From Alphaproteobacteria bacterium (GTDB lineage: Bacteria; Pseudomonadota; Alphaproteobacteria; Rs-D84), in assembly GCA_017962125.1 (NCBI GenBank), contig JAGCVZ010000011.1, positions 182,255 through 246,254 of the forward strand: a stretch of DNA of 64,000 bases, read 5' to 3'. The notes under the pieces were generated by a model, which was given only the letters and a program-made list of their open reading frames with translations, was not told where the DNA came from and ran no database searches. Positions 1-64,000 of the stretch are shown here, piece after piece (the first letter of the stretch is position 1; every line of letters starts with the position of its first letter). The translations under genes were made by a program, and so were the position numbers.

Positions 1-171
1 ATATTCCATAGGCCGACCTGAACATCCTTCCGCCAACACCCCATGTGTACCCATTACAACCGCGATTGCAACGATACTAATAACTACCAAGCCTATTCTT
101 CTCCCTATCATTCCCGAACCTTTTCATAGTTTTGTGTACACCAGACATTCTATTATTCCTGTTTCATGCCA

Positions 172-1035
172 CTAATAAATTCCAAACTTTGTTATATAAT
201 TGAAAGACAAGCCGATGATAAAATTGCTACCATAATTTTCAGCATCGCGCGCCTTGGCACGACGATATTGAACGTATGGACCTAACGCAAAATCGCCCCA
301 AAGGTTCGTATCCATGCGCGCAGTGACACTAAGGTCGCGTTCCAAATCTGTTCCTACATATTGTGAATAGTCTAAATACTCACGATAATATCCATCAGTA
401 GAAAGTTTTACACCTTCACGCACATCATATTCCAGTCGCCATCCAACTTCTGCGGCAAGTTTACTAACTTGATCATGACCGTATGTAAAGTCATATTCAT
501 AAACACCCGCAATATGTAAATCTTTGATTATCGGGGAATCAAAAATTGCAAAACCCGCCATTCCGCGCAAAACCTTTAACCTATGATCCGAATCATTTGC
601 CGGAACAAATTCCGTTTCGTATGCCGCCCGCGCCATTGGTCCAAGTTTGAACGTATCATAATCCCAACATGCATAATTCAAATTACTAGACAGCAAAATT
701 TTATCGGCACTTTCGTTCACGGTCTTCGGTTCGTTATAAGGTTTCACCTCTGTCCGACCATATTCCATAAACAAACTGTTATCCCAATTAAAACGCCCAT
801 GTGTATATTCCAACGCCGTATCAAATACGCCCTTGATAAATTCTTGGTCATCGGCACTTAGTGCAGAAATCGGCGAAGTTGCATATTCGTCCGAATGCCT
901 CACAGACGTTTTTGAAATATCAAGTCCGATTCGCCGAATATTCAAAATCAGTTCTTTACCTTCCAAATCAACATCAGATGCAAATGCCACAACAGGTGCG
1001 AACAATGCGCACAAAACAACAGAAATTTTCTTCAT
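172..1035 (-). CDS. outer-membrane beta-barrel protein (porin-like)
   Basis: ORF 172..1065 minus. The internal ATG at 1035 gives the signal peptide MKKISVVLCALFAPVVAFA. Alternating amphipathic strand pattern and an aromatic C-terminus (..KFGIY) are typical of OM barrels. Confidence 0.55.
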   Translation of the reverse strand: MKKISVVLCALFAPVVAFASDVDLEGKELILNIRRIGLDISKTSVRHSDEYATSPISALSADDQEFIKGVFDTALEYTHGRFNWDNSLFMEYGRTEVKPYNEPKTVNESADKILLSSNLNYACWDYDTFKLGPMARAAYETEFVPANDSDHRLKVLRGMAGFAIFDSPIIKDLHIAGVYEYDFTYGHDQVSKLAAEVGWRLEYDVREGVKLSTDGYYREYLDYSQYVGTDLERDLSVTARMDTNLWGDFALGPYVQYRRAKARDAENYGSNFIIGLSFNYITKFGIY

Positions 1036-1070
1036 TATAAATCCTTTGATTTTATTCCCTGGCAAAATTA

Positions 1071-1688
1071 TTACTTAAAGATATGCAAAAGTCCATCCCT
1101 ATCTTGGTAACGCCATCCGTTTTCACGCAATGCCAACGTCAGAGCACCGCGCTTTTCCGCCAAAACACGAAAAGCAATCTGGTTACCATTTATGGATTCT
1201 GTTTCCAAATCAATTCCTGCGCCCATCGCGACACGACGTATCTGCCCCCAATCAGCAAATTTATCTTGCAACGTTGCGACCATTACGAACTTATCGCCAT
1301 TATCATCTTCGACACGCAACCAATTTTGCACACCTTGTTCAAGCAACCAATTCTTAGCGGCTATCCGATTCACCGTCATTTTTATATTCGCTGAATACGT
1401 TGTATCAGAAAGTCGTTCCCCAGAAATCCCAGAACTTTCAACAAGGTTAGTCAACACCGCATTCTTTTCATTTGCAACCGCACTGCGCAATGCGGATGAA
1501 TCAGAATAAGGCGACAAAACATCAACGATTATTTGGCGGCGCGCCTCGTCAAAAGCCATTTTCTTTGCAGTTGCCGCAGTATCACTTGTCACATTCACAT
1601 GTGCCGTTCCCGTCAAATCCACAGCCCCAGCAAATACCGGCACCACCGCTATCAAAACAATAATTAAAAATCTCTTCATATTAAACAT
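1071..1688 (-). CDS. secreted hypothetical protein
   Basis: 205 aa with a signal peptide (MKRFLIIVLIAVVPVFAGA). No family recognised. ATG confirmed at 1686-1688. Confidence 0.5.
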   Translation of the reverse strand: MFNMKRFLIIVLIAVVPVFAGAVDLTGTAHVNVTSDTAATAKKMAFDEARRQIIVDVLSPYSDSSALRSAVANEKNAVLTNLVESSGISGERLSDTTYSANIKMTVNRIAAKNWLLEQGVQNWLRVEDDNGDKFVMVATLQDKFADWGQIRRVAMGAGIDLETESINGNQIAFRVLAEKRGALTLALRENGWRYQDRDGLLHIFK

Positions 1689-1702
1689 ACGCTATCCAAT
1701 TT

Positions 1703-3238
1703 TTAAAACTTTGCCTGAACCCCGACATGGATTCCCATTGATTTATAAATCGATTCGATTTCGTTGTCAACCTTGCAAACCCACCCCGGACATTCAGATG
1801 CAATTTGTGCTATGTTTTGTGCAGTGGTATCATGTTCCAACATATATGCTTCTATCTGAGCATCAGATGTCCCAGACGGCAACACACCCGCATAATACTC
1901 AAACAAACGATTATACGCATCAATATAGTAATTACCATTCAGGTAAGTCGTCGCATCACCCCCGGACAGAGTATAATAATCAAACGTGAACCCAAGCGAT
2001 AAAAATACACTTTCCGTTAATGCCGTCATATAGTTTGCACCCAACCCAATATGCCACGCATCACCAAATCCACCCTTGTCTTCTACACTTTTCGGATGTT
2101 GCCAATCGACACGATACGGCTGATTTCCGGTCGCGGTATACATCGGTAACCCTAATTCAAAGCGCGCATTGAATTTATTATACACATTAACATCATAATC
2201 CAAATCCAATGCCAAAAACGGCCCCATCCAAGTTGTTTCATACGAATGACTTATACTTGGCAAATGAAACATATAGGTCCCAGCAGTACTTACACCTTCT
2301 GCACCAGATGCAATTGGCCAAAAACCATATTGATCAGGTTCTTCACCCCAAATAACTTGCTGTGTATTACCATACTTAAGAATAACAACTGGATCACATT
2401 GGGTTTCATCACCACCGTTTACATTTGTGCAAAATCCTGTATCAATTGTTAAACCATAGTCATCCTTGGTTTCCAATTTATACTTTAAATACCTAAAACC
2501 AATCGAAGGCGTTACACGGGCAACACCGATTCTGAACACATCAGTCAAACCAAAACCCGCATAAAGTCCAAGCATATCTCCACTGCTACTGTTTCCCACA
2601 GCCAAGGAATGCCCTATCTGCTGACCAATAAATTCGTCTCCTTCGCCATCATGATCAGTATCGTTCCACCATTCAGTCACCAAATACCCACCACCGGTAA
2701 TATCATCGTCAATCATATTTGAATCACCGAATTGCATACCATACTTGGCACCGGCCTGAATTTGTAACGGCACCGACCCACCGAATCTGTATAACATATC
2801 CGCCTCTAACACATTCCAGCGAATATCGTCATAGTTCAACTTACTGCCGGCATCATTCATACTAAAATTCCAACTAGCAAATTCGTGCGCCAAACCCAGA
2901 TTAAAAAAGAAACCTTTATCCGTATTATTGACGTTATTTGTAACACGGGTTTGATTTGTGACCTGAGCTTTATCAGTTCCAACAACACGAGTATAATTTT
3001 GATATGGCGCACCAATATAAGCATTATCATTCGGTGAAACTGTTCGTGTCCGCGTATAAGTAGTATCTTGAGTATAACTTGTTTGCTGTTGTTGGCGATT
3101 CGCATACGAAGCCTTGGAATAATTTTGCTGTGGCGAACGATAGTTCCCCGTATAATAAGTTCCCGCCGCATTAGCACACATGATCGTCATAGCCCCCAAA
3201 CAGCACCCAAAAAGTGTTTTACGCATAATAGTACTCAT
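1703..3238 (-). CDS. outer-membrane beta-barrel protein with Q/T/N-rich N-terminal region
   Basis: 511 aa. AGGAG lies 5 nt upstream of the ATG at 3238. Signal peptide present. The Gly/aromatic-rich C-terminal half ends ..VQAKF (terminal aromatic). Confidence 0.55.
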   Translation of the reverse strand: MSTIMRKTLFGCCLGAMTIMCANAAGTYYTGNYRSPQQNYSKASYANRQQQQTSYTQDTTYTRTRTVSPNDNAYIGAPYQNYTRVVGTDKAQVTNQTRVTNNVNNTDKGFFFNLGLAHEFASWNFSMNDAGSKLNYDDIRWNVLEADMLYRFGGSVPLQIQAGAKYGMQFGDSNMIDDDITGGGYLVTEWWNDTDHDGEGDEFIGQQIGHSLAVGNSSSGDMLGLYAGFGLTDVFRIGVARVTPSIGFRYLKYKLETKDDYGLTIDTGFCTNVNGGDETQCDPVVILKYGNTQQVIWGEEPDQYGFWPIASGAEGVSTAGTYMFHLPSISHSYETTWMGPFLALDLDYDVNVYNKFNARFELGLPMYTATGNQPYRVDWQHPKSVEDKGGFGDAWHIGLGANYMTALTESVFLSLGFTFDYYTLSGGDATTYLNGNYYIDAYNRLFEYYAGVLPSGTSDAQIEAYMLEHDTTAQNIAQIASECPGWVCKVDNEIESIYKSMGIHVGVQAKF

Positions 3239-3285
3239 AATAACTCCTATTCCTTTATATCAAAAAGTATTTTATCACAAAAAGA

Positions 3286-3313
3286 TTGAAAAAAAAACAT
3301 TATTATGTAGAAT
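3286..3313 (+). promoter_or_regulatory. putative sigma70-type promoter for tRNA-Leu (TTGAAA-N16-TAGAAT)
   Basis: Hexamers read by eye about 25 nt upstream of the tRNA 5' end. Coordinates approximate. Confidence 0.3.
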
Positions 3314-3338
3314 AGCAAAAGGTTTTTAATACCACCGT

Positions 3339-3423
3339 GCGGATATGGCGGAATTGGTAGACGCTCAGCACTAAGGATGCTGTGGAGAAATCCGTGGGGG
3401 TTCAAGTCCCCCTATCCGCACCA
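3339..3423 (+). tRNA. tRNA-Leu (type II, long variable arm); anticodon loop reads CUAAGGA, i.e. apparent anticodon AAG
   Basis: Cloverleaf folds by hand: acceptor GCGGATA/TATCCGC, D-arm GCGGAATTGGTAGACGC, anticodon stem CAGCA/TGCTG, T-arm GGGGG-TTCAAGT-CCCCC, encoded CCA. Length 85 nt. Confidence 0.8.
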
Positions 3424-3492
3424 AAATTGTATTTATTTGCACATTTTCCACTTGCCCAAAAAATCATTATTTTGCTAACCTTATCCCAAGGG

Positions 3493-6303
3493 ATGAAAGG
3501 ATTAAGATTACTTTTTTACGTATGCCTTGGCATGCTTGCCTTTGGGCGGGCGATTGCTGTTGACGGCGACGATACTGCACGCGCCGCTACGCGTCGTTCC
3601 ACATCATCAACAACAATAACAACAACGGCACGTGGCGCACCAACCACAACCACTAAAACCAACGCAACCCCACGCACCGCGACCGTAGCGCCACGAACTG
3701 CTGCAACCGAATCGCGTGGGGCAACCCAGGTGCAAAACGTGATTCCGCGTACGGCATCTTCACGTTCCGCGCCTGCAACTCGCCCGAATGTTCAAAATCG
3801 AACTGCGACCCCCATATCACAAACGCGCCACGAAACGGCAACACGCACTGCGACATCACGCACCGCAACCTCGTCACGCACTGCGGTACAGAAAAAACGC
3901 CCCAAAAGAACACTATCACGTGCGGCAACAAGTGAATCTGGCGCATTGATGACAACATATACAAAATGCCGCACAATTTTTTACGAATGCATGGACGAAT
4001 TTTGTGCGACCAAGGATGCAAACCTACGCCGTTGCGCCTGCTCTAGCCGGTTTAACGAATTTGACGGCATAAAAAAGCAAATGGACAACGTTGAAAATAA
4101 AATGTTAGATTTTAATCAACGCTTGTTAATGGTGAACATGGATGCCGAAGACGTTAACGCAATAAACAACGCTACCGAAGGCGAAGATGCGTTTTATTCC
4201 ACACGTGACACAACGAAATCGAAACGTGTGCTTGACGATATCGCCAAAAAGTTAAACGCAAAATTCGGGGACACAGACTCCAGTAGCAGTAGCACAGGTC
4301 TTGGTGCAATATCGTTAACATTAAACGTTGATGCGGCATTTGACACGGTTGATTCTTTCATGGGAATTGATACGACGACTAAATCTGGGGTTGCGCTCTA
4401 TAATGCGGCAATACCTGTATGTCATGACATCGCATCAGAGGTTTGCACCGACGAAGAACTATCACTTGCACAAAGTGGTTATCAAATGCAGATAGAACAA
4501 GACTGCAATACGGTTAAAAAAGCCTATCAATCTCAGGCTGATCAGGCACGTGCCAAGGTTTTCGAAAGCGGTGCTTTACTTGACATGTCACGCCTTGATG
4601 CGTATCAAACACGAAATTCCGACGACCTTTTGACATGCAAGCGCAAGATGCTTGAAATGTTAACAGATACAACTGTTTGTGGTGCAAAAATGGAAAAATG
4701 TCTTGATATGACGGGGCGTTACATTGATCCAACAACAGGCAAGGCATTCCTTAGTGTGAATTTAGCAGATTTGGACACAATGATTCTACGTCCTGGGGTA
4801 AACCAAACATGGACATCTGCAAACAGCTCTGGAAAATTCATCACCTTTTTAAATGACCGTAAAAAATTTCTGCAAACCGCAACAGAACATTGCGAAAGTA
4901 TCGCTGACACAGTGTGGGATGGTTTTATTGAAGATGCCTTGGCTCAAATCAAACTTGCACAAACCGCAAAACTTGAAGAAATCCGCCAGGCATGTACAAA
5001 ACTAACCACCGAATGTCTTGAACATGCATCGGATTCTATCGAAGAATTTGATGCCCGCGCACTTTCGATATTTGGCGTAATGGCGGACAAAGCGGCGAAC
5101 ACCATGTGTGCCGAGGTGCAAACTTCGTGTGCGAATCTGCTCGGTGCAACGGGGGATGCCTCTTGGGAAACTGGGGTTCATGAAATTTCGACTAACATAA
5201 CATATGAATCCATTCTGTCCAGTTGCACCCAAGTCGGACAAAACTGCATTATCCAAGCATGTAAATCTATTTCCAGTAATTTTGGTCTGTGCAATGACAT
5301 TGATTTTTCTCCAAATCGCCATTCTATATTGGAACGCACCGCATGTTGGGGCGAAGTACTTGATTGTGTTGCGGCGGCGGGCGATGATGCAATTATATCA
5401 ATAATGACTCAACTTAACCCACCCCAAGGTGGTTCCAATCCATACTCTTTTTATAACACACTTTATAATGCCCCAGAATACATAGATGATATTTGTGCTA
5501 ATCAATGTGATGATAGTGATTTTGAATTATCTGAATGTGGAAAATGTCGAATTGCTGAACGCATTTGGGGAAATTGTGAAGCCCCCCCAACAACAACAGT
5601 GGGCAGTCCGGCGCACAACCAAATACTTATCTACACACCGTCGAACAATGGTCAAAGCACACTGTTGTCATGGTTCGCATCAAACACAAACACCAACGAC
5701 GACCCGCGCAGTTGCGTAAATGTCCGTTGCGATTCAAACCACATTGTCTATGATTCAACAGGAACAGAAATGTGTTACACGGATGATCAAGCCCAGAATG
5801 TAACCGATGGCGACCATACGTATTGTCCAGCAAACACCGGCTCACACTTGACCATAATAGTCGACGAAACCCAAAAACAAAATTGTTGTCCCACTGGTCA
5901 AACAATGGGCAGCACAGGTCCATGTTGTGTGGGTAACTTAATCGCGGATGGTATTTGTACTCCGAACAACAACTTCACCAATGTCAACCAGTTGGGGACA
6001 AAAGGCAACACCAAAATATATTGCATTGGCACTATAAGTGGTGACGGATCAACGAATGGCGAATTTCCACAAGGTGATCAGGTAACTTGTAATGGCGTAT
6101 TCGTCATTATTAGCAATGACCAAAAATACTATGGAATGCAATATAATGATAATATTTCAGGTACTATCCCTAATGGTACAAAATACACACCGCAAATGGG
6201 GTATTATACCGGCCCACATAATAATGATGGCAACTTTCAACCTTTTACTACTACTATTGATGACGACAGCAGTTGGTTTATCAGATACATAACGACGCCA
6301 TAA
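3493..6303 (+). CDS. large secreted cysteine-rich protein, paralog P1 of a 5-member family
   Basis: ORF 3382..6303 overlaps the tRNA, so it is trimmed to the ATG at 3493 (MKGLRLLFYVCLGMLAFGRAIA signal peptide). A T/R/A/P-rich low-complexity region of about 150 aa is followed by the motif CRTIFYECMDEFCATKDANLRRCACSS. More than 50 Cys. Confidence 0.7.
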   Translation: MKGLRLLFYVCLGMLAFGRAIAVDGDDTARAATRRSTSSTTITTTARGAPTTTTKTNATPRTATVAPRTAATESRGATQVQNVIPRTASSRSAPATRPNVQNRTATPISQTRHETATRTATSRTATSSRTAVQKKRPKRTLSRAATSESGALMTTYTKCRTIFYECMDEFCATKDANLRRCACSSRFNEFDGIKKQMDNVENKMLDFNQRLLMVNMDAEDVNAINNATEGEDAFYSTRDTTKSKRVLDDIAKKLNAKFGDTDSSSSSTGLGAISLTLNVDAAFDTVDSFMGIDTTTKSGVALYNAAIPVCHDIASEVCTDEELSLAQSGYQMQIEQDCNTVKKAYQSQADQARAKVFESGALLDMSRLDAYQTRNSDDLLTCKRKMLEMLTDTTVCGAKMEKCLDMTGRYIDPTTGKAFLSVNLADLDTMILRPGVNQTWTSANSSGKFITFLNDRKKFLQTATEHCESIADTVWDGFIEDALAQIKLAQTAKLEEIRQACTKLTTECLEHASDSIEEFDARALSIFGVMADKAANTMCAEVQTSCANLLGATGDASWETGVHEISTNITYESILSSCTQVGQNCIIQACKSISSNFGLCNDIDFSPNRHSILERTACWGEVLDCVAAAGDDAIISIMTQLNPPQGGSNPYSFYNTLYNAPEYIDDICANQCDDSDFELSECGKCRIAERIWGNCEAPPTTTVGSPAHNQILIYTPSNNGQSTLLSWFASNTNTNDDPRSCVNVRCDSNHIVYDSTGTEMCYTDDQAQNVTDGDHTYCPANTGSHLTIIVDETQKQNCCPTGQTMGSTGPCCVGNLIADGICTPNNNFTNVNQLGTKGNTKIYCIGTISGDGSTNGEFPQGDQVTCNGVFVIISNDQKYYGMQYNDNISGTIPNGTKYTPQMGYYTGPHNNDGNFQPFTTTIDDDSSWFIRYITTP

Positions 6304-6352
6304 CCCAGGCAATGTAACCTTGTCTTGCAAAAGAAACCATAGCGTGACAATT

Positions 6353-6874
6353 TTATAATTCTATTTTATCAATTACTGATTTTATCTCTTTCAATTGGGA
6401 TGCAGTAAATTTTCCTAAAACCCAATCCGCGGCATCAATCGGCAGACCCAAATCACGCGGGTGCCCAATACCAATTCTTATTCGTTTGTATTCGCGCCCA
6501 ATTGCCGAATCGATTGACTTTATGCCGTTGTGACCGGCGCTGCTGCCCCCTATTTTGGTGCGAACATCACCAATCTTTAAATCCATATCATCATGAATCA
6601 CTGTTACATTTTCAATTGGAATCTTGTAGTAATCAACTATAGCCCGAACGGCGCGACCACTGTCATTCATAAATGTTTGTGGCATAGCAAAAATCACCCG
6701 TATACCGTCAATGTCAAATTTTGTCGTTTTCGCAAACAATTCGCTTTTCCAGGTTGCATCGTTACCCGCCAAATACATAACCGCCATGAAACCAGCATTG
6801 TGACGCGTGTTCACATATTCCTTGCCTGGGTTACCCAAGCCAACAATCAAAAACACAGGTTTATTTCCTTGCAT
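6353..6874 (-). CDS. pth: peptidyl-tRNA hydrolase
   Basis: 173 aa. LIVGLGNPG and HNGIKS motifs characteristic of Pth. Confidence 0.9.
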   Translation of the reverse strand: MQGNKPVFLIVGLGNPGKEYVNTRHNAGFMAVMYLAGNDATWKSELFAKTTKFDIDGIRVIFAMPQTFMNDSGRAVRAIVDYYKIPIENVTVIHDDMDLKIGDVRTKIGGSSAGHNGIKSIDSAIGREYKRIRIGIGHPRDLGLPIDAADWVLGKFTASQLKEIKSVIDKIEL

Positions 6875-6920
6875 ACATCAAACTCTTTTTCTATTATATT
6901 ATCATAAAAAGGAGCGAAAG

Positions 6921-7463
6921 ATGAAGTTAAAAACATCAATTATTCTGTGTTCTTTGGCGACCGTCATGGCAACGCCGGCGATGGCAAATTCTGTGTGGGA
7001 TTTATACGCTGGGGTATCTGTGGGTGTCGGTGCACAAACTTTGTTTGGCGACGGAAAAAATGAAACTGGAACTGCACAATCTTTTGGTGCAATGTTTGGT
7101 CTGGATGTTCCTTTGTTCCGTGGCGAAGTGGAATATACATACATTAACGAATCAGATTCACACGCAAGCATTGGTTTTGCAAACGCTTACTTTAAAATGC
7201 CGTCAACCGTTATTCGCCCTTACTTTGGATTGGGGGTCGGTGTTATGTTTAACGGCGAAGAAAACGCAAAGTACAACAAAAAATTCGACACCAAACCCGC
7301 ATACCAAGGTATGCTTGGTGTGACAATTGACGTGCCGAAATTACCGTTTAAGTTCGATGTCGAAGCACATGCAATTTATATCCCAGACGTATTGCGATTC
7401 GGTAACGAACGTCCAGATATCTTGCATTACGAAGCCAGAATAAAATTACGCTATATCTTTTAA
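6921..7463 (+). CDS. small outer-membrane beta-barrel protein (OmpW/OmpA-N-like 8-strand barrel)
   Basis: ORF 6807..7463 trimmed to the ATG at 6921, which is preceded by AAGGAG. Signal peptide MKLKTSIILCSLATVMATPAMA. Gly/aromatic strand pattern; ends ..LRYIF. Confidence 0.65.
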   Translation: MKLKTSIILCSLATVMATPAMANSVWDLYAGVSVGVGAQTLFGDGKNETGTAQSFGAMFGLDVPLFRGEVEYTYINESDSHASIGFANAYFKMPSTVIRPYFGLGVGVMFNGEENAKYNKKFDTKPAYQGMLGVTIDVPKLPFKFDVEAHAIYIPDVLRFGNERPDILHYEARIKLRYIF

Positions 7464-7476
7464 ACATGCAAAATCT

Positions 7477-7504
7477 TGCGGGGCACGATGCCCCGCATTT
7501 AAAA
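7477..7504 (+). terminator. GC hairpin (TGCGGGGCA-CGA-TGCCCCGCA) plus T-rich tail after the OMP gene
   Basis: Seen in sequence 14 nt after the stop at 7463. The same GCGGGGCA/TGCCCCGC stem recurs at about 45543. Confidence 0.4.
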
Positions 7505-7520
7505 TATACTGGGGAAAAAC

Positions 7521-10283
7521 ATGCTAACACTGATTGATGGGAATTCGATTTTATTTCGTGCTTACTATGGTGTGCACAGTCGTCTTACACGCGCCGATGG
7601 CACCCCAACCGGTGCAGTATTTGCATTTTTTAACATGATGTTACCGGTATTTGCTGCGGCAAAACCTGACGATATTTTCGTATGTGTGTTCGACGCATCA
7701 CGACAAACTTTCCGTCAGAAAATATACCCAGAATACAAAGCAAACCGAACAGAAACCCCCGCCGATTTGATTTCCCAGGCATTATTGGTTCAACGCGGGC
7801 TCGGTGAAATGGGCGTACCAGTTCTTTGCGTACCTGGTGTAGAGGCCGATGATGTCATCGCAACCATTGCAACAAAAAACTGTCAAATTGCGGAAAAAAC
7901 ACGAATCATGACTGGCGATAAAGATTTAATGCAGTTAGTTTCTGATTGTGTTTTTCTTTATGATGGAATGAAACAACGGCGCATTGAACGTGCCGAAGTC
8001 ATTGAAAAATTTGGTGTTCCGCCTGAACGCGTTATTGATGTTCAATCACTCATGGGCGATTCGTCTGATAACGTTCCAGGTGTTCATGGAATTGGCCCTA
8101 AAAAAGCCGCAGAACTTATCAATGAATTTGGTTCACTTGATGAACTTTACTCGCATTTAAGCGACATAAAAAATGAGCGCACTCGGAAATTACTTTCCGA
8201 ATCGCGTGATTCCGCATATATATCGCGCGAACTTGTAACATTAAAACGTGATGTCGATTTATCAGGATTAAAATTGGGGCCACTACATTTCAATCGGGCA
8301 GCCGCATTAGAATTTGTTCAAAAAGAAATAGAAAGCAATTCGCTGTATGAAAAAATTTCAAAGTTGTTTACGGAAACCGCGACCACACCAACAAAATTTG
8401 AATTTCCAAATTCTGTATGTCCCACAGATACGCCTGCGCCAGAAGACAAGCCAAAACCAGAATCAAAAATGACATTTGCAAAAATAACCACTTTAACGGA
8501 ATTGGAAAAATTCTTGTCTGGGGTTCGTGATGTTATCGCACTGGATACCGAAACCACAGGACTTGACCAAACGACTGCAAAAATGGTTGGAATGTCACTT
8601 GCGATTGACCCCATGCACGGCGTTTATATTCCATTGCGCCACCGCACGACAGCGGGCGATTTGTTTGGTGGTGATGCTGTCGCACCAGGGCAAATTTCAA
8701 TCAAGGATTTGTATAAAAAAATCTGGCCAATTTTAACGGACAAAAAAGTTACTAAGGTTGGTCATAACATAAAGTTCGACCTGCACATTATGGCAAATGA
8801 AGGTTGGGATATTACAAAAATCACACCGATTGACGACACAATGTTGCTGTCATATGCATTACACGGAACATTGCACTCTCACAGCATGGACGAATTGGCA
8901 CTAAGATATTTAAATCACCAAGATATAACTTTCGCATCGTTATTTCCGCCAAAGACACGCGATGCAGATATGCGTTTTGATGAATTACCAATCGACACCG
9001 CTTATCCATACGCTGCCGAAGATGCCGCCATCACGATGGCACTGTATAAACTTATGCGACCGCAACTTGATGCGAACGAAAAACTTCATGAATTGTATGA
9101 AAAATGTGACCGACCACTATTGATAGTTCTGACACAGATGGAACAATGGGGCGTATTGGTGAACAAAAGCAAATTGTTACAACTGTCCGGCGTATTTCAT
9201 GAACAACTTACAAACATAAGTGGTGAAATCTTCGAACTTGCAGGGCATGAATTTAATATCGCAAGTCCGAAACAACTTGCGACCATCCTGTTCGACGAAT
9301 TGCATTTGCCGGGAAACAAAAAACGTTCCACTGATGCGGATTCACTAAACGATTTAATCGAACACCACGAAATCATCGAAAAGATTTTGAATTGGCGTTC
9401 GATTGCGAAACTTGCAGGGACATATGCGGATGCCCTGCCCCGCCAAATTGGTGATGACGGACGTATTCACACAACATATTTGCAAACGAGTACGAATACA
9501 GGCCGTCTGTCCAGTCGCGATCCAAACCTGCAAAACATTCCGGTAAAAACCGAACTTGGAGAAGAAATCCGTAAGTGTTTCGTTGCCGGACCGGGCAAAA
9601 AACTTATTGCGGTCGATTATTCACAAATTCAATTACGCTTGCTTGCGGACGTTGCGAACATAAAAACGTTCAAGGATACATTTATCGCGGGCGCGGACAT
9701 TCACGAACAAACCGCGCGGAAAATCTTTAACATTCCACAAACGACCATAGTTCCGCGTGACCTGCGGCGCGCAGCAAAGACGGTGAACTTTTCTATTATA
9801 TATGGAATTTCATCAATCGGTCTTGCGGCCCAGTTAAATGTTTCGCGCGCGCAGGCGGCGGACATAATAAATTCGTACATGTCGGGGTTACCGGAAATAA
9901 AAAAATATATCGATGATACCAAAGAATTCGCGCGCAAAAACGCATGTGTTTACACACCATGGGGGCGCCGCATCGAATTACCAGAGGTAAAAAATTCCCG
10001 CATGCGTGCATATGCTATGCGTGCTGCAATCAACGCCCCGATTCAGGGGTATGAGGCCGATTTAATGCGTCGCGCGATGGTGGACATTTATAACAAAATC
10101 GTTGTTCCGAACGTCGACAAAATAAAACTTATCATGCAGGTTCACGATGAAATGGTCTTTGAATGTGATGAAGGATCTGCGGAAAGTTTCGCCGAACAAA
10201 TCAAAAACATTATGGAAAACGTAACAAAGATATCTGTACCGCTGCGTGCCGATTATGTCATCGCACCATTTTGGGGAAAGTAA
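7521..10283 (+). CDS. polA: DNA polymerase I
   Basis: 920 aa. Domains recognised: 5'-3' exonuclease N-terminus, 3'-5' exonuclease, and the polymerase motifs DYSQIQLRLLA and QVHDEMVFE. Confidence 0.9.
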   Translation: MLTLIDGNSILFRAYYGVHSRLTRADGTPTGAVFAFFNMMLPVFAAAKPDDIFVCVFDASRQTFRQKIYPEYKANRTETPADLISQALLVQRGLGEMGVPVLCVPGVEADDVIATIATKNCQIAEKTRIMTGDKDLMQLVSDCVFLYDGMKQRRIERAEVIEKFGVPPERVIDVQSLMGDSSDNVPGVHGIGPKKAAELINEFGSLDELYSHLSDIKNERTRKLLSESRDSAYISRELVTLKRDVDLSGLKLGPLHFNRAAALEFVQKEIESNSLYEKISKLFTETATTPTKFEFPNSVCPTDTPAPEDKPKPESKMTFAKITTLTELEKFLSGVRDVIALDTETTGLDQTTAKMVGMSLAIDPMHGVYIPLRHRTTAGDLFGGDAVAPGQISIKDLYKKIWPILTDKKVTKVGHNIKFDLHIMANEGWDITKITPIDDTMLLSYALHGTLHSHSMDELALRYLNHQDITFASLFPPKTRDADMRFDELPIDTAYPYAAEDAAITMALYKLMRPQLDANEKLHELYEKCDRPLLIVLTQMEQWGVLVNKSKLLQLSGVFHEQLTNISGEIFELAGHEFNIASPKQLATILFDELHLPGNKKRSTDADSLNDLIEHHEIIEKILNWRSIAKLAGTYADALPRQIGDDGRIHTTYLQTSTNTGRLSSRDPNLQNIPVKTELGEEIRKCFVAGPGKKLIAVDYSQIQLRLLADVANIKTFKDTFIAGADIHEQTARKIFNIPQTTIVPRDLRRAAKTVNFSIIYGISSIGLAAQLNVSRAQAADIINSYMSGLPEIKKYIDDTKEFARKNACVYTPWGRRIELPEVKNSRMRAYAMRAAINAPIQGYEADLMRRAMVDIYNKIVVPNVDKIKLIMQVHDEMVFECDEGSAESFAEQIKNIMENVTKISVPLRADYVIAPFWGK

Positions 10284-10601
10284 TCAAGATACCGTACTTT
10301 CCTTTATCCAATTCAAATAATCCGAACTGCCCGCGACAATCGGCATTGCTATTATTTGGGGCACATCATATTCGGAACATTCTTTGATTGCGGATTCCAC
10401 TTTTTCTATCAGACAGGCACGCGTTTTTATGCTCAACAACTGTTCTTGCTTATTGTGAATTTTGCCCTGCCACCAGTAATGCGAATCAATGCTGGACACC
10501 TGAACGTCCGCAGACAATTTATTTTCCAACAACACCTTTATCAATTTTGCCGTCCACGCTTCATTATCAGTGGTCGTTTGAATCAAAACATACTTGTCCA
10601 T
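10284..10601 (-). CDS. cutA: divalent-cation tolerance protein CutA
   Basis: 105 aa. CutA1 family pattern (..HYWWQGKI.., ..EYDVPQIIAMPI..GSSDYLNWI). GGAG lies upstream of the ATG. Confidence 0.7.
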   Translation of the reverse strand: MDKYVLIQTTTDNEAWTAKLIKVLLENKLSADVQVSSIDSHYWWQGKIHNKQEQLLSIKTRACLIEKVESAIKECSEYDVPQIIAMPIVAGSSDYLNWIKESTVS

Positions 10602-10619
10602 AATTTTCTCCTCGTTGGC

Positions 10620-10661
10620 AAAATCACATCTGAATAAAGCCTTTTGGATTTTGTTCCAAAC
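10620..10661. repeat. 42-bp perfect direct repeat, copy 1 (equals the last 11 codons plus stop of the M23 peptidase gene)
   Basis: AAAATCACATCTGAATAAAGCCTTTTGGATTTTGTTCCAAAC, identical to 11150..11191. Confidence 0.85.
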
Positions 10662-10664
10662 CTA

Positions 10665-11126
10665 CTATACTCTCACTTTTGATGACATTAATAACTGCCT
10701 ATTCATCGCTATTGCATCAGATATTAATTTATAGGTTACTGTCTTGCTTCTTTCATGCTTGCTATATAAATAAGGTGCCCTCATCCTTTTCTTTTTAACA
10801 TAGAAATATGTCACTGCTGGATTTTTTTCTTGTTTGGAATGTAAATACGCAATCTCATTAAAAATCTCTGAAAACACAGAATCTTCCACCAATTTGTGTC
10901 CAAAATTTGCAACAAAAAATTCACATTCTTTGTCGACTTTATTCCAACCAACATGAAGAATTATTTTTTTCGTGTTTGAATCAGTAATCGTGTAATACTT
11001 CCATCTTGCTTTGAACGGTCTAAGTTGTACATCCGGATTAAATATATTAAATTGAATTCCTTCTTCTGTTTTTTCAAAAAATTTGATTTCGTAATTTATA
11101 CCATTCAACAATTCTTCTAACGTCAT
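10665..11126 (-). CDS. hypothetical protein (153 aa, cytoplasmic), carried on the repeat-flanked insertion
   Basis: ATG at 11124-11126 with an AGGTG RBS. No signal peptide and no recognisable family. Confidence 0.5.
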   Translation of the reverse strand: MTLEELLNGINYEIKFFEKTEEGIQFNIFNPDVQLRPFKARWKYYTITDSNTKKIILHVGWNKVDKECEFFVANFGHKLVEDSVFSEIFNEIAYLHSKQEKNPAVTYFYVKKKRMRAPYLYSKHERSKTVTYKLISDAIAMNRQLLMSSKVRV

Positions 11127-11149
11127 TTCCGCACCTTTTTATTTTTAAT

Positions 11150-11191
11150 AAAATCACATCTGAATAAAGCCTTTTGGATTTTGTTCCAAAC
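11150..11191. repeat. 42-bp perfect direct repeat, copy 2 (functional 3' end of the M23 peptidase gene)
   Basis: Identical to 10620..10661. Encodes ..LEQNPKGFIQM-stop on the minus strand. Confidence 0.85.
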
Positions 11192-12449
11192 TTTCTATGG
11201 CCCTATCCAAAGTCACACGATATTCCAAGAACTTCTTTTTATTCGCGGCATCTAAATTATCTATCGCCGGCAATTTTACCGTCATTGGATTTACATGCTT
11301 GCCGTCCTTGATAATTTCATAGTGCAAATGCGGTCCTGTTGAAAGTCCGGTTGACCCCGAATATCCAATAATCTGTCCCTGCTTTACTGCGGTACCAACT
11401 TTTACATTTTTCGCAAATTTTGACATGTGCGCATACAGCGTTTCAAAAGAACTATTATGACGAATCCTTACAAAGTTCCCATGCCCACGATTATAGCCAC
11501 GTGCAACGACACGCCCCGCCCCAGCAGATGGGATCGGGGTTCCGGTCGGTGCGCGGAAATCGACCCCCTTGTGCGCACGCGTGAACCCCAAGACGGGATG
11601 CTTGCGCCGCGTTGAAAAACTACTTGTTACTTTCGCGTTATTTATCGGTGTACGCTTCAACGATTTAATTGCGCCATTTCCATTTGGGTCATAATACCCG
11701 ACCGATTTATCAGATTTTTTAAATCGGTACATTTTTACATTTCCGCGTAACGCATCAAAGGAAACAACCGATACTGCACCATTATCGACCTTTACATTAT
11801 CATGATAGTTTTCTTCATACAGCACAGAAAATTTCTGTCCGGCACGCACATCGCGTTCAAAGTCCATTTCAAAAGCAAGCAAATCATAAACATCCGCCAA
11901 AATACCAGCCGGAATTCCGGCACGCATACCCGCAAGATAAAAGCTATCGCCATCCAAAATTTCCCCTTGTCGATAAACCAAGCGCGTATCGCGTTCAATA
12001 TCAATCGCGTTACAATTCCACACACCTGCATCATCACAAGTCAATTCCACACGCCGCCATGATCCTGGCAGCACAACAATCTTTGTTATTGGTGTTTCGG
12101 GGCCACCGTCACGCACAATTTCAATTTTATCCTTGTCCGCACGCAAACCCGTTATACCCGCCTTGGTCTTTAAAACATTTGCAATAGAATTTATATCTTT
12201 GCCACCAATACCATTCTCTGACAAAATCTTTGACAGTGTGTCCCCTGCTGCAACATTTATCACTGTTGTCTTATCGTCAACCACAGATTCTGTTACAAAA
12301 TCGGCATTAACAGATGACGGTCGCCCACGCAATACAGACCATAAAACAACCACAACCGCAAACGCGGCAACCAGTCCTGCAATCCATAAAACCGCGCGGA
12401 CAAACTTCCCAGAAGTAATAATATTTTTTGCTTTTTCCATGGCGTCCAT
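11154..12449 (-). CDS. M23 family metallopeptidase (membrane-anchored, LytM/NlpD-like)
   Basis: HKGVDF..GYSGSTGLSTGPHLHYE M23 catalytic motifs with an N-terminal TM helix. Start taken at the internal ATG 12449; the ORF extends to 12476. Confidence 0.8.
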   Translation of the reverse strand: MDAMEKAKNIITSGKFVRAVLWIAGLVAAFAVVVVLWSVLRGRPSSVNADFVTESVVDDKTTVINVAAGDTLSKILSENGIGGKDINSIANVLKTKAGITGLRADKDKIEIVRDGGPETPITKIVVLPGSWRRVELTCDDAGVWNCNAIDIERDTRLVYRQGEILDGDSFYLAGMRAGIPAGILADVYDLLAFEMDFERDVRAGQKFSVLYEENYHDNVKVDNGAVSVVSFDALRGNVKMYRFKKSDKSVGYYDPNGNGAIKSLKRTPINNAKVTSSFSTRRKHPVLGFTRAHKGVDFRAPTGTPIPSAGAGRVVARGYNRGHGNFVRIRHNSSFETLYAHMSKFAKNVKVGTAVKQGQIIGYSGSTGLSTGPHLHYEIIKDGKHVNPMTVKLPAIDNLDAANKKKFLEYRVTLDRAIESLEQNPKGFIQM

Positions 12450-12461
12450 TATAATAGTTTT

Positions 12462-13229
12462 ATGACAATAAATCAAGCCTTTGAACTTTTGAAAAAATCT
12501 GGTGGCATTCGTGCAGCACGAATTATTACCGACGAAATCAAAAATTTATCGTGGTTTCGCGCACATATAATCGCGCATCGGTTGCGCAGTGGCACACCTG
12601 TTGCAAAGATAATTCACAAAAAATGGTTTTACGGTTTGGAATTTTATACCAATCATCACACATTGGACCCACGACCCGACACCGAAACTTTGGTTGAATC
12701 GGTCATAAACGACAAATGGATTGCACCAAAGATTTTAGATTTAGGCACCGGCACAGGTTGTATAATTGTGGCACTGGTTAAGAACATCGATTCTGCAACC
12801 GGCACAGCGGTTGACATATCACGTGGCGCACTGCGCGTGGCACGCCGAAACATAAAAAAACTGAACCTGCGCGACAGAATAAAAATCAAGCATGGTTCTT
12901 TCGCAAACCAAAAACTACTGCCGCACGAAAAATTTGATATTATCGTATCAAACCCACCATATATTGCATATGGTGACCCGCGTGTGGATGCGGGCGCGAA
13001 ACACGACCCGAAAATCGCACTCTACGCAAAAAAACGCGGCATGGCGGCATACGAACAAATTGCAAAAAATGCAAAAAACTGGATTGCGGAAAGCGGAAAA
13101 TTATATATCGAAATCGGCGCCGGTGGCGAAGTATCAGTTCGCAAGATTTTTGAATCGCATGGTTGGCAATTCGTCCGCGCCACCCGTGATCTTTCCGGCA
13201 TTACCCGCGTGTTGGTGTTTAAATTTTAA
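12462..13229 (+). CDS. prmC: release-factor glutamine N5-methyltransferase (HemK/PrmC)
   Basis: 255 aa. NPPY motif (IVSNPPYI) and SAM-binding LDLGTGTG. Confidence 0.8.
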   Translation: MTINQAFELLKKSGGIRAARIITDEIKNLSWFRAHIIAHRLRSGTPVAKIIHKKWFYGLEFYTNHHTLDPRPDTETLVESVINDKWIAPKILDLGTGTGCIIVALVKNIDSATGTAVDISRGALRVARRNIKKLNLRDRIKIKHGSFANQKLLPHEKFDIIVSNPPYIAYGDPRVDAGAKHDPKIALYAKKRGMAAYEQIAKNAKNWIAESGKLYIEIGAGGEVSVRKIFESHGWQFVRATRDLSGITRVLVFKF

Positions 13230-13259
13230 CAAAAACGCGAAGTTAATTCTGGGGATATT

Positions 13260-13709
13260 TTACCTTCGTTTACCGTATTGGTCTGGGAAAAAAATTCTGC
13301 CGATATACTTTCTAATAAATGGCGATGGACATTTACCGGACGCAATACATACCGGGCAATCATGCCAACTTGTCGCGACACAATCAGTGTCTTTCGAAAC
13401 ACACGACCGCATTATAATAACCATTTCATCCTTTTCCGCCTTGTTCACACTTGAATCTGGTTTCCATTCAACCGCGGGATGCAAACGATCAGGTTTTACT
13501 TCAAACGCTGTATTATCATCATAATATACAACAAACCCACAATGAAATCTGTTGCCGTCCACAGGTTTACAATTCCGCATAAGTTCAATAAATTGTTTTT
13601 GAAAATTTTCGGTAACCGCCCCAACATTTATTTGCGTAGGGCGACCACTGTAATCCGGTGTATAGCGATTATAAGTAAAGTTTTGGATGATTACAAATTT
13701 TTCTGCCAT
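13260..13709 (-). CDS. hypothetical protein (149 aa, Cys-containing)
   Basis: ATG at 13707-13709 with an AAGGAT RBS. No family recognised. Confidence 0.45.
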   Translation of the reverse strand: MAEKFVIIQNFTYNRYTPDYSGRPTQINVGAVTENFQKQFIELMRNCKPVDGNRFHCGFVVYYDDNTAFEVKPDRLHPAVEWKPDSSVNKAEKDEMVIIMRSCVSKDTDCVATSWHDCPVCIASGKCPSPFIRKYIGRIFFPDQYGKRR

Positions 13710-13842
13710 TTTTGTATCCTTTTATCACACAAGAAAGACTAGCACAATTTTCCCCAATGTCAAATATTCCGTCATAACGTCCAATGTTATAAATTCGATG
13801 ATTGAAAAAATGTTCGTATTTCAGGTAAAAACGCTTTACAAG

Positions 13843-14016
13843 AAAGAATTGTCATTGCGGATTTAGTCCGCAATAGGGTCTATAAACCTGTGACGAATAA
13901 CACAAATTTATTACGAAATATTCGTCACAACTGTTTAGCCCTATGGCGGACCACGGGTCCCACGAAAAATGAAATTTTTCGTGGGTGACACCTGCCCGCC
14001 ATGACAATTCTTTTTT
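13843..14016. repeat. ~170-bp highly structured palindromic element (nested inverted repeats), possibly a structured RNA
   Basis: Outer IR GAATTGTCATTGCGG / CCGCCATGACAATTC encloses TGTGACGAATA..TATTCGTCACA and CCCACGAAAAAT-GAA-ATTTTTCGTGGG hairpins. Lies between two minus-strand genes. Confidence 0.5.
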
Positions 14017-14070
14017 AACAAAGGATTTTACCAAACATCAAACACATTTCATCACTAAATTCAACGTCAT

Positions 14071-14679
14071 CTATAATCCACTATGGGAAAACCGTGCCTT
14101 AATATCGCGCATCATGGAATCCACGCCATGCCCGTGGACAACATAGGTATCATCGGGCAAATCGCGCGCAATCAGTTCAGAAATCGTTTTATCCAGTTCA
14201 TCGGCATTACCACCAGGCAAATCGGTGCGCCAAACGCCGTCATGAAAAATCGTATCACCACTTAGTAAAATTTTATATTCCGGAAAATAAAACATAACGC
14301 CGCCCGCCGAATGCCCTGGCGCCGCGATAATTTCCATATCTATATCACCTAAAATTTTGACAGCCCCCGCACGCAAATCATTCGGTTTAACAAAGTCATC
14401 GGCAATCCGTGGCAATCCAAAAGAATCAAGCATTTCACGTTTCCACAATATCAATGGGACATCCGCCGAATTCAGAAACCACGGCACATTATATCGACGT
14501 GAAAGTTCCGGCGCGGCGGAAATATGATCACCATGCCCATGCGTTGCATAAATCGCCCGCAGTTTCAACCCCCGCGATTCCAATAATTTTTGCCAATCAT
14601 CCGCGCGCCCCCACGCATCAAAAATAATACAATCGTCACCCGACACCACCAATACTGAATTAGTATTTTCCGGGGGCAT
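14071..14679 (-). CDS. MBL-fold metallo-hydrolase (glyoxalase II-like)
   Basis: HGHGDH and later His/Asp metal-binding motifs. The ORF extends to a GTG at about 14784, overlapping the ftsH stop, and encodes a very basic N-terminal extension. The internal ATG at 14679 is preferred, but the start is uncertain. Confidence 0.65.
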   Translation of the reverse strand: MPPENTNSVLVVSGDDCIIFDAWGRADDWQKLLESRGLKLRAIYATHGHGDHISAAPELSRRYNVPWFLNSADVPLILWKREMLDSFGLPRIADDFVKPNDLRAGAVKILGDIDMEIIAAPGHSAGGVMFYFPEYKILLSGDTIFHDGVWRTDLPGGNADELDKTISELIARDLPDDTYVVHGHGVDSMMRDIKARFSHSGL

Positions 14680-14776
14680 ACGCAAAATTTCGAATTTATT
14701 TTTTTGCAACACGCGCCTTTTTTGGTTTTGCAATTTTTTTAGTCGTGACTTTCTTTCCAGAAACAATTTCCAAGAT

Positions 14777-16573
14777 TTATTCACCGGTCAATGTTTCACG
14801 TACCAACAATTCATTAGCCAATTTTTCAACAGTCTTTTTATTTTTTGTTAGAATTTTTATCGCATCTTTATATGCAGCATCAGTCCACGCCTTTATTTCT
14901 GCATCAACCATTTCGGCGGTTTTCTCAGAAGCAGCCTCTAATGGAACGCGTGCACCGAACGTCTGCACCTGGTTCACGGAAACCATACCGATTTTACCCG
15001 AAAGCCCCGCCGTTGTTATCGAACGCCGCGCCAACGCAGTCGCCGCCGCGATATCGGATTCCGCACCGGTCGTGATTTTATCCGCGCCAAAGAAAATTTC
15101 TTCGGCCGCACGCCCGGCAAGGTCAATTACCAAATTCGCCTTAACCTCGGCCAAACTCATAGAAACTTTATCATCAATCGGCAAATGTTGCACCATCCCG
15201 AGTGCCCTACCACGTGGAATAATTGTCGCCTTGTGTATCGGATCAGTGATACCGGCAAACGCAGTGCTTGCGAACGCATGTCCAGCCTCGTGATACGCAG
15301 TAAGTTTAATATCTTCAGGGCGCATTTTGCGTATTTTACGCGGTCCCATCAACGATTTATCGCGTGCTTCTTCTATATCTTCATTGGCAACCTGTTTACG
15401 TCCCGAACGCACAGCATGTAACGCAGACTCATTTAATAAATTTTCCAAATCTGCCCCTGAAAAACCAGTTGTTCCACGCGCAAGTTTCCCAAGGTCAACA
15501 TCTTCATGCATTTTAATTTTTTTCGCATGCAACTTTAAAATTTCTTCGCGACCTGCCATATCTGGCAAATCAATATGAACCTGGCGATCAAAGCGACCCG
15601 GACGCAATAGTGCAGGATCCAACATATCCGGACGATTCGTTGCACCAATCACAATTATTCCAGTTTCATTTGAAAACCCATCCATTTCAATCAGCAACTG
15701 ATTCAATGTTTGCTCGCGATCTTGATCATTGAACGAATTCTGGCTGCGCCGTTGACCAATCGCATCTATTTCATCAATAAACAGCAAACATGGCGCATTC
15801 CGCTTTGCCATTTCAAAAATATCTTTGATTTTTGCAACCCCAAGCCCAACAATGATTCCTGAAAAATCACTGCCAGACGTAGCAAAGAACGGAACGTTCG
15901 CCTCACCTGCAATTGCGCGCGCAAGCAATGTTTTCCCTGTTCCCGGTTCACCCGAAAGCAACACACCACGCGGCACGCGCGCACCAACCGCAGCAAACTT
16001 TGATTTATCGCGCAAGAAATCTACAACCTCTGCCAACTCCTGCTTTTCCGAATCGATTCCGGCAACATCTTTGAATGTTGTTTTCGGCTTTCCAGTCACA
16101 ACCTTGGTTGGATTTTGCCCAACAAGCGCGCGCCCCAATCCACCACCAGCACCGCCACGTATCCCACGAAAAATCCACCATATAAAGAATAACCCCATAA
16201 TAATCGGCACCCACACACCAAGATAGTCAACCCAACCTTTGGATGTATCAATCGAAACCGCAGTTCCGTTATTTGCAAACTTTTCAAGCATTTCGGGACT
16301 ATATGTAAGTGTGGCATGATATTCTGTTCCATCAGACATTTTTCCAGTCGCCGTATCACCGCGCACTTTCATCGTCTGAATTTCATCCGCGCGACGCAAA
16401 ACATCAGAAAAAGACAATTCTATGGGCCCTGTTTTAACAACATTGTTTGGTGTCTCTTCCCTCATAAAAGAATTTATAACCACCGCCAAGAACAGCGCAA
16501 CAAAAACCCCAAAGAAAATCGACGATATTCCAAAGCGGGATTTACTTGAATTTTTAAATATATTTTTTTCCAT
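14777..16573 (-). CDS. ftsH: ATP-dependent zinc metalloprotease FtsH
   Basis: 598 aa. Two N-terminal TM helices, Walker [12 protein letters not shown] second region of homology, and the HEAGHA zinc motif. Confidence 0.9.
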
Positions 16574-17528
16574 GTCTTTTCCTAAAGCTTGTCTTCTCGC
16601 CTTCGGGCACGATCATAATTTGACCACGAAACCGCCGTACCGTACAGTGCCCAAGTGTGAATTTGCAATCCGCACGCAACGCATCCACGGCACGAACAAG
16701 AGAATCTAAACGCGGTAAATACCTGTCCCCCCCAATTCGGCGAATGATTGTTCCGATAAACTTTAGCCTAATATCATCGCCCAGGTCAAATAGAAAAGTT
16801 TCATCAAACACGGCGCGATTTCCACGCACAATCCGTCGCACCAAACCACCAAGATTTAATTCACGTTCCGCGCGTACACGCCCAAGATTTTGAATCGCGG
16901 TCAAAATACGTTCATCAGAAATTCCAAGTCTTTCCCCAACCAAATGCCGATTTTGCCGAATTCGGACACGCGTATAGTGCGGGTCGTCGTTCATTTCATC
17001 AGAAAAATACTTAATCCCCAGCGAATCGCAATAATCACGAAGTTCACGTCTAAACACCCCAAGCAGTGGTCTGATTATCTTTATTCCAAACATTAAACTT
17101 TCACTACGCATTGCGGCCAAGCCATAAACACCACTACCCCGTGCCAAATTCATCAGAAACGTCTCGATTTGATCATCCGCCTGGTGCGCCGTAGCTATAA
17201 AATCAATTTTATTTTTATGACAAAAATCCGTCATCATCTTATACCGCGCAAGACGCGCCGCATCTTCGACCCCAGTTTCGGGTTTTTCACCATTCCAATA
17301 AAACACATGACACGGAACATTTAACTTTTTGCATAAGTCCCGAACATAATTCGCCTCAGTCTCCGCGGCGGCACGCAAACCATGATTCACATGCAAACAC
17401 ACAATATCCCCACGCGCGATTTCCGCCATCCAATACAGCAACGCAACCGAATCAACCCCACCACTAACGGCGACGGCGATTTTATGGCCGGCATATTTTC
17501 TCATAAAATTTACAAAATTTTTGTTCAT
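16554..17528 (-). CDS. tilS: tRNA(Ile)-lysidine synthetase
   Basis: 324 aa. PP-loop SGGVDS at the N-terminus. Confidence 0.8.
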   Translation of the reverse strand: MNKNFVNFMRKYAGHKIAVAVSGGVDSVALLYWMAEIARGDIVCLHVNHGLRAAAETEANYVRDLCKKLNVPCHVFYWNGEKPETGVEDAARLARYKMMTDFCHKNKIDFIATAHQADDQIETFLMNLARGSGVYGLAAMRSESLMFGIKIIRPLLGVFRRELRDYCDSLGIKYFSDEMNDDPHYTRVRIRQNRHLVGERLGISDERILTAIQNLGRVRAERELNLGGLVRRIVRGNRAVFDETFLFDLGDDIRLKFIGTIIRRIGGDRYLPRLDSLVRAVDALRADCKFTLGHCTVRRFRGQIMIVPEGEKTSFRKRHGKKYI

Positions 17529-17577
17529 AACCGTTATATTCTATGCTATAATCCTGAAAAATAAAGGAAAAAAAGAT

Positions 17578-18135
17578 ATGGAACATAAAATCAAAACTGT
17601 TGCGGTTTATTGCAGTCATACATTTGGATTATACCCTGAATTTATGCACGATGCCGATTTGATGGGTGAACTTATTGCAAAAAATGGCCTTAACATGGTG
17701 TTTGGTGGCGGTAATGTCGGGCTAATGGGCACGGTGGCCAGTGCCGCACTTAAAAACGGCGCACACGTGACCGGCATTTCAACCGAACATGTTATCGCAC
17801 TCCAAGAACCCGTCCATAAACACATAAAGGTCGAAATTGTCGGTGGCGTGAACGAACGGAAACAAAAAATGTTTGAATTGGCCGATGCATTTATCATACT
17901 GCCCGGCGGCATTGGAACATTGAACGAAGTGACGGATATTTTAACCATGCAACAAATTGGCGAAACATCCAAACCGATATTCTTTTTGAATACTTGCCGA
18001 TTTTGGGCATCGTTCCATAATTTGATTGTCGATATGTTAAACAATAAATTTATTGAAACATTGGACGATTACAAGGTCAATATCTGTGGCACACCAAACG
18101 AACTTATAGACGCGGTTTTGAAATATCGGGACTAA
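17578..18135 (+). CDS. LOG family protein (TIGR00730, cytokinin riboside 5'-monophosphate phosphoribohydrolase-like)
   Basis: ORF 17521..18135 trimmed to the ATG at 17578 (AAAGGA RBS). Motifs GGGNVGLMG and PGGIGTLNE. Confidence 0.75.
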   Translation: MEHKIKTVAVYCSHTFGLYPEFMHDADLMGELIAKNGLNMVFGGGNVGLMGTVASAALKNGAHVTGISTEHVIALQEPVHKHIKVEIVGGVNERKQKMFELADAFIILPGGIGTLNEVTDILTMQQIGETSKPIFFLNTCRFWASFHNLIVDMLNNKFIETLDDYKVNICGTPNELIDAVLKYRD

Positions 18136-18569
18136 GGCAATTTAATCCGATTTGTTATTTTGATTCTTCCGGCATTTGTTTGGCTACTTTTCGCGCCCAA
18201 ACCAAGGCTTTTTGACAAGTATTTTCTATACTGGCTTCATGTTCTTTTAATGTGTTCCCTTCACGATTCAAACGATTTTGTGTTATCTTATCGGTTAATT
18301 TATAATACGTATTTACCAACGGTCAACATACATAATCTCTCCCCAAAGCATACATATCTTTGACAAGTGGTATGATTATATCAGCACCGTAATAATTATC
18401 CTCAATACGTGACAAGGTATCATCATCAAGGGTACTAACACGGTCTAACTGCCATGCCCAATTATAAATAAAATTCCTCTTGCCCCAACCAGTCCAAGAC
18501 CAGAAATCATCAAAATTTTTCCCGGTCAACCCGTTACGATTTAACACTGTACACAAAACAATATAAACG

Positions 18570-18800
18570 TCAATACTTATTAGAAATTTCCACCACCTTG
18601 TCCCGCGATGTTGCGCCACGAACAATTTTAATTTGCGATTTCGGCACATGAAAGTGTTCGGCCAATGCGCGAATAACCGCATCGTTCGCCGCACCATCGA
18701 CCGGCGCGGCGGTTATATGCACCCGCAGTGTCCCGTCCGCATCGGTGGTAATTTTATTCTGTCGCGCGCGCGGAATCACACGCAAATTTATTTTTGGCAT
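18570..18800 (-). CDS. DUF167/YggU family protein
   Basis: MPKINLRVIPRA..LRVHITAAPVDGAAN.. matches the UPF0235 pattern. ATG at 18798-18800. Overlaps the HIT gene end by about 13 nt. Confidence 0.65.
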   Translation of the reverse strand: MPKINLRVIPRARQNKITTDADGTLRVHITAAPVDGAANDAVIRALAEHFHVPKSQIKIVRGATSRDKVVEISNKY

Positions 18801-19174
18801 AGCATTTCTTTCATAATTTCGATACAAGCATCCGTCTTTTCACCGGCGAGCAGGTGCAAATGAAAATGGAACACACTTTGGTTAAACAGCGGCGCCGACA
18901 ATCCCGCATTTGCAAAGACATTAAATTCAGCACTTACACCAATCGCATCCGCGGTTTTGACAAAGCAATCCCAAAATCCGGCCTGCTCTGCCGCAGACGC
19001 ATGCTGTGCAAAATCAAGGATATTTTCATATTCGCCCTTTGGCACAACCAACACATGCTTTTCACACATCGGATTCACATCATAAAAAGACAACGCATAT
19101 TCATTTTCAACAACTTTTTTTGACGGTATTTCGCCACGAATAATTTTTGCAAAAACATTATTTGAATCATACAT
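18788..19174 (-). CDS. HIT family hydrolase (histidine triad)
   Basis: 128 aa with the HFHLHLL histidine-triad motif. Confidence 0.8.
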   Translation of the reverse strand: MYDSNNVFAKIIRGEIPSKKVVENEYALSFYDVNPMCEKHVLVVPKGEYENILDFAQHASAAEQAGFWDCFVKTADAIGVSAEFNVFANAGLSAPLFNQSVFHFHLHLLAGEKTDACIEIMKEMLCQK

Positions 19175-19295
19175 TTGATTTTCTCCGTTTTATAGCAAAC
19201 TGATTCTATCATAACACACAAATTCCGCAATGAAAAAATCTAAAAATCACTTGCGGTATTTTTTATTTTTTTGCTAGCATTGTCTTGACTAAGGA

Positions 19296-21590
19296 ATGAA
19301 AGGGAAAATACTTTCTTTTATACTATGCGCTTTCTGCGCCTTTTCGGCGTTGGCCGCTGTTCGTACGCAAAATTCACCATCCCGCACACCGATTTCAGAA
19401 ACAACAAATCGCACCGATGCCAATGTCGCTACACGCGTGGCAACAAACACGCGAACCATATCAAACCGACGGATAACCAATACCAGACTTGGCACAACCC
19501 GTATCGCACGTATTACACAAACTGCGACATCACCACGTGGCGCGATAACAATGGCGGCAATCGGACGCGCCACGACCAGGAAAAATACAGCACGCGCCAC
19601 AACGGCACGTGCAACCGCCACTCCAACAGTTCAAACAAATACATTCGATGAAAATTATCATAAATGTTACGAGGCATATTTTTCCTGTATGGATCAATTT
19701 TGCGCAACTGTTGATGACCATTATCGTCGTTGTATATGTTCATCAAAACTGGACGGCGTTCAAACACGCGAACGCGCGTTAACTCAGGCATCAAATCAAT
19801 TACAGGATTTCAAAGACCTTAATATCGAAGTAATCTTGAAAACCCCAGAAGAAGTTAAATCTATGCTGTCTGCATCCGAAGGGGAGAAAAAACTTAGCAC
19901 CACACACGATAATTCTGAATCTTCAAAAAAATTAACCGCAATCGGTGATGTTTTAAAGAAAGCCAAAACAAATTCACTATCAACCGCTGGAACATTGGAC
20001 ATAGCCGGCGATATTGGTCAGATATGGAACACAACTGACATCGTATCCGGGGCAAACATTGCAAACCTTACGGGTGAATCGTTATACAACGCCGTACATT
20101 CTCAGTGTGCGGAACTTGTATTACCCACTTGTCCATCAATGACGACATTAAATATGGTTTCTTCGGCATATGGAATGTATATTGAAAACGATTGTTCAAT
20201 ACTGCTTACTGCCCTAGAAAAACAATCTGTAACAGCAAACGCGGCGGTTCGTGAAACGAATCGCGAAATGAACGCGGCACGACTTGAAAATTATAATGCG
20301 CACAATTCAACCGTGATAAACGATTGTATTGCGGGCGTGCGGGCGGATATAACGGCAGATACTGCATGTGGTGAAAATTATGTCCACTGTTTGGATTTAA
20401 CTGGATTATACCTTAATCGTATAACTGGGGAACCAATATATACCAAGAATTTTTATAAACTGAACGACCAGATCTCACTATCTGGGAACATTTTAACAAA
20501 CAGCACTAATGCGAAACTTGTTACCGAATTAAATTCCAAGAGAAAATTCGCCACACACACACTTGAAACATGTCGCGACATCGCCGATACCGTTTGGGAC
20601 GAATATCTGCGCCAGGCAATAACCGAGATATACCAAGGTCAACAATCAAAAATTCAACAGGTTAAGAACGAATGTATGGATGTCGTAAATAAATGCTATG
20701 ACACAAAGACATCGCAATTACGTGATTACAGTAATATCGAAGAACAAATGTTACTTGGTTCTCGTCTTGAACTGTCCGAAGAAATGTGTTCGGAAAAATT
20801 GGAAACATGCAGTAATCTTTACGGTGGTGGTCCAACGGGACTTGCATTGTTAGTAACAGAAATGCATAAAATTGTTGACCAAAAAATTTCGCAAAAATGT
20901 CTTGCCACATTGCAAAATTATGCCCAAAAATTGTGTCGTGTTTCCGGGAACGATATATCACATCAATATCCATATGGATGTCGTGTTTATAAGCCAGGCG
21001 ATATACTTAACGCAACAAATCCAGAATGCACATACAGTGCCGAAATTTATTATGATGGTGACGAACATACCGCACCATCTTCTAGTGGAACCAGTGTCGA
21101 TAGTCTACCCACCGGTTACGATTGTTGGGGTATTCGCGAATACAGCTTATGCAGAACCAACTATTATCTCCATCAAGACAATGACGGTAGGAATAAATGT
21201 TACGTTTGTCCAACAGATTGGTACTGTCCTGGCGGAACAGAGCAACCGCAAAAACACAATGACAACTGCAGTGATTACATAGGAAGCCTGTATCAAAAAA
21301 TGGTTCAGTACGCATTACAATATTGTGTTCGACCAACCGAAGCACAGGCAACAAACACTATTCCTATCGAAGTGCTGGCCGACGTTAATACTGTAATGGA
21401 TTCTATACGTTCCGACATGGCGACAATATTATCCAAAGAATGCACCGACCTGAATGGAACATGGACAGATTATACATCAGCCGCAGAAGACAAGGCATAT
21501 ATAGATTTTTATAACAAAACAAATGCAGACTATAAGTGGGGAGTGTGCATCAATTCGACAGAAGGGTCAGAAAGCGGTGAAGGTGAATAA
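19296..21590 (+). CDS. large secreted cysteine-rich protein, paralog P2
   Basis: 764 aa. Signal peptide MKGKILSFILCAFCAFSALAAV, then a T/R/N-rich basic low-complexity region, then CYEAYFSCMDQFCATVDDHYRRCICSS. The block ETCRDIADTVWDEY matches P1. Confidence 0.7.
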   Translation: MKGKILSFILCAFCAFSALAAVRTQNSPSRTPISETTNRTDANVATRVATNTRTISNRRITNTRLGTTRIARITQTATSPRGAITMAAIGRATTRKNTARATTARATATPTVQTNTFDENYHKCYEAYFSCMDQFCATVDDHYRRCICSSKLDGVQTRERALTQASNQLQDFKDLNIEVILKTPEEVKSMLSASEGEKKLSTTHDNSESSKKLTAIGDVLKKAKTNSLSTAGTLDIAGDIGQIWNTTDIVSGANIANLTGESLYNAVHSQCAELVLPTCPSMTTLNMVSSAYGMYIENDCSILLTALEKQSVTANAAVRETNREMNAARLENYNAHNSTVINDCIAGVRADITADTACGENYVHCLDLTGLYLNRITGEPIYTKNFYKLNDQISLSGNILTNSTNAKLVTELNSKRKFATHTLETCRDIADTVWDEYLRQAITEIYQGQQSKIQQVKNECMDVVNKCYDTKTSQLRDYSNIEEQMLLGSRLELSEEMCSEKLETCSNLYGGGPTGLALLVTEMHKIVDQKISQKCLATLQNYAQKLCRVSGNDISHQYPYGCRVYKPGDILNATNPECTYSAEIYYDGDEHTAPSSSGTSVDSLPTGYDCWGIREYSLCRTNYYLHQDNDGRNKCYVCPTDWYCPGGTEQPQKHNDNCSDYIGSLYQKMVQYALQYCVRPTEAQATNTIPIEVLADVNTVMDSIRSDMATILSKECTDLNGTWTDYTSAAEDKAYIDFYNKTNADYKWGVCINSTEGSESGEGE

Positions 21591-21661
21591 GAACCATAAA
21601 GACAATAAACATCAAAACTTGAACATTATAAGAAAAACTGATATAATAAAAAGGGAGAAAG

Positions 21662-22369
21662 ATGAAAAAACAAATCGCGACTTTATTATTTGGCGTTACC
21701 ACATGCGGAACCGCATTTGGTGCGGGGATTGATTGGTGGAATCGTAACACAATTTGTCAAATAAATGACACTCGGTGTTATGCAGAATCCACGGTTGGTA
21801 TAGATTTTAGCTTTGAAACGGGTTGGGATATATCCGGTAACTGTCGCGGCAAAAAGTTTATCTGTGCCGAAGCACTTAGTACCGATGCATCTGATTCTGT
21901 CGGCATGGAACGCGTTGATATTTTACGCAAAAACGGGATTAGCTCTGACTTTGATACAGATGTTTATGTTTCATCTGGTAATTGTTATGGTGCACGCAAA
22001 ACTTCGCAAAATGGAACGATGGCTTTGGTAGATGGCGAATATGTTCGTGTATGGTGTAATGGGATTCTATCTAACCCGACTGGTACTGTTGCGAATGGTG
22101 AAATAACAACAAATGCAAATCCAACATGTCGTGAGTTAGCGGACATGAATTATGTCGCGACATTGAATGGTAATTGTTACGGCAAAAAATACAATCCGGC
22201 AAATTATGCCATTGATTGTGATGGTGAAAATCCAATAATAATTATCTTGAACGGCGCAGAATACGATTCAAACGGTCGCAATCCCATGACAATTTCAACC
22301 GTCAATACGCTCTTTGATAAAATGCAAGCAAACGCAGCCGCACAACGCGCAATTCATTTTCCACAATAG
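21662..22369 (+). CDS. secreted cysteine-rich protein (235 aa)
   Basis: Signal peptide with 14 Cys. Strong RBS AAAGGGAGAAAG. Lies 70 nt downstream of P2. Confidence 0.55.
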   Translation: MKKQIATLLFGVTTCGTAFGAGIDWWNRNTICQINDTRCYAESTVGIDFSFETGWDISGNCRGKKFICAEALSTDASDSVGMERVDILRKNGISSDFDTDVYVSSGNCYGARKTSQNGTMALVDGEYVRVWCNGILSNPTGTVANGEITTNANPTCRELADMNYVATLNGNCYGKKYNPANYAIDCDGENPIIIILNGAEYDSNGRNPMTISTVNTLFDKMQANAAAQRAIHFPQ

Positions 22370-22425
22370 GCTATATTATAAATTGCATTGTTGATATATT
22401 TATTTATGCGATATCAAATAATAAA

Positions 22426-22452
22426 AACCGCCGAAAGAATTCGGCGGTTCTT
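22426..22452. terminator. bidirectional intrinsic terminator (ACCGCCGAA-AGAA-TTCGGCGGT)
   Basis: Hairpin with a T-run on the minus strand side (after the DUF805 gene) and a TCTT tail on the plus side. Confidence 0.5.
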
Positions 22453-22474
22453 AATAACACTAAACTTTGATGAA

Positions 22475-23005
22475 TCACTTCCTGCTTGGCAAACATCCGA
22501 CAACAATATTGAATATAGTATCAACAATAAAGAACAATGCATACAATGCCATCCCAGAAGACACATACCCAAACGCCATCATCGCATACCATTTCGTACC
22601 ACGAAGAATTGGCACCAAGTAAATAACCAACATTGGAATAAGGTACAACCACACCGAAATCCCAGCATCACGAAAACGACGAACTGAAAGCGACATAATC
22701 GGGATGAATAAAATTGCACTAACAATCAACGAAACTATCCCCCCAGGGAAGAAATACGCAAAGCACCAATTCACCAAGAACGCAAACAATAGACCAAACC
22801 AAAATTCCGCACGCGTGGAACGACCAACGAAATCAAAATACCGCCGCCAAAAACTTGCAATCGCAGATAACGGTCCAACCATAGGACGTGGACGCGGAGC
22901 CTGAACGACCTTTTCACGCACAATCGCACGACGCGCCGGTGCACGTTTCACAGATTTTTTTGTTGTTGTTTTCTTTGCTGTTGTTTTCTTTTTTGCAACT
23001 GGCAT
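22475..23005 (-). CDS. DUF805 family inner-membrane protein with Lys-rich histone-H1-like N-terminal tail
   Basis: The pattern SFWRRYFDFVGRSTRAEFWF matches DUF805. N-terminus is MPVAKKKTTAKKTTTKKSVKRAPARR. RBS AAGGAGAG. Confidence 0.6.
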   Translation of the reverse strand: MPVAKKKTTAKKTTTKKSVKRAPARRAIVREKVVQAPRPRPMVGPLSAIASFWRRYFDFVGRSTRAEFWFGLLFAFLVNWCFAYFFPGGIVSLIVSAILFIPIMSLSVRRFRDAGISVWLYLIPMLVIYLVPILRGTKWYAMMAFGYVSSGMALYALFFIVDTIFNIVVGCLPSRK

Positions 23006-23032
23006 ATTCTCTCCTTTTCTTTCACGCGCACA

Positions 23033-23692
23033 TTATACATTATTTTTGAATCCAAGTCCAACAATAAACATTTCAACAGAATCCTTGCGCGATGCAGCAG
23101 GTTTCACATGATGAACCGATTCGAATTTTTCCTTTATTTGTTTAAGCAACTCATTCGTTGTTCCGCCAGTGAACGATTTTGCAACAAATGTCCCGCCCGG
23201 CTTTAACGCACGACACGCAAAATCAAATGCGTATTCTAAAAGCACCATTTGGCGCAAGTGATCTGTTTTCTGGTGTCCCACCGTATTCGGTGCCATATCA
23301 GACACAACAACATCTACCACACCGTTCGCATTATCATCCAATTTCAATTTTTCTTCTAACCATTGCAACGCCACATCAGTTGTAAAATCGCCTTGATAAA
23401 ATTCGACATTGTTGATTGGTGTTATTTCCAGCAAATCCATCGCAAAAATTTTTGTCTGTGGAAAAGTTCGCGCAATAAATTGCGACCACGAACCCGGTGC
23501 CGCACCTAAATCTACAACCGTTTGCCCATTCTTTAGGAACTTGTACTTTTCATTTATTTCAATCAGTTTATACGCCGCACGCGCACGATACCCATCATGA
23601 TGCGCCCGCGCAACATACGGGTCGGCGGCCTGACGCTGTAACCACGCCACCGAAGATTTATGTTTTGCAATTTTTTTATTTTGTATTTTCAT
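23033..23692 (-). CDS. rlmE: 23S rRNA (uridine2552-2'-O)-methyltransferase RlmE/FtsJ
   Basis: 219 aa. Motifs KLIEI and DLGAAPGSWSQ. Confidence 0.85.
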   Translation of the reverse strand: MKIQNKKIAKHKSSVAWLQRQAADPYVARAHHDGYRARAAYKLIEINEKYKFLKNGQTVVDLGAAPGSWSQFIARTFPQTKIFAMDLLEITPINNVEFYQGDFTTDVALQWLEEKLKLDDNANGVVDVVVSDMAPNTVGHQKTDHLRQMVLLEYAFDFACRALKPGGTFVAKSFTGGTTNELLKQIKEKFESVHHVKPAASRKDSVEMFIVGLGFKNNV

Positions 23693-23701
23693 TTTGTTGT
23701 C

Positions 23702-23764
23702 ATCCCGCAGAGCCCGCCTGCGCCGTTCACCACCGAACGGCGGTCATCAGGGCGAGTGCGGGAT
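23702..23764. repeat. GC-rich palindromic element immediately upstream of the rlmE start
   Basis: ATCCCGCA..GCGCCGTTC-ACCACC-GAACGGCGG..TGCGGGAT nested inverted repeats. Conspicuous in the AT-rich context. Confidence 0.5.
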
Positions 23765-23767
23765 TTA

Positions 23768-24016
23768 TTATTTGTTATTTTCATTTTGTGTTGCTAACAA
23801 ATAGCAGTAAAATTCGCATACTTTCTTGTACCTATGCCGCCAAAAAAGCCGACCCTTTTCAAAATAACGTGATCGCGGCTCAACAATTTCAAGACATCCA
23901 AATTCAGGATAAACCTCTTTCCATTGTACATTCCAACCACGTAAACTCTGTGGGTTCCCTCCATCATCGTAAACATATACTGGTACGATTCCTATATCTC
24001 TAATTTCTACTGACAT
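23768..24016 (-). CDS. small hypothetical protein A (83 aa), tandem paralog of 24131..24394
   Basis: ATG at 24014-24016 with a GAGGGA RBS. Shares PVY..D..G..GW.V.W with protein B. Confidence 0.4.
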   Translation of the reverse strand: MSVEIRDIGIVPVYVYDDGGNPQSLRGWNVQWKEVYPEFGCLEIVEPRSRYFEKGRLFWRHRYKKVCEFYCYLLATQNENNK

Positions 24017-24130
24017 ATTTTTAGTCCCTCTATTATTTATCATTGCTTTTTGCAGAATAAACAAGAAAATTCTTATATTCCTTATACTGCGTTGCAAGAC
24101 CTTGTAAATAAGCCATTTGTTTTTCCTTTA

Positions 24131-24394
24131 CTACCTATTATTACTTTGTTTTAACAATCTTTCTTTAAATCTTTGCGCGGCGCGTTCGCTGTTTCTAAAC
24201 CATGTTTCCTTGTAAAAATGTTTCCACTGTATCCGAATGGGAAAGATTTTTTTCTCAACGCCCCACCATGTCACTTCCCATCCAATAAATTTCCCATTCT
24301 CTTCATCGTACACCGGACTCGATTCCACATCATAAAAAACGAACCTTCTCGTCTCTTCATTATACAGGGCATACAACACATCACCAATAATCAT
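24131..24394 (-). CDS. small hypothetical protein B (87 aa)
   Basis: ATG at 24392-24394 with an AAGGAAG RBS. Motif GWEVTWWGV. Confidence 0.45.
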   Translation of the reverse strand: MIIGDVLYALYNEETRRFVFYDVESSPVYDEENGKFIGWEVTWWGVEKKIFPIRIQWKHFYKETWFRNSERAAQRFKERLLKQSNNR

Positions 24395-24407
24395 AACAAA
24401 ATCTTCC

Positions 24408-24890
24408 TTACTTCGCGCCTGGTTCACCACCACCCTGTTTCATGCGTTCCATAACGGCCTCCATACCGCCCATGCGCTGAATCATCGCCATTTGCTGTTT
24501 CATTTTCAGATATTGTTTAATAATATGTTCCACGTCACGCACAGTAACACCCGCGGTTTCCGCAATGCGCGCCTTGGCATTGGCAAAGATTTTTTCCGGG
24601 TCTGCACGTTCCGCGGCGGTCATTGCTTCCAGTATTTTAATCTGAGCATCGACACTGCCGTCCTTGATTTTTTCCTTCATCGCCGCAACCGCGCCCGACA
24701 TACCTGGCACCATTTTCAGCAGCCCACTAAAATTACTCATCTTTTTAATCTGCTTTAATTGTGCAAGCATATCGTTCATATCAAACTGCCCCGCCATCAT
24801 GCGTTCCGCGGTTTCTTTCATGCCCTTTGGCATATGCGGTTCTTCCGCGCTAACATTTTCTTCTTTTTTCTTTTTACCAAATCCAAACAT
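24408..24890 (-). CDS. stand-alone SRP54/Ffh M-domain homolog (no NG/GTPase domain)
   Basis: 160 aa. FDMNDMLAQLKQIKKM..LKMVPGM.. and a Met-rich ..MKQQMAMIQRMGGMEAVMERM.. align to the Ffh M domain. Own GGAGAA RBS. Only 45 nt separate it from the uvrA stop, so no NG domain lies upstream. Confidence 0.6.
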   Translation of the reverse strand: MFGFGKKKKEENVSAEEPHMPKGMKETAERMMAGQFDMNDMLAQLKQIKKMSNFSGLLKMVPGMSGAVAAMKEKIKDGSVDAQIKILEAMTAAERADPEKIFANAKARIAETAGVTVRDVEHIIKQYLKMKQQMAMIQRMGGMEAVMERMKQGGGEPGAK

Positions 24891-24935
24891 TTTGTTCTCC
24901 TTATGTTTTCTTGTTTGATTTTATTTTACGAAACT

Positions 24936-27779
24936 CTATTTGTCCAGATACTTTGCCAAATATTTTCCGGTAAGCGATTCCGGATTCCGCGCCACATCTT
25001 CGGGCGTGCCGGTTGCAACCACGCGACCACCGCCCGCACCGCCCGCCGGTCCCAGGTCAATAATCCAATCTGCTGTTTTGATTACTTCCAGATTATGTTC
25101 AATGACTATGACGGTATTGCCCTGCTCTACAAATTCATGCAAAACAGCAAGTAATTGTTTAATATCTTCAAAATGCAATCCTGTTGTCGGTTCGTCTAAG
25201 ATATACAACGTTTGCCCTGTTCCGCGCGCAGATAATTCTTTGGACAATTTTATACGCTGTGCTTCACCCCCCGACAAATCAAGAGAACTTTGCCCAAGTT
25301 TTATATAATCCAACCCAACGCGTTTTAATAACTCTAGCTTCCGACTAATTTGGGGATGATTGATAAAGAAACGATACGCTTCGTCCACAGTCATATCCAA
25401 CACATCAGCAATGGATTTTCCCTTGTATTTAACGCTAAGTGTTTCTTCGTTATACCGCGTACCATGACATTTATCACATTCAACATAAATATCTGCCAAG
25501 AAATTCATTTCAATTTTTATCTGGCCATCCCCCTGGCACGCTTCGCACCGACCACCTCGAACATTAAAGGAAAAACGTCCTGGTCCATATCCACGAATTT
25601 TAGATTCTGGTAATTCGGCGAAGAAATCACGAATATTAGAAAACACACCAGTATAAGTTGCAGGATTGCTACGCGGGCTACGTCCTATGGGGGATTGGTC
25701 GATATCCACAACCTTGTCTATATTTTCCATACCACGAATAATATCATGCGCCCCAGATTCCACCTTTGAACCATAAAGTGCGCGCATCAATGCAGGATAC
25801 AAGGTATTTAATAATAATGTAGACTTGCCCGACCCCGACACACCGGTCAACGCAATAAATTTTCCAAGCGGAAATTCAACATTTACATTTTTAAGATTAT
25901 TTGCATGCGCGCCATAAATTGTAATGGATTTTCCATTTCCTGTCCTGCGCTTTTTGGGCACCGGAATTTTTTTTACACCAGATAAATATTGCCCCGTAAG
26001 AGAATTTTTATTTTTTATAACCTGGGCCGGAGTGCCAGCAGCGATGATATTTCCACCATTCACACCCGCACCACGACCAATATCTATAAGGTAATCTGCT
26101 GCACGCATTGCGTCTTCATCGTGTTCAACAACAATCACACTATTGTCTTTATCGCGCAACATTTTCAGTGTTTCAAGCAATTTGTCATTATCACTTTGAT
26201 GCAACCCAATCGACGGCTCATCCAACACATAAAGAACGCCAGATAAACCGCTACCAATCTGTGATGCAAGACGGATACGTTGTGCTTCACCACCCGAAAG
26301 CGTTCCGGACATACGCGACATAGTCAAATATCCAAGTCCAACATTTTTAAGGAAAAACAACCTACTTGTTATTTCGCGCAACACCATCTTCGCAATATCA
26401 TTTTCCTTTTGCGTTAAATGATTCGGCAAATCTATAAACCACACGTAAGAATCATCAATTGACATATCACAAACATCAATAATATCCGCACCATTTATCT
26501 TTATACACAATGCCTGAACATTAAGACGTTTTCCGTGGCACACCGGACACGGCTTTTCCGATTGATACTTTGCTAATTCAGCACGCATAGCATCAGATTC
26601 AGACTCTCGCCAACGCCGTTCAATGTTTGGAATAACACCTTCAAAAGGTTTTTCATAAACGAACCCGTTCCAATTTATCTTTATCGGTTTATCGCCCGTC
26701 CCATATAAAATGATATTTTTGTGTTCTTCGCTAAGCGTATGCCATGGCTTCCCGAGTGGAATTTTGTATTGCCGGTGCAACGCATTTATCAAATGTTCAA
26801 ATTGCGACAGCATACCCCCACGCGACCAAGGAGCAATCGCCCCATCCAAAATCGACTTTGACGGATCAGGAACAACTAAATCTGGCGACATATTCAGTTG
26901 CACCCCCAAACCATCGCACGCACTGCATGCACCAATCGGCGCGTTAAAAGAAAACAATCTTGGTTCAATTTTCGGCACTGCAAAACCACTAACTGGACAC
27001 GCGTAATTTTGCGAATAAAGAACATCTTCATTAGTATCAAGCCGCCGCAAAATCACCGACCCCGGCACCAAGCGCAACGCACCTTCGAACGAAGAGTAAA
27101 TACGCGAACGAAAATCTTCACGTTCAGAATCTGTCGCATCCCCTGACGGCATTTGAATTCGGTCAATTATAACAAAAATATCGTGTTTTTTGTTTTTATC
27201 CAACGCCGGCACTGCCGTTAAATCATAAAGTTCACCGTCAATAATTACCCTTTGGTAACCCTGTTTTACTAAAAAAGCCAATTCTTTTTTATACTCGCCC
27301 TTACGCGCCCGAACCAATGGCGCCATAATAAATGCACGTGTCCCTGCCGGAATATCCATGGTCAAATCAACCATTTCTGCGATAGTTTGTGATTTTATGG
27401 GCAACCCTGTAACCGGCGAATACGGCACCCCGATTCGCGCCCACAGCAAACGCAAATAATCATATATTTCTGTAACCGTTCCAACGGTAGAACGGGGATT
27501 TTTTGACGTAGTTTTTTGCTCGATAGATATTGCCGGCGCCAAACCTTCAATTAAATCGACATCAGGCTTTTTCTGCATATCTAAAAACTGTCGCGCATAA
27601 CTGGACAGCGATTCGACATAACGCCGTTGTCCTTCGGCATAAATCGTATTAAACGCAAGTGAAGATTTTCCTGATCCGGATACACCAGTTACGACCACCA
27701 ATTTGTTCTTTGGTATGTCAAGATCGATATTTTTAAGATTGTTTTCGCGTGCACCGCGAATTTTTATAACGCCACTCAT
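24936..27779 (-). CDS. uvrA: excinuclease ABC subunit A
   Basis: 947 aa. Two ABC ATPase modules ([10 protein letters not shown] twice) with zinc-finger Cys clusters. Confidence 0.9.
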
Positions 27780-27838
27780 GGCACTAAATATAGAACTTTT
27801 TTACCGGTTTTCAATAACCCTTGCAAAACAAAAGTTCC

Positions 27839-28708
27839 TTATTTATCCGATTTTTTCTTGGCCAGTTTCCCCGCATCCAAAGCAACACCAGTTTTACGCA
27901 CGTTATCATCACCAATTTTACCAACCAGTTCGTTATTAACCCAAACCTCTATCGCGCCCGCGTTACCAAATGTTCCCTTATGCTTGTTTCCCGCCGGAAC
28001 ATAGTAAACATCGCCAGGCACCAAAACGCGGCTAAACACAGTTTTTCCCCGTGCGTCTTCAATTTTTACCCAAGATTCTTTGACCGCCTGAATTATTATT
28101 TCAGCCTTGTCGGCATTCTCAGTTCCGAATTTTTCACGTACTTCGACACTATATTTTGGTTCGATGACCATAACCTGTTGCGGTGCCGCAACCTTAACCA
28201 CCATACGCGTTGCCTTGGCATCCTCAGCACTTGGTAATATCAAAACAAGCGCAACAAGCAAAACAATAAATACGCCCAACCCCGCCGTCAACCAAAGCCA
28301 ATGTTTCTTCACATAAGCAACAATCTTGGCCTGTTTTTCACCAAGAACCATCTTTTTTACCTTATCCACCGTTGCGACCTTGGGCTGTTCAGGTTTATCG
28401 TGTGCAACCATCGCTTCGGCCAACTTCATAATCCCAAGCTCACGTTTAATTTTTGCGACGATTATATCCGGATTCAAACCCAACTCCATCGCATAGTTAC
28501 GTGCAAAACCCAATATGTAAACCGTTTCCGGCAAAACAGTATAATTCCCATCTTCTAATGCCTGAAGAAATTCTTCACGAATGCAAAGTTGCTTTGAAAT
28601 CGTTTGGATTTCACGTTTACGCCGCCCCGTTGTGCGTGCCGCACGTAACATTTCGCCCGCCGTCATTTCAGGATTTATACTTGGTGCGTCTGTAAATTCT
28701 TCTGTCAT
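27839..28708 (-). CDS. rodZ: RodZ-like cytoskeleton protein (HTH + TM + C-terminal DUF4115-like)
   Basis: N-terminal XRE-like HTH (LRAARTTGRRKREIQTISKQLCIREEFLQALE), a single TM helix, and a periplasmic C-terminal domain. Confidence 0.65.
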   Translation of the reverse strand: MTEEFTDAPSINPEMTAGEMLRAARTTGRRKREIQTISKQLCIREEFLQALEDGNYTVLPETVYILGFARNYAMELGLNPDIIVAKIKRELGIMKLAEAMVAHDKPEQPKVATVDKVKKMVLGEKQAKIVAYVKKHWLWLTAGLGVFIVLLVALVLILPSAEDAKATRMVVKVAAPQQVMVIEPKYSVEVREKFGTENADKAEIIIQAVKESWVKIEDARGKTVFSRVLVPGDVYYVPAGNKHKGTFGNAGAIEVWVNNELVGKIGDDNVRKTGVALDAGKLAKKKSDK

Positions 28709-28759
28709 GGAGTGATTCCTTTTTATATATTACTTGTATCCATTATAATAGAACTATCT

Positions 28760-29677
28760 TTACGCAACGCAACCCCAAAATTGCAAAATTTCATGTTTCA
28801 TTTCCGTTGCGTCCGTTATCTGATTGATTTTGACCCTAAAATCGCTTGAATTTGGCATTCCAGCACTATACCAGGCCAAGTGTTTTCTAAACATAGGCAC
28901 CCCAGCACGTGCTCCATAGTATTCCAAAACCAAATTCAAATGCCGTACAACTAATTCGCCTATATTTTTTGGTTTTTCACCACTTTCTAAAATTTCACCC
29001 AAAATCCAAGGTCGTCCCATCATTGCGCGCCCTATCATCGCACCAGCGTATCCATTATCAATCGCACTTTGGACCCCAGTGGCATCAACAATATCACCAT
29101 TTGCAATAATTGGTATCGGCATATTTTCAATCTTTGGATGCACCGCCCCCCCAGTATATCCCTGTGCCCGTGTCCGCCCATGCAATGTCACAAATTTTGC
29201 GCCGGAATCAGCCGCCACATGCACCAAATCAATCCAATCCATATTTTCCGCATCCCATCCAAGTCGCGTTTTAATAGATACCGGGGTTTTAACAGCTTGT
29301 GCAACCGCACTTATAATTCGACCCGCTAATTTATGATTCCGCATAAGGAAGGCGCCCGCATTTGCGCGTGTTGCAACCTTTGGCACCGGGCATCCCATGT
29401 TTATATCAATCCATGTTGCGCCGGCATCTTCCAAAATTTTTGCGGCATCCGCCATCAATTCTGGTGCTGCGCCAAAAATTTGCGCACCTATGTTGCCTTC
29501 GCGCCCATAATCATCAAAATTTCGCAAACAATTTTTATGCTGTTCTACCAAAGAATGACAGGAAATCATTTCGGTCATAACCGGCACATTTGGTGCAAAT
29601 TCGCGTACAATACACCTAAACGGGTAATCAGAAACCCCCGCCATCGGTGCAGCAAAAATTTGATTATTAGATATCAT
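28760..29677 (-). CDS. dus: tRNA-dihydrouridine synthase
   Basis: ORF 28760..29848 trimmed to the ATG at 29677 (MISNNQIFAAPMAGVSDYPFR). TIM-barrel Dus motifs present. Confidence 0.8.
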   Translation of the reverse strand: MISNNQIFAAPMAGVSDYPFRCIVREFAPNVPVMTEMISCHSLVEQHKNCLRNFDDYGREGNIGAQIFGAAPELMADAAKILEDAGATWIDINMGCPVPKVATRANAGAFLMRNHKLAGRIISAVAQAVKTPVSIKTRLGWDAENMDWIDLVHVAADSGAKFVTLHGRTRAQGYTGGAVHPKIENMPIPIIANGDIVDATGVQSAIDNGYAGAMIGRAMMGRPWILGEILESGEKPKNIGELVVRHLNLVLEYYGARAGVPMFRKHLAWYSAGMPNSSDFRVKINQITDATEMKHEILQFWGCVA

Positions 29678-29687
29678 TTGTGATATA

Positions 29688-30023
29688 ATGCCACGTATGA
29701 AAGACAAAATCAAAAATTTATTTGGATTTATTGGTCGTGCATGGCGCGGTGGCGTTCGTGGCAAGTTTGGCGTATTTTTTGCGGCATTCGCTCTGCTTGC
29801 GTTCATAAGGATTTTTTTCGGCGAAGTAAATGTTGGACGGTTTGTCACAAATATATGGCATCTATCTGCAGAACGTGCCGAATTAGTTGCGGAAACAAAA
29901 AAACTTGAAACAATTCAACACCACATACAGTTATTAAAACAACACAGCCCCGATTACATCGAAGAATTGGGGCTGCGATATCTGAATGTTGGTGACCCAG
30001 AATTCAAAATTCTTAAAATTTAG
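29688..30023 (+). CDS. ftsB: septum formation initiator FtsB-like
   Basis: 111 aa. TM helix plus coiled coil. C-terminal SPDYIEELGLRYLNVGDPEF resembles the FtsB DYIEE..LG..KPGE region. Divergent from dus, with TATAAT at 29683-29688. Confidence 0.55.
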   Translation: MPRMKDKIKNLFGFIGRAWRGGVRGKFGVFFAAFALLAFIRIFFGEVNVGRFVTNIWHLSAERAELVAETKKLETIQHHIQLLKQHSPDYIEELGLRYLNVGDPEFKILKI

Positions 30024-30493
30024 TTCATCATAACAATATACGAATTCATATAGAACGCGAACATCAGCCATAACAGATATGGTATAACCAATGCCATTGC
30101 CCGTCTATCTATGTTATAAAACACTCGCGCCATCCATGTCGACACAATAAACAGCACCAACAGCACCAACAATGCAAATGCGGTCATATGCAAACCAAAG
30201 AACAAATACGACCATCCCGCATTCAATAACATTTGTGCCACGAATAAAACATAAGCCATTACTTTTTCAGATTTACCACGTACACTTTTAATAACCAAGA
30301 ATAAAGCGAACCCAAGCAGCGCATATAAAATTGTCCATGCCGCACCAAACACCGCACCTGGTGGTGTTAAACCTGATTTAACCAAACTGTTATACCACAA
30401 ATTCGAACCACCATGTGGCGTAAAGAAAACACCAAAAATCCCAGGCAAGAAAGAAATTACTATTGCAACACAAAATTGAATTAATCGTTTCAT
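30020..30493 (-). CDS. tspO: TspO/MBR tryptophan-rich sensory protein
   Basis: 157 aa with five TM helices, and the WY..L.KSGLTPP..VFG.AWTILYALLG pattern. Confidence 0.75.
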   Translation of the reverse strand: MKRLIQFCVAIVISFLPGIFGVFFTPHGGSNLWYNSLVKSGLTPPGAVFGAAWTILYALLGFALFLVIKSVRGKSEKVMAYVLFVAQMLLNAGWSYLFFGLHMTAFALLVLLVLFIVSTWMARVFYNIDRRAMALVIPYLLWLMFAFYMNSYIVMMN

Positions 30494-30615
30494 ATTTTTT
30501 CCTTTTGTTTTATTGGTTTAATTTTATCACATTCAAACCAATCAAAACATAGGAAGAAAAACACACCAACGACCAAACAGTTACCAACAACAAAACATAT
30601 TTTACAAAAAATAAA

Positions 30616-31056
30616 TTACTCGACCAGATTGCCAAATATAGCGGTGCGAAGGCCAAGGTTCGACCCAAGGTTATTACTGCATTTTTGTGCACACCCACTT
30701 GAACAAGAGTTACCCGGATAACCATTCCCTATCCAGATAGATTCCACAGGATGCAACATTTTACAAAAGCAATAAGTCTTTTGCGTCTGATTCATAAGAC
30801 AATCTTGGCTCGTTGGTACAACCCCAGGCGCACTTGAGGTGTTTTGACCACAGGCATAACTACATATAGAAATCCCACTTACAATCCCGTAACTAAACTG
30901 TGTGGACCATGTGTTGTTGGTTGCATCACTTGACAAGCCTGTCCCGCTAATTTGCGGGTCCAAGACGACCATAATACTGCCGTCTTTTACGCACATGTTT
31001 TCCCCATATGCAATAATTGGTAAAATCATAAATAATAATATAATTATTCTTTTCAT
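30616..31056 (-). CDS. small secreted cysteine-rich protein (trio member 1)
   Basis: ORF trimmed to the ATG at 31056 (MKRIIILLFMILPIIAYG). 10 Cys. C-terminal ..LRTAIFGNLVE. Confidence 0.55.
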   Translation of the reverse strand: MKRIIILLFMILPIIAYGENMCVKDGSIMVVLDPQISGTGLSSDATNNTWSTQFSYGIVSGISICSYACGQNTSSAPGVVPTSQDCLMNQTQKTYCFCKMLHPVESIWIGNGYPGNSCSSGCAQKCSNNLGSNLGLRTAIFGNLVE

Positions 31057-31076
31057 TTTATTTCCCTTTTTCCTTT

Positions 31077-31526
31077 TTACCACACGCCCCCAAACATCGC
31101 CGTCCGGAATGCCGTCGATGTTTGAACTTTTTCCCCACACTTATCCGCACAATTCAACGCGCATGTCGCGGTATCCGCGTAATCTTTGTGTGCCAACACA
31201 GAATAAGACACCAATGGTTTCCGCATCACACACCAACAATATGGTCCAGATTCTTCACCCCCAGTTATACCTACCGTTGTATCCACTGTATCGATTGCAT
31301 TACTCGCACCAACTTCGGCACATCCCGCATAGCCACTAACATACGGTGTATTCGAACTTGATGTGTTATAACCCATAGTTACCGTCCATGCGCCGTTATT
31401 CCCCGTCGTATGCGATACACCATTGTCGTATATTGATAAACTTGCTACATACGAACCCGTATGAACGCACATGCTCGTCGCATTCGCCATCATCGGCAAC
31501 ATTATCAACGCAAGTATTGTCTTCAC
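31077..31526 (-). CDS. small secreted cysteine-rich protein (trio member 2, paralog of member 1)
   Basis: GTG start overlapping the upstream stop (TAGTG), with a G-run RBS. Shares ..MCV..G.., CxC..P and ..FRTAMFGG with member 1. Confidence 0.5.
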   Translation of the reverse strand: MKTILALIMLPMMANATSMCVHTGSYVASLSIYDNGVSHTTGNNGAWTVTMGYNTSSSNTPYVSGYAGCAEVGASNAIDTVDTTVGITGGEESGPYCWCVMRKPLVSYSVLAHKDYADTATCALNCADKCGEKVQTSTAFRTAMFGGVW

Positions 31527-32341
31527 TATTCCCCCCCATAGTATGTTTGATTATTATATTTCAGATTTATCGTCCCATGCCGCGACCCGTTACCAAGGTT
31601 CACATAACATACATCCCCATTCGCAAACCTTATGTTAATAGACGGAATCGTCGCTCGTTCGCGATATAACGGTAACGCAACACCATTTGATGCGTGCAAT
31701 ACAGTCCCCCCAGATGTACATGCAAGTTGCGGTGTACAAAAGTCCGACATGTTACTAAACCCAAGATACACACGACAATAATCCGCATCTCCATATAATG
31801 AATAGTTCGTCGGGCATTCATCATTCGCATTTGCACGGACAAACGCCATACTGGGAACCGGCGCAAAAAAATTATCTGGACAATTTTCAACCGGATTAGA
31901 CGAACAACCTGATACCGTCGGATATTCCCCAGAACCACATGTTGTCGCACTGCTAACTATTAAATATGCAACATTGCGAGTCGTTTGTTGCGCCTGGTAT
32001 CCCGTATAGCATGTTCCTCCTAATGGTTGAACCACCATAGATGAATTTGTGGTCGCATCGTGAAACCCGGCCGCACAATTACCAACCGTATCGTTTACAC
32101 ATGTACCGTTTGACATATGTTGACCCGTTGGGCATACAATACCACTGGCCTGTGAGACGAATCGAAAATTCCCAATGTTACCTGTATATATTTCATAGCC
32201 GGAATAGCATCTCCCTCCACGTGGGGCAACGGTGCTGGTCGAACTTATCCCCGATGACACAGTCCACCCGTTACCACAGGTTTCATCCGCCATTACCGGT
32301 AACCCAAACACAAATACAAAAATGTAACAAACTTTCTTCAA
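31526..32341 (-). CDS. secreted cysteine-rich protein (271 aa, trio member 3)
   Basis: TTG start with a GAGGGG RBS. Signal peptide. 20 Cys in a T/S/G-rich sequence. Confidence 0.5.
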   Translation of the reverse strand: MKKVCYIFVFVFGLPVMADETCGNGWTVSSGISSTSTVAPRGGRCYSGYEIYTGNIGNFRFVSQASGIVCPTGQHMSNGTCVNDTVGNCAAGFHDATTNSSMVVQPLGGTCYTGYQAQQTTRNVAYLIVSSATTCGSGEYPTVSGCSSNPVENCPDNFFAPVPSMAFVRANANDECPTNYSLYGDADYCRVYLGFSNMSDFCTPQLACTSGGTVLHASNGVALPLYRERATIPSINIRFANGDVCYVNLGNGSRHGTINLKYNNQTYYGGE

Positions 32342-32388
32342 TTTGCCCCTCGCAATATAAAAAATTTAAACCGCCAAACGGAAATGAC

Positions 32389-32461
32389 GGTCGGGGTGTT
32401 CGAAAATCAAATCTGCTATGACTCCCGTAACATTTAGATATACGCCACAGGCACCCCGACC
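32389..32461. repeat. conserved 74-nt stem-loop element, copy B (GGTCGGGGTG...GATATAC...CACCCCGACC)
   Basis: Same terminal 10-bp complementary arms and spacing as 43896..43969. Loop contains GATATAC in both. Confidence 0.5.
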
Positions 32462-32672
32462 AATGATCGAGGCATAAAACATAATGACGGCACAAAACAT
32501 CGGAAAATAATAGATTACGACAATTCTGTGCCGGCAGATTTGGGCCTTCGACAGCCCCAAAACGAATTCCCATTCGCTTCGAAAAGTATGCTACTAAAAG
32601 GCACCACCAAAAGCAAGCAAAAACGGCGCCCTTGTTTTTTGAAAAAAATAAGTTATAATAATCCTACGTCAC

Positions 32673-32749
32673 GTGCCCATGGCTCAATTGGATAGAGCAA
32701 TTGCCTTCTAAGCAATAGGTTGCAGGTTCGAGTCCTGCTGGGCACGCCA
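32673..32749 (+). tRNA. tRNA-Arg (anticodon TCT)
   Basis: Acceptor GTGCCCA/TGGGCAC, anticodon stem ATTGC/GCAAT with loop CTTCTAA, T-arm GCAGG-TTCGAGT-CCTGC, encoded CCA. Confidence 0.85.
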
Positions 32750-32755
32750 AAAATT
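32733..32755 (+). repeat. 23-bp direct repeat copy 1 (3' end of tRNA-Arg, TCCTGCTGGGCACGCCAAAAATT)
   Basis: Repeated exactly at 32967..32989. Attachment-site-like duplication. Confidence 0.75.
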
Positions 32756-32966
32756 CAACTCGACCTTTTTGGTCGGTTTTAATTTTTGTTGCGTAACCAA
32801 AGGACGAGAACCCAGGTTCGAAAACAAGTAGATTTTGCAAATGTAATGCAGCAAAATCGTCACGGTTTGCGCGCAGTGTCGGCAAAGCCGACCAAGCGAC
32901 CCGATAGTTGATGAGAACGAGTGTAAACGAAGTTCGAATCTTACGTGTGGTGAGCATAGCGAACAA

Positions 32967-32989
32967 TCCTGCTGGGCACGCCAAAAATT
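32967..32989 (+). repeat. 23-bp direct repeat copy 2 (att-like)
   Basis: Identical to 32733..32755. The ~210 bp between copies contains tRNA T-loop-like fragments (GGTTCGAAAAC, GTTCGAATC). Confidence 0.75.
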
Positions 32990-33010
32990 TAAATCTGTTG
33001 CGATTGCAAC

Positions 33011-33034
33011 CGGTTTAACCACTAACACTAATCA
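33011..33034 (-). repeat. solo stop-motif terminus (TGA-TTAGTGTTAGTGGTTA) of the IR-element family at the mscS stop
   Basis: On the minus strand the mscS stop TGA is the first triplet of TGATTAGTGTTAGTGGTTA. Confidence 0.5.
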
Positions 33035-33922
33035 CTTTTTAACATGCACATCCACTTGCGGAAAAGGAAAGTGAATCTTCTTTTTCGGCAGTTTATTGTA
33101 TATCGCTTCTAACATATCGCCTCGACTAGGGATCATATCGTTCGCTGATGTCCAATAGCGCACTGTAAGTACAACCGCACTATCCCCTAAATCAGAAACA
33201 AAAACATTTGGAGCTGGATCTTTTAAAACACGTTTATCCGCCTTGATTATCGCCAGTATCTCTTTACGCGCTACATCAACACTGTCGCCATAAGAAATTG
33301 CAACCGATAGTTCCGCGCGCCGCGTTTCATTTCCCGAAAGGTTTGTTATCTGACTATTGGACAGCGCACCGTTCGGCAACAAAACAACCTGGTTATCAAA
33401 AGTATGAATTTCAGTTGTAAAAATCATAATCTTTTTAACAATCCCAGTTTTGCCATCAGATGTTGAAATAATGTCACCAACCTTGAACGGTTTTAGAAAC
33501 ATAATGATAATTCCGCCGGCAAAATTCTGCATTGTTCCGGACAATGCCATACCAACCGCCAACGAAGCCGCACCAATAACAGCAACAATAGATGTCATTT
33601 GAACGCCAACGGTCGCAAGTGATATAATAACTACGAATATCCGCAAAAGTATATTCACAAACGAACCTAAAAAAGTAACAAGCGATGCATCTGATCCGCG
33701 CCGTTCTAACATACGTTTGAAAGATTTCGCAAGACGCTTTGCTATCCACATTCCACCCATCAAAACAACAAGTGCCGCAAGCAACTTTAAACTAAAATCC
33801 ACCGCCATGCTCGTCAGTGATGAAATCAAAGTTTTTAATTCCTCTGCGCTGGCTTGAACCTTTTCTGGCACAGTCTGTATCGCATCAACCGCATTACCAA
33901 CAACACTATCAACAACTTCCAT
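33032..33922 (-). CDS. mscS: small-conductance mechanosensitive channel MscS
   Basis: 296 aa. TM helices, then the conserved beta-domain region (..GDIISTSDGKTGIVKKIMIFTTEIHTFDNQVVLLPNGAL..). Confidence 0.8.
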   Translation of the reverse strand: MEVVDSVVGNAVDAIQTVPEKVQASAEELKTLISSLTSMAVDFSLKLLAALVVLMGGMWIAKRLAKSFKRMLERRGSDASLVTFLGSFVNILLRIFVVIISLATVGVQMTSIVAVIGAASLAVGMALSGTMQNFAGGIIIMFLKPFKVGDIISTSDGKTGIVKKIMIFTTEIHTFDNQVVLLPNGALSNSQITNLSGNETRRAELSVAISYGDSVDVARKEILAIIKADKRVLKDPAPNVFVSDLGDSAVVLTVRYWTSANDMIPSRGDMLEAIYNKLPKKKIHFPFPQVDVHVKK

Positions 33923-33937
33923 TATTTTCCCTTTTGA

Positions 33938-36514
33938 TTACATTTGCATATCTTCACACTTTTCAACCGGGTCAGACTCAGTACAATTAACTTCGTCCTT
34001 TTGTCCTATACCCAAGAATCCATTTTTATGCACTGTATTGCAACTCTTGGTCACCGTCGAAGAACAAAGCCGACATATACGCGTTTCACGATTAAATGTT
34101 GACCACATTTGGCGCGTGCCACCTGGGATATTATATGCACTTTTATTACCGGCACCAGACAAGGCATATACACCTTCACTTGCGCCAAGCGATACAGCCG
34201 CCGACAAACCACGCATAACCTTATCGCCCACACCTTTGCCATAACCCGCTCTCTCGTTACTCACACTGCCCATACCACTTGTTGCGGACGTACCATGACC
34301 ACCCTGGGCAAGCAATCTATTATCCAACCCCACCCCTACTTCATAACTAATCGCGTATGGTGGCGCAAGATTTACCTGTTGTTCTTGTACTGCCTTTCCA
34401 CCAAAAATTCCACGTGAAAAAGGCAACATTTGGCAATTATATTGTGCAATGTCAACCTCTGCATCTCGGCTTGCCTTGGCAACATATTCATCGAATTTAG
34501 CTCTCTGATTCTCTGATGCTTTATTCAACGCCGCACTTGTGATTTTGCCCAAATACTGATTTAACAAATTCGGGAAACGCGCCACAGTGGATGTACCAGT
34601 ATCACCTGTTATCTGATCCAAACTACGCCCTGTTACACAGAACTGAATTTTTGGATCCAATTCAATCATATCTATCACACGATTTATTTTCTCTGCAACA
34701 CTGTTCAACTCCATTTCTATAGATGCCAAAATACCTTCTGAATCCTTAACGCCATCATTTACCTCTCTAGCACGCGCCATATAATCTTTGACACCAACTT
34801 TACCAAGGCCAAGCTTCTTACCCCCATCTTTCTTGGTGCTACCATCGCCGACGTTCAGCATATCAAACGAAATCATCCCAGTAATACGATATACATTACC
34901 ATCTTTCACACTGCGCAAACTGCCTGTGCCAATTGTTTCATCAGATGCCCAACGATTGCAATCGGTTGTAGAACCACAAATTTCCATCATTTTATCTTCG
35001 ACAACTTTCTGACAATTTTCTAATGCTTTGTTATCCATATTCAGATAAAGCCCCATTATCATGGAATCAATATCTTCCATCTTGAAGTTTTTATTATTCG
35101 CCTTGCAAACCACAAGTTTATCAAGTGGACAAAGATTATGAACAAATTCCCAATCCATACCTATACAATTCATAAAATCAGGTCCACAACGATCTTCGGA
35201 ATAAATACAATCTTTAACCTCCTGGGTGCACGCATCAACACGCATCGCCGCTAACTTGTCTTTTACATATCCCCAAATCAGTGGTTCCATACGTTCACAC
35301 GGATCAAGTTGAACCTTGCAAAACGATCTCGCCATATCAGGTCGTGATAAACACGAATCCATTGTCGCCTTGCCCTTGCCCACAATATCATCTTTGCAAG
35401 CCGTTTGAATACATTTCGTAATATCCGTTAAACAAGATTGCCGCACATTGGATTCTGCACGCAATTCTGCAAGTTTCAAACTTGGGGCAACTTCACGTAA
35501 AAACGCAGTCCAAACATTATTACGTACCGCCATACATTGGTCCAAAACTCGTTCACAAATTGTTCGTTTTGATTCAAGCCGTTCCAACACTGACGGTGTT
35601 ATATCGTAAGCAACGGTTGTACTTACCTTGGTCCCGGCGGTACTAGTTGCGGTCTTGTTTTGCATATTTTCATTTGCAATTATGGAAACACAATTTACCC
35701 AATCATCCCCGCAAGCATCAGCGCCAAGCATACAGTTTTTCAATTCAACCATGCATTCACCCTGATTGAATTTATTAGATGAATCAAAACTTTCTTTTAA
35801 CGCGGTTCTAACATCGGATTCTGCCGAATTCATTGCGGATTTCGCCGCAGCACGTTGTTCGGCAATACTATTTGCAAACCCACGACAATCCGATTCTATC
35901 TGACGTTGATAAATCTGTTTTAACAATTTTATATCTTTAACACACGATGAACCCAACTGATCTCGACATGTATCATCCGCAACTTTGAACAGTTCCGCCC
36001 CAGTCTTGTGCATAATATCATCATCGTCTTCTTCGTCATCTTCTTCGCTTAAATTTGTTTCAAACATCTTCATCAAACTTTCACGTTTCGATTTTCTCTT
36101 ATCCGCCGCGGTCATCTCTCCGACTTTGATAACATTTCCTTTTTCGTCATATTTGCGTTCACCCGTAAAGACAATATCTGCATTTGCACCAAGTTTTATT
36201 TTTTCTACCTCTACCGTTTTTACACGATCGGCCTCGGCTAACATTTCGTTTATTTCTTCAAGTTCGGCTTCATACTTTGTATTACTGTTACTACACAGAC
36301 AACTGCCCCCATTTATATTTTCCGACATACAAAATTGATCCATACAACCATAGTATTCATCATAGCATTCCTGAGAATAAATGCCCTTGGCCGCAACCCG
36401 CGCACGAACATTTGTCCCATTTTGAATTGCTGATTGTTTCTTTGCTGTTGCCGCAACCGCAACAACCGGTATAATCAATAACGCTGATAAAAAGGCAATT
36501 TTTTTCATTTTCAT
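33938..36514 (-). CDS. large secreted cysteine-rich protein, paralog P3
   Basis: 858 aa. Signal peptide, then CYDEYYGCMDQFCMSENINGGSCLCS, an acidic DDEEDDDD run, ICERVLDQCMAVRNNVW, and a C-terminal ..CTESDPVEKCEDMQM. Confidence 0.7.
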   Translation of the reverse strand: MKMKKIAFLSALLIIPVVAVAATAKKQSAIQNGTNVRARVAAKGIYSQECYDEYYGCMDQFCMSENINGGSCLCSNSNTKYEAELEEINEMLAEADRVKTVEVEKIKLGANADIVFTGERKYDEKGNVIKVGEMTAADKRKSKRESLMKMFETNLSEEDDEEDDDDIMHKTGAELFKVADDTCRDQLGSSCVKDIKLLKQIYQRQIESDCRGFANSIAEQRAAAKSAMNSAESDVRTALKESFDSSNKFNQGECMVELKNCMLGADACGDDWVNCVSIIANENMQNKTATSTAGTKVSTTVAYDITPSVLERLESKRTICERVLDQCMAVRNNVWTAFLREVAPSLKLAELRAESNVRQSCLTDITKCIQTACKDDIVGKGKATMDSCLSRPDMARSFCKVQLDPCERMEPLIWGYVKDKLAAMRVDACTQEVKDCIYSEDRCGPDFMNCIGMDWEFVHNLCPLDKLVVCKANNKNFKMEDIDSMIMGLYLNMDNKALENCQKVVEDKMMEICGSTTDCNRWASDETIGTGSLRSVKDGNVYRITGMISFDMLNVGDGSTKKDGGKKLGLGKVGVKDYMARAREVNDGVKDSEGILASIEMELNSVAEKINRVIDMIELDPKIQFCVTGRSLDQITGDTGTSTVARFPNLLNQYLGKITSAALNKASENQRAKFDEYVAKASRDAEVDIAQYNCQMLPFSRGIFGGKAVQEQQVNLAPPYAISYEVGVGLDNRLLAQGGHGTSATSGMGSVSNERAGYGKGVGDKVMRGLSAAVSLGASEGVYALSGAGNKSAYNIPGGTRQMWSTFNRETRICRLCSSTVTKSCNTVHKNGFLGIGQKDEVNCTESDPVEKCEDMQM

Positions 36515-36515
36515 C

Positions 36516-38666
36516 CTACATATTTACATCTTCACAAGATTCTATTTCCTGGCAGAAAGTTTCTTGACCGCCCGATGCGTAACCCATTGCACCAAAAGCA
36601 GCCGCACCAACAAGTGCCCCAATCGCAGTTCCCCAACCAGCACTTACCATGGTTCCCGCAGATGCTCCGGTTGATAAACCGCCAGCCGCAGCCTTTAACA
36701 TCGAGGTAGATTTCTTTTCGCCCCCAACTTCACAAACGCGTTGCATACGGCATACATGGCAATTACGTAATGAAGGTTCAAAAGAAACACTCTTTATATA
36801 AGAGTAAGACGTTTTTTCATCTTTTTCTTCTGCTTTTTTCTTTTCTGGCTTATAAAGTGTCAAACAATTTTCACGTGCTTCTTCCACATCTTGTTGCCGC
36901 GACAATTCCGCCACACGCGATTCCAAATCGGTAAGATAGCGATTTTCTGCGCCATTTTCTGCTATCATTTTTGCCGTCACAAAAATACTATCTTTCAAAC
37001 TTTTCCGACCTGCGGGTTGCTGCGCGCTTTTACATGCATCAACAGTAGCCTCCTTTTCAAACTGCTTAAAGAACTCCTCAACTGCAGTTTTACTTTCATC
37101 TTTCACTCTCTGACGCAAATCAGTCTTTCCAGATTCAGTACTAGGTAATTTAGTTAAAGTTTCTACAATATCACTCTTTGGTAAACAATTCATATCTGTT
37201 CCACAAATACGTCCCAGCATATCATCGTAATAGTTAATACAGCCTTGCATCATTTGATAATTCATCTGCAACAGCACAGAACTTACAATAACATCATAAA
37301 ATTTTTCACTTTTGCACGAAGGAAACATATCTTGGGGGCAAAGATCGACAATTTCTTGCGCGTTTTTCCCAAGGCACTGCGGTCCTGTGAAATTTTCACC
37401 ACATTTATTGCGCAAACATTTATCAACATCCGACTGACAAAAATCTGTCCGCAATGCCACCAACTTTTCGTTCCAACTCTGTTTAAGCCCCGGAATTTTA
37501 GCATCACATTCGTTTATAATTGGGCACACCCCCGCCGCAACATTTACATTCGTTAAACACCCTGTATCAGTCGACACAGCGCACCCATCTTCTAAACAAG
37601 CACGAATTTTGGCATTGCACGTCAGACGCATATTTCTATCACTATAAACCGCCGCATCGGCAAGAATCATTTTTGCTTCGTCCTTCCAATCATCCAAAAC
37701 GAAAGTTCTAACCGCCATACATTGATCTAAAATATTTTCACACGCATTTGCACGCCGTTCCAAAAGTTTTGCATCTAAACAATTTTCAAACTGAACACCA
37801 CAACCACCCTTGTCGGCAATACATGCGCGATACGCAAGCAAACATTCACCACGATTATACTTATTTGTAGTTCCTAACATATCCAATGTCGCCGACCGCA
37901 CAGCCGCATCCGCCGTCCGCTTGTTGGATTCCGCTGCGCGCTTTTGTTCTGCTAGATACCCAGTAAAAGTTTTACAATCTTTGAGTATTTCGCGCTGATA
38001 AAGTTTTTCTTCCATATCGGCACGTTTATTGTCACATGTTTTTAAAATAAAATCACAAGATTCAGCCGCTATATCATAAAGATTATCACCAATATCAGCA
38101 TCAGCATCCAAACTGGAATTCGTATCGCCATTTATCCATGCAACAAGGTCTATCCCCGTCTTGCGCGAAGATTTTTTTGCTTGGTCACTTTCACCAAATT
38201 TTATAAATTTCGCCTTGGCTCCAAGTTTTTCACGTTCGACCCCTTCTGTATATTGCTTTTCCGCCGCGAGTTCAATATCTTGAATTTCTTTAATTAATTT
38301 TTTTGATTGTTTTATATTGTTCGAACAAGAACAACGCCCCCCTTCGGATTCGTCCAACAAACAAAAATCATCCATACATTCACGATAGGCTTCGCGACAT
38401 TCTTCTGGACTAAGGTTTTCAATATCGTATTCTTCAACTTCCTCAGATGTAACACTAACCTCTTCTACTTCCGCGGGCTCCTCTACTTTTGCCACTGGCG
38501 CGCTTGAACTTTTACTATTCACTAAATTTATATTTTTTGTCTTAACCGCAGGACCAACAGACAACGACGGTCCACGAATGCCCGCCCGATTACCACCATC
38601 GCGCGTTGCCCCAAAACTAACACATGGCAAAAGCGCCAAAATAACAAAGAATATTTTGATTTTCAT
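36516..38666 (-). CDS. large secreted cysteine-rich protein, paralog P4 (tandem with P3)
   Basis: 716 aa. RBS AAGGAAAAA. CREAYRECMDDFCLLDESEGGRCSCS, ACENILDQCMAVRTFVL, a Gly-rich segment near the C-terminus, and ..CQEIESCEDVNM. Stop is 1 nt from the P3 ATG. Confidence 0.7.
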   Translation of the reverse strand: MKIKIFFVILALLPCVSFGATRDGGNRAGIRGPSLSVGPAVKTKNINLVNSKSSSAPVAKVEEPAEVEEVSVTSEEVEEYDIENLSPEECREAYRECMDDFCLLDESEGGRCSCSNNIKQSKKLIKEIQDIELAAEKQYTEGVEREKLGAKAKFIKFGESDQAKKSSRKTGIDLVAWINGDTNSSLDADADIGDNLYDIAAESCDFILKTCDNKRADMEEKLYQREILKDCKTFTGYLAEQKRAAESNKRTADAAVRSATLDMLGTTNKYNRGECLLAYRACIADKGGCGVQFENCLDAKLLERRANACENILDQCMAVRTFVLDDWKDEAKMILADAAVYSDRNMRLTCNAKIRACLEDGCAVSTDTGCLTNVNVAAGVCPIINECDAKIPGLKQSWNEKLVALRTDFCQSDVDKCLRNKCGENFTGPQCLGKNAQEIVDLCPQDMFPSCKSEKFYDVIVSSVLLQMNYQMMQGCINYYDDMLGRICGTDMNCLPKSDIVETLTKLPSTESGKTDLRQRVKDESKTAVEEFFKQFEKEATVDACKSAQQPAGRKSLKDSIFVTAKMIAENGAENRYLTDLESRVAELSRQQDVEEARENCLTLYKPEKKKAEEKDEKTSYSYIKSVSFEPSLRNCHVCRMQRVCEVGGEKKSTSMLKAAAGGLSTGASAGTMVSAGWGTAIGALVGAAAFGAMGYASGGQETFCQEIESCEDVNM

Positions 38667-38788
38667 GATTTTTCCTTCCTACAACTTTATATAATTTTAT
38701 CAAAACATTAGAACCTTGGCAAATAAAAAATTCTTGATTTTTTTAAATATAGACATAAAATTGATGACGTTTTATCAAAGGGATAAAT

Positions 38789-39040
38789 ATGGCAAAAGAT
38801 GACGTAGTCGTTTTTGAAGGCACAGTAGTCGAAAAATTACCGAACACAATGTTTCGTGTTCGGCTTGATAACGAGCATGAAATTTTGGCAACCGTTTGTG
38901 GCAAAATGCGCAAGTTGCGCATCTGGGTTAACGTGGGCGAAAGGGTTCGCGTTGAAATGACACCATATGATTTGGCCAAAGGTCGCATCACATTTGTCGA
39001 ACGTAAACGCGTTGGCACAGCTGAACAGCAAAATCAGTAA
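38789..39040 (+). CDS. infA: translation initiation factor IF-1
   Basis: [66 protein letters not shown] is a near-canonical IF-1 S1 fold. Short C-terminal extension. Confidence 0.85.
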
Positions 39041-39073
39041 ATTCTGAAAATTTTTTTGAAACTACCGCAGACT

Positions 39074-40330
39074 TTATGCGGCTTTTTTAGCGGTACGCAT
39101 GATTTCAATTGGTGCCTTTTTACCGTTTACCACATCTTTATCGATGACAATTTCCGCCAAATCTTTTTTATCCGGTGCATAGAACATCGGTTCCAATAAA
39201 ATCTTTTCTAAAATACTGCGTAATCCCCGCGCCCCCGTTTTCCGCACAAGCGCAAGTTTCGCAATTTCACGCAGACCATCATCCTTTATCGTCAACTTCA
39301 CATCGTCCATGGCAAGCATCGCTGTATATTGCTTTACAATCGCATTTTTCGGCTCGGTAAGAATTTGCACCAACGCATCTTCATCTAATTCCGAAAGTGT
39401 CGTAATTACCGGCAACCGCCCAACTAATTCCGGAATAATTCCAAACTTTACCAAATCTTCGGGTTGCACATCAGATAAATAATTTTTCGCATCGCGTTCT
39501 TTCTTTGACGAAACATCCGCACCAAATCCGATTCCTGCGCGTTCGCACTTGCGATTTGCGATTACGCGATTAAGCCCATCAAACGCCCCGCCACAGATAA
39601 ACAAAATCTTGCTTGTATCCAAACGAACAGTCGCTTCGCCTGGATGCTTGCGCCCGGCACCACTGGCGGGAACATTTGCAATCGTGCCTTCAACCAGTTT
39701 CAATAGTGCCTGTTGCACACCTTCGCCCGACACATCCCGCGTCAGTGACGGATTTTCAGATTTCCGCGCGATTTTATCAATTTCATCAATATAGACGATT
39801 CCACGTTGCGCCTTTTCCACATCAAAATTCGCATTGTGCAACAGTTGCGTCAAAACATTTTCCACATCTTCGCCGACATATCCGGCCTCAGTGAGTGTTG
39901 TTGCATCAGCAATCGCGAACGGCACATCTAAAATACGAGCCAACGTTTGCGCGAACAAAGTTTTTCCGGTCCCTGTTGGACCAATCAATAAAACATTGGA
40001 TTTTTGAATTTCAACATTTGACGACAAAGAAACACTATGACGTTTATAGTGATTATACACTGCAACCGCCAATGTCCTTTTTGCAGAATCTTGACCAATG
40101 ATATACTCATTAAGGAAATCATAAATCTGTGACGGAGTCGGCAATTTTTCTGCATCACGCGTAACATTTGTCCGAACATCATCCGCCATGATGTCGTTGC
40201 ACAGCGCTATACATTCATCACAAATGCAGACATTACGACCACTGACCAGTTTTTTTACTTCGTAAACCGCCTTGCCACAGAAACTGCAAAACTGCTGCTT
40301 TTTTTCTGTTGTTTTCTTTTCGTCCGTCAT
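39074..40330 (-). CDS. clpX: ATP-dependent Clp protease ATP-binding subunit ClpX
   Basis: 418 aa. Zinc finger CSFCGK..CICDEC, Walker A GPTGTGKT. Confidence 0.9.
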
Positions 40331-40338
40331 ATTCCGCC

Positions 40339-40923
40339 CTATTTTTTCCTTGTCAAAACATTATCAATTATTCCAAAATCTTTTGCCTGATCCGCGGTCA
40401 TCCAATTATCACGTTCCATCGCATCATGTAATTCCTTGACCTTACGACCGGTAAATTCGGACATTTGTTTGGTAATAGTTTCTTTGACCATTTTCATTTT
40501 GCGCATACCGATTTCCATATCAGTCGCCTGCCCTTGCAAACCACCAAGTGGCTGATGAATCATAATCTCTGTATTCGGCAACGCAAATCTTTTACCCTTT
40601 TCACCCGCCGCCAAAATTACAGAAGCCATAGATGCAACCAAACCCATACCAATCGTTGTAACCGGCGATTTAATATACTGCATTGTATCCATAATCGCCC
40701 AACCGGCTGATATAACTCCGCCCGGACTATTGATATAAAGTGAAATATCCGCATTTGGATTTTCCGATTCCAAAAACAACAACTGCGCCACAACCGTATT
40801 GGCCATTTGCAATTCTATATCGCCATTTATCATAACAATCCTATCCCGCAACAAACGCGAATAGATATCAAACGACCGTTCGCCACGTGGGGATTCTTCT
40901 ATGACCATTGGTATCAAAGACAT
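40339..40923 (-). CDS. clpP: ATP-dependent Clp protease proteolytic subunit ClpP
   Basis: 194 aa. Ser-His-Asp protease core (..[13 protein letters not shown].., ..MIHQPLGG..). Confidence 0.9.
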
Positions 40924-40992
40924 AACTCACACCTTTTCTTATTTTTCTTGATTATACCACACAAAAAAGCCATTCGCAAACGCGAGGTTCAA

Positions 40993-41508
40993 TTATTTTG
41001 CAACGACCACCATCGCAGTACGCAAAACATTATCCCCAAACATATATCCAGATTGCATTTCTTCAACTATTGTATCTGGCTTTGCGCCATTCTCCACCGC
41101 CACGACCTGAATTGCATTGTGTAGCGTGGGATTCAACACTTCGCCGACCGCCGGTATCTTTGTGATTCCAATCTGTTCAAACGCAGATTCCATCGCCCGC
41201 GCCATAGATTGAATTCCCGCATCATCGGGCGAATGTTTAAGTGCCGCCTGAACGGCGTCCATAACCGGCAAGATTTTTTCCGCAACCGACATAGCCCGCG
41301 ACCGCGCGCGTGTCTCGACATCAATGGCAGCGCGACGACGGGTATTTTCCAACTCCGCTGCCATACGCAAGTATTTATCGTTCAGTTCCGCAATTTGCGC
41401 GGTCATTTCCGCAACTTCATCTTTATTTTCGTCTTTTCCCGACGTTTTTTCAGGCTTTACCGCATCTTTTACCGATACAGCTTCCATTTTGACTTCTTTG
41501 TCTTCCAT
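40993..41508 (-). CDS. grpE: nucleotide exchange factor GrpE
   Basis: 171 aa. N-terminal coiled coil and the GrpE C-terminal beta domain (..GEVLNPTLHNAIQVV..YMFGDNVLRTAMVVVAK). Confidence 0.8.
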   Translation of the reverse strand: MEDKEVKMEAVSVKDAVKPEKTSGKDENKDEVAEMTAQIAELNDKYLRMAAELENTRRRAAIDVETRARSRAMSVAEKILPVMDAVQAALKHSPDDAGIQSMARAMESAFEQIGITKIPAVGEVLNPTLHNAIQVVAVENGAKPDTIVEEMQSGYMFGDNVLRTAMVVVAK

Positions 41509-41527
41509 AATATTTTCTCTATTTTTG

Positions 41528-42232
41528 TTACTTTGCGTTTTCTATTATAGTGACAAATTCTTGCGGTTTCAAGGATGCACCACCAACAAGTACTCCATCA
41601 ACATTACTAATCGCGACAATATCGGCCACATTTTCACCATTTACGCTTGCACCGTATAAAATTGGTGTTCCATCCAAACCCATATAAGACAAATTATCCG
41701 CAATAACTTTATGCGCATCTGCAATTTCTTGAGCTGTGGGTGTTATCCCCGCACCAATCGCCCACCGCGGTTCATAGGCGATGATGATATCATCATGCGC
41801 ATCTTCCGGCACAGATTCTTTGACCCCCGCCTCTATGATATCAAATGTTTTTCCGGCCCGTTTTTCTTCCATTGTTTCACCAACACAGATAATCGGAGTC
41901 AACCCATTTTCTAATGCCATCTGGGCCTTTTGACGAACAATATCATTAGTCTCATCATGATACATACGACGTTCACTATGTCCAACAATCACATATTTTG
42001 CACCGGCTTCGACCAACATAGAACCTGACACTTCACCAGTATATGCGCCCTTGGCATGCGCACTGATGTCCTGGGCACCGATTGCAACATTACTTGTTCC
42101 CGCACGCACAATGGTAAAAGGCACACATAAAACCACCCGATTTTCGGTTTTTACCCCAGAAATAGTAGCAATCATCTCATCCAAAGCCGCACGCGACCCG
42201 TTCATTTTCCAATTTCCTGCAATAATTTTCAT
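41528..42232 (-). CDS. tpiA: triosephosphate isomerase
   Basis: MKIIAGNWKMNGS.. N-terminus with the catalytic VGHSERR motif. Confidence 0.9.
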   Translation of the reverse strand: MKIIAGNWKMNGSRAALDEMIATISGVKTENRVVLCVPFTIVRAGTSNVAIGAQDISAHAKGAYTGEVSGSMLVEAGAKYVIVGHSERRMYHDETNDIVRQKAQMALENGLTPIICVGETMEEKRAGKTFDIIEAGVKESVPEDAHDDIIIAYEPRWAIGAGITPTAQEIADAHKVIADNLSYMGLDGTPILYGASVNGENVADIVAISNVDGVLVGGASLKPQEFVTIIENAK

Positions 42233-42298
42233 TTTTCTTCCTTTTTTCCGTTGATTTTTTAGGTTACATTTTGCTATGTTACCGCAAAAGGTGGAAAA

Positions 42299-43708
42299 AT
42301 GCTAGAATATTTACGTAATGCGGCTGATAAACCATTAGCCAAAGTTTTAATGGGAATTCTAATCTTTTCGTTCGTTGGATGGGGTGTTGCTGAATGGGTT
42401 TTTGGTCTTACATCGTCCGACACAACACTTTTGCGTGTTGGTGGCGAAAAAATTTCGATACAACAATATAACAATGTTCGATCAAACGAACTTGCAGCCA
42501 TGTCGCGCGAAGAACAACGCGAATTGTATTCAAATCCTGTCAAAATGTTGGATTTTCAAAACGGTGTAATACAACATATCGCTTCGGCACGCCGAATTGA
42601 TAAACATGCCCATGATTTAGGATATGTTGTATCAGATCACCGAATCGCAAATACAATTCGTGCTATTCCGCAATTCCAAGACAACGGAAAATTTTCACCC
42701 GCGACATTTGATATGGTTTTACGTGGTTCTGGGTTAACCGAATCGGATATAGCAGCAGACATCCGCGTAAAGGCACTAAACACAATGGTTCTAACACCAA
42801 CAATAACGCCAATAACCACACCGCAATTTGTCGCACTGGCTACATATAACGCGCGCAATGCAAAGCGCGATGTAAACATGACAACGGTAAAATTTTCTGA
42901 TTTCAAAGTTGGGAAACCAACAGATGAAAACTTGCGCGATTTTTACGCAAAAAATCCGCACCATGTTCCCGAAGCACGTGATATATCATACGTAATGATT
43001 CCGGCGGCAATGGATAAACCAGACGAATATGAAAACGGCCTTAAAGCGGCCCAGAAAATGGAAGACGATATAATAGGTGGCGAAACATTAGTTGCCGCGG
43101 CCAAGAAACATGGCGCAACATTTAAACAACATAACGGTATTTCGTCGGAAAAACTGCCAAATGATAAAAACATTAACGAATCGGTTATCGCAAAAATTTT
43201 TGAACTTGCCCCAGAAACCGAAAGTGAACTTATCGAAACAAAGCAAGGTTTTGTCATTGTGCGGGTTGATAAAATTATTCCTGAACATAACGCAGACTTT
43301 GATTCAATAAAAAAGGAACTTGTAAACGAATGGACACATGCCGAACAAGAAAAACTGGCGTATGTCCGGGCGAATGAGTTATTAGTTGATTTAAACAAAA
43401 CCGGCAATTTACAAAACGCAAAAAAGTTAACAGTTTCACGCACAGATGGGGCACCGATGCCGGTCTTGGTTGCGGCATTCAAAAACCCAATAGGCGACAA
43501 ATCAATTGTGGCTGCGCCTAATGCATTCTATGTCTTGAATGTTATAAACGAAAAATTGCCAGAACTTGACACCAAAAAGATTGAACAAATAAAACCAGAA
43601 ATTACAAATATGGCTATGCAACATCTAAATGCGGATTATAATTCATACCTTGAACGCGAATATCCCACCAAGATAAACGAGAAAATGTATAACAGATTTG
43701 TAAAATAA
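42299..43708 (+). CDS. periplasmic chaperone PpiD-like (SurA N-terminal domain protein, TM-anchored)
   Basis: 469 aa. N-terminal TM anchor (VLMGILIFSFVGWGV), then a SurA-N-like domain. No clear intact PPIase motif seen. Confidence 0.65.
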   Translation: MLEYLRNAADKPLAKVLMGILIFSFVGWGVAEWVFGLTSSDTTLLRVGGEKISIQQYNNVRSNELAAMSREEQRELYSNPVKMLDFQNGVIQHIASARRIDKHAHDLGYVVSDHRIANTIRAIPQFQDNGKFSPATFDMVLRGSGLTESDIAADIRVKALNTMVLTPTITPITTPQFVALATYNARNAKRDVNMTTVKFSDFKVGKPTDENLRDFYAKNPHHVPEARDISYVMIPAAMDKPDEYENGLKAAQKMEDDIIGGETLVAAAKKHGATFKQHNGISSEKLPNDKNINESVIAKIFELAPETESELIETKQGFVIVRVDKIIPEHNADFDSIKKELVNEWTHAEQEKLAYVRANELLVDLNKTGNLQNAKKLTVSRTDGAPMPVLVAAFKNPIGDKSIVAAPNAFYVLNVINEKLPELDTKKIEQIKPEITNMAMQHLNADYNSYLEREYPTKINEKMYNRFVK

Positions 43709-43715
43709 TTCTTTT

Positions 43716-43740
43716 CCCCGCAATCGCGGGGATTTTTTTA
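43716..43740 (+). terminator. intrinsic terminator of the ppiD-like gene (CCCCGCAATCGCGGGG + T7)
   Basis: Hairpin 8 nt after the stop, followed by TTTTTTT. Confidence 0.6.
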
Positions 43741-43782
43741 CTTGCCTTGAATTAGTTAAGTTTGTTAGCATAAATACGAAGC

Positions 43783-44022
43783 CATGTGGGAACTTGGTTT
43801 CGGGCTGTAGCAGGCCTTACCTATTCGGTGCGAAGCATCGTAATCCATTGTGATTTCTCATGCTTTTGCACCGTCAAAGATAAAACCCCGATTTTGGTCG
43901 GGGTGCCCTTGGGATATACATAAAACCCATGGGGTCATCTAATAGGTATGATTTGCTAACACCCCGACCGCTTGGTTTCCAAAGCGGTGTTTTTATTTTA
44001 CAGAAAAAAAAGGGGGAGGAAC
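43783..44022 (+). promoter_or_regulatory. structured 5' leader of the 44023 gene with an intrinsic terminator (putative attenuator / riboswitch-like)
   Basis: Candidate promoter TTGAAT-N17-ATAAAT at ~43748-43776. GGTCGGGGTG (43896-43905) can pair with either an upstream CCCCGA hairpin or with CACCCCGACC (43960-43969). The latter overlaps the 5' arm of the terminator ACCGCTTGG..CCAAAGCGGT + T-run (43967-43996), which sits 26 nt before a strong-RBS ATG. Confidence 0.35.
43896..43969. repeat. conserved 74-nt stem-loop element, copy A
   Basis: GGTCGGGGTG ... GATATAC ... CACCCCGACC, matching 32389..32461. Confidence 0.5.
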
Positions 44023-45510
44023 ATGAGAAAGTTCATGATATTCGGGTTGTTCGCGGCATTTATCGGTTTCGCATTCGCCGATGATATTGCCGACAGGCAA
44101 ACAGTAACATCACTAACGTATGTAAATGATGAACTTTCTGAAAAACAAGATATATTCGGTGCGCAATCAGGAACAAAAGTTGCAACTTTTACCAATACCG
44201 CCGGGGAAATCACACCACGCGAAGTAAAATCAGATTTAGGCAATAACACAAACGACACCGCATTACCAACGGTTAGTGCAGTGAATACAGGTTTAGATGC
44301 CACCCAAGATACACTTGGTGCAAACAAACATGCGGATTATGTTGCGACATATACAAATGCGCCGGGTGAATTAGGTGAAAAAGGAATCTATCAAGACAGT
44401 GGCACATACGCCGAACAACAAAATGCACTTGTTGATGCGGGAACATTTAATGCGGCATTACAAAACGGATTGGATAATGAATTTGTTTGTGCCGGCAATG
44501 ACCCCGCAACCGGTAATTGTTGGTTATGGACGACACATAATGGACCGGTGAACTTGTTTAATGGGACCATGTATAAAGGCGGTTTAAATCTCAACGTCTC
44601 GTTTGTAGCTTCCAATTTTAAAAAAATTACTTCGCCATATACCCCAAACTCTGACTTTTATGGTCCAACCTTTTATGCAAGGGTTAAACCAAATACGAAA
44701 TACATGGTAACCATGACCACGAGTGCAAGATATAAATACGTTGCCTATTATTCAAACGAAAGTGATATTACCGATAGAAGTCTGGCATTAGGATATGCCA
44801 ACGTATCTAATAACATGTTCACCACACCATCAGGTGCAAATTACGCTGTTATTAGTTTTACTAATGCCAACACCAATGAAATAACATGGTCAAATGTCGA
44901 GCTCTATGAAATACCTGATTCCATTCTGGTTCCTTATGCATATACCCCGTTGGAATATATAGAAGCAACAAACGAAACCACAACTATTAATTTAGGGCTT
45001 TCCGGAGATATGAATTTTCTGGTTGTAGCACAATCAAGTAGAATAAAAGGCGCTTCACAAACCTTGCTTTCATCTACAAATGGCGGAAACACTAGTACAT
45101 GGTTTGGCGAGGCTACAACTACGCATACTTGGGGCGTGAGCGGTGCTAGCGGCGCTCATGCTATCTATTCAACTGAAAAGATATCTGCTAATATCACATT
45201 TGATTCTTTTGGGGCAAGGGGGACGGTAAATGGGCAAACCATTGTGAGAAATAAAGATACAACACAACAAAATTGGTGTTTGTTTAGTACTTGTATTGGC
45301 TATTATCCGTTTTTAGGCAAAGTTTGGACATTGCGAGCATATCAAAATGGTGTGCTTGTAGGAAATTTTATCCCCGCAAAACGTAATAGCGATAATGAAA
45401 TTGGTATGTACGATACAGTATCGGGCACGTTTAAAACTAACACTGGCACCGGAACACTTATCGCCGGGCCAGAGATAAGTAATAATGTTTACCTGCCCCA
45501 GAATCAGTGA
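44023..45510 (+). CDS. secreted Cys-poor T/N/S/G-rich beta-rich protein (adhesin- or fibre-like)
   Basis: ATG at 44023 with RBS AGGGGGAGGA and signal peptide MRKFMIFGLFAAFIGFAFA. About 495 aa with only 3 Cys. C-terminal ..GMYDTVSGTFKTNTGTGTLIAG... Confidence 0.6.
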   Translation: MRKFMIFGLFAAFIGFAFADDIADRQTVTSLTYVNDELSEKQDIFGAQSGTKVATFTNTAGEITPREVKSDLGNNTNDTALPTVSAVNTGLDATQDTLGANKHADYVATYTNAPGELGEKGIYQDSGTYAEQQNALVDAGTFNAALQNGLDNEFVCAGNDPATGNCWLWTTHNGPVNLFNGTMYKGGLNLNVSFVASNFKKITSPYTPNSDFYGPTFYARVKPNTKYMVTMTTSARYKYVAYYSNESDITDRSLALGYANVSNNMFTTPSGANYAVISFTNANTNEITWSNVELYEIPDSILVPYAYTPLEYIEATNETTTINLGLSGDMNFLVVAQSSRIKGASQTLLSSTNGGNTSTWFGEATTTHTWGVSGASGAHAIYSTEKISANITFDSFGARGTVNGQTIVRNKDTTQQNWCLFSTCIGYYPFLGKVWTLRAYQNGVLVGNFIPAKRNSDNEIGMYDTVSGTFKTNTGTGTLIAGPEISNNVYLPQNQ

Positions 45511-45596
45511 TTAGTGGTTAGTATTTTGTCTTTTTGCGGAAACGCGGGGCATTTGCCCCGCGCATTAACACTTATCACTTACACTAACCACTATTA
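45507..45596. repeat. IR-bounded GC-hairpin element between convergent genes (stop-motif family)
   Basis: Left arm GTGATTAGTGGTTAGTA includes the TGA stop of the 44023 gene. Centre CGCGGGGC-ATTT-GCCCCGCG. Right arm ACTTACACTAACCACTATTA includes the TAA stop of the minus-strand ygiW-like gene. Confidence 0.6.
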
Positions 45597-45980
45597 TAAC
45601 TTCTTCATTGCGGACACATCAATTTCAATCATAGATGCACCATTTTTATCAACTTCGCCCCAAACTTCAACGTAATCTGATGGTGAAACACTCATACCAC
45701 CCCAATCTTCTTGGTCTATTTCCAAATTGATTGTTCCTGTTTCATCTTGGAAAATATATGAATTTTCACCATTTTGGCGCAACAAGTACCCGCGAACAAT
45801 AACCGGCGAATTATCAGACAAACCACGAACCTGTTCGATTGTCATAACTTCGGTCATTGTATTGTTATTCATATTATTATTCGCCATGGTGCCTGGTCCT
45901 GCAAAAGCGGCCGTTGACGCAACAATACCCAACGCCACCATCACAGATATTTTTTTGCATTCTTTATTTTTTTCCTTCAT
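45594..45980 (-). CDS. YgiW/YdeI BOF (bacterial OB-fold) family periplasmic protein
   Basis: ORF trimmed to the ATG at 45980 (MKEKNKECKKISVMVALGIVASTAAFAG). ..TIEQVRGLSDNSPVIVRGYLL..YIFQDETGTINLEID..YVEVWGEVDKN..IEIDV matches the BOF pattern. Confidence 0.7.
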   Translation of the reverse strand: MKEKNKECKKISVMVALGIVASTAAFAGPGTMANNNMNNNTMTEVMTIEQVRGLSDNSPVIVRGYLLRQNGENSYIFQDETGTINLEIDQEDWGGMSVSPSDYVEVWGEVDKNGASMIEIDVSAMKKL

Positions 45981-46068
45981 TTTTTCTTCCTTTGTTTGGT
46001 TTTTGTTATGTGCTTTTAACACATCAAAATTATACCGAAAAACAAGGCGGAAATACTCAGGAATGGTT

Positions 46069-46776
46069 TCAAAGGAATTTATGCAAATCGGCACCATTTT
46101 GATTCAGCCACCGTCGCGCGCGCTCAACCCCAAAACCGTATAGTTCACGAACCTGAGCCCAAAAAGCATCAGAATGATCCATATGTTTGACATGTGCCAA
46201 TTCATGCATCACGACATACCGCATAACATCAAACGGCGCAAACGCCAAACGCCACGAAAAAGAAACTGTTCCCGTCGTTGACCGTGACCCCCAACGCGAT
46301 ATCGTATCACGCAGGCAAATCCTTTTCGGCCAAAATTCACGTGGTGTCTTATGAATTAAATCTTTTATTTGTTTTAACAATTCAGATTTGACGAATAAAC
46401 GCACACGGTTTTCAAGCAATTTTTCATCACCACCAACAAATAGAGTCCACGTTCCATCGTCATTCAAAACAAACTTGTTCCCGCGTAAAGTTCCATCATA
46501 GATAACACAAACGCGCTTATCCAAGAAATCAAATATATTTCCGGATTTCAAATGTTCCTTGCGCGGGGCATTTGCAAAAAACCGCTCAAGCCACCGACGT
46601 TTTTGTTCAACAAATTTCATAACCGTTGAATTTGACGAAATTATCGGTCGTGTTGCATCAATCCTACGCACATCACCACCACGCGGTCGCAAAGTTATAT
46701 TCCGCACCCCAGTACGTATATTAATAATGACTGGTATTTTTTCCCCAGATGAAGTTACAAATTCAAATTCAGACAT
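46069..46776 (-). CDS. YgjP-like metal-dependent hydrolase (DUF45 / M48-related, HExxH)
   Basis: 235 aa. C-terminal ..YVVMHELAHVKHMDHSDAFWAQV.. is the typical DUF45 zinc-binding motif. Confidence 0.7.
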   Translation of the reverse strand: MSEFEFVTSSGEKIPVIINIRTGVRNITLRPRGGDVRRIDATRPIISSNSTVMKFVEQKRRWLERFFANAPRKEHLKSGNIFDFLDKRVCVIYDGTLRGNKFVLNDDGTWTLFVGGDEKLLENRVRLFVKSELLKQIKDLIHKTPREFWPKRICLRDTISRWGSRSTTGTVSFSWRLAFAPFDVMRYVVMHELAHVKHMDHSDAFWAQVRELYGFGVERARRWLNQNGADLHKFL

Positions 46777-48547
46777 GTTTTATCTTTGCACGAATCGCTT
46801 TCGCGATTTTTTCCGCATCAAACCCGCACACACGATACACCATGTCACCCGGCCCTGACAAGCCAAAATCATCAAGTCCAATCACAATATCAGCAAATTC
46901 AAACCAAGGCGCAGTCGCTGCGGCTTCTATTGCGACAACAGTGCCGGCCAAAATTTTTTCTTTATACCGCGCATCCATCGCACGAAAATGCCCAACCGAC
47001 GGCATACTTACAACCTGAATTGCGCCCCCAATCATACGCGCCGCATCCATTGCAAGTGGAACCTCGGCCCCAGTTGCGATAATAGTTATCTTGGCACGCG
47101 CCACGCTAGACTTATAAACAACATACCCACCAAACTTTATTTCGCCAAAAACCGAATTTCCCACCGGCGCAATCGCTTGCCGCGAAAGCACAATACATGA
47201 CGGTCGATTTATCTCTGATAATGCTGTTTGCCAAGACCATGCAACCTCTGCCATATTGCACGGTCGAAACACGTTCATGTTTGGAACAAGACGCAGACTA
47301 GCCAATTGCTCGACCGGTTGATGTGTTGGTCCATCTTGCCCGACGGCAACACTGTCATGCGTCAAAACATAGACAACTGGCAAACCCGAAATTGCAGCAA
47401 GCCTCATTGCACCACGCATATAATCACTAAATGCCAAAAATGTTGAGCCCGCCACACGCAACCCAGCATACGCCATACCGTTCATAATCGCCGCCATAGC
47501 GTGTTCGCGCACGCCATAGTTTATATAACGCCCTGAAAAATTATTTGCGGTAATTTCACGCACACCAGGAACTAGCACTTTTGTATTCTGACCCAAATCT
47601 GCACTACCGATAATAACCTCTGCACCCGCCTCCATAATCGCAGTCAAATATTCACCAGACATTTCGCGCGTTGATTTGTCAGATGTTTTTTGCGGTAAAT
47701 ATAACTTTGGCACGTTCGCATATTTTATTTTTTTCGATTTTTTATGCACGCGTGCAACTTTCCGCCACAAATCACGTCCAATATCTGAATCCAGATGTTT
47801 TATTAAACTCGCAATCTCACTTTCGCTAAGTGCAAACCCGTGCGCACGCGCCGTTCCAGAAACACTTGAACCTTGACCCAATGTTGTGTCACAGCGCACA
47901 AATAACGGTCCATCTGCCTTTGTTACGATTGCATCATAAAGTTCATCCGTATCTGTACCATCCACACCGCGCACAGTCCAGCCCGCTGCACGCATACGCA
48001 TTGAAACATTTTTATCCGTTTGCGCTACACCATCAATGCTTATTCCATTATTATCCCAAAGCAGCACCAAGTTATCTAATTTATATCGCCCGGCAAAACC
48101 AATTGCTTCCTGTGCAACACCTTCCATTAAATCGCCATCAGAACAAAGGCAATACACGCGACCACCAGTTTTGTTGTGCTTTGCAGCAATCGCCATACCG
48201 ACCGCATTTGCAACACCTTGCCCTACTGGCCCTGTCGTTGCCGCAACACCATCGATACCAAATTCCGGATGCCCTGGCAATCCACCAATTTGCCGAAAAG
48301 ATTTTAAATCACCAATATTATATCCCGAAAGTTTAAGCATCGCATACAGCATCGCCGAACCATGTCCCGCAGATAAAACAAACCTATCACGTACAGGATT
48401 CAAAAACACAGCGTAAATCATCGTGATAATATCAGCAGCATCAAGAACAATTCCTATATGCCCACTTTTGGCACTTCTAATAGCGCGTAACGCATCCGCA
48501 CGCACAGTATTTGACATTTCGTGTAAATTCTTGGAATCTATTTTCAT
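46769..48547 (-). CDS. tkt: transketolase
   Basis: 592 aa, compact but with the motifs present: SGHIG/ThDP-binding GDG..EG, Pyr domain, and C-terminal domain. Overlaps the ygjP-like start by 8 nt. Confidence 0.85.
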   Translation of the reverse strand: MKIDSKNLHEMSNTVRADALRAIRSAKSGHIGIVLDAADIITMIYAVFLNPVRDRFVLSAGHGSAMLYAMLKLSGYNIGDLKSFRQIGGLPGHPEFGIDGVAATTGPVGQGVANAVGMAIAAKHNKTGGRVYCLCSDGDLMEGVAQEAIGFAGRYKLDNLVLLWDNNGISIDGVAQTDKNVSMRMRAAGWTVRGVDGTDTDELYDAIVTKADGPLFVRCDTTLGQGSSVSGTARAHGFALSESEIASLIKHLDSDIGRDLWRKVARVHKKSKKIKYANVPKLYLPQKTSDKSTREMSGEYLTAIMEAGAEVIIGSADLGQNTKVLVPGVREITANNFSGRYINYGVREHAMAAIMNGMAYAGLRVAGSTFLAFSDYMRGAMRLAAISGLPVVYVLTHDSVAVGQDGPTHQPVEQLASLRLVPNMNVFRPCNMAEVAWSWQTALSEINRPSCIVLSRQAIAPVGNSVFGEIKFGGYVVYKSSVARAKITIIATGAEVPLAMDAARMIGGAIQVVSMPSVGHFRAMDARYKEKILAGTVVAIEAAATAPWFEFADIVIGLDDFGLSGPGDMVYRVCGFDAEKIAKAIRAKIKHV

Positions 48548-48584
48548 TTTATGATATTATATCACAAACAAAGGATGAAATAAA

Positions 48585-49013
48585 ATGCTAAAAATTTGGA
48601 CAGACGGAAGTTGCCTTGGTAATCCCGGTCCCGGTGGATGGGCTTTTGTTGCAACAGATGGAAAAAATCGCGCAGAACGTAGTGGCGGCGAAAAAGATAC
48701 AACCAACAATCGCATGGAATTGACCGCGGTTATACGCGCAATATCCGCCGCGCGCCGGCACAATGAAATTGAAATCCACACCGACAGTCAATATGTAAAA
48801 AACGGCACACAAACTTGGATTAAAAATTGGAAGAAAAATAATTGGCGCACTGCGGATAAAAAACCTGTAAAGAATCAAGACCTATGGCAACAACTGGATG
48901 AATTGGTGTCCGCGGTCAAAGTTCACTGGGTTTGGGTACGTGGGCATAATGGCGAAGAATTAAATGAACGCTGTGACGAACTTGCGCGCGCCGCCGCCGA
49001 AAAATTAAAATAA
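48585..49013 (+). CDS. rnhA: ribonuclease HI
   Basis: 142 aa. MLKIWTDGSCLGNPGPGGWAFV.. and the DEDD catalytic residues pattern. Confidence 0.9.
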   Translation: MLKIWTDGSCLGNPGPGGWAFVATDGKNRAERSGGEKDTTNNRMELTAVIRAISAARRHNEIEIHTDSQYVKNGTQTWIKNWKKNNWRTADKKPVKNQDLWQQLDELVSAVKVHWVWVRGHNGEELNERCDELARAAAEKLK

Positions 49014-49014
49014 A

Positions 49015-49680
49015 ATGAAACTTGAATCAGCCGGTCTTTTAATATCTCTGCGCCCATTTAATGAACGTGATGCGGTTGCACACATATTCACACGCGAACA
49101 TGGTGTTATTGCAGGAATGTTGCGTGGCGCAATCACAACAAAAACAAACAAGCCACTTGTCGGACAAATCGGCAACGCCACGTGGGGCGCACGACTCGAT
49201 TCCGCCCTGGGTGTGTTTCATTGGGAAAGCGAAAGAAATTTAACAGCGCCAATAATGATGAATTTCGAACGTATAAAATTTGTGAACTGCGTTTTCGATT
49301 TGATAAAAACATTATTGCCTGAACGCGAATCTTATGGCGCGCTTTACGATTCGACTGTGAATTTTTTAACAAATTTGCCGAATACAAATTCACCCGTTGA
49401 TGATTATTTACGTTGGGAAATTGTTTTATTACGCGAACTTGGGTTTGCATTGGATTTAACAAAATGTTCCGGTTGTGGACGGGTGGAAAAATTGACTCAT
49501 CTTTCACCAAAGACTGGACGTGCAGTATGCGCCGAATGCGCCGCACCTTATGTAAACCGGCTGTTTCAATTACCTTTGACAACGGATACAACTCTTAAAT
49601 TTATCGAAAAAATTTGCACAGAACTTGGCACAAAAATCCCAAATTCACGTCTAAGTTTGACCTGCGAAAAAAATTCTTAA
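49015..49680 (+). CDS. recO: DNA repair protein RecO
   Basis: 221 aa. N-terminal OB fold, C-terminal Cys4 zinc motif (CSGCG..CAEC). Start is 1 nt after the rnhA stop. Confidence 0.8.
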   Translation: MKLESAGLLISLRPFNERDAVAHIFTREHGVIAGMLRGAITTKTNKPLVGQIGNATWGARLDSALGVFHWESERNLTAPIMMNFERIKFVNCVFDLIKTLLPERESYGALYDSTVNFLTNLPNTNSPVDDYLRWEIVLLRELGFALDLTKCSGCGRVEKLTHLSPKTGRAVCAECAAPYVNRLFQLPLTTDTTLKFIEKICTELGTKIPNSRLSLTCEKNS

Positions 49681-49746
49681 AAATCTCTTGCACGGGCGCA
49701 AAAAAATTTCTAAGATACAACCGTTCAACAAGCAAAGGAGAAAAAC

Positions 49747-50571
49747 ATGTTTTGGACAATCCTCATTCTGGTTATCGGAATTGCACTCTTCTTGTTTGGC
49801 GGCATGTTCGTTAAACACGATGGTAAAAAATCTGAATCCAGTCCTACGATGATCGTAAAATTGATCAAATTGGTTGCTATCATTTTGATCGCTGGCTGTG
49901 TCTGCCGTTTGTACACACCGTACTACCTGACACATACAAACCCAATGATTCTGCAAGAAATGGTATCTGCGATGCAGGAACAACAGAACGCTGAAAAGAA
50001 CAAGGCGATTCGCAAATATGTTCGTTCGAATATGAAGGACATGATTGGCGATGCACCGATTTGGGGTAAAGAAGATGCGAAAAAAACTATCTTCTTGTGG
50101 TCTGATTATTCTTGCCCATATTGCCGTCGTGTTCATGGCGAATTGGCTCGTGTTATGGGAAGTCGTGATGATGTTCGCGTTGTCTTGAAAAACTTCTCTA
50201 TCCATGGTGAATTGTCTGATGCACCGGCCAAGGCTGTTATCGCTGCAAGATTACAAGGCAATGACAAAGCCGCCGCATTAGATAGAAAGTTGATGGAAAA
50301 AGAATATTATACCCAAGATGATATGAAAGATCGTTCTAAACTTGGTGAAAAAATCAAAAAGAACGTCATGAAGTTGGCTGCTGAAGTTGATTTGGATACC
50401 GCCCAGTTAGAAAAGGATATGAACGGTGAAGTTGTCGCACGTGAATTGAAAAACGTTCGTGATTTGGCACAACGTTTCGAAATCAGTGGCACGCCATACC
50501 TGGTTATTGGCGAAGAAGCTTTCCCAGGCGCGATACCATACGATCAGATTATCAAGGCGTTGGATAAATAA
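49747..50571 (+). CDS. membrane-anchored DsbA-family thiol:disulfide oxidoreductase
   Basis: 274 aa. Two N-terminal hydrophobic segments, then a thioredoxin fold with the CPYC active site (..LWSDYSCPYCRRVH..). Confidence 0.75.
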   Translation: MFWTILILVIGIALFLFGGMFVKHDGKKSESSPTMIVKLIKLVAIILIAGCVCRLYTPYYLTHTNPMILQEMVSAMQEQQNAEKNKAIRKYVRSNMKDMIGDAPIWGKEDAKKTIFLWSDYSCPYCRRVHGELARVMGSRDDVRVVLKNFSIHGELSDAPAKAVIAARLQGNDKAAALDRKLMEKEYYTQDDMKDRSKLGEKIKKNVMKLAAEVDLDTAQLEKDMNGEVVARELKNVRDLAQRFEISGTPYLVIGEEAFPGAIPYDQIIKALDK

Positions 50572-50590
50572 TTATTCCGATACACAAAAA

Positions 50591-50620
50591 TCCCCACTGA
50601 TACGTGGGGATTTTTTTTTT
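50591..50620 (+). terminator. intrinsic terminator (TCCCCAC-TGATAC-GTGGGGA + T10)
   Basis: Hairpin plus a 10-T run 20 nt after the dsbA-like stop. Confidence 0.65.
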
Positions 50621-50652
50621 ACTTTTTATAGAAAAAGTGATATAATCAATGT

Positions 50653-51591
50653 ATGGGATTTTTAATCAAAAAAATTTTTTTAATATATACTCTTTTCGTG
50701 ACCACCGCATACGCTGATGAAAATACATTCGTGGCGGCATTACGAAACACTTATTCTTCTTGCATTGGGATTGAATCTGAACTTGCTGAATTAAAACGTA
50801 TGGCCGGAATCAATACCGCTGTAACCGGGGTTGGAACCGGTCTTGGTATTGGCGCAACAGCGGTTGGCATTGTAAAATCCAAACATGACAAAGAAATCGA
50901 AGATATTACCGCTCAACTTGATGCAATGGGTGCAACCGAAATAAAAACAGAAGAACAATTATATGATATTTTGGCCGAATTAATGGATGAAACCCAAACC
51001 CAAAAGGGTCGTGAAATGGCGGATGCGCTGCGTGCTGAAAAGAAACGTAAAGAAGAACAATCTAAAAAACTTGGCAACTGGCGTACAGGACTACTTGCAG
51101 CAAACACCGCAACAAATATTGCAGGCACAATCATCGCGACCCAAAATCGTACAGATGGAAATTTGCAAAATCAAATTGATAAATGCAAATCGGCCGTATC
51201 AAATTTGAAACAGGCCCGCGCTCAGGCACAACTTGACGGAATTGATATAAACGAAGCCACACAAATCATAAATGCCTGTGACGGATTCAATACTGTTGAT
51301 ATCTCAAAAATCAACGTGCGCGCGGATGGCGCAAAAATCGCCGGAATTGTAGGTGCAACAACGGGGCTTACCGGCACGATAACCAGTGCCGTCGCCAACA
51401 CCGATGCCACGCGCCAAGACAATACGGATTCTGGGAAACAACGTGAAAGAAACCTTAATACTGCATCCAATGTTTTGGCGGGCGCATCAACTGTCGCATC
51501 GGCAACCGCCACCGTTTTCAATGCCACACAAATCAAGGCAATTAAAGACATCGCAGATGTCGCCACAAAATGTACGGGGGCGTTAAAATGA
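50653..51591 (+). CDS. secreted T/A/G-rich helical hypothetical protein (312 aa)
   Basis: Signal peptide MGFLIKKIFLIYTLFVTTAYA. Stop overlaps the next ATG (ATGA). Confidence 0.5.
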   Translation: MGFLIKKIFLIYTLFVTTAYADENTFVAALRNTYSSCIGIESELAELKRMAGINTAVTGVGTGLGIGATAVGIVKSKHDKEIEDITAQLDAMGATEIKTEEQLYDILAELMDETQTQKGREMADALRAEKKRKEEQSKKLGNWRTGLLAANTATNIAGTIIATQNRTDGNLQNQIDKCKSAVSNLKQARAQAQLDGIDINEATQIINACDGFNTVDISKINVRADGAKIAGIVGATTGLTGTITSAVANTDATRQDNTDSGKQRERNLNTASNVLAGASTVASATATVFNATQIKAIKDIADVATKCTGALK

Positions 51592-52664
51592 AAAAAGTAT
51601 TTCTTGCTATTTTTTCTTTATTTTTATGTTTATCGGCACATGCAGATGGCGACCCACAAATCATGATATTTGAATTAAACGGCAAAGCATACTACCTAAC
51701 TGATGAAAAATTACTTGAAGCGTTGATAAAATCCGAAACCTGTATCCAGGGTGCATCCGAAGGAGAAATAGCAAAACTCTATCTTTTACTGTACGATGCT
51801 TGCAAACAAAGTATCGCCGCATTAAGCGAAGAAGCCCGCGAACAAGGAATAAATCCACATACAAGATTCAATAATTTTATGCGAAATATCGGCACAAAAA
51901 TTGCCACTTCGAATTTTGCAAAACAAATTGGACTAAGCGAAACAGATAAAGAAACCATACTTCGAACAGGACTCAAAAATTGCCTTATAACCAAAGAATC
52001 TTTAACCAAAAGGTTAACACAAAATTCAAAAATGCACCCAACCGTAACTACAAAAATTACCGCAGATATCGATAAATGCATAAGCAACATCGGAATCTTA
52101 CCCCCAATAAAAAATGATATATGTCCATTGTATCCAAGTGTCCCAGATGAAAAATATATAGAAAATATTTTTAATCTTAACGCAACATACAGTACACAAA
52201 CTTTTCATTTTCCAACCGACACACCAATTAGCACGAATAAAATCATCATCTTCAATGGTAATGTCCTTGTGGCATGTGAAAATAATATCCCAAAATATCT
52301 TGTTCGACCCACGTATTCAGGACGCGAATCTTGCCAAAACGGACAATACCAAAGCATCCCATATTCTGGCGGAACGCCGAACGGGGTTTATGTAGTCCGC
52401 GCCAAAGACAAAGACACACTATCCAAAGAAAAACAACTTGCGTGGGGGCAATACCGCATTCCACTTATACCGGCCAATGAAACCAACACTTTTGGACGCA
52501 CGAATATGTACCTGCATGGAACAACAGACCCAAACAAACATCGTTCTGGTGGGTGCATAAGTTTGGGACTCGCCATAGATGAATTCGTTGAAACAAATTT
52601 TATTGATAGCACAATCCCGATAATCGTGGATGTAGATACCGTTTACCAAGATTGGAACAATTAA
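51588..52664 (+). CDS. secreted protein with C-terminal L,D-transpeptidase-like (YkuD) domain
   Basis: ATG at 51588 (MKKVFLAIFSLFLCLSAHA). C-terminal ..NMYLHGTTDPNKHRSGGCISLG.. resembles the HGT...(S/T)xGC(I/V)R catalytic motif. N-terminal ~250 aa unassigned. Confidence 0.55.
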   Translation: MKKVFLAIFSLFLCLSAHADGDPQIMIFELNGKAYYLTDEKLLEALIKSETCIQGASEGEIAKLYLLLYDACKQSIAALSEEAREQGINPHTRFNNFMRNIGTKIATSNFAKQIGLSETDKETILRTGLKNCLITKESLTKRLTQNSKMHPTVTTKITADIDKCISNIGILPPIKNDICPLYPSVPDEKYIENIFNLNATYSTQTFHFPTDTPISTNKIIIFNGNVLVACENNIPKYLVRPTYSGRESCQNGQYQSIPYSGGTPNGVYVVRAKDKDTLSKEKQLAWGQYRIPLIPANETNTFGRTNMYLHGTTDPNKHRSGGCISLGLAIDEFVETNFIDSTIPIIVDVDTVYQDWNN

Positions 52665-52671
52665 AAAAACG

Positions 52672-52698
52672 CCCCACGAAATTCGTGGGGATTTTTTT
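52672..52698. terminator. bidirectional intrinsic terminator (CCCCACG-AAATT-CGTGGGG flanked by A/T runs)
   Basis: Lies between convergent genes (plus-strand stop at 52664, minus-strand stop at 52718). Confidence 0.6.
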
Positions 52699-52717
52699 GA
52701 TTTGGTTCATAAAAACA

Positions 52718-53419
52718 CTATCGTTCTAAGTTCTTTTGCGCCAAATTTCTGCCAGCACGTAACTGTGCCAATTCTAAAGATATTTCTTTCAAATGACGTT
52801 TATTGACTTTCATTTTATATTCCGCACTGTGATTGGAACCTTTTACTTCAGTTTTACCGCTTGGAACATAAGATACACTTTTAATAACTTCTTCACCATG
52901 GCTAACCCCCATATTGTATTCTGCCTTATACTTTGGACCAACGACCACAGAAGACTGTTCGTCTATCCACTTCAAAGCCGCTTCAAACGAAATATTGGGA
53001 TGGAGTTCTTGTATGCACCATGCATCCCTATAAATTGCATTTGCGTATTTGGTTGAATCTGATACCAAATCTTGAATACGACCATCCCAGTAACCTGGGT
53101 CAAATTTATAATTTTCGCTCCATTCTCGTATACTACGTTTACTTGGTATGGCATAAGCCCGTACATCTTCAATTATATAATTAGCAAAATCGTGTGCCCG
53201 TTTCGCCTGTCTTTCTTTCTCGACTTGTTCTAATTTTTTTTGTGCTTCTTCTTGTTCCTTAGCTTTTTTATCTGCTTTCGCCAGCCAAACAAAAGCGCAA
53301 CCAAACACAACGACCAAGAAAACACAAGTAAGGAAATTATTTCTAGCATCCTTACTATGCTTCATATTCCAAACAAACGAACGCCACTTATAATTCATTT
53401 TTTCTTTAAAATTCGCCAT
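52718..53419 (-). CDS. membrane-anchored hypothetical protein (233 aa)
   Basis: ORF 52718..53710 trimmed to the ATG at 53419 (AAGGAG RBS), because the upstream part overlaps rplI and its terminator. TM helix FLTCVFLVVVFGCAFVWLA, then a K/E-rich coiled coil. Confidence 0.5.
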   Translation of the reverse strand: MANFKEKMNYKWRSFVWNMKHSKDARNNFLTCVFLVVVFGCAFVWLAKADKKAKEQEEAQKKLEQVEKERQAKRAHDFANYIIEDVRAYAIPSKRSIREWSENYKFDPGYWDGRIQDLVSDSTKYANAIYRDAWCIQELHPNISFEAALKWIDEQSSVVVGPKYKAEYNMGVSHGEEVIKSVSYVPSGKTEVKGSNHSAEYKMKVNKRHLKEISLELAQLRAGRNLAQKNLER

Positions 53420-53500
53420 AATATGCTCCTTTTTTCTTATGACAACAACTAATATAACACCAAAAACAAAAATTGTCAAGTTTTTTGTTAAATATAACAC

Positions 53501-53575
53501 GCCCCACAATATCATGTCCCACAAAAAATGTGAAAAACATTTTTTGTGGTAAATTCCCTGTGGGGCGTAAGCATA
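53501..53575 (-). terminator. nested-hairpin terminator after rplI
   Basis: ACGCCCCACA..[CCCACAAAAAATGT-GAAAAA-ACATTTTTTGTGG]..TGTGGGGCGT, seen on both strands. Confidence 0.45.
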
Positions 53576-53588
53576 ACCAAAATCGGAA

Positions 53589-54197
53589 TTATTTTTCTTC
53601 CGCCGGTTCTGATTTTTCAGACTCCGCGGATACTTCTGTTTCTTTAACTTCCGCTTCGTCTTTTGGTTCTTCTTTGGTTTCAGTTTCTTCTTCAACCTTT
53701 TTGGTTCCAAAGGTCAAGACCTTGCCGGCGACCAACGCTTCGATTTCATCGTTTGTACGTGCGACATAAACCTTAATCGGAACAATCACATCTGGATGCA
53801 GTGCGATTTTCGTGTCAAACGCACCAATCGATTTAATCGGCGCACCCAACATAACCTGGGCCGAAGAAATATCAACATTCGCAACTTCTTTAAGTGTCCG
53901 CGCGATATCACGACTTGACACAGAACCATACAACTGACCGGTATCACCCGCCTGGCGTATCATATACATCTTGGCGTTCTTCACCGCGTCAACCTTAGAT
54001 TCTGCGGCCTTGCGTGCATTTTCATGACGCGCCTGCAGTTCCGCCTTTTGCGCTTCGAACAAAGCAACATTTTCACGCGACCAACGCAATGCCTTGTTAT
54101 TAGGCAATAAAAAGTTCCGTGCGTAACCAGTTTTAACCTCAACTGTGTCACCAATAGTCCCAAGACCTGTAATTTTTTCTGTTAAAATAACTTTCAT
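53589..54197 (-). CDS. rplI: 50S ribosomal protein L9 with ~50-aa E/K-rich C-terminal extension
   Basis: MKVILTEKITGLGTIGDTVEVKTGYARNFLLP is a canonical L9 N-terminus. The tail is ..KKVEEETETKEEPKDEAEVKETEVSAESEKSEPAEEK. Confidence 0.85.
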   Translation of the reverse strand: MKVILTEKITGLGTIGDTVEVKTGYARNFLLPNNKALRWSRENVALFEAQKAELQARHENARKAAESKVDAVKNAKMYMIRQAGDTGQLYGSVSSRDIARTLKEVANVDISSAQVMLGAPIKSIGAFDTKIALHPDVIVPIKVYVARTNDEIEALVAGKVLTFGTKKVEEETETKEEPKDEAEVKETEVSAESEKSEPAEEK

Positions 54198-54243
54198 TTT
54201 ATCTGTCCTTTTTATTTAAAGTTAGGGGTATACCCAAATATCT

Positions 54244-54471
54244 TTATCCAATGTTGTTGCGCACAAACGGCAATAACCCCAAATGACGCGCACGTTTAAT
54301 CGCCTGAGCCAACAAACGTTGGTCTTTCTGGGAAACACCACTGATGCGGCTCGGCACGATTTTACCACGCTCGGTAATATAGTGTCCCAACATTTTAACA
54401 TCTTTATAATCAATAACCTTACCCTTTAACGGGTTGGCTTTTTTACGATAGATTGCTGCACGAACTGCCAT
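54244..54471 (-). CDS. rpsR: 30S ribosomal protein S18
   Basis: 75 aa with the ..[48 protein letters not shown] pattern. Confidence 0.9.
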
Positions 54472-54809
54472 TATTCTGCCTCCTCGGTATTCTTTTTCAT
54501 CATGATGGACGGTCCATCCGCCAATTTTTCAACACGCACATTCAAGAAACGGATAACGTCTTCATCAATACGACTGCGCCGTTCAAGTTCGGCAATCGAC
54601 TTACCCGGCATTTCCACATTCATCATAACATAATGTGCCTTGCGATTTTTACGAATGACATAGGCCAAGTTTTTCAATCCCCAAAACTCTGTGGATTTTA
54701 CTTCGCCACCCAGTTCTTTGATAATACCTGCAAATTTATCCGCTTTTTCTTTGACCTGCGGCTCGGTCAAATCCTGGCGAAACACCAGAATACTTTCATA
54801 GTAAGCCAT
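54471..54809 (-). CDS. rpsF: 30S ribosomal protein S6
   Basis: 112 aa. [14 protein letters not shown].. S6 N-terminus. Operon rpsF-rpsR-rplI with no gene between. Confidence 0.9.
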
Positions 54810-54977
54810 TTTATTTCCTTTGGTTTATGTCAGCCGTCACCCCCATTGGCAACAGCAGGAACAAGCGCAATTATTACAATTTTTTATAAAAAATCAAGTA
54901 AAAATATGAAAAAAAAGTTTTATATCTTAAGTTTTTATGATATAATTCAAACATAATCACGGAAGGGAGAAACACAA

Positions 54978-56090
54978 ATGAAAAAATTCTTATTATTATT
55001 GTCCATATTAGGGCTCGCCGCATGCGACAGACCGACTTCCAATGCCGAATTAACCTGCACAGTTGATAAACATTGGCAGCGATCAAATGTATTGTACTTA
55101 AACAACAATTACTATGATCCAGCGGCCAGGGAAGATACCGAAATAAAGGTCAAAATTGTGACTTATGATGATTATGCTAAAGTAACGGTTGATGGCGTAA
55201 TCACCACGTTTGAAAAGGTCATAGAACGCCGCGATAATGGCGAATTTGGATATGTTAGTCTAACATACAAGGGTAATTTTCCCGATTCAGAAAGAACGGC
55301 TTTGTTGGACATTTATGGCGATATAACCAACAAACAAATTCTACAATACCAGCTTAGTTTCATAGGGCAAAAGACAAAAAACGACTCTGGACGTGAATTC
55401 AGTATGAGTCATTCTTGCCGTCCTGTAAAAGAAGAATATAAAGGCAAATCATGGGGCGCTGCGGTTCCTTTCCACCACAATTATAAAATGCCGAACAAAA
55501 TTGAACGGTGCATTACTGATATTTGCAAAACGGTGTACTGTGGCGACGGAACATGCACAAGCCTTACCATTTTAAATGATGAAAACGGAAAAGAATTTCC
55601 ATTATCACCCCAAGACGCTCTTTCATTATCGAGAAATTGGGATTATTCTAATCTAAAACGGTACAGTAACGACGGAAAATTAGAAGATTATGAAAAAGAT
55701 GCGTGCGAAGTTCTGGATAAAATAAACAAATTTATTGCCGACCATGATTTATTTTTCGATGCATATAAAACGATTCAAGATGCAATGGATAACTGCGGGG
55801 AAAATTGTAACCGCATACTTACAAAAGGTGAAAAAGGAGATTTTCTAATTCAAATACCAGAAACCAAAGACTTGCGCAAAATTGCAACCAAGCAAAAAAA
55901 TGTTAAATTTTTATCGATATTTAATCCAAACTCACATGCCAAAGCCGATTACTGTCTTGTTAATGTAATCCCATACGACACTATGAAAAAGTTAGGAACG
56001 CCCGATAGCGATTGTCATTACCGCATTTACTGTGGTGCCCCAGAACATATGAACTATAACGAACCCTATGCAGTGGAAGTGTGTTATTAA
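54978..56090 (+). CDS. lipoprotein, Cys-rich hypothetical (370 aa)
   Basis: Lipobox LGLAAC after the signal peptide. 20 Cys. No family recognised. Confidence 0.55.
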   Translation: MKKFLLLLSILGLAACDRPTSNAELTCTVDKHWQRSNVLYLNNNYYDPAAREDTEIKVKIVTYDDYAKVTVDGVITTFEKVIERRDNGEFGYVSLTYKGNFPDSERTALLDIYGDITNKQILQYQLSFIGQKTKNDSGREFSMSHSCRPVKEEYKGKSWGAAVPFHHNYKMPNKIERCITDICKTVYCGDGTCTSLTILNDENGKEFPLSPQDALSLSRNWDYSNLKRYSNDGKLEDYEKDACEVLDKINKFIADHDLFFDAYKTIQDAMDNCGENCNRILTKGEKGDFLIQIPETKDLRKIATKQKNVKFLSIFNPNSHAKADYCLVNVIPYDTMKKLGTPDSDCHYRIYCGAPEHMNYNEPYAVEVCY

Positions 56091-56115
56091 AAGTTTTAGA
56101 TATTTAAAAAAAAAA

Positions 56116-56141
56116 TCCCGAACAATGTTCGGGATTTTTTT
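56116..56141 (+). terminator. intrinsic terminator (TCCCGAAC-AAT-GTTCGGGA + T7)
   Basis: Follows the lipoprotein gene. Confidence 0.6.
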
Positions 56142-56219
56142 AAAGACATATTTCATGAACAAACCCGTTGACACAACATTTAAAAATTTTCTAAGATGAA
56201 ACTGTAACGGGGGAAAAAT

Positions 56220-56993
56220 ATGAACAGTTTTCACAAAAATCTTAACCGAATGGCGATTTTTACGGCTTTTGTACTATGCTTGTGCATCATTTTTTACCGG
56301 ACATTTTTTGCTATTGCCATTGCAAACATATACCTTAACGGTGTAATCATCGGCACAACGCTTTTCGGAATAATCGTCTGTTTTATCAAGATGTTTGCAT
56401 TACTGCCGGAACACAGGTGGTTAAATGAATATACTCATGGGGTCAAAAAACCTAAATTACCTCCCCGCCTGCTTCGCTCTGTTGCGTTATTATTACATTA
56501 CCAACGCAATAAATTGACTGCTGGGGGGTTGCGCAGTGTATTGGATATAATTCAGATAAAAATGGATGATGATGGTGAATCGGTACGTTACACCGTAAAC
56601 ACCCTTGTTTTTTTAGGTTTACTTGGTACATTTTGGGGGTTATTGGTAACCATCGGTGGCTTTGCAGAACTAATAAGTAATTTAAATTTCAATAATGAAA
56701 CTGTATTAGAAACAATGCAAGCCGGACTTTCACAACCGCTTGGTGGTATGGCGACCGCGTTTACCAGTTCGCTACTCGGCCTTGGGGGCAGTTTGGTTGT
56801 CGGTTTCTTAGGTTTACAATTACAGCTAGCACACAATGCGATACTTCACAATCTTGAAGAATTCTTGTCGGCACGGACGAATATATCTCATACAAATTTG
56901 GTAGAATCCGCCCTGCCCCAGATTGAATCAGTACTTGACCGCATTCATAGTCACGTTGAAAACTTAGATGAAAAATTGGAACTAATCGAATAA
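56220..56993 (+). CDS. MotA/TolQ/ExbB proton-channel family protein
   Basis: 257 aa. TM helices and the conserved C-terminal TM pair ..LGLLGTFWGLL.. and ..LGGMATAFTSSLLGLGGSLVVGFL... ATG at 56220 with a GGGGGAAAAA RBS. Confidence 0.7.
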   Translation: MNSFHKNLNRMAIFTAFVLCLCIIFYRTFFAIAIANIYLNGVIIGTTLFGIIVCFIKMFALLPEHRWLNEYTHGVKKPKLPPRLLRSVALLLHYQRNKLTAGGLRSVLDIIQIKMDDDGESVRYTVNTLVFLGLLGTFWGLLVTIGGFAELISNLNFNNETVLETMQAGLSQPLGGMATAFTSSLLGLGGSLVVGFLGLQLQLAHNAILHNLEEFLSARTNISHTNLVESALPQIESVLDRIHSHVENLDEKLELIE

Positions 56994-57018
56994 AAAACAG
57001 TGCGAGGGAGAAAACAAA

Positions 57019-58152
57019 ATGTTCAGATTAAATTTTCGAAGCAAACCAAATACATGGCCGGCATTCATAGACCTGTTTTCAAATTTGGTTATAATATTGA
57101 TATTTTTGCTAATCGTCTTTGTGTTTTTATGGACGACGACCAGCGTATTTAATAAACGCAACGGGGTTAAGACTATTGCGGAATTAAAACAAATGAACAT
57201 AGAACAAACTGCACAAATCAATCAAATGACCGCAGATAATGAAGAAGCCATGCGGTTATTAATTCAAGCACGTGCAGAATTGCTATCTAACCAAGACGAA
57301 TTGGACAGCAAGAATTTATCTATGATTGACATAATTACCGCATATGAAAACGAAGTATCCAAGGTAAAATCCAGTGATGATGCCGCCCGACGCGAAGTCG
57401 CAGAACTGCGCGAACAACTAGCACAAACAACTGCTATCAAAGAACAACTTGTCGAATTAGAACAACAACGCAGTATATTACAGGAAAAAATGCAAAAACA
57501 GGTAAATGTTCAACAAGAATTGATAGATGCCCAAGAATCAGAAATGGCGAAATATACGTCGGAATTAAAACGTCTAAATGCCGCGCTTACCAACGCAGAC
57601 AAAGAACTTTTAAGCCAACAGGTTAAATACATCGAAATGTCAAATAAACTAAACAAGGCGCTTGCCGACAAAGTTGCCGAATTGCAAGACATGCGCGAAT
57701 ACCAGTCTGAATTTTATCGTGCGGTAAAAATTGCACTTGGCGATACAGAATCAATAGAGGTTGATGGAGACCGCTTTATCGTGCAAAGCGACATACTATT
57801 TCCAACCGGCTCATACAAGTTATCAACCGAAGGTAAAAAACAATTACGCCTTGTATCAAATGTCATCAAAGAAATGGAAATGAAAATTCCATCAGACATT
57901 GAATGGATAATTCGTGTTGATGGTCATACTGACAATAAGCCTGTCGTTCCTGGCAATCGCGCATATTCAAATAACATGGAATTGTCATTACTGCGTGCGA
58001 CGGCGGTAGTGAACGAACTAGTGCGGGACGGCGTACAGAGCAAACGTCTTGTTCCTACGGGATTTGGCGATATGTACCCATTTGTTCCGAACACAACCAA
58101 GGCGAACATGCAGAAAAACCGTCGCATTGAATTGAAACTCACGAATAAATAG
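57019..58152 (+). CDS. MotB/OmpA-C-like peptidoglycan-binding protein with long coiled-coil linker
   Basis: 377 aa. N-terminal TM (LVIILIFLLIVFVFLW), an ~200-aa Q/E/L-rich coiled coil, and a C-terminal OmpA/MotB domain (RVDGHTDNKP..NMELSLLRATAVVNELV..NRRIEL). RBS GAGGGAG. Confidence 0.7.
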   Translation: MFRLNFRSKPNTWPAFIDLFSNLVIILIFLLIVFVFLWTTTSVFNKRNGVKTIAELKQMNIEQTAQINQMTADNEEAMRLLIQARAELLSNQDELDSKNLSMIDIITAYENEVSKVKSSDDAARREVAELREQLAQTTAIKEQLVELEQQRSILQEKMQKQVNVQQELIDAQESEMAKYTSELKRLNAALTNADKELLSQQVKYIEMSNKLNKALADKVAELQDMREYQSEFYRAVKIALGDTESIEVDGDRFIVQSDILFPTGSYKLSTEGKKQLRLVSNVIKEMEMKIPSDIEWIIRVDGHTDNKPVVPGNRAYSNNMELSLLRATAVVNELVRDGVQSKRLVPTGFGDMYPFVPNTTKANMQKNRRIELKLTNK

Positions 58153-58345
58153 TGGAAAGTGTTAGTGTAAGTGGTTAGTAATTTCTGGAATTATTTCATA
58201 ATTGTGAAATTATTCTGGAAAACAAAGTTCCCCTCTGGAAATCACCCACAAAAAATGTTGCACTTTTTTTGCGGGAACCGGTATAGGGGTGCCGCGGCAC
58301 CGCTTTGTGGTGACGGGCGGGGTGTCGCCCACTAACACTTTCCAC
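58150..58345. repeat. IR-bounded GC-rich element (MITE/REP-like), stop-motif family
   Basis: Perfect 16-bp terminal inverted repeats GTGGAAAGTGTTAGTG (58152-58167) and CACTAACACTTTCCAC (58330-58345). Left end begins with the motB-like stop TAG (TAGTGGAAAGTGTTAGTGTAAGTGGTTAGTAA). Core has GGTGCCGC-GGCACC and the AAAGTTCCCCTC block. Confidence 0.6.
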
Positions 58346-58407
58346 TCCAACACTTTTCCCTTTCCTTTTTTCATAACTTATGATAAAATGCATCAGCATA
58401 GAGAGAG

Positions 58408-60393
58408 ATGAAATTCTATTCGAGCCTTTTATTCGGTGTAATTTTTGCAATGACTGCTTTGCCGGCGGTCTCTAATGTTGCGACAACGGCTGGATCGAAC
58501 CTTACTGCATACAATGGCACCGGTGCCACGAATAATAACAAATGGAATAACCTTATGAACGGTCGCGCCGGTATGTCGCAAACCACGGCAGAGGCGAATT
58601 TTGGAAACTGTAATGCGATTGTGTTGCGTTGCGCGTCGCCAAAGTGCGCATCGGGTGGATGTACCGACATGAATGTTGCGGCGGCAATAGTTGCAGGGTG
58701 TGTAAATTCAAATCAAAATTGCAAGCAATATGGCGATGACTTAATCCAGTACATCACCGCCCAGGTTGTGGCGCAATCAACTGCCAAGGTGCAGCAACAA
58801 CAAAACGCCGTTGAAATAGCCAAGGCACAGGCCGATGCCCAGGCGTCCGCAGCAGCGCAGAGTAACGCCCAAATGCAACAAATGCAGCAGCAAATGGCGC
58901 AGATGCAACAGCAAATGGCGGAATCTATGAACGCGATGCAGGAGCAAATGGCGGCGGCGGCGGAATCACAAAACGCACAAATTCAAAGCGCATTAGAAGC
59001 CCAGACCACATCGGCAAATGCCTATGCAAACACCGGCGCAGCCCCGATCGAAACCGGCGCGGTGATTTCGGGACTCGAAGGCCTTGGGGTCGCGGAACAA
59101 CTGGCCGCGAAAAACGGCATCAGTGCGGAAATTTTGGTTCGCGAACAAATTGGCGGTCAAATTGAAACCGCGATTGAAGATGCAACACTTAAAATGAAAG
59201 AATTAAAACAGCAACTTGATGCAATCATTGAATACGCAGGTTGTGACCCATCGGTAACAAAATGTACCGGTCCAAAACGTGTTAAAAAATTCAAAGACAT
59301 GGCAAACGAATTTTTCGACCCGTACGAAGGTGTTCTTGAAAGTATGTATGATGCACTTATTACCGCAGTTACGGTCGGTATTGATGTGAGTGATGTTGTT
59401 ATGTTGCTAAGTGATTCATGTAATTTGTGGGGAAAATTCCTTTGTGACCCATGCTCTTTACCCCAAGCAAAAAAAGATGGACAAGCCACAGATCCATCTA
59501 CCAATGAAATTTGCTTCTGTAATAATTATAACGATACAACACACGAATACACAAATTGTTACTATCGCGTCAAGACAAGTTCATCAAATGATGGACGTGT
59601 TACCAGCAAACAAAGTCATTGCCGTATGGTCGGCCAAGTAGGCAACAAAGAAGATGTTTGGCACGAATGGATTGATCCAAATTCGGGCATAGGCGGCGCA
59701 ACCCAGGTCGCGTGCGCTTCTGATATTATCGGGGATATATCCATATTTAGTACCGTTATAAAACGCAAAAACACAACGATAGATATCGAAACATTACGCG
59801 ACCTTATAAACCAAGATTCTTGTACCTGCGGTGTTAACAAAGACGGCTCTTTCGATGTTTTAGAAGATTGTTGCGCCAGACGTTGCAATGTTGACCCACA
59901 TAACGATAAAGATAGAATGAGCCAATTACAAACAGCCGTCGACACAAAAAAGTGGCCAACAAAAAATGCGTGCTTTGCAGATGAAAAAAGTTTCAGAAAA
60001 TTAGACAACGGCGGTTCATCGAATAGTGAAATCGCCACAACAACCAACATAACCGTCACTGGGTTGAATACAAACATTAATTCTTGCGATGCATATCTAA
60101 CAGAAACAGCCTGCACATTTGTATCCGATAATTGCATATGGTTAAGCGCATCAAAAAAATGTATCAGTAAAACCATAGACACCAATTTAACATTTAACCA
60201 AAATTTGGTTAACAATGAAAACAACATCTTAAAAGGCACAAACACAACTATTGAAGCAAAGAACGGTATAATACAGGCACAATCTGGTTTTTCCGGTGTT
60301 GTTAACGGGGCATGCAGTTCTTACAATCTGTTTGAATGTCCGGAAAATGTATGCAAAAAAAATTACATAACAGGTAAATGTGTGAATAAATAA
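58408..60393 (+). CDS. large secreted cysteine-rich protein, divergent paralog P5
   Basis: 661 aa. Signal peptide, then CNAIVLRCASPKCASGGC (Cx6Cx4Cx4C), a Q/M/A-rich repeat (..QMQQMQQQMAQMQQQMAESMNAMQEQMAAAAE..), and a Cys-rich C-terminal half. RBS GAGAGAGA. Confidence 0.65.
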   Translation: MKFYSSLLFGVIFAMTALPAVSNVATTAGSNLTAYNGTGATNNNKWNNLMNGRAGMSQTTAEANFGNCNAIVLRCASPKCASGGCTDMNVAAAIVAGCVNSNQNCKQYGDDLIQYITAQVVAQSTAKVQQQQNAVEIAKAQADAQASAAAQSNAQMQQMQQQMAQMQQQMAESMNAMQEQMAAAAESQNAQIQSALEAQTTSANAYANTGAAPIETGAVISGLEGLGVAEQLAAKNGISAEILVREQIGGQIETAIEDATLKMKELKQQLDAIIEYAGCDPSVTKCTGPKRVKKFKDMANEFFDPYEGVLESMYDALITAVTVGIDVSDVVMLLSDSCNLWGKFLCDPCSLPQAKKDGQATDPSTNEICFCNNYNDTTHEYTNCYYRVKTSSSNDGRVTSKQSHCRMVGQVGNKEDVWHEWIDPNSGIGGATQVACASDIIGDISIFSTVIKRKNTTIDIETLRDLINQDSCTCGVNKDGSFDVLEDCCARRCNVDPHNDKDRMSQLQTAVDTKKWPTKNACFADEKSFRKLDNGGSSNSEIATTTNITVTGLNTNINSCDAYLTETACTFVSDNCIWLSASKKCISKTIDTNLTFNQNLVNNENNILKGTNTTIEAKNGIIQAQSGFSGVVNGACSSYNLFECPENVCKKNYITGKCVNK

Positions 60394-60397
60394 AAAA

Positions 60398-61150
60398 ATG
60401 AAAACGAAAATGAAAATCTTTAATATTGTTGTTGGTGCAATTCTTTGTGCACTGCCGATAACATCGCATGCAACCGAAGAATGCACATTCTTTTCACCCG
60501 CCTTGGCACTGTGCAGTGTGCACGCTTATAACGTTGGTGACGCAGAAAACCCGACAGATACGGGGCGCGCAACCGATATCGAAAATGTTATCGCACTTAA
60601 ATCTACATTTATGGTGCAACAGTTAAAACAACAATACGATAAATTAAATACGGTTATCAAACGCCTTAAAACCCAACTGAACAAGGCGGTTTTAACCAGT
60701 AAAATAGAAGTCCTTACGGGCAACACATCGTCATCATCAAATTCATCATCGGGCGGGTCGAATTCGAATAATACTGTATCGATATCCGGCGCATCCGATT
60801 GTTCAACTTATTCCGGAACGGCAAACATTGCACAGTGTTTGCAACCGAACATTCAATTGATTATAAACACCGCAAATTCCGGTAAAATCACAGAAGCCCG
60901 AAATCAACTTATCAAAGATATGAACACAGCGACTACTTGGAAGTTATGTGATAAAGAACAGACTCAGACGGCATGTTGTAGCGCCATAAAAGGCAAAGAC
61001 ATAACTCAAGCCATCAAGGGTATGAATGCCGCAAATTTAATTTCTTGTGCAAATGAATTTCGCGCGGCAATTGTAATAAAGATGGAAGAAAATAATAACA
61101 AGAATCGTAATAACTATTCTGGTTGGGGTGCCAACAATAACGGTGGCTAA
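60398..61150 (+). CDS. secreted Cys-containing S/N-rich protein (250 aa)
   Basis: ATG is 4 nt after the P5 stop. Signal peptide ..ILCALPITSHA. 10 Cys. Ser-rich spacer SSSSNSSSGGSNSNN. Confidence 0.55.
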   Translation: MKTKMKIFNIVVGAILCALPITSHATEECTFFSPALALCSVHAYNVGDAENPTDTGRATDIENVIALKSTFMVQQLKQQYDKLNTVIKRLKTQLNKAVLTSKIEVLTGNTSSSSNSSSGGSNSNNTVSISGASDCSTYSGTANIAQCLQPNIQLIINTANSGKITEARNQLIKDMNTATTWKLCDKEQTQTACCSAIKGKDITQAIKGMNAANLISCANEFRAAIVIKMEENNNKNRNNYSGWGANNNGG

Positions 61151-61159
61151 CCCCCAAAT

Positions 61160-61404
61160 TTCCAAATAATTCCAGAGACTAAAGTTCCCCTCCTGCGGAG
61201 GGGTGCTGGGTAGCACCCGGCGGGGTGGTCTTTTACAAACAATTTGAAAATTCAAACGACCACCTCCCCCTTCGGGTACTCCTCCACAGGAGGAGAACTT
61301 TGCACTCTGCCCCCGCGGAGATACCGCTTTTCAACGGTATGACGATAAAAAACGGGCACAACCGCGCCCGTTTTCCATCAATCACTAACCACTAACACTC
61401 CCCA
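61160..61404. repeat. composite GC-rich structured element related to the 58150 element, ending in a stop-motif terminus at the pgk stop
   Basis: AATTCCAGAG, the AAAGTTCCCCTCC block, hairpins CCCCTCC-TGC-GGAGGGG, GGTGCT-GGGTA-GCACC, CTCCTCC-ACA-GGAGGAG and ATACCG-CTTTTCAA-CGGTAT. On the minus strand the end reads TAG-TGGGGAGTGTTAGTGGTTAGTGAT, where TAG is the pgk stop. Confidence 0.55.
61351..61375. terminator. bidirectional intrinsic terminator (AACGGGC..GCCCGTT flanked by A6/T4)
   Basis: Within the composite element. T-run follows on the minus strand after pgk. Confidence 0.45.
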
Positions 61405-62574
61405 CTAACACTCACGCAACACTTCTATCCCCGGCAATTCGCGACCTTCGATAAATTCCAAAAATGCGCCACCTCCGGTTGACACATACGTTATATCGCC
61501 CATCACGCCGCACGCATCCAAGGCCGCCACCGTATCGCCACCACCAACAATACTTTCAAGTTTTCCACTACGTGTATTATTGGCAATCGCACGCGCAATC
61601 GCGAACGATCCAAACGACCACGTCGGTTGCCACTCCGCCATACCAACCGTTCCGTTCCAAATTACAGTTGCGGCCTGGCCTATTTCAACCGCATCACGCT
61701 GCGCGGTTTTCGGTCCACCGTCAATAATCACATCGTCCGGCGCAATGTCCGCAATATCTTTATCAGTGCGTGGCGCATTAGGTTCAAAGACCGGTCCAAC
61801 ACCCTTGTCCAGTGGCACCAAGAAACGGCAGTTATTTTCGCGCGCGTATTCCATAATCGCAAGTGCGTTTTCTTTCTGGTCCGGTTCATACAGCGAATTT
61901 CCAACCGCATCACCCATTGCATAATTAAAAGTCGTTCCCAATGCACCGCCAACAATAATCGTGTCCGACAGTTTCGCCAATGCACGCAGCACGCCGATTT
62001 TCGTCGAAACCTTGGAACCTGCGACTATAGAAAGCACAGGGTGCTTTGGATTTTCCATAACGCGTGTCAGGTTATCTATCTCGCTCTCTAACAACAACCC
62101 AGCATAGGACGGCAAAAATTTTGTTACACCAACAGTACTTGCATGCGCGCGGTGCGAAACTGCAAACGCGTCATTCACAAAGACATCAAATCCCGCTGCT
62201 AACTTTTCGGCGAACGCCGGGGCGTTTTCTTCTTCACCTGCATAAAAACGCAAATTTTCAAGCAACACCACATCGCCATCTTGCATTTCCGCCATAAAAT
62301 CGCGGTTCAGACAATCATCGACAAACGGCAACTTCATATATTCCGCCACACCGCGCAACGAATATTTCATGTCACGCGTTCCCTTTGGCCGCCCCAGGTG
62401 AGAACAAATCGCAACCCGCGCGCCCGCATTGCGCAATGCCTCTATCGTAGGCATACTCCGTTCAATACGAAATCCTTCGGTAATTTTACCATCAACAATT
62501 TGCACATTAAAATCATCGCGCAACAACACATACTTGCCCCGCAAATCCAGCCCCTGAATTGTCCTAAGTTTCAT
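61405..62574 (-). CDS. pgk: phosphoglycerate kinase
   Basis: 389 aa. MKLRTIQGLDLRGKYVLLRDDFNV.. N-terminus. Hinge and C-terminal nucleotide-binding motifs present. Confidence 0.9.
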   Translation of the reverse strand: MKLRTIQGLDLRGKYVLLRDDFNVQIVDGKITEGFRIERSMPTIEALRNAGARVAICSHLGRPKGTRDMKYSLRGVAEYMKLPFVDDCLNRDFMAEMQDGDVVLLENLRFYAGEEENAPAFAEKLAAGFDVFVNDAFAVSHRAHASTVGVTKFLPSYAGLLLESEIDNLTRVMENPKHPVLSIVAGSKVSTKIGVLRALAKLSDTIIVGGALGTTFNYAMGDAVGNSLYEPDQKENALAIMEYARENNCRFLVPLDKGVGPVFEPNAPRTDKDIADIAPDDVIIDGGPKTAQRDAVEIGQAATVIWNGTVGMAEWQPTWSFGSFAIARAIANNTRSGKLESIVGGGDTVAALDACGVMGDITYVSTGGGAFLEFIEGRELPGIEVLREC

Positions 62575-62669
62575 TTTCCCCTTTCCTTTTTTTGGTGGCT
62601 TACTTCACATTTGGCAGAAAATTCATGCCATGTTTTCCTTTGTCTTTTCCAGCTATGATTTAAAAGTTT

Positions 62670-63857
62670 TTACTGTTTAACGCCAAAGCTTATATCCATA
62701 CGAACTTCGGGTGTTTCGTCATAATTATTCATACACTCCGCGCCACCACAATCACGAACTTGGATAAGACCAACCGCCTCGGTTGGCACCCCATTTTCAC
62801 CGAAATAGCGGACATCAGAATTCACACGACTAACTTCTTCACCGTCATCTGTCCATGTCAAAGTATTATCCAACATCAAACCACTCGCGGCATCACTCGC
62901 ATACACACCGCCTTCTTCTACGTCGCTGACCAAACGATACAAATCGTCATCACCTTCGCCATCGGCGGTATAAGTATAATCAGAAAACCGTACAACTTTG
63001 CCGGCATCATCTTCTGTATATTGCACCGCGTACCAATTTTCGAAATTTGCATTCATAACACTGGTCGGACCGTTTGTGCCATCCTGATTAAAAGTCAAAC
63101 TAGCCGTCGCCTCCAACGGTAACGCCTGACCATTATCTTCGCCATCTTTAACAGACATAACATGCCCAACCACGCGTCCTGTGAAAGTATCATCACTTGT
63201 GATTCCAGTTATGTTTTCTTTTGCAATTTTTTTGCCATCATCATATCCCGCAATAAATGCTGGGCGCCAAAATTCACGACCTTCGGTATCTATATCAACA
63301 TATCCAAAGTCTGAATAACGCAACCCGAGTCCTTCGGTTTTACCCAAGGAATTATAGGTATATACCGCCGGTTTCCAATTACTCCTGCCACCATTACCAT
63401 TGTTATTGCCATTTCCATCGTTTACCAAGCCGGTAAATTCTATACTGTCGTCTTCGGCACCACGTTCAAGATATGCCGGGCCGTCCTCTGGATAACTATC
63501 ATGTTCACTAAATCCCATATCTATTCCAATAATTTTTCCATCGCCATCAACAACGAATTTAAACCCTTCGTCATCAAAACCTTCATCTGCTATTGCAAAA
63601 TGCACATTAGATAAATCATACGTACCGGCCGTACTACGCACAGACGCCCCACGTCCAAAAACCGTATTTCCATTTGCATCTGTTTGCAAAAACGTCAACA
63701 TTCCCGTCACATTTTTATTACTCGCAATCGCAGCCCTTTGCGCCGGGGTTAATTCATCAGATCCGCCCGCCGATATTCCACCCCCCGAACCATCGCGGAT
63801 TCCACCACCGTTTGTACACGCAGATAAAGCAAAACACACAATTAAAAATTTTTTCAT
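62670..63857 (-). CDS. surface lipoprotein, possibly TbpB/fHbp-like handle/barrel-domain protein
   Basis: Lipobox FALSAC. Gly-rich N-terminus after the lipobox. D/G/T-rich. C-terminus ..RMDISFGVKQ resembles the ..FGAKRQ / ..IAGKQ endings of TbpB-like domains. Confidence 0.45.
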   Translation of the reverse strand: MKKFLIVCFALSACTNGGGIRDGSGGGISAGGSDELTPAQRAAIASNKNVTGMLTFLQTDANGNTVFGRGASVRSTAGTYDLSNVHFAIADEGFDDEGFKFVVDGDGKIIGIDMGFSEHDSYPEDGPAYLERGAEDDSIEFTGLVNDGNGNNNGNGGRSNWKPAVYTYNSLGKTEGLGLRYSDFGYVDIDTEGREFWRPAFIAGYDDGKKIAKENITGITSDDTFTGRVVGHVMSVKDGEDNGQALPLEATASLTFNQDGTNGPTSVMNANFENWYAVQYTEDDAGKVVRFSDYTYTADGEGDDDLYRLVSDVEEGGVYASDAASGLMLDNTLTWTDDGEEVSRVNSDVRYFGENGVPTEAVGLIQVRDCGGAECMNNYDETPEVRMDISFGVKQ

Positions 63858-64000
63858 AATTTTCCCCCTTGATTATTTACTACATCCACATCATAGCAAA
63901 AGTATAAAAAAAATATCAAGTTTAATTCAAATAATTTTCTAAAATTTTCTTCACCGGTCCAAATGTTCGCCGATGATGTTTCGTAATGCCATATTTTTCA

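Follow-up and report, generated by a model that had tools for sequence, protein, structure and literature searches.

The window, by which we mean the whole analysed stretch of 64,000 nucleotides (64 kb) of DNA from an uncultured gut alphaproteobacterium, contains three small Cys-rich genes, M3, M2 and M1, which in our judgement quite probably constitute a single transcription unit for an exported envelope or surface assembly of M-domain and M3 proteins behind a structured leader RNA. According to the model that we favor, transcription would start at one promoter and run through a leader RNA with an intrinsic terminator into M3, then M2, then M1. M1 and M2 would be stand-alone copies of a domain, termed the M domain, that is modeled as a five-stranded sheet with two C-terminal helices, and M3 may form a stalk of duplicated Cys-repeat modules ending in a C-terminal domain of ~70 aa. 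The three proteins would then be parts, made separately, of a single assembly in the envelope or at the surface that contacts something outside the cell, a view that we take because M domains and the M3 C-terminal domain are found fused to each other and M domains occur in tandem in giant proteins with adhesin-type repeats. Moreover, M3 and M2 might be made in fixed proportion through translational coupling, and the leader could co-regulate the operon with many other exported-protein genes bearing the same leader. Judged from sequence, surface assembly or adhesion is the most likely role of the proteins; surface location, complex formation and a regulated read-through of the terminator are what we infer from the evidence laid out below. 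The size of the M domain family, the fusions connecting M3 with M1 and M2, and the structured leader upstream of M3 all go beyond what the initial annotation of this DNA had recorded.

Table 1 Features of the locus and their coordinates in the window.
Feature	Position	Strand	Remarks
M1	30616-31056	minus	146 aa, ATG start; predicted exported, single-domain, M1-type subfamily
M2	31077-31526	minus	149 aa, GTG start, C-terminal W; predicted exported, single-domain, M2-type subfamily
M3	31526-32341	minus	271 aa, TTG start; predicted exported
Structured leader RNA	32360-32581	minus	~220 nt; ends in intrinsic terminator (stem 32392-32369 plus T-run)
Sigma-70-type promoter (predicted)	32588-32616	minus	-35 TTGCTT at 32616-32611, 17-nt spacer, -10 TAGCAT at 32593-32588
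tRNA-Arg(TCT)	32673-32749	plus	ARAGORN; Rfam 73.4 bits; divergent from the operon, outside the cassette
Duplicated tRNA-Arg 3' end	32733-32761 and 32967-32995	plus	29 nt, 27/29 identical; brackets ~234 bp
Second promoter-leader-terminator copy	43734-44006	plus	nhmmer E 3e-32; model R1 213 bits

Three co-oriented genes with predicted export signals

All three small Cys-rich ORFs are present on the same strand, as the initial annotation had described (Table 1). The lengths it gave stand for M2 and M3; M1 has 146 residues and not 144, and is identical to the NCBI protein J6Y07_03675 (146 aa). The 1-nt overlap that had been noted between the M3 stop codon and the GTG start of M2 can be read directly from the sequence as TAGTG (31528-31524), and stop/start overlaps of 1-4 nt between these two genes occur in four of six genomes that carry the cassette (TAGTG, TAATG, TAATG and ATGA). 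A G-rich Shine-Dalgarno-like run lies within the conserved final codons of M3. The tight translational coupling previously proposed for the cassette is thus plausible for M3 and M2. The ATG of M1 is located 20 nt past the M2 stop and is preceded by an AGGGA Shine-Dalgarno-like run, and M3 itself has the Shine-Dalgarno sequence GAGGGG (32351-32346). The TTG start assigned to M3 gains support because its homologs of 270-271 aa keep a hydrophobic N-terminal extension, which ends in A-x-A-D-E-T-C-G, and have no Met at the later position. The shorter NCBI call of 255 aa (P0016) would delete the signal peptide. A 96-aa ORF that some assemblies annotate as a gene (32283-32573) is probably spurious and overlaps with the structured leader.

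The signal peptides reported earlier for these proteins were recognized in all three by inspection and hydropathy, as a K/R n-region followed by a hydrophobic core, in which the Kyte-Doolittle mean over 10 aa peaks at 2.6-3.3. The predicted cleavage sites place small residues before the mature N-terminus (ANA before TS, AYG before EN and VMA before DE). M1, M2 and M3 therefore show the features of a Sec (type I) signal peptide, i.e. a basic n-region, an h-region of at least 10 hydrophobic residues and small residues at -3 and -1, and these features are kept in the homologs. We take the three proteins to be candidates for export via Sec. A reading as bacterial lipoproteins was rejected because the M domain family has no lipobox ([LVI][ASTVI][GAS]-C): M, L, I or another large residue precedes the first Cys (as in T-S-M-C and E-N-M-C), and A-x-A-like sites are found 2-4 residues upstream of it. 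In a diderm cell, Sec export amounts to delivery to the periplasm. The host appears to be diderm, since lptB is found near the cassette in L011, and no outer-membrane secretion or anchoring system was found near any of the six cassettes.

The gene order is kept in divergent genomes

Six divergent genomes have the genes in the order M3, M2-type, M1-type, with a different neighborhood in each, and an M1-type gene follows the M2-type gene or genes in all six (subfamilies assigned by HMM score). M2 shares 38 to 66% identity with four of the six genomes. From this retained order it follows that M1 and M2 belong to two old subfamilies and are not a local duplication, and that the trio is a module conserved in the lineage, not strain-specific cargo. 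The cassette had initially been called accessory-like. This description does not agree with the conserved order, nor with the GC content of the cassette (0.446 vs 0.421 in the whole window), the lack of BLAST matches to phage and plasmid collections or the position of the cassette outside the tRNA repeat bracket described below. A genome-contig profile scan with a narrow alignment returned only two MAGs. Among viral contigs, the M domain search gave a single match, L019, which also carries a biotin-ligase-like gene and looks bacterial, and M3 gave no match. Literature searches found nothing on the M1, M2 and M3 proteins.

A tRNA-Arg integration scar had been proposed next to the cassette. The tRNA gene and a repeat of its 3' end do exist; the cassette, however, lies outside the bracket that they form, because it is situated 5' of the tRNA, with the repeat on the 3' side toward mscS. 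The repeat was left by an integration or excision event and has no relation to the trio. Tying the two together, one could read the cassette as cargo of a mobile element integrated at tRNA-Arg, i.e. as a strain-specific island. The tRNA gene does adjoin the cassette, with the repeat nearby, the L017 cassette adjoins a tRNA-Gly beyond which a phage-type integrase is found, and no two of the genomes examined have the cassette at the same locus. A tRNA-integrated genomic island, however, holds its cargo between the tRNA 3' end and its direct repeat, usually together with an integrase and a deviant composition. Here, the repeat is on the wrong side and encloses ~234 bp, the base composition is not deviant, and both the window and the L017 cassettes lie 5' of their tRNA with the repeat or integrase on the 3' side. 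The window ORFs examined include no integrase, and phage or plasmid matches are lacking. Moreover, the locus is identical in contigs of at least four samples, and the divergence among the orthologs is what one would expect from vertical descent combined with genome rearrangement. We consider an island very unlikely.

M1 and M2 share a putative new extracytoplasmic domain

Formal alignment bears out the proposed paralogy of M1 and M2 (BLASTP E 2e-13, 29% identity, ~150 aa), and the motifs named in the initial annotation are real, several of them being invariant or nearly so across the M domain family. The domain comprises ~130 aa (mature M1 and M2 have ~125-130) and is marked by M-C-V just after the signal peptide, C97-x-C99-x-M...P104, C122-x3-C126-x3-C130 and R141...F145. 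Seven Cys are conserved, including those of C-x-C and C-x3-C-x3-C. An AlphaFold2 model of M2, built from a 15-sequence alignment, exhibits five strands and two C-terminal helices at a pLDDT of 74.9, with 5 of 15 10-residue blocks averaging at least 90. In this model, strand 4 carries C97-x-C99 and helix 1 carries C122-x3-C126-x3-C130. Column entropy is highest in the C69-C97 loop (3.0-3.2 bits vs 1.8-2.4 in most other blocks), which varies between 21 and 46 residues in length and is of low confidence in the model. Disulfide bonds probably stabilize M1, M2 and M3; extensive extracellular disulfide bonding is less obvious in the anoxic rumen.

At E<=1e-3 the M domain family profile retrieved 1128 cluster representatives, and at E<=1e-10 it retrieved 332; family members are mostly ~150 aa long with signal peptides. 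Close homologs are few (eight for M2) and are metagenomic or derived from MAGs. Scans of M1, M2 and M3 against Pfam, NCBIfam and PHROGs yielded nothing usable, the family profile had no match among PDB sequences at E<=10, and no fold match was found among solved or viral structures. The META domain (PF03724) was rejected as a candidate: M1 and M2 have no match at E<=0.1, and 7 of 67 family members gave weak matches (best E 0.014) below the gathering score. The best explanation is that the M domain represents a new extracytoplasmic domain without database description.

Knottin or defensin-like folds had been suggested for these proteins. Such folds are mini-proteins of ~30-50 residues with a core of three or four disulfides. 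CS-alpha-beta defensins and knottins are disulfide-rich and exported, as predicted for the M domain, and the M domain model likewise has its C-x-C motif in a strand and its C-x3-C motif in a helix; the M domain, however, is ~130 aa long with five strands and two helices, has its motifs in reversed order relative to CS-alpha-beta defensins (C-x-C before C-x3-C), lacks a structural match and is found in tandem as a module of proteins of 4750-6218 aa. These features do not support the suggested fold. In a broader form of the idea, which we regard as highly improbable, an accessory cassette would encode M1, M2 and M3 as secreted peptides with antimicrobial or toxin-like activity, akin to defensins, knottins or bacteriocins. 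The proteins are small, predicted to be exported and Cys-rich, and the modeled placement of C-x-C and C-x3-C recalls the cysteine-stabilized alpha-beta motif. A weak NCBIfam match to a Cys-rich RiPP family extends over 12 residues (E 0.033, 14 bits vs a cut-off of 35). Against this, the mature domain exceeds a defensin or knottin three- to fourfold in size and no immunity, ABC-exporter or modification genes occur in the six contexts. The absence of a fold match, the tandem arrays in giant structural proteins and the three-gene order conserved across divergent genomes likewise argue against it.

M3 and its link to the M domain

M3 consists of a signal peptide, duplicated Cys-repeat modules and the C-terminal domain, which is always located at the extreme C-terminus. 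It had been credited with 20 Cys and a T/S/G-rich composition. Our count gives 15 Cys, 14 of which are in the mature protein, and a T+S+G content of 29.5%, about equal to that of M1 (28.8%) and M2 (31.5%). Across the M3 homologs (n = 13), all 14 mature Cys are at least 90% conserved. M3 shows C-x2-G-aromatic and C-P-x-G-x-aromatic-x4-G-x-C spacing. No similarity was found between M3 and M1/M2; hhalign gave a probability of 41% over 44 columns for M3 and the M domain, which we take to be unrelated. M3 is without a Pfam, NCBIfam, PHROG or PDB match, its family profile retrieved no PDB sequence at E<=10, and neither M3 nor 12 homologs matched Ephrin_rec_like / GCC2_GCC3 (PF07699) at E<=1. The AlphaFold2 model of M3 (pLDDT 30) is unusable.

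In P0175, P0181, P0088 and P0155, an N-terminal M domain and the M3 C-terminal domain, the latter at the C-terminus, are joined in one polypeptide. These fusions argue for a functional link among the three genes. Furthermore, M domains are arranged in tandem in P0029 (4750 aa), P0030 (6218 aa) and P0031, and P0029 also carries Flg_new repeats and Endonuclease_1. In P0146, a distant fusion, the M domain follows an Ephrin_rec_like repeat (PF07699, 25.4 bits vs a cut-off of 23.1), and the L019 protein combines an M domain with a sub-threshold match to BspA-type LRRs.

These architectures bear on a further possibility, namely that M1, M2 and M3 are periplasmic proteins with a redox-active, metal-binding or envelope-stress function rather than surface adhesion modules. 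The odd number of seven conserved Cys with C-x-C and C-x3-C-x3-C spacing would suit such a function, as would the presence of Sec signal peptides only, the lack of adjoining outer-membrane secretion genes at the six cassettes and the diderm host indicated by lptB near the L011 cassette. However, M domains reside within proteins of 4750-6218 aa together with Flg_new repeats and an extracellular-type nuclease, and alongside Ephrin-receptor-like repeats and, below threshold, BspA-type LRRs. A hypervariable loop on a conserved scaffold suits a protein that recognizes varied targets more than one with a fixed cofactor site, and no similarity to known redox or metal-binding families was found. We judge a periplasmic function to be unlikely and favor the surface assembly.

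A structured leader RNA precedes the operon

Between the predicted promoter and M3 lies the leader RNA, the terminator stem of which ends 27 nt from the M3 start codon. Promoter positions align with CTTGAC-N17-TAnAAT in 39 leader copies. Folding of the single sequence yields z = -5.2. The alignment of 39 copies gives strong covariation support: it has 45 pairs, with 94.8% paired vs 34-45% in slid controls and compensatory changes in 23 of the 45 pairs; 0 of 500 shuffles reach the observed values. The terminator helix and U-run are present in 39 of 39 aligned copies. By a strict pattern the leader occurs at 44 metagenome loci, and model R1 scores the copy ahead of M3 at 191 bits. Weak matches of this model (E 0.0015-1) were AT-rich partial alignments and were set aside. 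The second copy in the window (Table 1) precedes a predicted exported protein of 495 aa (44023-45510). Rfam 15 (4227 families) returned only tRNA matches over 29800-33100 at E<=1 and none for the leader, and nothing overlapping the L017 leader at E<=10.

The gene after the leader is co-oriented in every readable case and starts mostly 13-80 nt downstream (range 1-145 nt). Signal-peptide-like N-termini are found in 35 of 39 distinct leader-downstream genes compared to 27 of 61 window genes under the same crude rule. Four independent M-family loci have the leader ahead of them (window, L017, L013 and L014), and none is detectable in the L001, L011 and L016 cassettes. Since three of six cassettes are without it, the leader is not obligatory for the operon.

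The leader shows two features of riboswitch-type transcription attenuators, a covarying structured domain and an intrinsic terminator directly ahead of an ORF. As there is no space for a further promoter before the M3 start, expression would require read-through of the terminator, which makes a conditional attenuator, of riboswitch-like type or controlled by a protein factor, the most likely role of the leader. The consensus fold contains no competing antiterminator helix; a fold of five leader sequences offers an alternative partner for ACACCCCGAC.

In a different view, which we consider unlikely, the leader does not act in cis on the operon: it would be a small RNA gene of its own, present in multiple copies, or a repeat element that happens to adjoin the operon. 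Its own promoter and the strong intrinsic terminator in all 39 aligned copies would fit a small RNA, no alternative antiterminator pairing was found in the consensus, the terminator could be leaky, and three cassettes do without the leader. However, the closely following co-oriented ORF usually leaves no space for a separate promoter, and the downstream genes are signal-peptide-like in the large majority of cases noted above. As to a repeat element, divergent copies within and between genomes keep their pairing by compensatory changes, unlike recently spread repeats. We thus retain the conditional attenuator as our working model.

Comparison with known systems

Gut microbes have modular surface proteins built of Cys-rich or other repeats. 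Those with BspA-type LRRs (PF13306), Listeria-Bacteroides Flg_new repeats (PF09479) or PF07699 repeats resemble the M domain proteins in that M-domain relatives are fused to these very modules, and they are exported, as predicted for M1, M2 and M3. The Cys spacing of M3 is reminiscent of ephrin-receptor-like / GCC2_GCC3 repeats of the Giardia VSP type, a likeness of motif spacing only. In contrast to these large repeat proteins, M1 and M2 are single-domain proteins of ~150 aa, and M1, M2, M3 and 12 M3 homologs match none of PF13306, PF09479 and PF07699.

Chlamydial OmcA and OmcB are Cys-rich proteins of a disulfide cross-linked envelope. The window genome likewise encodes many Cys-rich predicted exported proteins (~11 ORFs in the 64-kb window combine 3.6-5.5% Cys with signal-peptide-like N-termini), which is compatible with a disulfide-linked envelope. 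The proteins described here have no detectable sequence similarity to any annotated family, and cross-linking is conjectural in their case.

Processive or factor-dependent antitermination leaders precede surface-polymer operons, such as EAR in the Bacillus eps operon and ops/JUMPstart with RfaH. Like riboswitches and antitermination leaders, the window leader is a covarying 5' element followed by an intrinsic terminator before the first gene, and like the leaders of surface-polymer operons it is common to many genes for surface or exported products. It differs in that it matches none of the 4227 Rfam families and that its targets, protein-coding surface genes, belong to one uncultured lineage.

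Implications for the host lineage

A dependence on partner cells has been proposed for reduced-genome gut lineages of Alphaproteobacteria (PMC12306168), and reduced-genome Rs-D84 alphaproteobacteria in farm animals are described in one paper. For the ClpX encoded in the window, the protein collection contains no relative at 90% identity.

If our findings are upheld, the M domain would be a new domain with more than 1000 clusters, without annotation or detectable known fold, that also occurs in giant surface proteins. Its fusions would tie it to a second unannotated domain at the C-terminus, which provides a testable interaction hypothesis. The leader would be a candidate for a new class of cis-regulatory RNA absent from Rfam that precedes dozens of exported-protein genes and would mark a surface-protein regulon of these bacteria.

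A bolder proposal, to which we give only limited credence, is that this new attenuator class sets the exported repertoire of the lineage under one signal, and that the M domain and the M3 C-terminal domain are a matched binding pair, fused in certain genomes but split into separate proteins here, that builds a disulfide-linked attachment structure. If true, the attenuator-controlled repertoire of these reduced-genome gut alphaproteobacteria would comprise M-domain and M3 proteins together with fibre-like proteins, and the disulfide-linked structure would attach to partner cells or host material. If the host belongs to a partner-dependent lineage, its surface repertoire and the control of this repertoire would be where the attachment biology lies.

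Three conserved Cys-rich exported-type proteins

Three co-oriented genes for small Cys-rich proteins, M3, M2 and M1, the trio recognized in the initial annotation, lie on the minus strand between tspO and tRNA-Arg(TCT), and their products all carry N-termini resembling Sec signal peptides. The M1 ORF as listed begins with GTG (31140); a Shine-Dalgarno-like run precedes the ATG at 31056, and the protein read from this ATG (146 aa rather than the 144 aa first given) is identical to NCBI protein J6Y07_03675. M1, M2 and M3 contain 9, 7 and 15 cysteines, respectively, the count for M3 including one in its signal peptide and replacing an earlier figure of 20. As T, S and G make up ~29-31% of each protein, M3 is not distinct in this respect, contrary to the first description. 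M1 and M2 align over their full length with 29% identity (BLASTP, E 2e-13), which bears out their proposed paralogy; sequence comparison detected no relationship of M3 to either (hhalign probability 41%).

The signal peptide of M3 is present only with the TTG start, and the NCBI call (P0016, 255 aa) begins at a later internal Met and loses it. Two points make the TTG proposed at the outset (271 aa) the better start: M3 homologs of 270-271 aa retain the hydrophobic extension, which ends in A-x-A-D-E-T-C-G, and lack a Met at the later position, and GAGGGG is present 4 nt 5' of the TTG.

The trio proteins are already on record only as hypothetical proteins (J6Y07_03675/03680/03685) of a MAG labelled 'Alphaproteobacteria bacterium', encoded on a 254-kb contig, and had no family match in Pfam, NCBIfam or PHROG. 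Close homologs were few in a word-indexed search of 5.8 billion proteins (8 for M2, 7 for M1, 13 for M3) and nearly all metagenomic; scanning a genome collection gave two MAGs labelled 'uncultured proteobacterium', RUG14636 among them. The order M3, one or two M2-type and one or two M1-type genes is common to all six genomes (the window and five others), M2 identity being 38-66% in four of the other five, and at least four samples yielded contigs of the window's own species in which the locus does not differ. Judging from this order, a GC content of 0.446 against 0.421 for the window, and the lack of anything similar in phage and plasmid collections, the cassette is conserved across the lineage, and its earlier description as accessory-like, or a strain-specific nature, is not supported. 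Subfamily HMMs placed second-position genes in the M2 type (C-terminus ...FRTAMF..W), and the last ones came out as M1-type. Since this held in every genome, M1 and M2 belong to two old subfamilies and are not the product of a recent tandem duplication.

The M3 stop (TAG, 31528-31526) and the M2 GTG (31526-31524) have one G in common, and four of the six genomes have an M3/M2 junction reading TAGTG, TAATG, TAATG or ATGA. Moreover, the conserved M3 C-terminus (...HG[VG]E) puts a G-rich Shine-Dalgarno-like run just 5' of the M2 start. The overlap described before thus stands, and M3-M2 translational coupling can reasonably be inferred from these junctions.

Approximately 11 of the ~60 window genes are of the Cys-rich exported type, so the trio reflects a theme of the genome as a whole. 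A second paralogous family comprises four large proteins (716-973 aa, 4.0-5.2% Cys; pairwise BLASTP E 6e-9 to 1e-57), three with clear signal-peptide-like N-termini. Pfam had no match for any of them, nor did NCBIfam and PHROGs yield anything significant for the two searched there. Four further ORFs with signal-peptide-like N-termini (3.6-4.5% Cys) had no significant Pfam match. A 149-aa ORF at 13260-13709 (-) has 4.7% Cys, no signal-peptide-like N-terminus and no Pfam match.

Coordinates and flanks of the cassette, its leader and related features (window positions unless a contig is named)
Feature	Position	Strand	Remarks
M3	31526-32341	-	271 aa, TTG start
M2	31077-31526	-	149 aa, GTG start
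M1	start ATG at 31056	-	146 aa
tspO	30020-30493		flanks trio on one side
tRNA-Arg(TCT)	32673-32749	+	flanks trio on other side
Large Cys-rich family	3382-6303; 19296-21590	+
Large Cys-rich family	33938-36514; 36516-38666	-
Further Cys-rich ORFs	21662-22369; 54978-56090; 58408-60393; 60398-61150	+
Leader, window copy 1	32360-32616	-	upstream of M3
Leader promoter, putative, sigma-70-type	-35 at 32616-32611; -10 at 32593-32588		CTTGAC-N17-TAnAAT across leader copies
Leader intrinsic terminator	32392-32369		stem ends 27 nt before M3 TTG
Leader, window copy 2	43734-44006	+	nhmmer; upstream of 495-aa exported protein (44023-45510, +)
Leader, L013	482-732; 7140-7392		nhmmer
Leader, L014	9772-9998		R1, 43.8 bits, E 4e-11; directly upstream of P0088 (M...CTD fusion gene)
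Leader, L017	6629-6901		upstream of L017 cassette
Leader, L020-L063			metagenome loci
Integration-site neighbourhood, L017	4804-6567		orthologous cassette by tRNA-Gly(GCC)
Cassette, window			left tRNA-Arg; right tspO
Cassette, L001-L003			left rplM-rpsI + 164-aa gene; right tig
Cassette, L011 (RUG14636)			left carD; right lptB region
Cassette, L012			left contig end; right short contig
Cassette, L016			left ligA; right HU gene
Cassette, L017			left integrase + tRNA-Gly; right tgt region

Two unannotated domain families

M1 and M2 each consist of one ~130-aa domain (M domain). Its profile, built from 15 sequences and searched against 1.84 billion cluster representatives, gave 1128 matches at E<=1e-3, 332 at E<=1e-10 and 21 at E<=1e-30. 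Most matches are ~140-165 aa long and have both a signal peptide and a shared set of invariant positions, namely a Cys 2-4 residues into the mature protein, W47, Y53, G65, C69, Y-C97-x-C99-x-M, P104, S107, C122-x3-C126-x3-C130 and R141. The C69-C97 stretch varies from 21 to 46 residues and has the highest column entropy (3.0-3.2 bits versus 1.8-2.4 in most other blocks). The AlphaFold2 model (mean pLDDT 74.9 with the 15-sequence alignment; 5 of 15 ten-residue blocks averaging at least 90) predicts five strands and then two C-terminal helices, the variable loop being of low confidence. Foldseek against PDB and BFVD gave no match at E<=0.001, and profile searches against PDB sequences found nothing. 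The knottin or defensin-like fold envisaged in the initial annotation does not fit the size and fold of the domain; the C-x-C on a predicted strand and the C-x3-C on a helix are at most reminiscent of a CS-alpha-beta staple. A toxin or defensin role for the trio is poorly supported. A META domain, weakly matched by 7 of 67 members (best E 0.014) with no other support, was also rejected.

M domains also occur in far larger proteins. P0029 (4750 aa) combines five tandem copies with Flg_new repeats and a C-terminal Endonuclease_1 domain, on a contig carrying an alphaproteobacterial trcR gene; P0030 (6218 aa) and P0031 (784 aa) have seven and four in tandem, and in P0146 the M domain follows an Ephrin_rec_like repeat. 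A 1669-aa protein of L019 (IMG/VR UViG_3300028797_006173, 465-5474) contains one M domain, Cys repeats and a sub-threshold BspA-type LRR match. L019 is filed as viral, has a biotin-ligase-like gene nearby and looks bacterial rather than phage. This domain context points to a location outside the cell. The main rival is a periplasmic role in which the cysteines serve redox chemistry or metal binding, consistent with the facts that Sec export alone is evident and that none of the cassettes has a recognizable outer-membrane secretion system close by.

M3 consists of duplicated ~66-aa modules (C-x2-G-aromatic, then GG-x-C-Y-x-G-Y, then C-x2-G-x-aromatic-x4-G-x-C) and a C-terminal domain (CTD) of ~70 aa. 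All 14 mature cysteines are at least 90% conserved among homologs; AlphaFold2 gave no usable model (pLDDT 30). In a local iterative search the CTD lay at the extreme C-terminus in every case, and it also ends four proteins that start with an M domain (P0175, P0181, P0088 and P0155). The case for M3 and M1/M2 acting together rests mainly on these fusions.

The tRNA-Arg repeat does not enclose the cassette

The tRNA-Arg 3' end and downstream bases recur as a 29-nt direct repeat (27/29 identical; 32733-32761 and 32967-32995), far beyond chance. The repeat, probably the leftover of an integration or excision event, encloses ~234 bp without evident coding content on the tRNA 3' side, toward mscS, and the cassette lies on the 5' side. 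The geometry in L017 is alike, with the cassette 5' of tRNA-Gly(GCC) and the integrase 3' of it. The scar noted at first is real as a repeat, but in the window and L017 alike the cassette is outside the bracket, and the reading of the cassette as island cargo is poorly supported. Two of the six cassettes adjoin tRNA genes serving, or once serving, as integration sites; the 3' side in L017 carries a 517-aa phage-type integrase, a DNA methylase and a ResIII helicase. The differing locus among genomes fits genome rearrangement in the lineage.

A structured leader RNA upstream of M3

The stretch of 330 bp that separates tRNA-Arg from M3 has a much better predicted fold than its shuffled counterparts (z = -5.2) and is ~70% identical to the region upstream of the L017 cassette, despite different flanking tRNAs. 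Within it lie a putative promoter, ~220 nt of structured RNA and then an intrinsic terminator. Further copies were found (Table), one of those in L013 preceding a gene pair that includes P0031, and 44 metagenome loci match the strict exact pattern GTCGGGGTGCC-N38-66-AACACCCCGACCG. The covariance model R1 found no upstream copy at the L001, L011 and L016 cassettes. Two ORFs overlapping the leader and tRNA-Arg, of 96 aa (32283-32573, -; annotated as a gene in several assemblies) and 106 aa (32664-33028, -), are most likely spurious.

Covariation was assessed on a MAFFT alignment of 39 copies with an RNAalifold structure of 45 pairs, using slid controls and 500 shuffles. Standard pairs filled 94.8% of cells (34-45% in slid controls), compensatory changes occurred in 23 of 45 pairs (10-16) and 147 cells (18-36), and none of the 500 shuffles attained these values. 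This strong support derives from helices 1-4, 6 and 9, helix 5 and both search words being invariant by search construction and carrying no weight. With no match in Rfam 15, the leader is a candidate new cis-regulatory RNA.

The following ORF is co-oriented wherever readable and starts mostly 13-80 nt beyond the leader (range 1-145 nt). A crude rule for signal-peptide-like N-termini picks out its product in 35 of 39 distinct cases and, applied to the genes of the window, 27 of 61. Several of these genes are M3-family, and many (44023-45510, + and L020-L063 ORFs) encode fibre-like exported proteins with the mature N-terminus T-[ST]-x-x-Y-V-D...K-Q-D and the C-terminal motif G-M-Y-D-x-V-S-G-x-F-F-T-N-x-G-T-G-x-F-x-A-G-P; six that were scanned had no significant Pfam match.

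In the window, the gap between terminator and start codon leaves no space for a promoter. Expression of M3-M2-M1 must thus depend on terminator read-through, for which reason we read the leader as a cis-acting attenuator, which may be riboswitch-like or factor-dependent. As no competing antiterminator helix was found, a small RNA with a leaky terminator is a possible alternative.

A model for the trio

Taken together, M3, M2 and M1 form a lineage-conserved operon of Cys-rich exported-type proteins. Its two constituent domain families, both unannotated, occur fused to each other in other genomes, and in this genome the operon lies under a conserved structured leader common to many exported-protein genes. 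We infer that the three proteins belong to a single assembly of the envelope or surface, in which M3 would serve as a Cys-repeat stalk bearing the CTD. M2 and M1, as free M domains, would use their variable loop to contact external targets, and coupling would yield M3 and M2 together. Modular surface proteins that are exported and encoded behind a leader with a terminator are familiar in kind; the parts are new, the M domain and M3 CTD being absent from Pfam, NCBIfam and PDB, and the leader from Rfam. By itself the trio would be a modest finding; it gains from how large the family is, from the link that the fusions provide and from an RNA with covariation support.

What the first reader, a model, noticed from the sequence alone, without database searches (positions are those of the whole stretch)
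32673..32989. tRNA-Arg(TCT) 3' end duplicated 234 bp downstream (att-like direct repeat) with tRNA-fragment debris: integration-site scar
TCCTGCTGGGCACGCCAAAAATT (the last 17 nt of the tRNA plus 6 nt of flank) recurs exactly at 32967..32989. The interval contains T-loop-like fragments (CCAGGTTCGAAAAC, GAAGTTCGAATC), and another (GGTGTTCGAAAATC) lies upstream of the tRNA. Direct repeats of a tRNA 3' end are the attL/attR signature of integrase-mediated island insertion. Here the enclosed segment is only ~210 bp, so an element probably integrated here and was later deleted, or the site is a recurrent target. The flanking regions carry accessory-looking cargo: a trio of small Cys-rich secreted genes upstream, and mscS plus the P3/P4 pair downstream.
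Basis: partly seen in the sequence, partly recalled or inferred. Interest (0 to 1): 0.55.

Follow-up and report, generated by a model that had tools for sequence, protein, structure and literature searches.

The report
Conserved structured cassette behind tRNA genes
The repeat of the tRNA-Arg 3' end is real, but the DNA between the copies is not debris: it is one member of an apparently undescribed family of conserved, folded ~115-195-nt modules that sit behind at least nine different tRNA genes in small-genome gut Alphaproteobacteria, each carrying arms copied from its own tRNA.

Summary
Observation confirmed: tRNA-Arg(TCT) lies at 32673-32749, and its last 17 nt plus 6 nt of flank recur exactly at 32967-32989 (0 expected by chance).

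The interpretation as an integration scar with tRNA debris is only partly right. The organism is Candidatus Enterousia (order Rs-D84, genomes under 1 Mb). The 234-bp interval is an intrinsic terminator followed by a structured module.

The same core turns up about 45 times in 115 related loci, always just 3' of a tRNA gene: Arg-TCT, Arg-ACG, Arg-CCG, Glu, Pro, Val, Ser, Leu-CAA and Asp. Each copy sits inside a copy of that tRNA's T-loop and ends with that tRNA's own T-stem, acceptor strand and NCCA. Many copies also carry an inverted copy of the same segment upstream.

The tRNA-sense strand folds into a cloverleaf-like four-way junction. Core helices are 99-100% paired with compensatory changes. 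G.U outnumbers A.C 41 to 1.

The core is 98% identical between two species whose third codon positions are 65% identical. Copies are gained, lost, tandemly repeated and nested at the tRNA 3' repeat.

No integrase, transposase or reverse transcriptase is nearby. There is no Rfam, phage or plasmid match. Mechanism and function remain inferred.

The parts
32632..32659 (+). Probable tRNA promoter: TTGTTT (32632-32637), 16-nt spacer, TATAAT (32654-32659).
   Evidence: Read directly. The block cccTTGTTTTTTgaaaaa..gTTATAAT is conserved upstream of the tRNA in about 25 relatives. The strict consensus scan does not call it, because the -35 matches only 3 of 6.
32673..32749 (+). tRNA-Arg(TCT), intact, with CCA encoded.
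   Evidence: ARAGORN; Rfam RF00005 73.4 bits.
32733..32755 (+). Direct repeat, copy 1: the last 17 nt of the tRNA plus AAAATT.
32749..32787 (+). Intrinsic (bidirectional) terminator hairpin carried at the 5' side of the cassette.
   Evidence: Terminator scan stem 32760-32776 followed by a T run; inverted repeat I5. Relatives have a hairpin of different sequence at the same place.
32791..32812 (+). 5' arm (IR_L): a degenerate inverted copy of tRNA positions about 53-72 (GCGTAACCAAAGGACGAGAACC; the ideal reverse complement is GTGCCCAGCAGGACTCGAACC).
   Evidence: L035 and L009 have GTGCCCA here. The base opposite tRNA position 59 (GGAC) matches this tRNA's G59.
32806..32821 (+). Hairpin hp1 (GAACC/GGTTC) ending in GGTTCGA, a copy of the end of the T-stem 5' strand plus the first T-loop bases.
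   Evidence: (87.5% paired, GC to CG and AU to UG changes).
32822..32899 (+). Extra two-hairpin domain (CORE2). It is present only in the long variants (window, L035, L091). In L093 it occurs alone as the T-loop insert.
32900..32965 (+). Conserved core: helix P-b (A32899 + CCCG, pairing with CGTGT 32944-48), hp2 (32910-32940), CTTACGTGTGGT, and hp3 (32951-32963), ending GCGAACA.
   Evidence: nhmmer E=1.1e-19; 35 invariant columns; RNAalifold and pair counts; 161/164 identical to L035.
32966..32983 (+). 3' arm: the rest of the T-loop, T-stem 3' strand, acceptor 3' strand, discriminator and CCA (ATCCTGCTGGGCACGCCA).
32967..32989 (+). Direct repeat, copy 2.
32991..33016 (.). Resident terminator hairpin between the cassette and the convergent mscS gene. 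In relatives without the cassette, this hairpin follows the tRNA CCA directly.
   Evidence: (L006, L010, L011).
33020..33035 (.). Heptamer array (CACTAAC-like). With an inverted array on the other side in relatives, it brackets the tRNA cassette, which is found in either orientation.

Best explanation
The repeat marks the 3' boundary of a 234-bp cassette (32750-32983) lodged at the 3' end of tRNA-Arg(TCT). The cassette is an intrinsic terminator followed by a structured module of about 195 nt.

The module belongs to a family that sits immediately behind at least nine different tRNA genes in Ca. Enterousia/Rs-D84. Every copy has the same plan:
- an inverted copy of the local tRNA's T-loop, T-stem and acceptor 3' strand;
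- a short hairpin;
- a direct copy of the local T-stem 5' strand plus TTC(G)A;
- a conserved core inserted in the T-loop;
- the local tRNA's last 17-18 nt through NCCA.

On the tRNA-sense strand the module folds into a cloverleaf-like four-way junction. Its closing helix imitates the acceptor/T-arm minihelix of the neighbouring tRNA and leaves NCCA free.

Most likely mode of action (inferred):
- The module is made as RNA by read-through from the tRNA promoter.
- It is trimmed like a tRNA, by RNase P at the 5' end and at CCA at the 3' end.
- The conserved fold is the part under selection, either as a tRNA-mimicking RNA or as the cis-acting signal for the cassette's own copying.
- At the DNA level the cassette is gained, lost, tandemly amplified and nested by recombination in the repeated tRNA 3' segment, using factors encoded elsewhere.

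Shown: anatomy, family membership, fold and covariation, folding strand, conservation above neutral, target-matched arms, and gain/loss/tandem/nested states.

Inferred: transcription, processing, the recombination enzyme, and the cellular role.
For: Family:
- An interior pattern with no tRNA sequence in it found 30 metagenome loci. Each core lies just 3' of a tRNA and ends in that tRNA's own 3' end.
- A profile search adds tRNA-Leu(CAA) and tRNA-Asp copies and further core subfamilies.

Target-matched arms:
- tRNAs with a TTCAAAT loop give TTCA|core and ...ACAAATCC (5 of 5). tRNAs with TTCGAAT or TTCGAGT give TTCGA|core (27 of 27).
- The 5'-arm base opposite position 59 is C for 4 of 5 tabulated G59 tRNAs, plus the window and L035 read directly. 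It is never C with A59 tRNAs.
- The tRNA-Leu 5' arm matches the reverse complement of the tRNA 3' part at 17 of 20 positions.
- Cognate arm/3'-end duplexes average -7.5 kcal/mol against -6.1 for non-cognate pairs. In 9 of 26 modules the cognate duplex beats more than 90% of non-cognate ones.

Fold:
- RNAalifold predicts 18 pairs, 6 with double compensatory changes.
- Across the full 35-pair model, 88% of cells are paired against 81% in shuffles (0 of 500 reach it) and 24-48% when slid. The covariation score is 0.251 against 0.133 (0 of 500).
- Core helices are 99-100% paired.
- The tRNA-Leu module's MFE structure is a clean four-way junction with a 3' ACCA overhang, z=-4.7.

Strand:
- G.U 41 cells against A.C 1, including one invariant G.U.
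- The cassette occurs in both orientations relative to flanking genes but always on the tRNA's strand.

Selection:
- Window versus L035: core 161/164, mscS third codon positions 65%, terminator plus 5' arm 80%.
- At the tRNA-Glu locus the module is kept across species groups with about 62% third-position identity, and hp3 differs by a compensatory pair.
- Host genomes are 0.75-1.0 Mb and about 90% coding (PMC12306168).

Dynamics:
- Exact empty versus occupied sites: L010/L011 versus L009, and L012/L033 versus L035. L006 resembles the window's empty site.
- Tandem arrays: L096, L106, L056, L032, L101.
- Nested cores: L093a versus the window.
- L007's hp2 resembles Pro and Glu modules of other genomes rather than the module at the same site in L009.
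Against: - No promoter-like site lies between the terminator and the module, and a good terminator precedes it. Expression would therefore depend on read-through, and no expression data are available.
- The acceptor-like closing helix is only 58% paired in the alignment. A simple 7-nt cognate versus non-cognate test was not significant (5.4 against 5.2 pairs). In several subfamilies the 5' arm is replaced by an unrelated hairpin.
- No mechanism I know of produces both a direct and an inverted copy of the target around an insert.
- No trans-acting enzyme was identified.
- Copies in the alignment are phylogenetically related, so the shuffle statistics overstate independence.
- High cross-species identity could also come from gene conversion or recent exchange rather than purifying selection.
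Confidence: 0.5

Rival explanations
1. Purely DNA-level, non-autonomous mobile element. The single-stranded DNA form folds so that the 5' arm and 3' arm rebuild a duplex copy of the tRNA-gene end, in the way integron attC sites or the CTX-phage attP fold. A recombinase encoded elsewhere then recombines it with the tRNA gene. The conserved core would be the protein-recognition scaffold, and no RNA product would matter.
For: - Exact presence/absence at the repeated tRNA 3' segment, tandem arrays and nested inserts.
- An imperfect palindrome built from target sequence.
- A strand-specific fold with covariation, which is also the signature of attC sites.
- No promoter.
- Mosaic subfamilies shared between different tRNAs and species.
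Against: - No integrase, HUH transposase or other recombinase in the window or beside any copy.
- Modules occur in both orientations relative to flanking genes, and so relative to the replication fork, which does not fit dependence on the lagging-strand template.
- Retargeting to a new tRNA would create a chimeric, non-functional tRNA unless all three arms change together.
- The core is conserved at orthologous sites well beyond neutral expectation. Inert inserted copies would not need that.
Confidence: 0.27
2. The repeats are the attL/attR scar of a conventional integrase-borne island or prophage that inserted into tRNA-Arg(TCT) and was later almost entirely deleted, leaving about 210 bp of decaying remnant.
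For: - Direct repeats of a tRNA 3' end are the classic by-product of such integrations (10.1101/2020.12.28.424599; 10.1101/2022.07.05.498093).
- The site is a hotspot: relatives carry small cargo islets and rearrangement breakpoints at this tRNA.
Against: - The interval is not decaying. It is 98% identical to L035 while neutral sites are 65% identical.
- It shares 35 invariant columns and covarying helices with copies at 8 other tRNA species.
- The same clean 'cargo-less' structure recurs about 45 times.
- No integrase remnant was found and no matching attP.
Confidence: 0.08
3. A local accident: a tandem duplication of the tRNA 3' end and terminator by slippage, with no wider meaning.
For: Tandem units do arise locally (L106, where the two units are identical).
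Against: The conserved foreign core, the inverted arm, and recurrence at 9 tRNA species in many species.
Confidence: 0.02

Closest known systems
Partial-tRNA direct repeats (attL/attR) left by tyrosine-integrase elements; arrays of partial tRNAs in tycheposon islands of Prochlorococcus
   Same: A copy of the tRNA 3' end lies downstream of an intact tRNA. Insertions recur and nest at the same tRNA, and small cargo islets lacking an integrase sit next to the tRNA.
   Different: Here the DNA between the repeats is a 155-234-bp non-coding cassette with a conserved, covarying fold shared across 9 tRNA species. It also has an inverted copy of the target and a core placed inside a T-loop copy. No integrase is present. 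Integrases of known elements are specific to one tRNA.
REPINs (mobilised by single-copy RAYT transposases) and other MITEs
   Same: Small, non-coding, hairpin-forming, non-autonomous, intergenic, and persisting vertically over long periods with conserved sequence.
   Different: REPIN and MITE arms are specific to the element, not the target, and they are not tied to tRNA 3' ends. The copy number per genome is apparently low here. No RAYT or IS transposase was seen, and the repeat length varies from 17 to at least 55 nt rather than being a fixed target-site duplication.
Folded single-strand recombination sites: integron attC and CTX-phage attP(+)
   Same: An imperfect palindrome whose stem rebuilds a duplex version of the target. 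Structure is conserved more than sequence, with strand specificity and cassette-like arrays next to a fixed site.
   Different: There is no IntI and no dif/Xer context. A large, sequence-conserved core sits at the putative crossover point, and the arms change with the tRNA.
tRNA-like RNAs: acceptor/T-arm minihelix, the tmRNA tRNA-like domain, viral tRNA-like 3' ends
   Same: A closing helix built from acceptor and T-stem sequence with a free 3' NCCA; a four-way junction; a long helix in place of the anticodon arm; a GGUUCGAC motif near the 5' side, as in tmRNA.
   Different: ARAGORN and Rfam do not detect it as tRNA or tmRNA. It has no T-arm, anticodon loop or tag reading frame. It is matched to whichever tRNA lies upstream, not to tRNA-Ala.
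Disrupted tRNA genes of archaea and algae (introns at non-canonical positions including the T-loop; permuted tRNA genes)
   Same: A conserved insert sits at a defined position in the T-loop (or in the D-loop, in the tRNA-Leu(TAG) tails) of a tRNA-derived sequence. Related inserts occur in different tRNAs.
   Different: The interrupted copy is only a 3' fragment plus an inverted arm, not a complete tRNA. An intact tRNA lies upstream. Bacteria lack the bulge-helix-bulge splicing endonuclease, and the junctions do not form that motif.

Membership tests
attL/attR scar of an integrase-mediated island in a tRNA gene | Direct repeat of the tRNA 3' segment bracketing the inserted DNA. | tested here: met
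   23 nt exact, 0 expected by chance. Exact empty and occupied sites in relatives.
attL/attR scar of an integrase-mediated island in a tRNA gene | Integrase gene, or a remnant of one, inside or next to the insert. | tested here: not met
   Pfam on 50 of 60 window ORFs. Tyrosine-recombinase motif screens of the window plus 115 loci returned only false positives such as UvrA.
attL/attR scar of an integrase-mediated island in a tRNA gene | The enclosed DNA is element-specific and, if a remnant, decays neutrally. | tested here: not met
   Core 98% identical against 65% at third codon positions. The same core occurs at 9 tRNA species with covariation.
attL/attR scar of an integrase-mediated island in a tRNA gene | A matching attP in a phage, plasmid or ICE. 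| tested here: inconclusive
   None found in IMG/VR, INPHARED or PLSDB. Phages of this uncultured clade may simply be absent from those collections.
MITE / REPIN-type non-autonomous transposable element | Small, non-coding, and present at several sites with presence/absence polymorphism. | tested here: met
   155-234 bp. About 45 copies in 115 loci, with two different modules in single loci (L105, L087, L098). Empty sites in close relatives.
MITE / REPIN-type non-autonomous transposable element | Element-specific terminal inverted repeats and a fixed-length target-site duplication. | tested here: not met
   The arms copy the local tRNA. Repeat length ranges from 17 nt to at least 55 nt (L107) and about 95 nt (L032).
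MITE / REPIN-type non-autonomous transposable element | A cognate transposase elsewhere in the genome. | not testable with these tools
   Only 64 kb of this genome and flanks of at most 10 kb in relatives are available. None was seen in them.
tRNA / tmRNA / curated RNA families (Rfam 15) | Detected by ARAGORN or by a covariance model. | tested here: not met
   Only the true tRNAs are found. No family matches the module at E of 5 or below or E of 0.1 or below.
tRNA-like RNA (working resemblance, not a curated family) | Four-way junction closed by an acceptor-like helix with a free NCCA. | tested here: inconclusive
   The MFE of the tRNA-Leu module gives exactly this, z=-4.7. Core helices are 99-100% paired, but the closing helix is only 58% paired across the family, and cognate specificity is seen in about a third of copies.
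Folded single-strand recombination site (integron attC / CTX attP type) | Strand-specific folded palindrome rebuilding the target duplex. | tested here: inconclusive
   The strand-specific fold is present. The arm/target complementarity is partial.
Folded single-strand recombination site (integron attC / CTX attP type) | Associated IntI, or use of the Xer/dif system. | tested here: not met
   No IntI-like ORF. The target is a tRNA end, not dif.
Hammerhead ribozyme | Core CUGANGA ... GAAA with a C3-G8 pair and an A15.1-U16.1 pair. | tested here: not met
   The window and L009 hp2 read UUGAUGAG..CGAAU (C3 to U, A15.1 to U). Other subfamilies read UUGGCAAG... No Rfam hit.

The most novel reading that the evidence does not exclude
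These cassettes are a new class of tRNA-parasitic or tRNA-mimicking element. A conserved RNA core builds itself into a copy of the acceptor/T-arm of whichever tRNA gene it follows, making both direct and inverted copies of the target. The product is a tRNA-like cloverleaf ending in that tRNA's own NCCA. It would spread between tRNA genes by a target-copying mechanism not described for any bacterial mobile element, possibly through an RNA or hairpin intermediate acting at the T-loop and D-loop, the tRNA elbow. It persists in genomes under 1 Mb because the RNA does something for the cell or for itself.
Probability: 0.3. Interest if true: 0.9.

Novelty: new variant of a known kind. Interest (0 to 1): 0.7.

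Why it matters
Repeated tRNA 3' ends are routinely read as footprints of integrases. Here the same footprint hides a conserved, folded, tRNA-matched module that recurs behind many tRNA genes, in bacteria whose genomes are otherwise stripped to under 1 Mb.

If the module is an RNA, it is a new family of tRNA mimics, each tied to one tRNA identity. That would bear on tRNA processing, on decoys for tRNA-targeting enzymes, and on how tRNA-like RNAs such as tmRNA arise.

If it is a DNA element, it shows a way of targeting tRNA genes that copies the target in both orientations and needs no element-encoded enzyme.

Either way, it cautions against annotating such repeats as 'integration scars' without comparing relatives.

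Tried and rejected
- tmRNA, including the permuted two-piece alphaproteobacterial form. The 5' GGUUCGAC motif and the 3' acceptor-CCA are reminiscent. However, ARAGORN finds none and Rfam finds none. There is no T-arm or tag frame, and the module is too short.
- Hammerhead ribozyme in hp2. The core does not fit, and it is absent from other subfamilies.
- Group I or group II intron, T-box, or retron ncRNA. There are no Rfam hits, no RT, and the sizes and motifs do not fit.
- Bulge-helix-bulge intron. The junctions do not form the motif.
- IS200/IS605-type or RAYT-type element. No Y1 transposase was seen, there is only one long hairpin rather than two similar subterminal ones, and the arms are target-derived.
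- Phage attP. The 23-mer is absent from IMG/VR and so is the interior pattern. The 17-mer hits are coding-sequence coincidences plus one phage tRNA. The core 16-mer hits are chance. blastn against phages and plasmids matched only terminator-like A/T tracts.
- Integrase by regex and Pfam: nothing.
- Reverse transcriptase by a crude motif-A plus YxDD screen: nothing.
- A simple test of 7-nt acceptor pairing, own versus non-cognate, was not significant. A duplex-energy test over the longer variable arm gave a moderate signal.
- A promoter in front of the module: none.
- Literature searches for tRNA-tail modules, tRNA-like repeats and Enterousia returned nothing describing this family.
Full report
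**1. The observation**

ARAGORN places tRNA-Arg(TCT) at 32673-32749 on the + strand, and Rfam's tRNA model scores 73.4 bits. The 23-mer TCCTGCTGGGCACGCCAAAAATT occurs exactly twice, at 32733-32755 and 32967-32989. No further match appears with up to 3 mismatches, and none appears in 100 dinucleotide-preserving shuffles. The repeat extends to 29 nt at 93% identity.

**2. Setting**

The neighbourhood is housekeeping: SurA, TIM, GrpE, ClpP, ClpX, infA, mscS, TspO, Dus, RodZ, UvrA, Ffh. MscS homologues and 80 related genomic loci identify the organism as Candidatus Enterousia, an uncultured Alphaproteobacterium of animal guts. This clade (order Rs-D84) has genomes of about 0.75-1.0 Mb and about 90% coding density (PMC12306168). 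Eight metagenome contigs of the same strain all carry both repeat copies.

Pfam scans covered 50 of the 60 window ORFs of at least 100 aa. They found no integrase, transposase or reverse transcriptase.

**3. Synteny**

In relatives the order is infA, P716, P858, mscS, tRNA-Arg(TCT), TspO, Dus, RodZ. So mscS and the 'P3/P4' pair are core genes, not cargo. The four small ORFs upstream of the tRNA (30616-32573) are specific to the window's lineage. They lie on the promoter side of the tRNA, outside the repeat.

The tRNA is found in either orientation in closely related species, while mscS and TspO keep theirs. The cassette of promoter, tRNA and terminator is bracketed by inverted arrays of heptamers: (G/A)TTAGTG on one side and CACTAAC on the other. 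These arrays also occur elsewhere in the window.

**4. The duplicate recurs, and the spacer is conserved**

A second copy of the tRNA 3' end lies 153-234 nt downstream of the tRNA in the window and in L007, L009, L021, L027, L032 and L035, in both orientations of the cassette. In L027 the duplicate follows that species' own tRNA sequence variant. The spacers are alignable: a terminator hairpin, then a conserved sequence.

Close relatives give exact empty and occupied sites:
- L010 and L011 read tRNA-CCA|tccgtcttt..., whereas L009 reads tRNA-CCA|cassette-CCA|tccgtcttt....
- L012 and L033 read CCA|cgaattttcatt..., whereas L035 reads CCA|cassette-CCA|cgaattttcatt....
- L006 resembles the window's empty site.

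**5. The family**

I scanned metagenomes with an interior pattern that contains no tRNA sequence, CGATAGTTG-N(15-45)-CTTACGTGTGGT. It returned 30 loci. In each, the core lies just 3' of a tRNA gene and ends with the last 17-18 nt of that tRNA. The tRNAs are Glu(TTC), Pro(CGG), Val(TAC), Arg(ACG), Arg(CCG), Ser(TGA) and further Arg(TCT) variants.

A profile search of all held sequence finds only one copy in the window. It adds diverged copies behind tRNA-Leu(CAA) and tRNA-Asp(GTC). At least three core subfamilies exist, and they are shared between different tRNAs. Tandem arrays occur in L096, L106, L056, L101 and L032.

No Rfam family matches. Nothing comparable is found in IMG/VR, INPHARED phages or PLSDB plasmids.

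**6. Anatomy**

Window coordinates were verified.

| Coordinates | Part |
|---|---|
| 32749-32787 | Terminator hairpin |
| 32791-32812 | 5' arm: a degenerate inverted copy of tRNA positions about 53-72 |
| 32806-32821 | hp1, ending GGTTCGA: a copy of the T-stem 5' end plus the first T-loop bases |
| 32822-32899 | Extra two-hairpin domain, found only in long variants |
| 32900-32965 | Conserved core: P-b, hp2, CTTACGTGTGGT, hp3, ...GCGAACA |
| 32966-32983 | Rest of the T-loop, T-stem 3' strand, acceptor 3' strand, discriminator and CCA |

The arms are copied from the local tRNA:
- tRNAs with a TTCAAAT loop have TTCA|core and ACAAATCC (5 of 5). All others have TTCGA|core (27 of 27).
- The 5'-arm base opposite position 59 is C for 4 of 5 tabulated G59 tRNAs, and also in the window and L035 read directly. 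It is never C with A59 tRNAs.
- T-stem 5' strands such as GAGGG, GCGCG and GTCGG are reproduced.
- In the tRNA-Leu module the 5' arm is GCCCTG-TCGGACGAGAACC, against the reverse complement of the tRNA 3' part, GCCCTGGTCGGACTCGAACC. It matches the 3' strand's complement rather than the tRNA's own 5' strand.

L093 has the extra domain alone as the T-loop insert. The window, L035 and L091 have the extra domain plus the core. Inserts therefore nest at the same ...CGA|A(A)TCC junction.

**7. Fold**

RNAalifold predicts a long irregular hairpin (P-b plus hp2) of 18 pairs, 6 of them with compensatory double changes.

For a full model with 35 pairs (closing helix, hp1, P-b/hp2, hp3), one search gives:
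- 88% of cells paired, against 81% in shuffles (0 of 500 reach the observed value) and 24-48% when partners are slid.
- A covariation score of 0.251 against 0.133 (0 of 500).
- P-b/hp2 and hp3 99-100% paired, hp1 87.5%, and the acceptor-like closing helix only 58%.

Three helices contain tandem G.A/A.G. The tRNA-Leu subfamily replaces those in hp3 with Watson-Crick pairs. G.U outnumbers A.C 41 to 1, with one invariant G.U, so the tRNA-sense strand is the one that folds.

RNAfold of the tRNA-Leu module gives a clean four-way junction with a 10-bp closing stem and a 3' ACCA overhang, z=-4.7. Complementarity between the 5' arm and the cognate 3' arm is moderate across the family. The mean duplex energy is -7.5 kcal/mol against -6.1 for non-cognate pairs, and 9 of 26 beat more than 90% of non-cognates. 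A cruder 7-nt test was negative.

**8. Conservation**

Window versus L035:
- mscS DNA is 83% identical.
- Third codon positions are 65% identical.
- The terminator plus 5' arm is 80% identical.
- The core is 161/164 identical.

At the tRNA-Glu locus, two species groups with about 62% third-position identity keep the module in place with a nearly identical core. Their hp3 differs by a compensatory pair.

At the same time, L007's hp2 resembles Pro and Glu modules of other genomes rather than the module at the same site in L009. This points to replacement or exchange. The core is therefore under constraint, not decaying, while the cassettes turn over.

**9. What it is**

The direct repeat is a by-product of the cassette's design, because its 3' arm copies the tRNA end. 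The 'scar with debris' reading fails on conservation, covariation and recurrence at nine tRNA species. The 'integrase' reading has no support from nearby genes or from attP searches.

I commit to the following, at about 0.5 overall:
- It is a conserved tRNA-tail cassette whose tRNA-sense strand forms a tRNA-like four-way junction, closed by a mimic of the neighbour's acceptor/T-arm.
- It is probably made by terminator read-through and trimmed like a tRNA.
- It is gained, lost, amplified and nested by recombination in the repeated tRNA 3' segment.

That it belongs to this conserved family and is not debris I hold at about 0.9.

The main rival, at about 0.27, is a purely DNA-level element with a folded single-strand attachment site. 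It explains the palindromic arms. It does not explain the lack of replication-strand bias or the conservation at orthologous sites.

**10. Open problems**

- What process yields both inverted and direct copies of the target around a T-loop insert.
- The absence of a promoter.
- The missing enzyme.
- Related oddities in other tRNA tails. tRNA-Leu(TAG) is followed by 5'-truncated tRNA copies with a structured insert in the D-loop. A roughly 70-nt 'S element' directly follows CCA in both tRNA-Glu and tRNA-Leu(CAA) tails.

**Caveats**

- The sequences are phylogenetically related.
- The alignment is MAFFT-based.
- There are no expression data.
- The searchable literature may not include a description of this family.

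Noticed in passing
window 32600-33035; L007, L009-L011, L016, L017, L019, L026, L027, L031, L033, L035 (intergenic mscS-TspO): The tRNA-Arg(TCT) cassette (promoter, tRNA, terminator) is inverted between closely related species while mscS and TspO keep their orientation. Inverted arrays of heptamers ((G/A)TTAGTG on one side, CACTAAC on the other) bracket it, which suggests an invertible segment.
   Followed up: partly
window 45509-45523 and 45569-45583; 58160-58180; 61383-61397: Further arrays of the same heptamer occur in intergenic DNA. One inverted pair flanks a GC-rich hairpin. This looks like a dispersed REP-like repeat of this genome.
   Followed up: no
window 30616-32573 (minus strand): A block of four ORFs with no Pfam match (174, 149, 271 and 96 aa) lies between the tRNA promoter and TspO. 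It is present only in the window's lineage and absent from nearly all 80 related loci.
   Followed up: partly
window 33938-36514 and 36516-38666 (minus strand): Two large paralogous proteins (858 and 716 aa, about 27% identical, no Pfam domain) are conserved next to mscS in essentially all related loci. They are core genes of unknown function.
   Followed up: no
L087 10490-10630; L115 2873-3110: tRNA-Leu(TAG) is followed by one or two 5'-truncated copies of itself. Each has a structured insert of about 42 nt in the D-loop and ends in CCA. This is the same logic as the module, but in the other elbow loop.
   Followed up: no
L087 ~8062-8135, L105, L092, L112 (after tRNA-Glu module); L044 ~8960-8890, L056 (after tRNA-Leu(CAA) module): A conserved element of about 70 nt (CYATGASTAGCRGAGCGATTTATCGCGATGCGTCAGGAATGCCGCGCAGGGCTRTGCCCGAGCGAAACTG) directly follows CCA in the tails of two different tRNAs in different genomes. 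It has no Rfam match.
   Followed up: no
L110 4594-6940; L098 1977-4343: Small cargo islets without an integrase (two HNH-like ORFs; a Fic-family ORF and others) sit between a tRNA, or one module, and a further module. They are flanked by partial copies of the tRNA 3' end.
   Followed up: partly
L089 ~340-430, L115 ~1140-1230; L093 ~3100-3140 (rc): Other short inserts (about 85 nt and about 34 nt) split the acceptor-strand copy at the module's 3' end, with 6-7-nt duplications. So several kinds of mini-insert target the same segment.
   Followed up: no
L101 526-616 (+): A sub-threshold match to Rfam sRNA-Xcc1 (40.5 bits, gathering score 53), an sRNA family known from integron cassettes, lies upstream of a module-bearing tRNA-Arg.
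   Followed up: no
L003, L004 (Logan contigs of the window's strain): Both contigs end inside the tRNA-Arg gene. The likely reason is that the identical tRNA is shared by co-occurring species with different upstream DNA, or that the cassette orientation varies in the population.
   Followed up: no

What the first reader, a model, noticed from the sequence alone, without database searches (positions are those of the whole stretch)
43783..44022. Long structured leader with mutually exclusive hairpins and an intrinsic terminator 26 nt before a strong-RBS ATG: candidate attenuator or riboswitch
The upstream ppiD-like gene already has its own terminator (43716..43740). A second hairpin plus T-run (ACCGCTTGG-TTTCC-AAAGCGGT-GTTTTTATTTTA, ~43967-44000) then sits inside the leader of the 44023 gene. 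Upstream, GGTCGGGGTG (43896-43905) can pair locally with CCCCGA (43886-43891) or distally with CACCCCGACC (43960-43969). The distal pairing overlaps the 5' arm of the terminator. That is a classic terminator, antiterminator and anti-antiterminator geometry. A further 12-bp stem (GGTGCGAAGCAT..ATGCTTTTGCACC, ~43827-43874) lies upstream. No known riboswitch consensus was recognised by eye.
Basis: seen in the sequence. Interest (0 to 1): 0.55.

Follow-up and report, generated by a model that had tools for sequence, protein, structure and literature searches.

The report
Terminator-switch leader RNA for surface proteins
The flagged stretch is the complete 5' leader of a secreted-protein gene: a conserved, knotted RNA of about 215 nt with two mutually exclusive helices next to a terminator, found in many copies in small-genome gut Alphaproteobacteria and distantly related to the poorly understood "sRNA-Xcc1" family.

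Summary
All of them are conserved in more than 130 homologous copies. One is a second copy in this window (32599..32356, minus strand).

- **Context:** the copies come from Candidatus Enterousia-like MAGs and from rumen, termite-gut and human-gut metagenomes. Each has its own TGnTAnAAT promoter. Each ends in a hairpin plus U-run 15-35 nt before the RBS of a same-strand gene. Most of these genes are Pfam-less and start like signal-peptide proteins.
- **Structure:** covariation supports P1 (GNRA loop), P2, P3, P4, P6, the terminator and a pseudoknot between the P2 loop and the 3' tail.
- **The switch:** The competing local hairpin is also under selection. The distal helix shares A-C-C with the base of the terminator.
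- **Relationship:** the distal helix closes a three-way junction that matches Rfam sRNA-Xcc1 (RF02221) below threshold.
- **Bona fide sRNA-Xcc1:** the six members examined sit upstream of ant, BRO and hypothetical genes, and their loops are complementary to those genes' RBS.

Best reading: a cis-acting transcription attenuator whose signal is unknown. I rate it a new, expanded variant of a known RNA family.

The parts
43742..43771 (+). Promoter of the leader. It has a -35-like TTGCCT (43742-43747), an 18-nt spacer and an extended -10 TGtTAGCAT (43763-43771). The predicted start is near G43778.
   Evidence: The -10 columns 5-13 of A3 are conserved: T8 in 102/113, A9 in 108, T13 in 109, and TG upstream. 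A T-T-G appears about 23 nt upstream in 100 flanked copies. The consensus scanner missed it.
43778..43800 (+). P1, the 5'-terminal hairpin. The arms are GAAGCCATGT and ACTTGGTTT, and the loop is the GNRA tetraloop GGGA (43788-43791).
   Evidence: The pairs covary (for example 33-48: CG 56, AU 29, GC 9, UA 4). The loop is GNRA in 80 of 113 copies.
43802..43817 (+). P2 hairpin (GGGC/GCCT). Its loop TGTAGCAG (43806-43813) pairs with 43953-43958 to form pseudoknot PK1.
   Evidence: The three most strongly covarying column pairs of the whole alignment are 63-323, 64-322 and 65-321.
43818..43825 (+). P3 5' strand, TACCTATT. It pairs with AATAGGTA (43941-43948), which is the loop of P7.
   Evidence: All eight pairs show changes on both sides. 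Pairs 82-305 and 83-304 together are 92% paired.
43826..43873 (+). P4, the long hairpin CGGTGC..GCACCG. An alternative small hairpin CGGTGC-GAA-GCATCG is also possible.
   Evidence: The outer pairs covary (88-202 and 89-201). The alternative pairs 88-115 and 89-114 covary too.
43886..43892 (+). C1, the 5' strand of the local hairpin (helix A; proposed anti-antiterminator).
   Evidence: Position 224 is C in 68 copies and U in 45, and never a purine. The apical extension is 2.12 pairs in own combinations against 1.69 +/- 0.04 in permuted ones. Three copies have a cUUCGg loop.
43896..43905 (+). G2, GGTCGGGGTG. This is the shared strand, which pairs either with C1 (helix A) or with C2 (helix B).
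   Evidence: The duplex energy is about -12.6 kcal/mol for helix A and about -19.1 kcal/mol for helix B on average.
43896..43969 (+). The sRNA-Xcc1-like three-way junction. It consists of helix B, P6 (43906-43933), P7 (43934-43938 with 43949-43953) and the joiner TTGCTAAC.
   Evidence: The best Rfam hit of this stretch is RF02221 at 24.8 bits over the full model. Relatives that carry the inner hairpin P6a reach 36-46 bits against a gathering score of 53.
43960..43969 (+). C2, CACCCCGACC, the 3' strand of helix B (proposed antiterminator). Its last three bases, ACC, are also the base of the terminator.
   Evidence: Pair 248-327 covaries (UA 46, AU 43, GU 16, UG 5). RNAalifold chooses this helix.
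43967..43999 (+). Intrinsic terminator: ACCGCTTGG-TTTCC-AAAGCGGT followed by GTTTTTATTTT.
   Evidence: Found by the terminator scan. The stem covaries (339-362: GC 80, AU 26). In 112 of 113 copies at least 4 of the next 8 nt are U, and the mean hairpin energy is -9.9 kcal/mol.
44010..45510 (+). RBS AAGGGGGAGG and the controlled gene (ATG 44023). The product is 495 aa, starts like a signal peptide and has no Pfam or NCBIfam family.
32356..32599 (-). Second complete copy of the leader in the window, with promoter, P1-P7, helices A and B, and terminator.
   Evidence: nhmmer E = 1e-37. Covariance model R1 scores it at 167.6 bits. Its parts are mapped.
30616..32341 (-). Genes behind the second copy. 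The first is a 271-aa Cys-rich protein that starts like a signal peptide (TTG start, 26 nt after the leader). Two further small proteins of the same kind follow.

Best explanation
Bases 43778 to about 43999 are a cis-acting transcription-attenuation leader. It is transcribed from its own sigma-70-type promoter (shown by conservation; the start site is inferred).

**Fold.** The nascent RNA forms P1, P2 and P4. It then forms a three-way junction of the sRNA-Xcc1 type, whose two exposed elements dock back onto the 5' half. The P7 loop pairs with the P3 strand, and the joiner UUUNNNA pairs with the P2 loop. These pairings are shown by covariation.

**Switch.** The strand GGUCGGGGUG has two possible partners.

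- **Upstream partner, CCCCGA (helix A):** the downstream CACCCCGACC stays free. Its ACC then completes the terminator stem, and RNA polymerase stops about 25 nt before the start codon.
- **Downstream partner, CACCCCGACC (helix B, closing the junction):** the ACC is held. The terminator loses the 3 bp next to the U-tract, and transcription reads through into the surface-protein gene.

Both helices are shown to be under selection. Their effect on termination is inferred from geometry.

**Signal.** What sets the balance is unknown. It could be a small ligand, an ion, a protein or an RNA. I consider a factor that stabilises the closed, knotted junction (an ON switch) the most likely.

**Regulon.** The same leader precedes many envelope and secreted-protein genes. 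It would therefore act as a regulon-wide switch in an organism with a genome of about 0.9 Mb.
For: - **Family and placement:** there are 138 homologous places in 134 sources, two of them in this window. An SD-preceded ORF on the same strand starts within 300 nt (typically about 20-30 nt) of the match in 108 of 131 places. Most of the remaining places run off the contig.
- **Promoter:** it is conserved directly upstream of P1.
- **Structure:** 43 of 60 pairs show changes on both sides, and no shuffle out of 500 reaches any of the five measures. PK1 supplies the top three covarying column pairs.
- **Helix B:** supported by the 248-327 covariation, and chosen independently by RNAalifold.
- **Helix A:** under selection.
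- **Terminator:** present in 112 of 113 copies and sharing A336-C338 with helix B.
- **Strand:** G.U 630 against A.C 111.
- **Relatives with other outputs:** the core matches RF02221 in the correct register. In bona fide members the same loops are complementary to the RBS of the next gene. One core with different expression platforms is what sensor RNAs show.
Against: - There are no expression data, so conditional termination is not shown.
- The overlap of helix B with the terminator is only 3 nt. RNAalifold can place the two side by side (242-336 next to 337-364), so they might coexist and stack.
- The downstream genes share no metabolic theme that points to a ligand.
- The related sRNA-Xcc1 was described as a trans-acting sRNA (PMC2996969; Chen 2011 as cited in bioRxiv 10.1101/2025.06.18.660453).
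- Sampling is biased. 120 loci were fetched with an exact pattern that fixes TCGGG..GC and GATTT...AAC.CCCCGAC, so the invariance of those columns is partly by construction. The covarying positions were left free in the pattern. The nine copies found through ppiD show the same conservation.
Confidence: 0.6

Rival explanations
1. It is mainly a gene for a small RNA of about 215 nt that ends constitutively at the terminator. It would act in trans, or as a co-transcribed antisense RNA in the manner of phage P1/P7 c4. The downstream gene would receive only leak-through.
For: The closest Rfam family is filed as an sRNA and was seen as a discrete RNA of about 100 nt (PMC2996969). Bona fide members have loops complementary to the next gene's RBS, and C4 and isrK lie nearby in Stx phage. 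The element has its own promoter and a strong terminator.
Against: In this family the two exposed elements pair with sites inside the same leader, with full covariation, not with the RBS. There is no room for a second promoter in the 15-35 nt before the RBS. The selected helix A/B alternation has no role in a constitutive sRNA.
Confidence: 0.13
2. It is a static structured 5' UTR that stabilises the mRNA or improves translation or secretion of envelope proteins. The hairpin plus U-run would be a leaky pause or terminator with no switching.
For: The 5'-terminal hairpin P1 starts at the predicted +1, like stabilising 5' stem-loops (established knowledge for ompA-type leaders). The downstream genes are heterogeneous.
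Against: Two mutually exclusive helices are both under selection. P4 also has two covarying alternatives. A canonical terminator is kept in 112 of 113 copies. A pseudoknotted fold of 200 nt is far more than stabilisation requires.
Confidence: 0.1
3. It is a processing substrate. Helix B followed by R-C-C-A mimics a tRNA acceptor end, as in the c4 precursor, and would be cut by RNase P or bound by a CCA-recognising factor. Cleavage rather than folding alone would decide the fate of the mRNA.
For: Columns 339-342 are R-Y-Y-A (G86/A26, C82/U31, C80/U31, A55/U42). They show only transitions and no pair flips, unlike the other stems. Bona fide sRNA-Xcc1 has ACCA, GCCA or ACCC at the same place.
Against: The resemblance rests on four bases that also form a GC-rich terminator arm. 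RNase P processing of c4 is recalled from memory, not tested here. No processing data exist.
Confidence: 0.07
4. It is a DNA-level repeat (REP, MITE or integron attC-like site) and has no RNA function.
For: It is multi-copy. The related sRNA-Xcc1 is common in integron cassettes and phages.
Against: G.U outnumbers A.C by 630 to 111. The copies have a fixed orientation and distance to a promoter and to the next gene. Only 1 viral contig matches. No flanking duplications or transposase genes were seen.
Confidence: 0.02

Closest known systems
sRNA-Xcc1 (Rfam RF02221)
   Same: Both have a three-way junction closed by a G-rich/C-rich helix (GGYCGGGG.. / ..CCCCGRCC). Both have an arm with the AUA(C/A)AA-hairpin-GAA internal loop, a second hairpin, and a joiner UUUNNNAAC directly before the closing strand. 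A further hairpin follows. Both sit directly upstream of an ORF on the same strand and occur in several copies per genome.
   Different: Scores stay below the gathering threshold (24.8 bits here and at most 45.7 in relatives, against 53). This element is about 215 nt, with an added 5' half (P1, P2, P4, helix A strand). Its two exposed elements pair with upstream sites instead of the downstream RBS. It ends in a canonical intrinsic terminator. It precedes envelope and secreted proteins of a free chromosome rather than ant, BRO or symE genes of phages and integrons.
c4 antisense RNA of phages P1/P7 (Rfam C4, RF01695), as a working analogy
   Same: It is a small folded RNA encoded in the leader of the operon it controls. 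Two short exposed elements pair with two sites in the same transcript. The bona fide sRNA-Xcc1 loci show this two-site complementarity at the RBS and lie near C4 and isrK in Stx phage. How c4 itself works is taken from established knowledge, not tested here.
   Different: No C4 hit occurs in the window. Here the two sites lie upstream and belong to the fold. The output is an intrinsic terminator, not translational blocking.
ON-type transcriptional riboswitches in which a pseudoknot strand overlaps the terminator (fluoride, ZTP, preQ1-type designs; established knowledge)
   Same: The 3'-most strand of a knotted sensor domain is shared with the 5' base of an intrinsic terminator. A competing upstream hairpin is present. 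The element sits at the start of the transcript.
   Different: No ligand is known or suggested by the gene context. No sequence or Rfam similarity exists. The element is much larger, and the overlap is only 3 nt.
Leaders controlling surface-structure regulons (c-di-GMP riboswitches; RfaH/ops, UpxY, EAR and put antitermination; established knowledge)
   Same: One leader type is repeated in front of many envelope, adhesin and polysaccharide genes.
   Different: There is no sequence or structural match. Whether a second messenger or a NusG-like factor is involved is unknown.

Membership tests
sRNA-Xcc1 (RF02221) | Score at or above Rfam's gathering threshold (53 bits) | tested here: not met
   Window copy 1 scores 24.8 bits and was not listed in the 2-kb search. 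Relatives score 36.6-45.7 bits. Bona fide members score 69-86 bits.
sRNA-Xcc1 (RF02221) | Three-way junction: closing helix, arm with the AUAxAA..GAA loop, second hairpin, joiner UUUNNNAAC | tested here: met
   Full-length, in-register cmscan alignments. The same helices are supported by covariation in A3. The inner hairpin P6a is missing in both window copies and in 25 of 113 copies.
sRNA-Xcc1 (RF02221) | Lies directly upstream of an ORF on the same strand | tested here: met
sRNA-Xcc1 (RF02221) | P7 loop and joiner complementary to the RBS region of the next gene (seen in 5 of 6 bona fide loci; my observation, not a published criterion) | tested here: not met
   In this family they pair with the P3 strand and the P2 loop upstream. 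By eye, the reverse complement of the P7 loop (TACCTATT) does not occur in 43990-44030.
Riboswitch | Conserved structured domain in a 5' leader, with covariation | tested here: met
Riboswitch | Expression platform with mutually exclusive structures | tested here: met
   Helix A competes with helix B, and helix B shares ACC with the terminator. Both helices are under selection.
Riboswitch | Direct binding of a small ligand that shifts the fold | not testable with these tools
   Needs in-line probing or a transcription assay.
Riboswitch | Controlled genes point to one metabolite or ion | tested here: not met
   Few of the 91 downstream proteins match any Pfam family. Those that do include Flg_new (7), TRL (2), OMP_b-brl, YadA_anchor, GT2, PAP2 and a DNA methylase.
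Intrinsic terminator | GC-rich hairpin immediately followed by a U-tract | tested here: met
C4 antisense RNA (RF01695) | Rfam match | tested here: not met
   No hit in the window.
REP / MITE / attC repeat | Strand-symmetric DNA palindrome, either orientation, no fixed relation to genes | tested here: not met

The most novel reading that the evidence does not exclude
sRNA-Xcc1-type RNAs may be a widespread, programmable 'self-addressing' regulatory module rather than ordinary sRNAs.

Two short exposed elements would read two address sites in the same transcript. In phages and integrons, the addresses lie on the RBS of ant, BRO and hypothetical (by the literature also symE) genes. In Enterousia-like bacteria, the addresses have moved upstream. 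The module would then be wired to an intrinsic terminator and copied in front of a large share of the surface-protein genes.

Each copy has its own address (P3 and the PK1 triplet differ between copies of one genome). Terminated leaders could therefore act in trans only on their own kind. That would give copy-specific feedback or mutually exclusive expression of surface proteins in a host-dependent bacterium that has few protein regulators.
Probability: 0.12. Interest if true: 0.85.

Novelty: new variant of a known kind. Interest (0 to 1): 0.68.

Why it matters
If the model is right, an uncultured, genome-reduced gut lineage (about 0.75-1.0 Mb, PMC12306168) controls much of its secreted and surface proteome through one RNA leader. 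The leader occurs twice in this 64-kb window.

The work also yields a large, well-supported RNA fold with two pseudoknots and two selected alternative states. Rfam does not hold it at its own thresholds.

It reopens the function of sRNA-Xcc1 as well. The contexts seen here suggest a cis-acting regulator of anti-repressor and similar genes in phages, plasmids and integrons. The model is directly testable by in vitro transcription with compensatory mutants and by mining existing rumen metatranscriptomes.

Tried and rejected
- **Known RNA genes:** tRNA, tmRNA, 6S, SRP, RNase P and all Rfam riboswitch classes gave no hit.
- **MFE closing helix:** the minimum-energy fold of the single sequence pairs the 5' end with the terminator arm. 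I do not take it as the main structure, because P1 and P2 covary as local hairpins. A weaker, statistically real complementarity remains between the P1 loop plus 3' arm and the terminator 5' arm plus loop. Own pairs average -7.45 kcal/mol against -5.78 for other combinations (permutation p < 1/5000). The best partner of the terminator arm lies in the P1 3' arm in 52 of 113 own cases against 90 of 339 permuted cases. Its role is unexplained.
- **Phage or mobile element:** only 1 IMG/VR contig matches the pattern.
- **Third copy at 22413-22526:** this is only an ordinary terminator that matches the terminator part of the model.
- **Signal-peptide enrichment:** 70 of 91 downstream proteins pass my crude test. 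The same test flags 21 of 41 long window ORFs, so it is only indicative.
- **Distinct addresses within one genome:** in the window the two copies carry different PK1 triplets, and by eye four other same-contig pairs in A3 do too. I judge this insufficient to establish significance, and I ran no test.
- **Technical failures:** a filter-free CM search failed, and the 2011 sRNA-Xcc1 paper is not held.

Full report
**Observation.** The stretch lies between a ppiD/SurA-like gene and a 495-aa ORF. The ppiD-like gene (42299-43708) has its own terminator at 43715-43732. The ORF starts at 44023, begins like a signal peptide and has no Pfam or NCBIfam family. The terminator-like hairpin at 43967-43988 with its T-run is picked up by the scan. 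The sequence folds better than shuffles on both strands (z = -3.3 on + and -4.6 on -), so folding energy alone does not decide the strand.

**It is a family, not a one-off.** The contig belongs to a Candidatus Enterousia-like alphaproteobacterium. This lineage (order Rs-D84) has genomes of about 0.75-1.0 Mb (PMC12306168).
- Among 80 species-level loci fetched through ppiD, 8 carry a homologous element of about 230 nt. It is not always next to ppiD.
- A profile then found 138 places in 134 sources. One is a second copy in this window at 32593..32368, minus strand.
- Covariance model R1 scores the two window copies at 158 and 168 bits and finds no third.
- At least four metagenome contigs carry two copies. 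IMG/VR has only one match.

**Position relative to genes.** The element begins 6-7 nt after a conserved extended -10 (TGnTAnAAT; window 43763-43771), with a TTG about 23 nt further upstream. It ends in a hairpin followed by a U-rich run. In 112 of 113 unique copies at least 4 of the next 8 nt are U, and the mean hairpin energy is -9.9 kcal/mol. An SD-preceded ORF on the same strand follows in 108 of 131 places, typically 15-35 nt later. Most of the remaining places run off the contig. There is no room for another promoter, so this is the 5' leader of the downstream gene.
- Few of the 91 distinct downstream proteins match a Pfam family. Those that do are mostly envelope-related: Listeria-Bacteroides repeat (7), TRL (2), OMP beta-barrel, YadA anchor, GT2 and PAP2. 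One is a DNA methylase.
- About three quarters begin like signal peptides or lipoproteins by a crude test of low specificity.
- The second window copy precedes three consecutive small Cys-rich proteins that also start like signal peptides.

**Structure.** On 113 unique copies (alignment A3), an unbiased scan of all column pairs and two explicit structure counts agree. They support the following elements:
- **P1:** a hairpin of about 9 bp at the very 5' end, with a GNRA loop in 80 of 113 copies.
- **P2 and PK1:** a short hairpin whose loop pairs with UUUNNNA just before the 3' C-rich strand. These are the three best covarying pairs of the whole alignment.
- **P3:** a long-range helix between the linker after P2 and the loop of hairpin P7. 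All eight pairs show changes on both sides.
- **P4:** a long hairpin. A competing small hairpin with a GNRA-type loop (GAAA in many copies) covaries as well.
- **P6 with inner P6a:** P6a is absent in 25 copies, including both window copies.
- **The terminator.**

Overall 92.5% of cells are paired, against 77.8% in shuffles. The covariation score is 0.431 against 0.173 in shuffles and at most 0.078 in slid controls. RNAalifold independently returns P1, P2, outer P4, the distal helix, P6 and the terminator. G.U pairs outnumber A.C by 630 to 111, so the RNA is on the strand of the downstream gene.

**Sampling caveat.** The metagenome loci were fetched with a pattern that fixes TCGGG..GC and GATTT...AAC.CCCCGAC, so the invariance of those columns is partly by construction. 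All the covarying positions cited here were free in the pattern. The pattern-independent copies show the same motifs.

**The switch.** The strand GGUCGGGGNG can pair with either of two partners.
- **Helix B (distal):** it pairs with CNCCCCGACC. The single free position covaries (UA 46, AU 43, GU 16, UG 5, and 2 of 113 unpaired).
- **Helix A (local):** it pairs with CCCYGA(C). Position Y is only ever C or U. The variable apical part of this hairpin pairs better in cis than in permuted combinations (2.12 against 1.69 +/- 0.04 pairs; none of 2000 permutations reach it). Three copies even have a cUUCGg loop.

Both helices are therefore selected, and they exclude each other. Helix B is the stronger (about -19 against -13 kcal/mol). 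It uses A336-C338, which also pair with the GGU that ends the terminator stem next to the U-tract. The inference is that closing helix B removes the three terminator base pairs that matter most and so allows read-through, while helix A leaves them free and termination follows. The overlap is short, and the two helices could in principle stack side by side. That is the main weakness of the model.

**Relationship to a known family.** No Rfam family reaches its threshold. However, six of 14 relatives give full-length, in-register matches to sRNA-Xcc1 (RF02221) at 36.6-45.7 bits, against a gathering score of 53. For window copy 1 it is the best hit, at 24.8 bits. The match covers helix B, P6/P6a, P7 and the joiner.
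- Bona fide members fetched from plasmid and phage collections score 69-86 bits. They share GGUUUCGAAC-CUCCCGGCC and AAUACAAUACCCGnAAGGGGAAUA.
- Five of the six fetched lie 40-60 nt upstream, on the same strand, of the next gene. These genes are anti-repressors (Aaphi23, Stx phage P13374), a BRO protein, an annotated hypothetical protein and an unannotated ORF. The sixth (Neisseria) has no adjacent ORF. Literature places others upstream of symE and of an ORF6N gene (bioRxiv 10.1101/2025.06.18.660453; 10.1101/2020.03.17.996009).
- In 5 of 6 loci the P7 loop has a perfect 7-9-nt complement at the SD or start codon of that gene. The joiner has a 5-7-nt complement just upstream. This resembles the two-site logic of phage c4 RNA. 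That comparison rests on established knowledge. C4 and isrK are found next door in the Stx phage.

The Enterousia leader is therefore an expanded relative. It has the same core and the same two exposed elements, but their partner sites lie upstream inside an added 5' half, and the output is an intrinsic terminator.

**Verdict.**
- **What it is:** a multi-copy, cis-acting attenuator leader built on an sRNA-Xcc1-like core.
- **How it works:** competition between helices A and B for the strand that completes the terminator. This is inferred, with confidence about 0.6.
- **Unknown:** the signal, and which state is ON.
- **Membership:** it fails the Rfam score for sRNA-Xcc1 but shares its architecture. 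It meets the structural criteria for a riboswitch, but ligand binding is untestable here and the gene context names no ligand.
- **Novelty:** a new variant of a known kind.

Noticed in passing
L206 1482-1640, L208 1485-1620, L209 1498-1625, L210 1786-1915, L211 1498-1630: In 5 of 6 bona fide sRNA-Xcc1 loci, the P7 loop has a perfect 7-9-nt complement at the SD or start codon of the next gene. These genes are anti-repressors, a BRO protein, an annotated hypothetical protein and an unannotated ORF. The joiner UUUNNNA has a 5-7-nt complement just upstream of it. This suggests that the 'sRNA' is a cis-encoded regulator of that gene, in the manner of c4.
   Followed up: partly
window 43970-43973 and 32388-32385; A3 columns 339-342: Directly after helix B comes R-Y-Y-A (mostly GCCA or ACCA). 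These columns show only transitions and no pair flips, unlike the other stems. Bona fide sRNA-Xcc1 has ACCA, GCCA or ACCC at the same place. This may be a tRNA-acceptor-like end (RNase P?), or it may reflect a second partner for the terminator arm.
   Followed up: no
window 43826-43873 (A3 columns 85-90, 113-118, 181-184, 200-205): P4 has two covarying alternatives. CGGUGC pairs either with GCACCG (the long hairpin) or with GCAUCG (a small hairpin with a GNRA-type loop, GAAA in many copies). Both partners follow the G-to-A and U-to-C changes of the first strand. This may be a co-transcriptional folding intermediate.
   Followed up: partly
window 43788-43800 versus 43968-43980; all copies in A3: The P1 loop plus 3' arm is more complementary to the terminator 5' arm plus loop of its own copy than to those of other copies (-7.45 against -5.78 kcal/mol; permutation p < 1/5000). 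This is the pairing that the single-sequence MFE fold uses. Its role is unknown; it might be a second antiterminator or a loop contact.
   Followed up: partly
window 30616-32341 (-) and 33938-36514 (-): There is a run of Cys-rich ORFs without known families that start like signal peptides (271, 149, 174 and 858 aa). Only the first three lie behind a leader copy. A tRNA-Arg gene (32673-32749, +) sits about 75 nt upstream of that leader's promoter, on the other strand.
   Followed up: no
window 44023-44150; L022 6804-, L191, L195, L149, L145, L163, L140: Eight leader-controlled proteins share an N-terminal motif just after the signal peptide: (T/S)xxYV(D/N)..(K/R)Q(D/N/P), for example TSKSYVDxxxxQKQD. 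This points to a family of related surface proteins.
   Followed up: no
L048 5069-7319: One leader copy precedes a DNA methyltransferase (N6_N4_Mtase). By its sequence, the oppositely oriented gene pair upstream of that leader looks like HigB/HigA. Not all controlled genes encode envelope proteins.
   Followed up: no
L210 763-950: Stx phage P13374 carries isrK and C4 antisense RNA genes about 850 nt upstream of its sRNA-Xcc1 element, in the same immunity/anti-repressor region.
   Followed up: no
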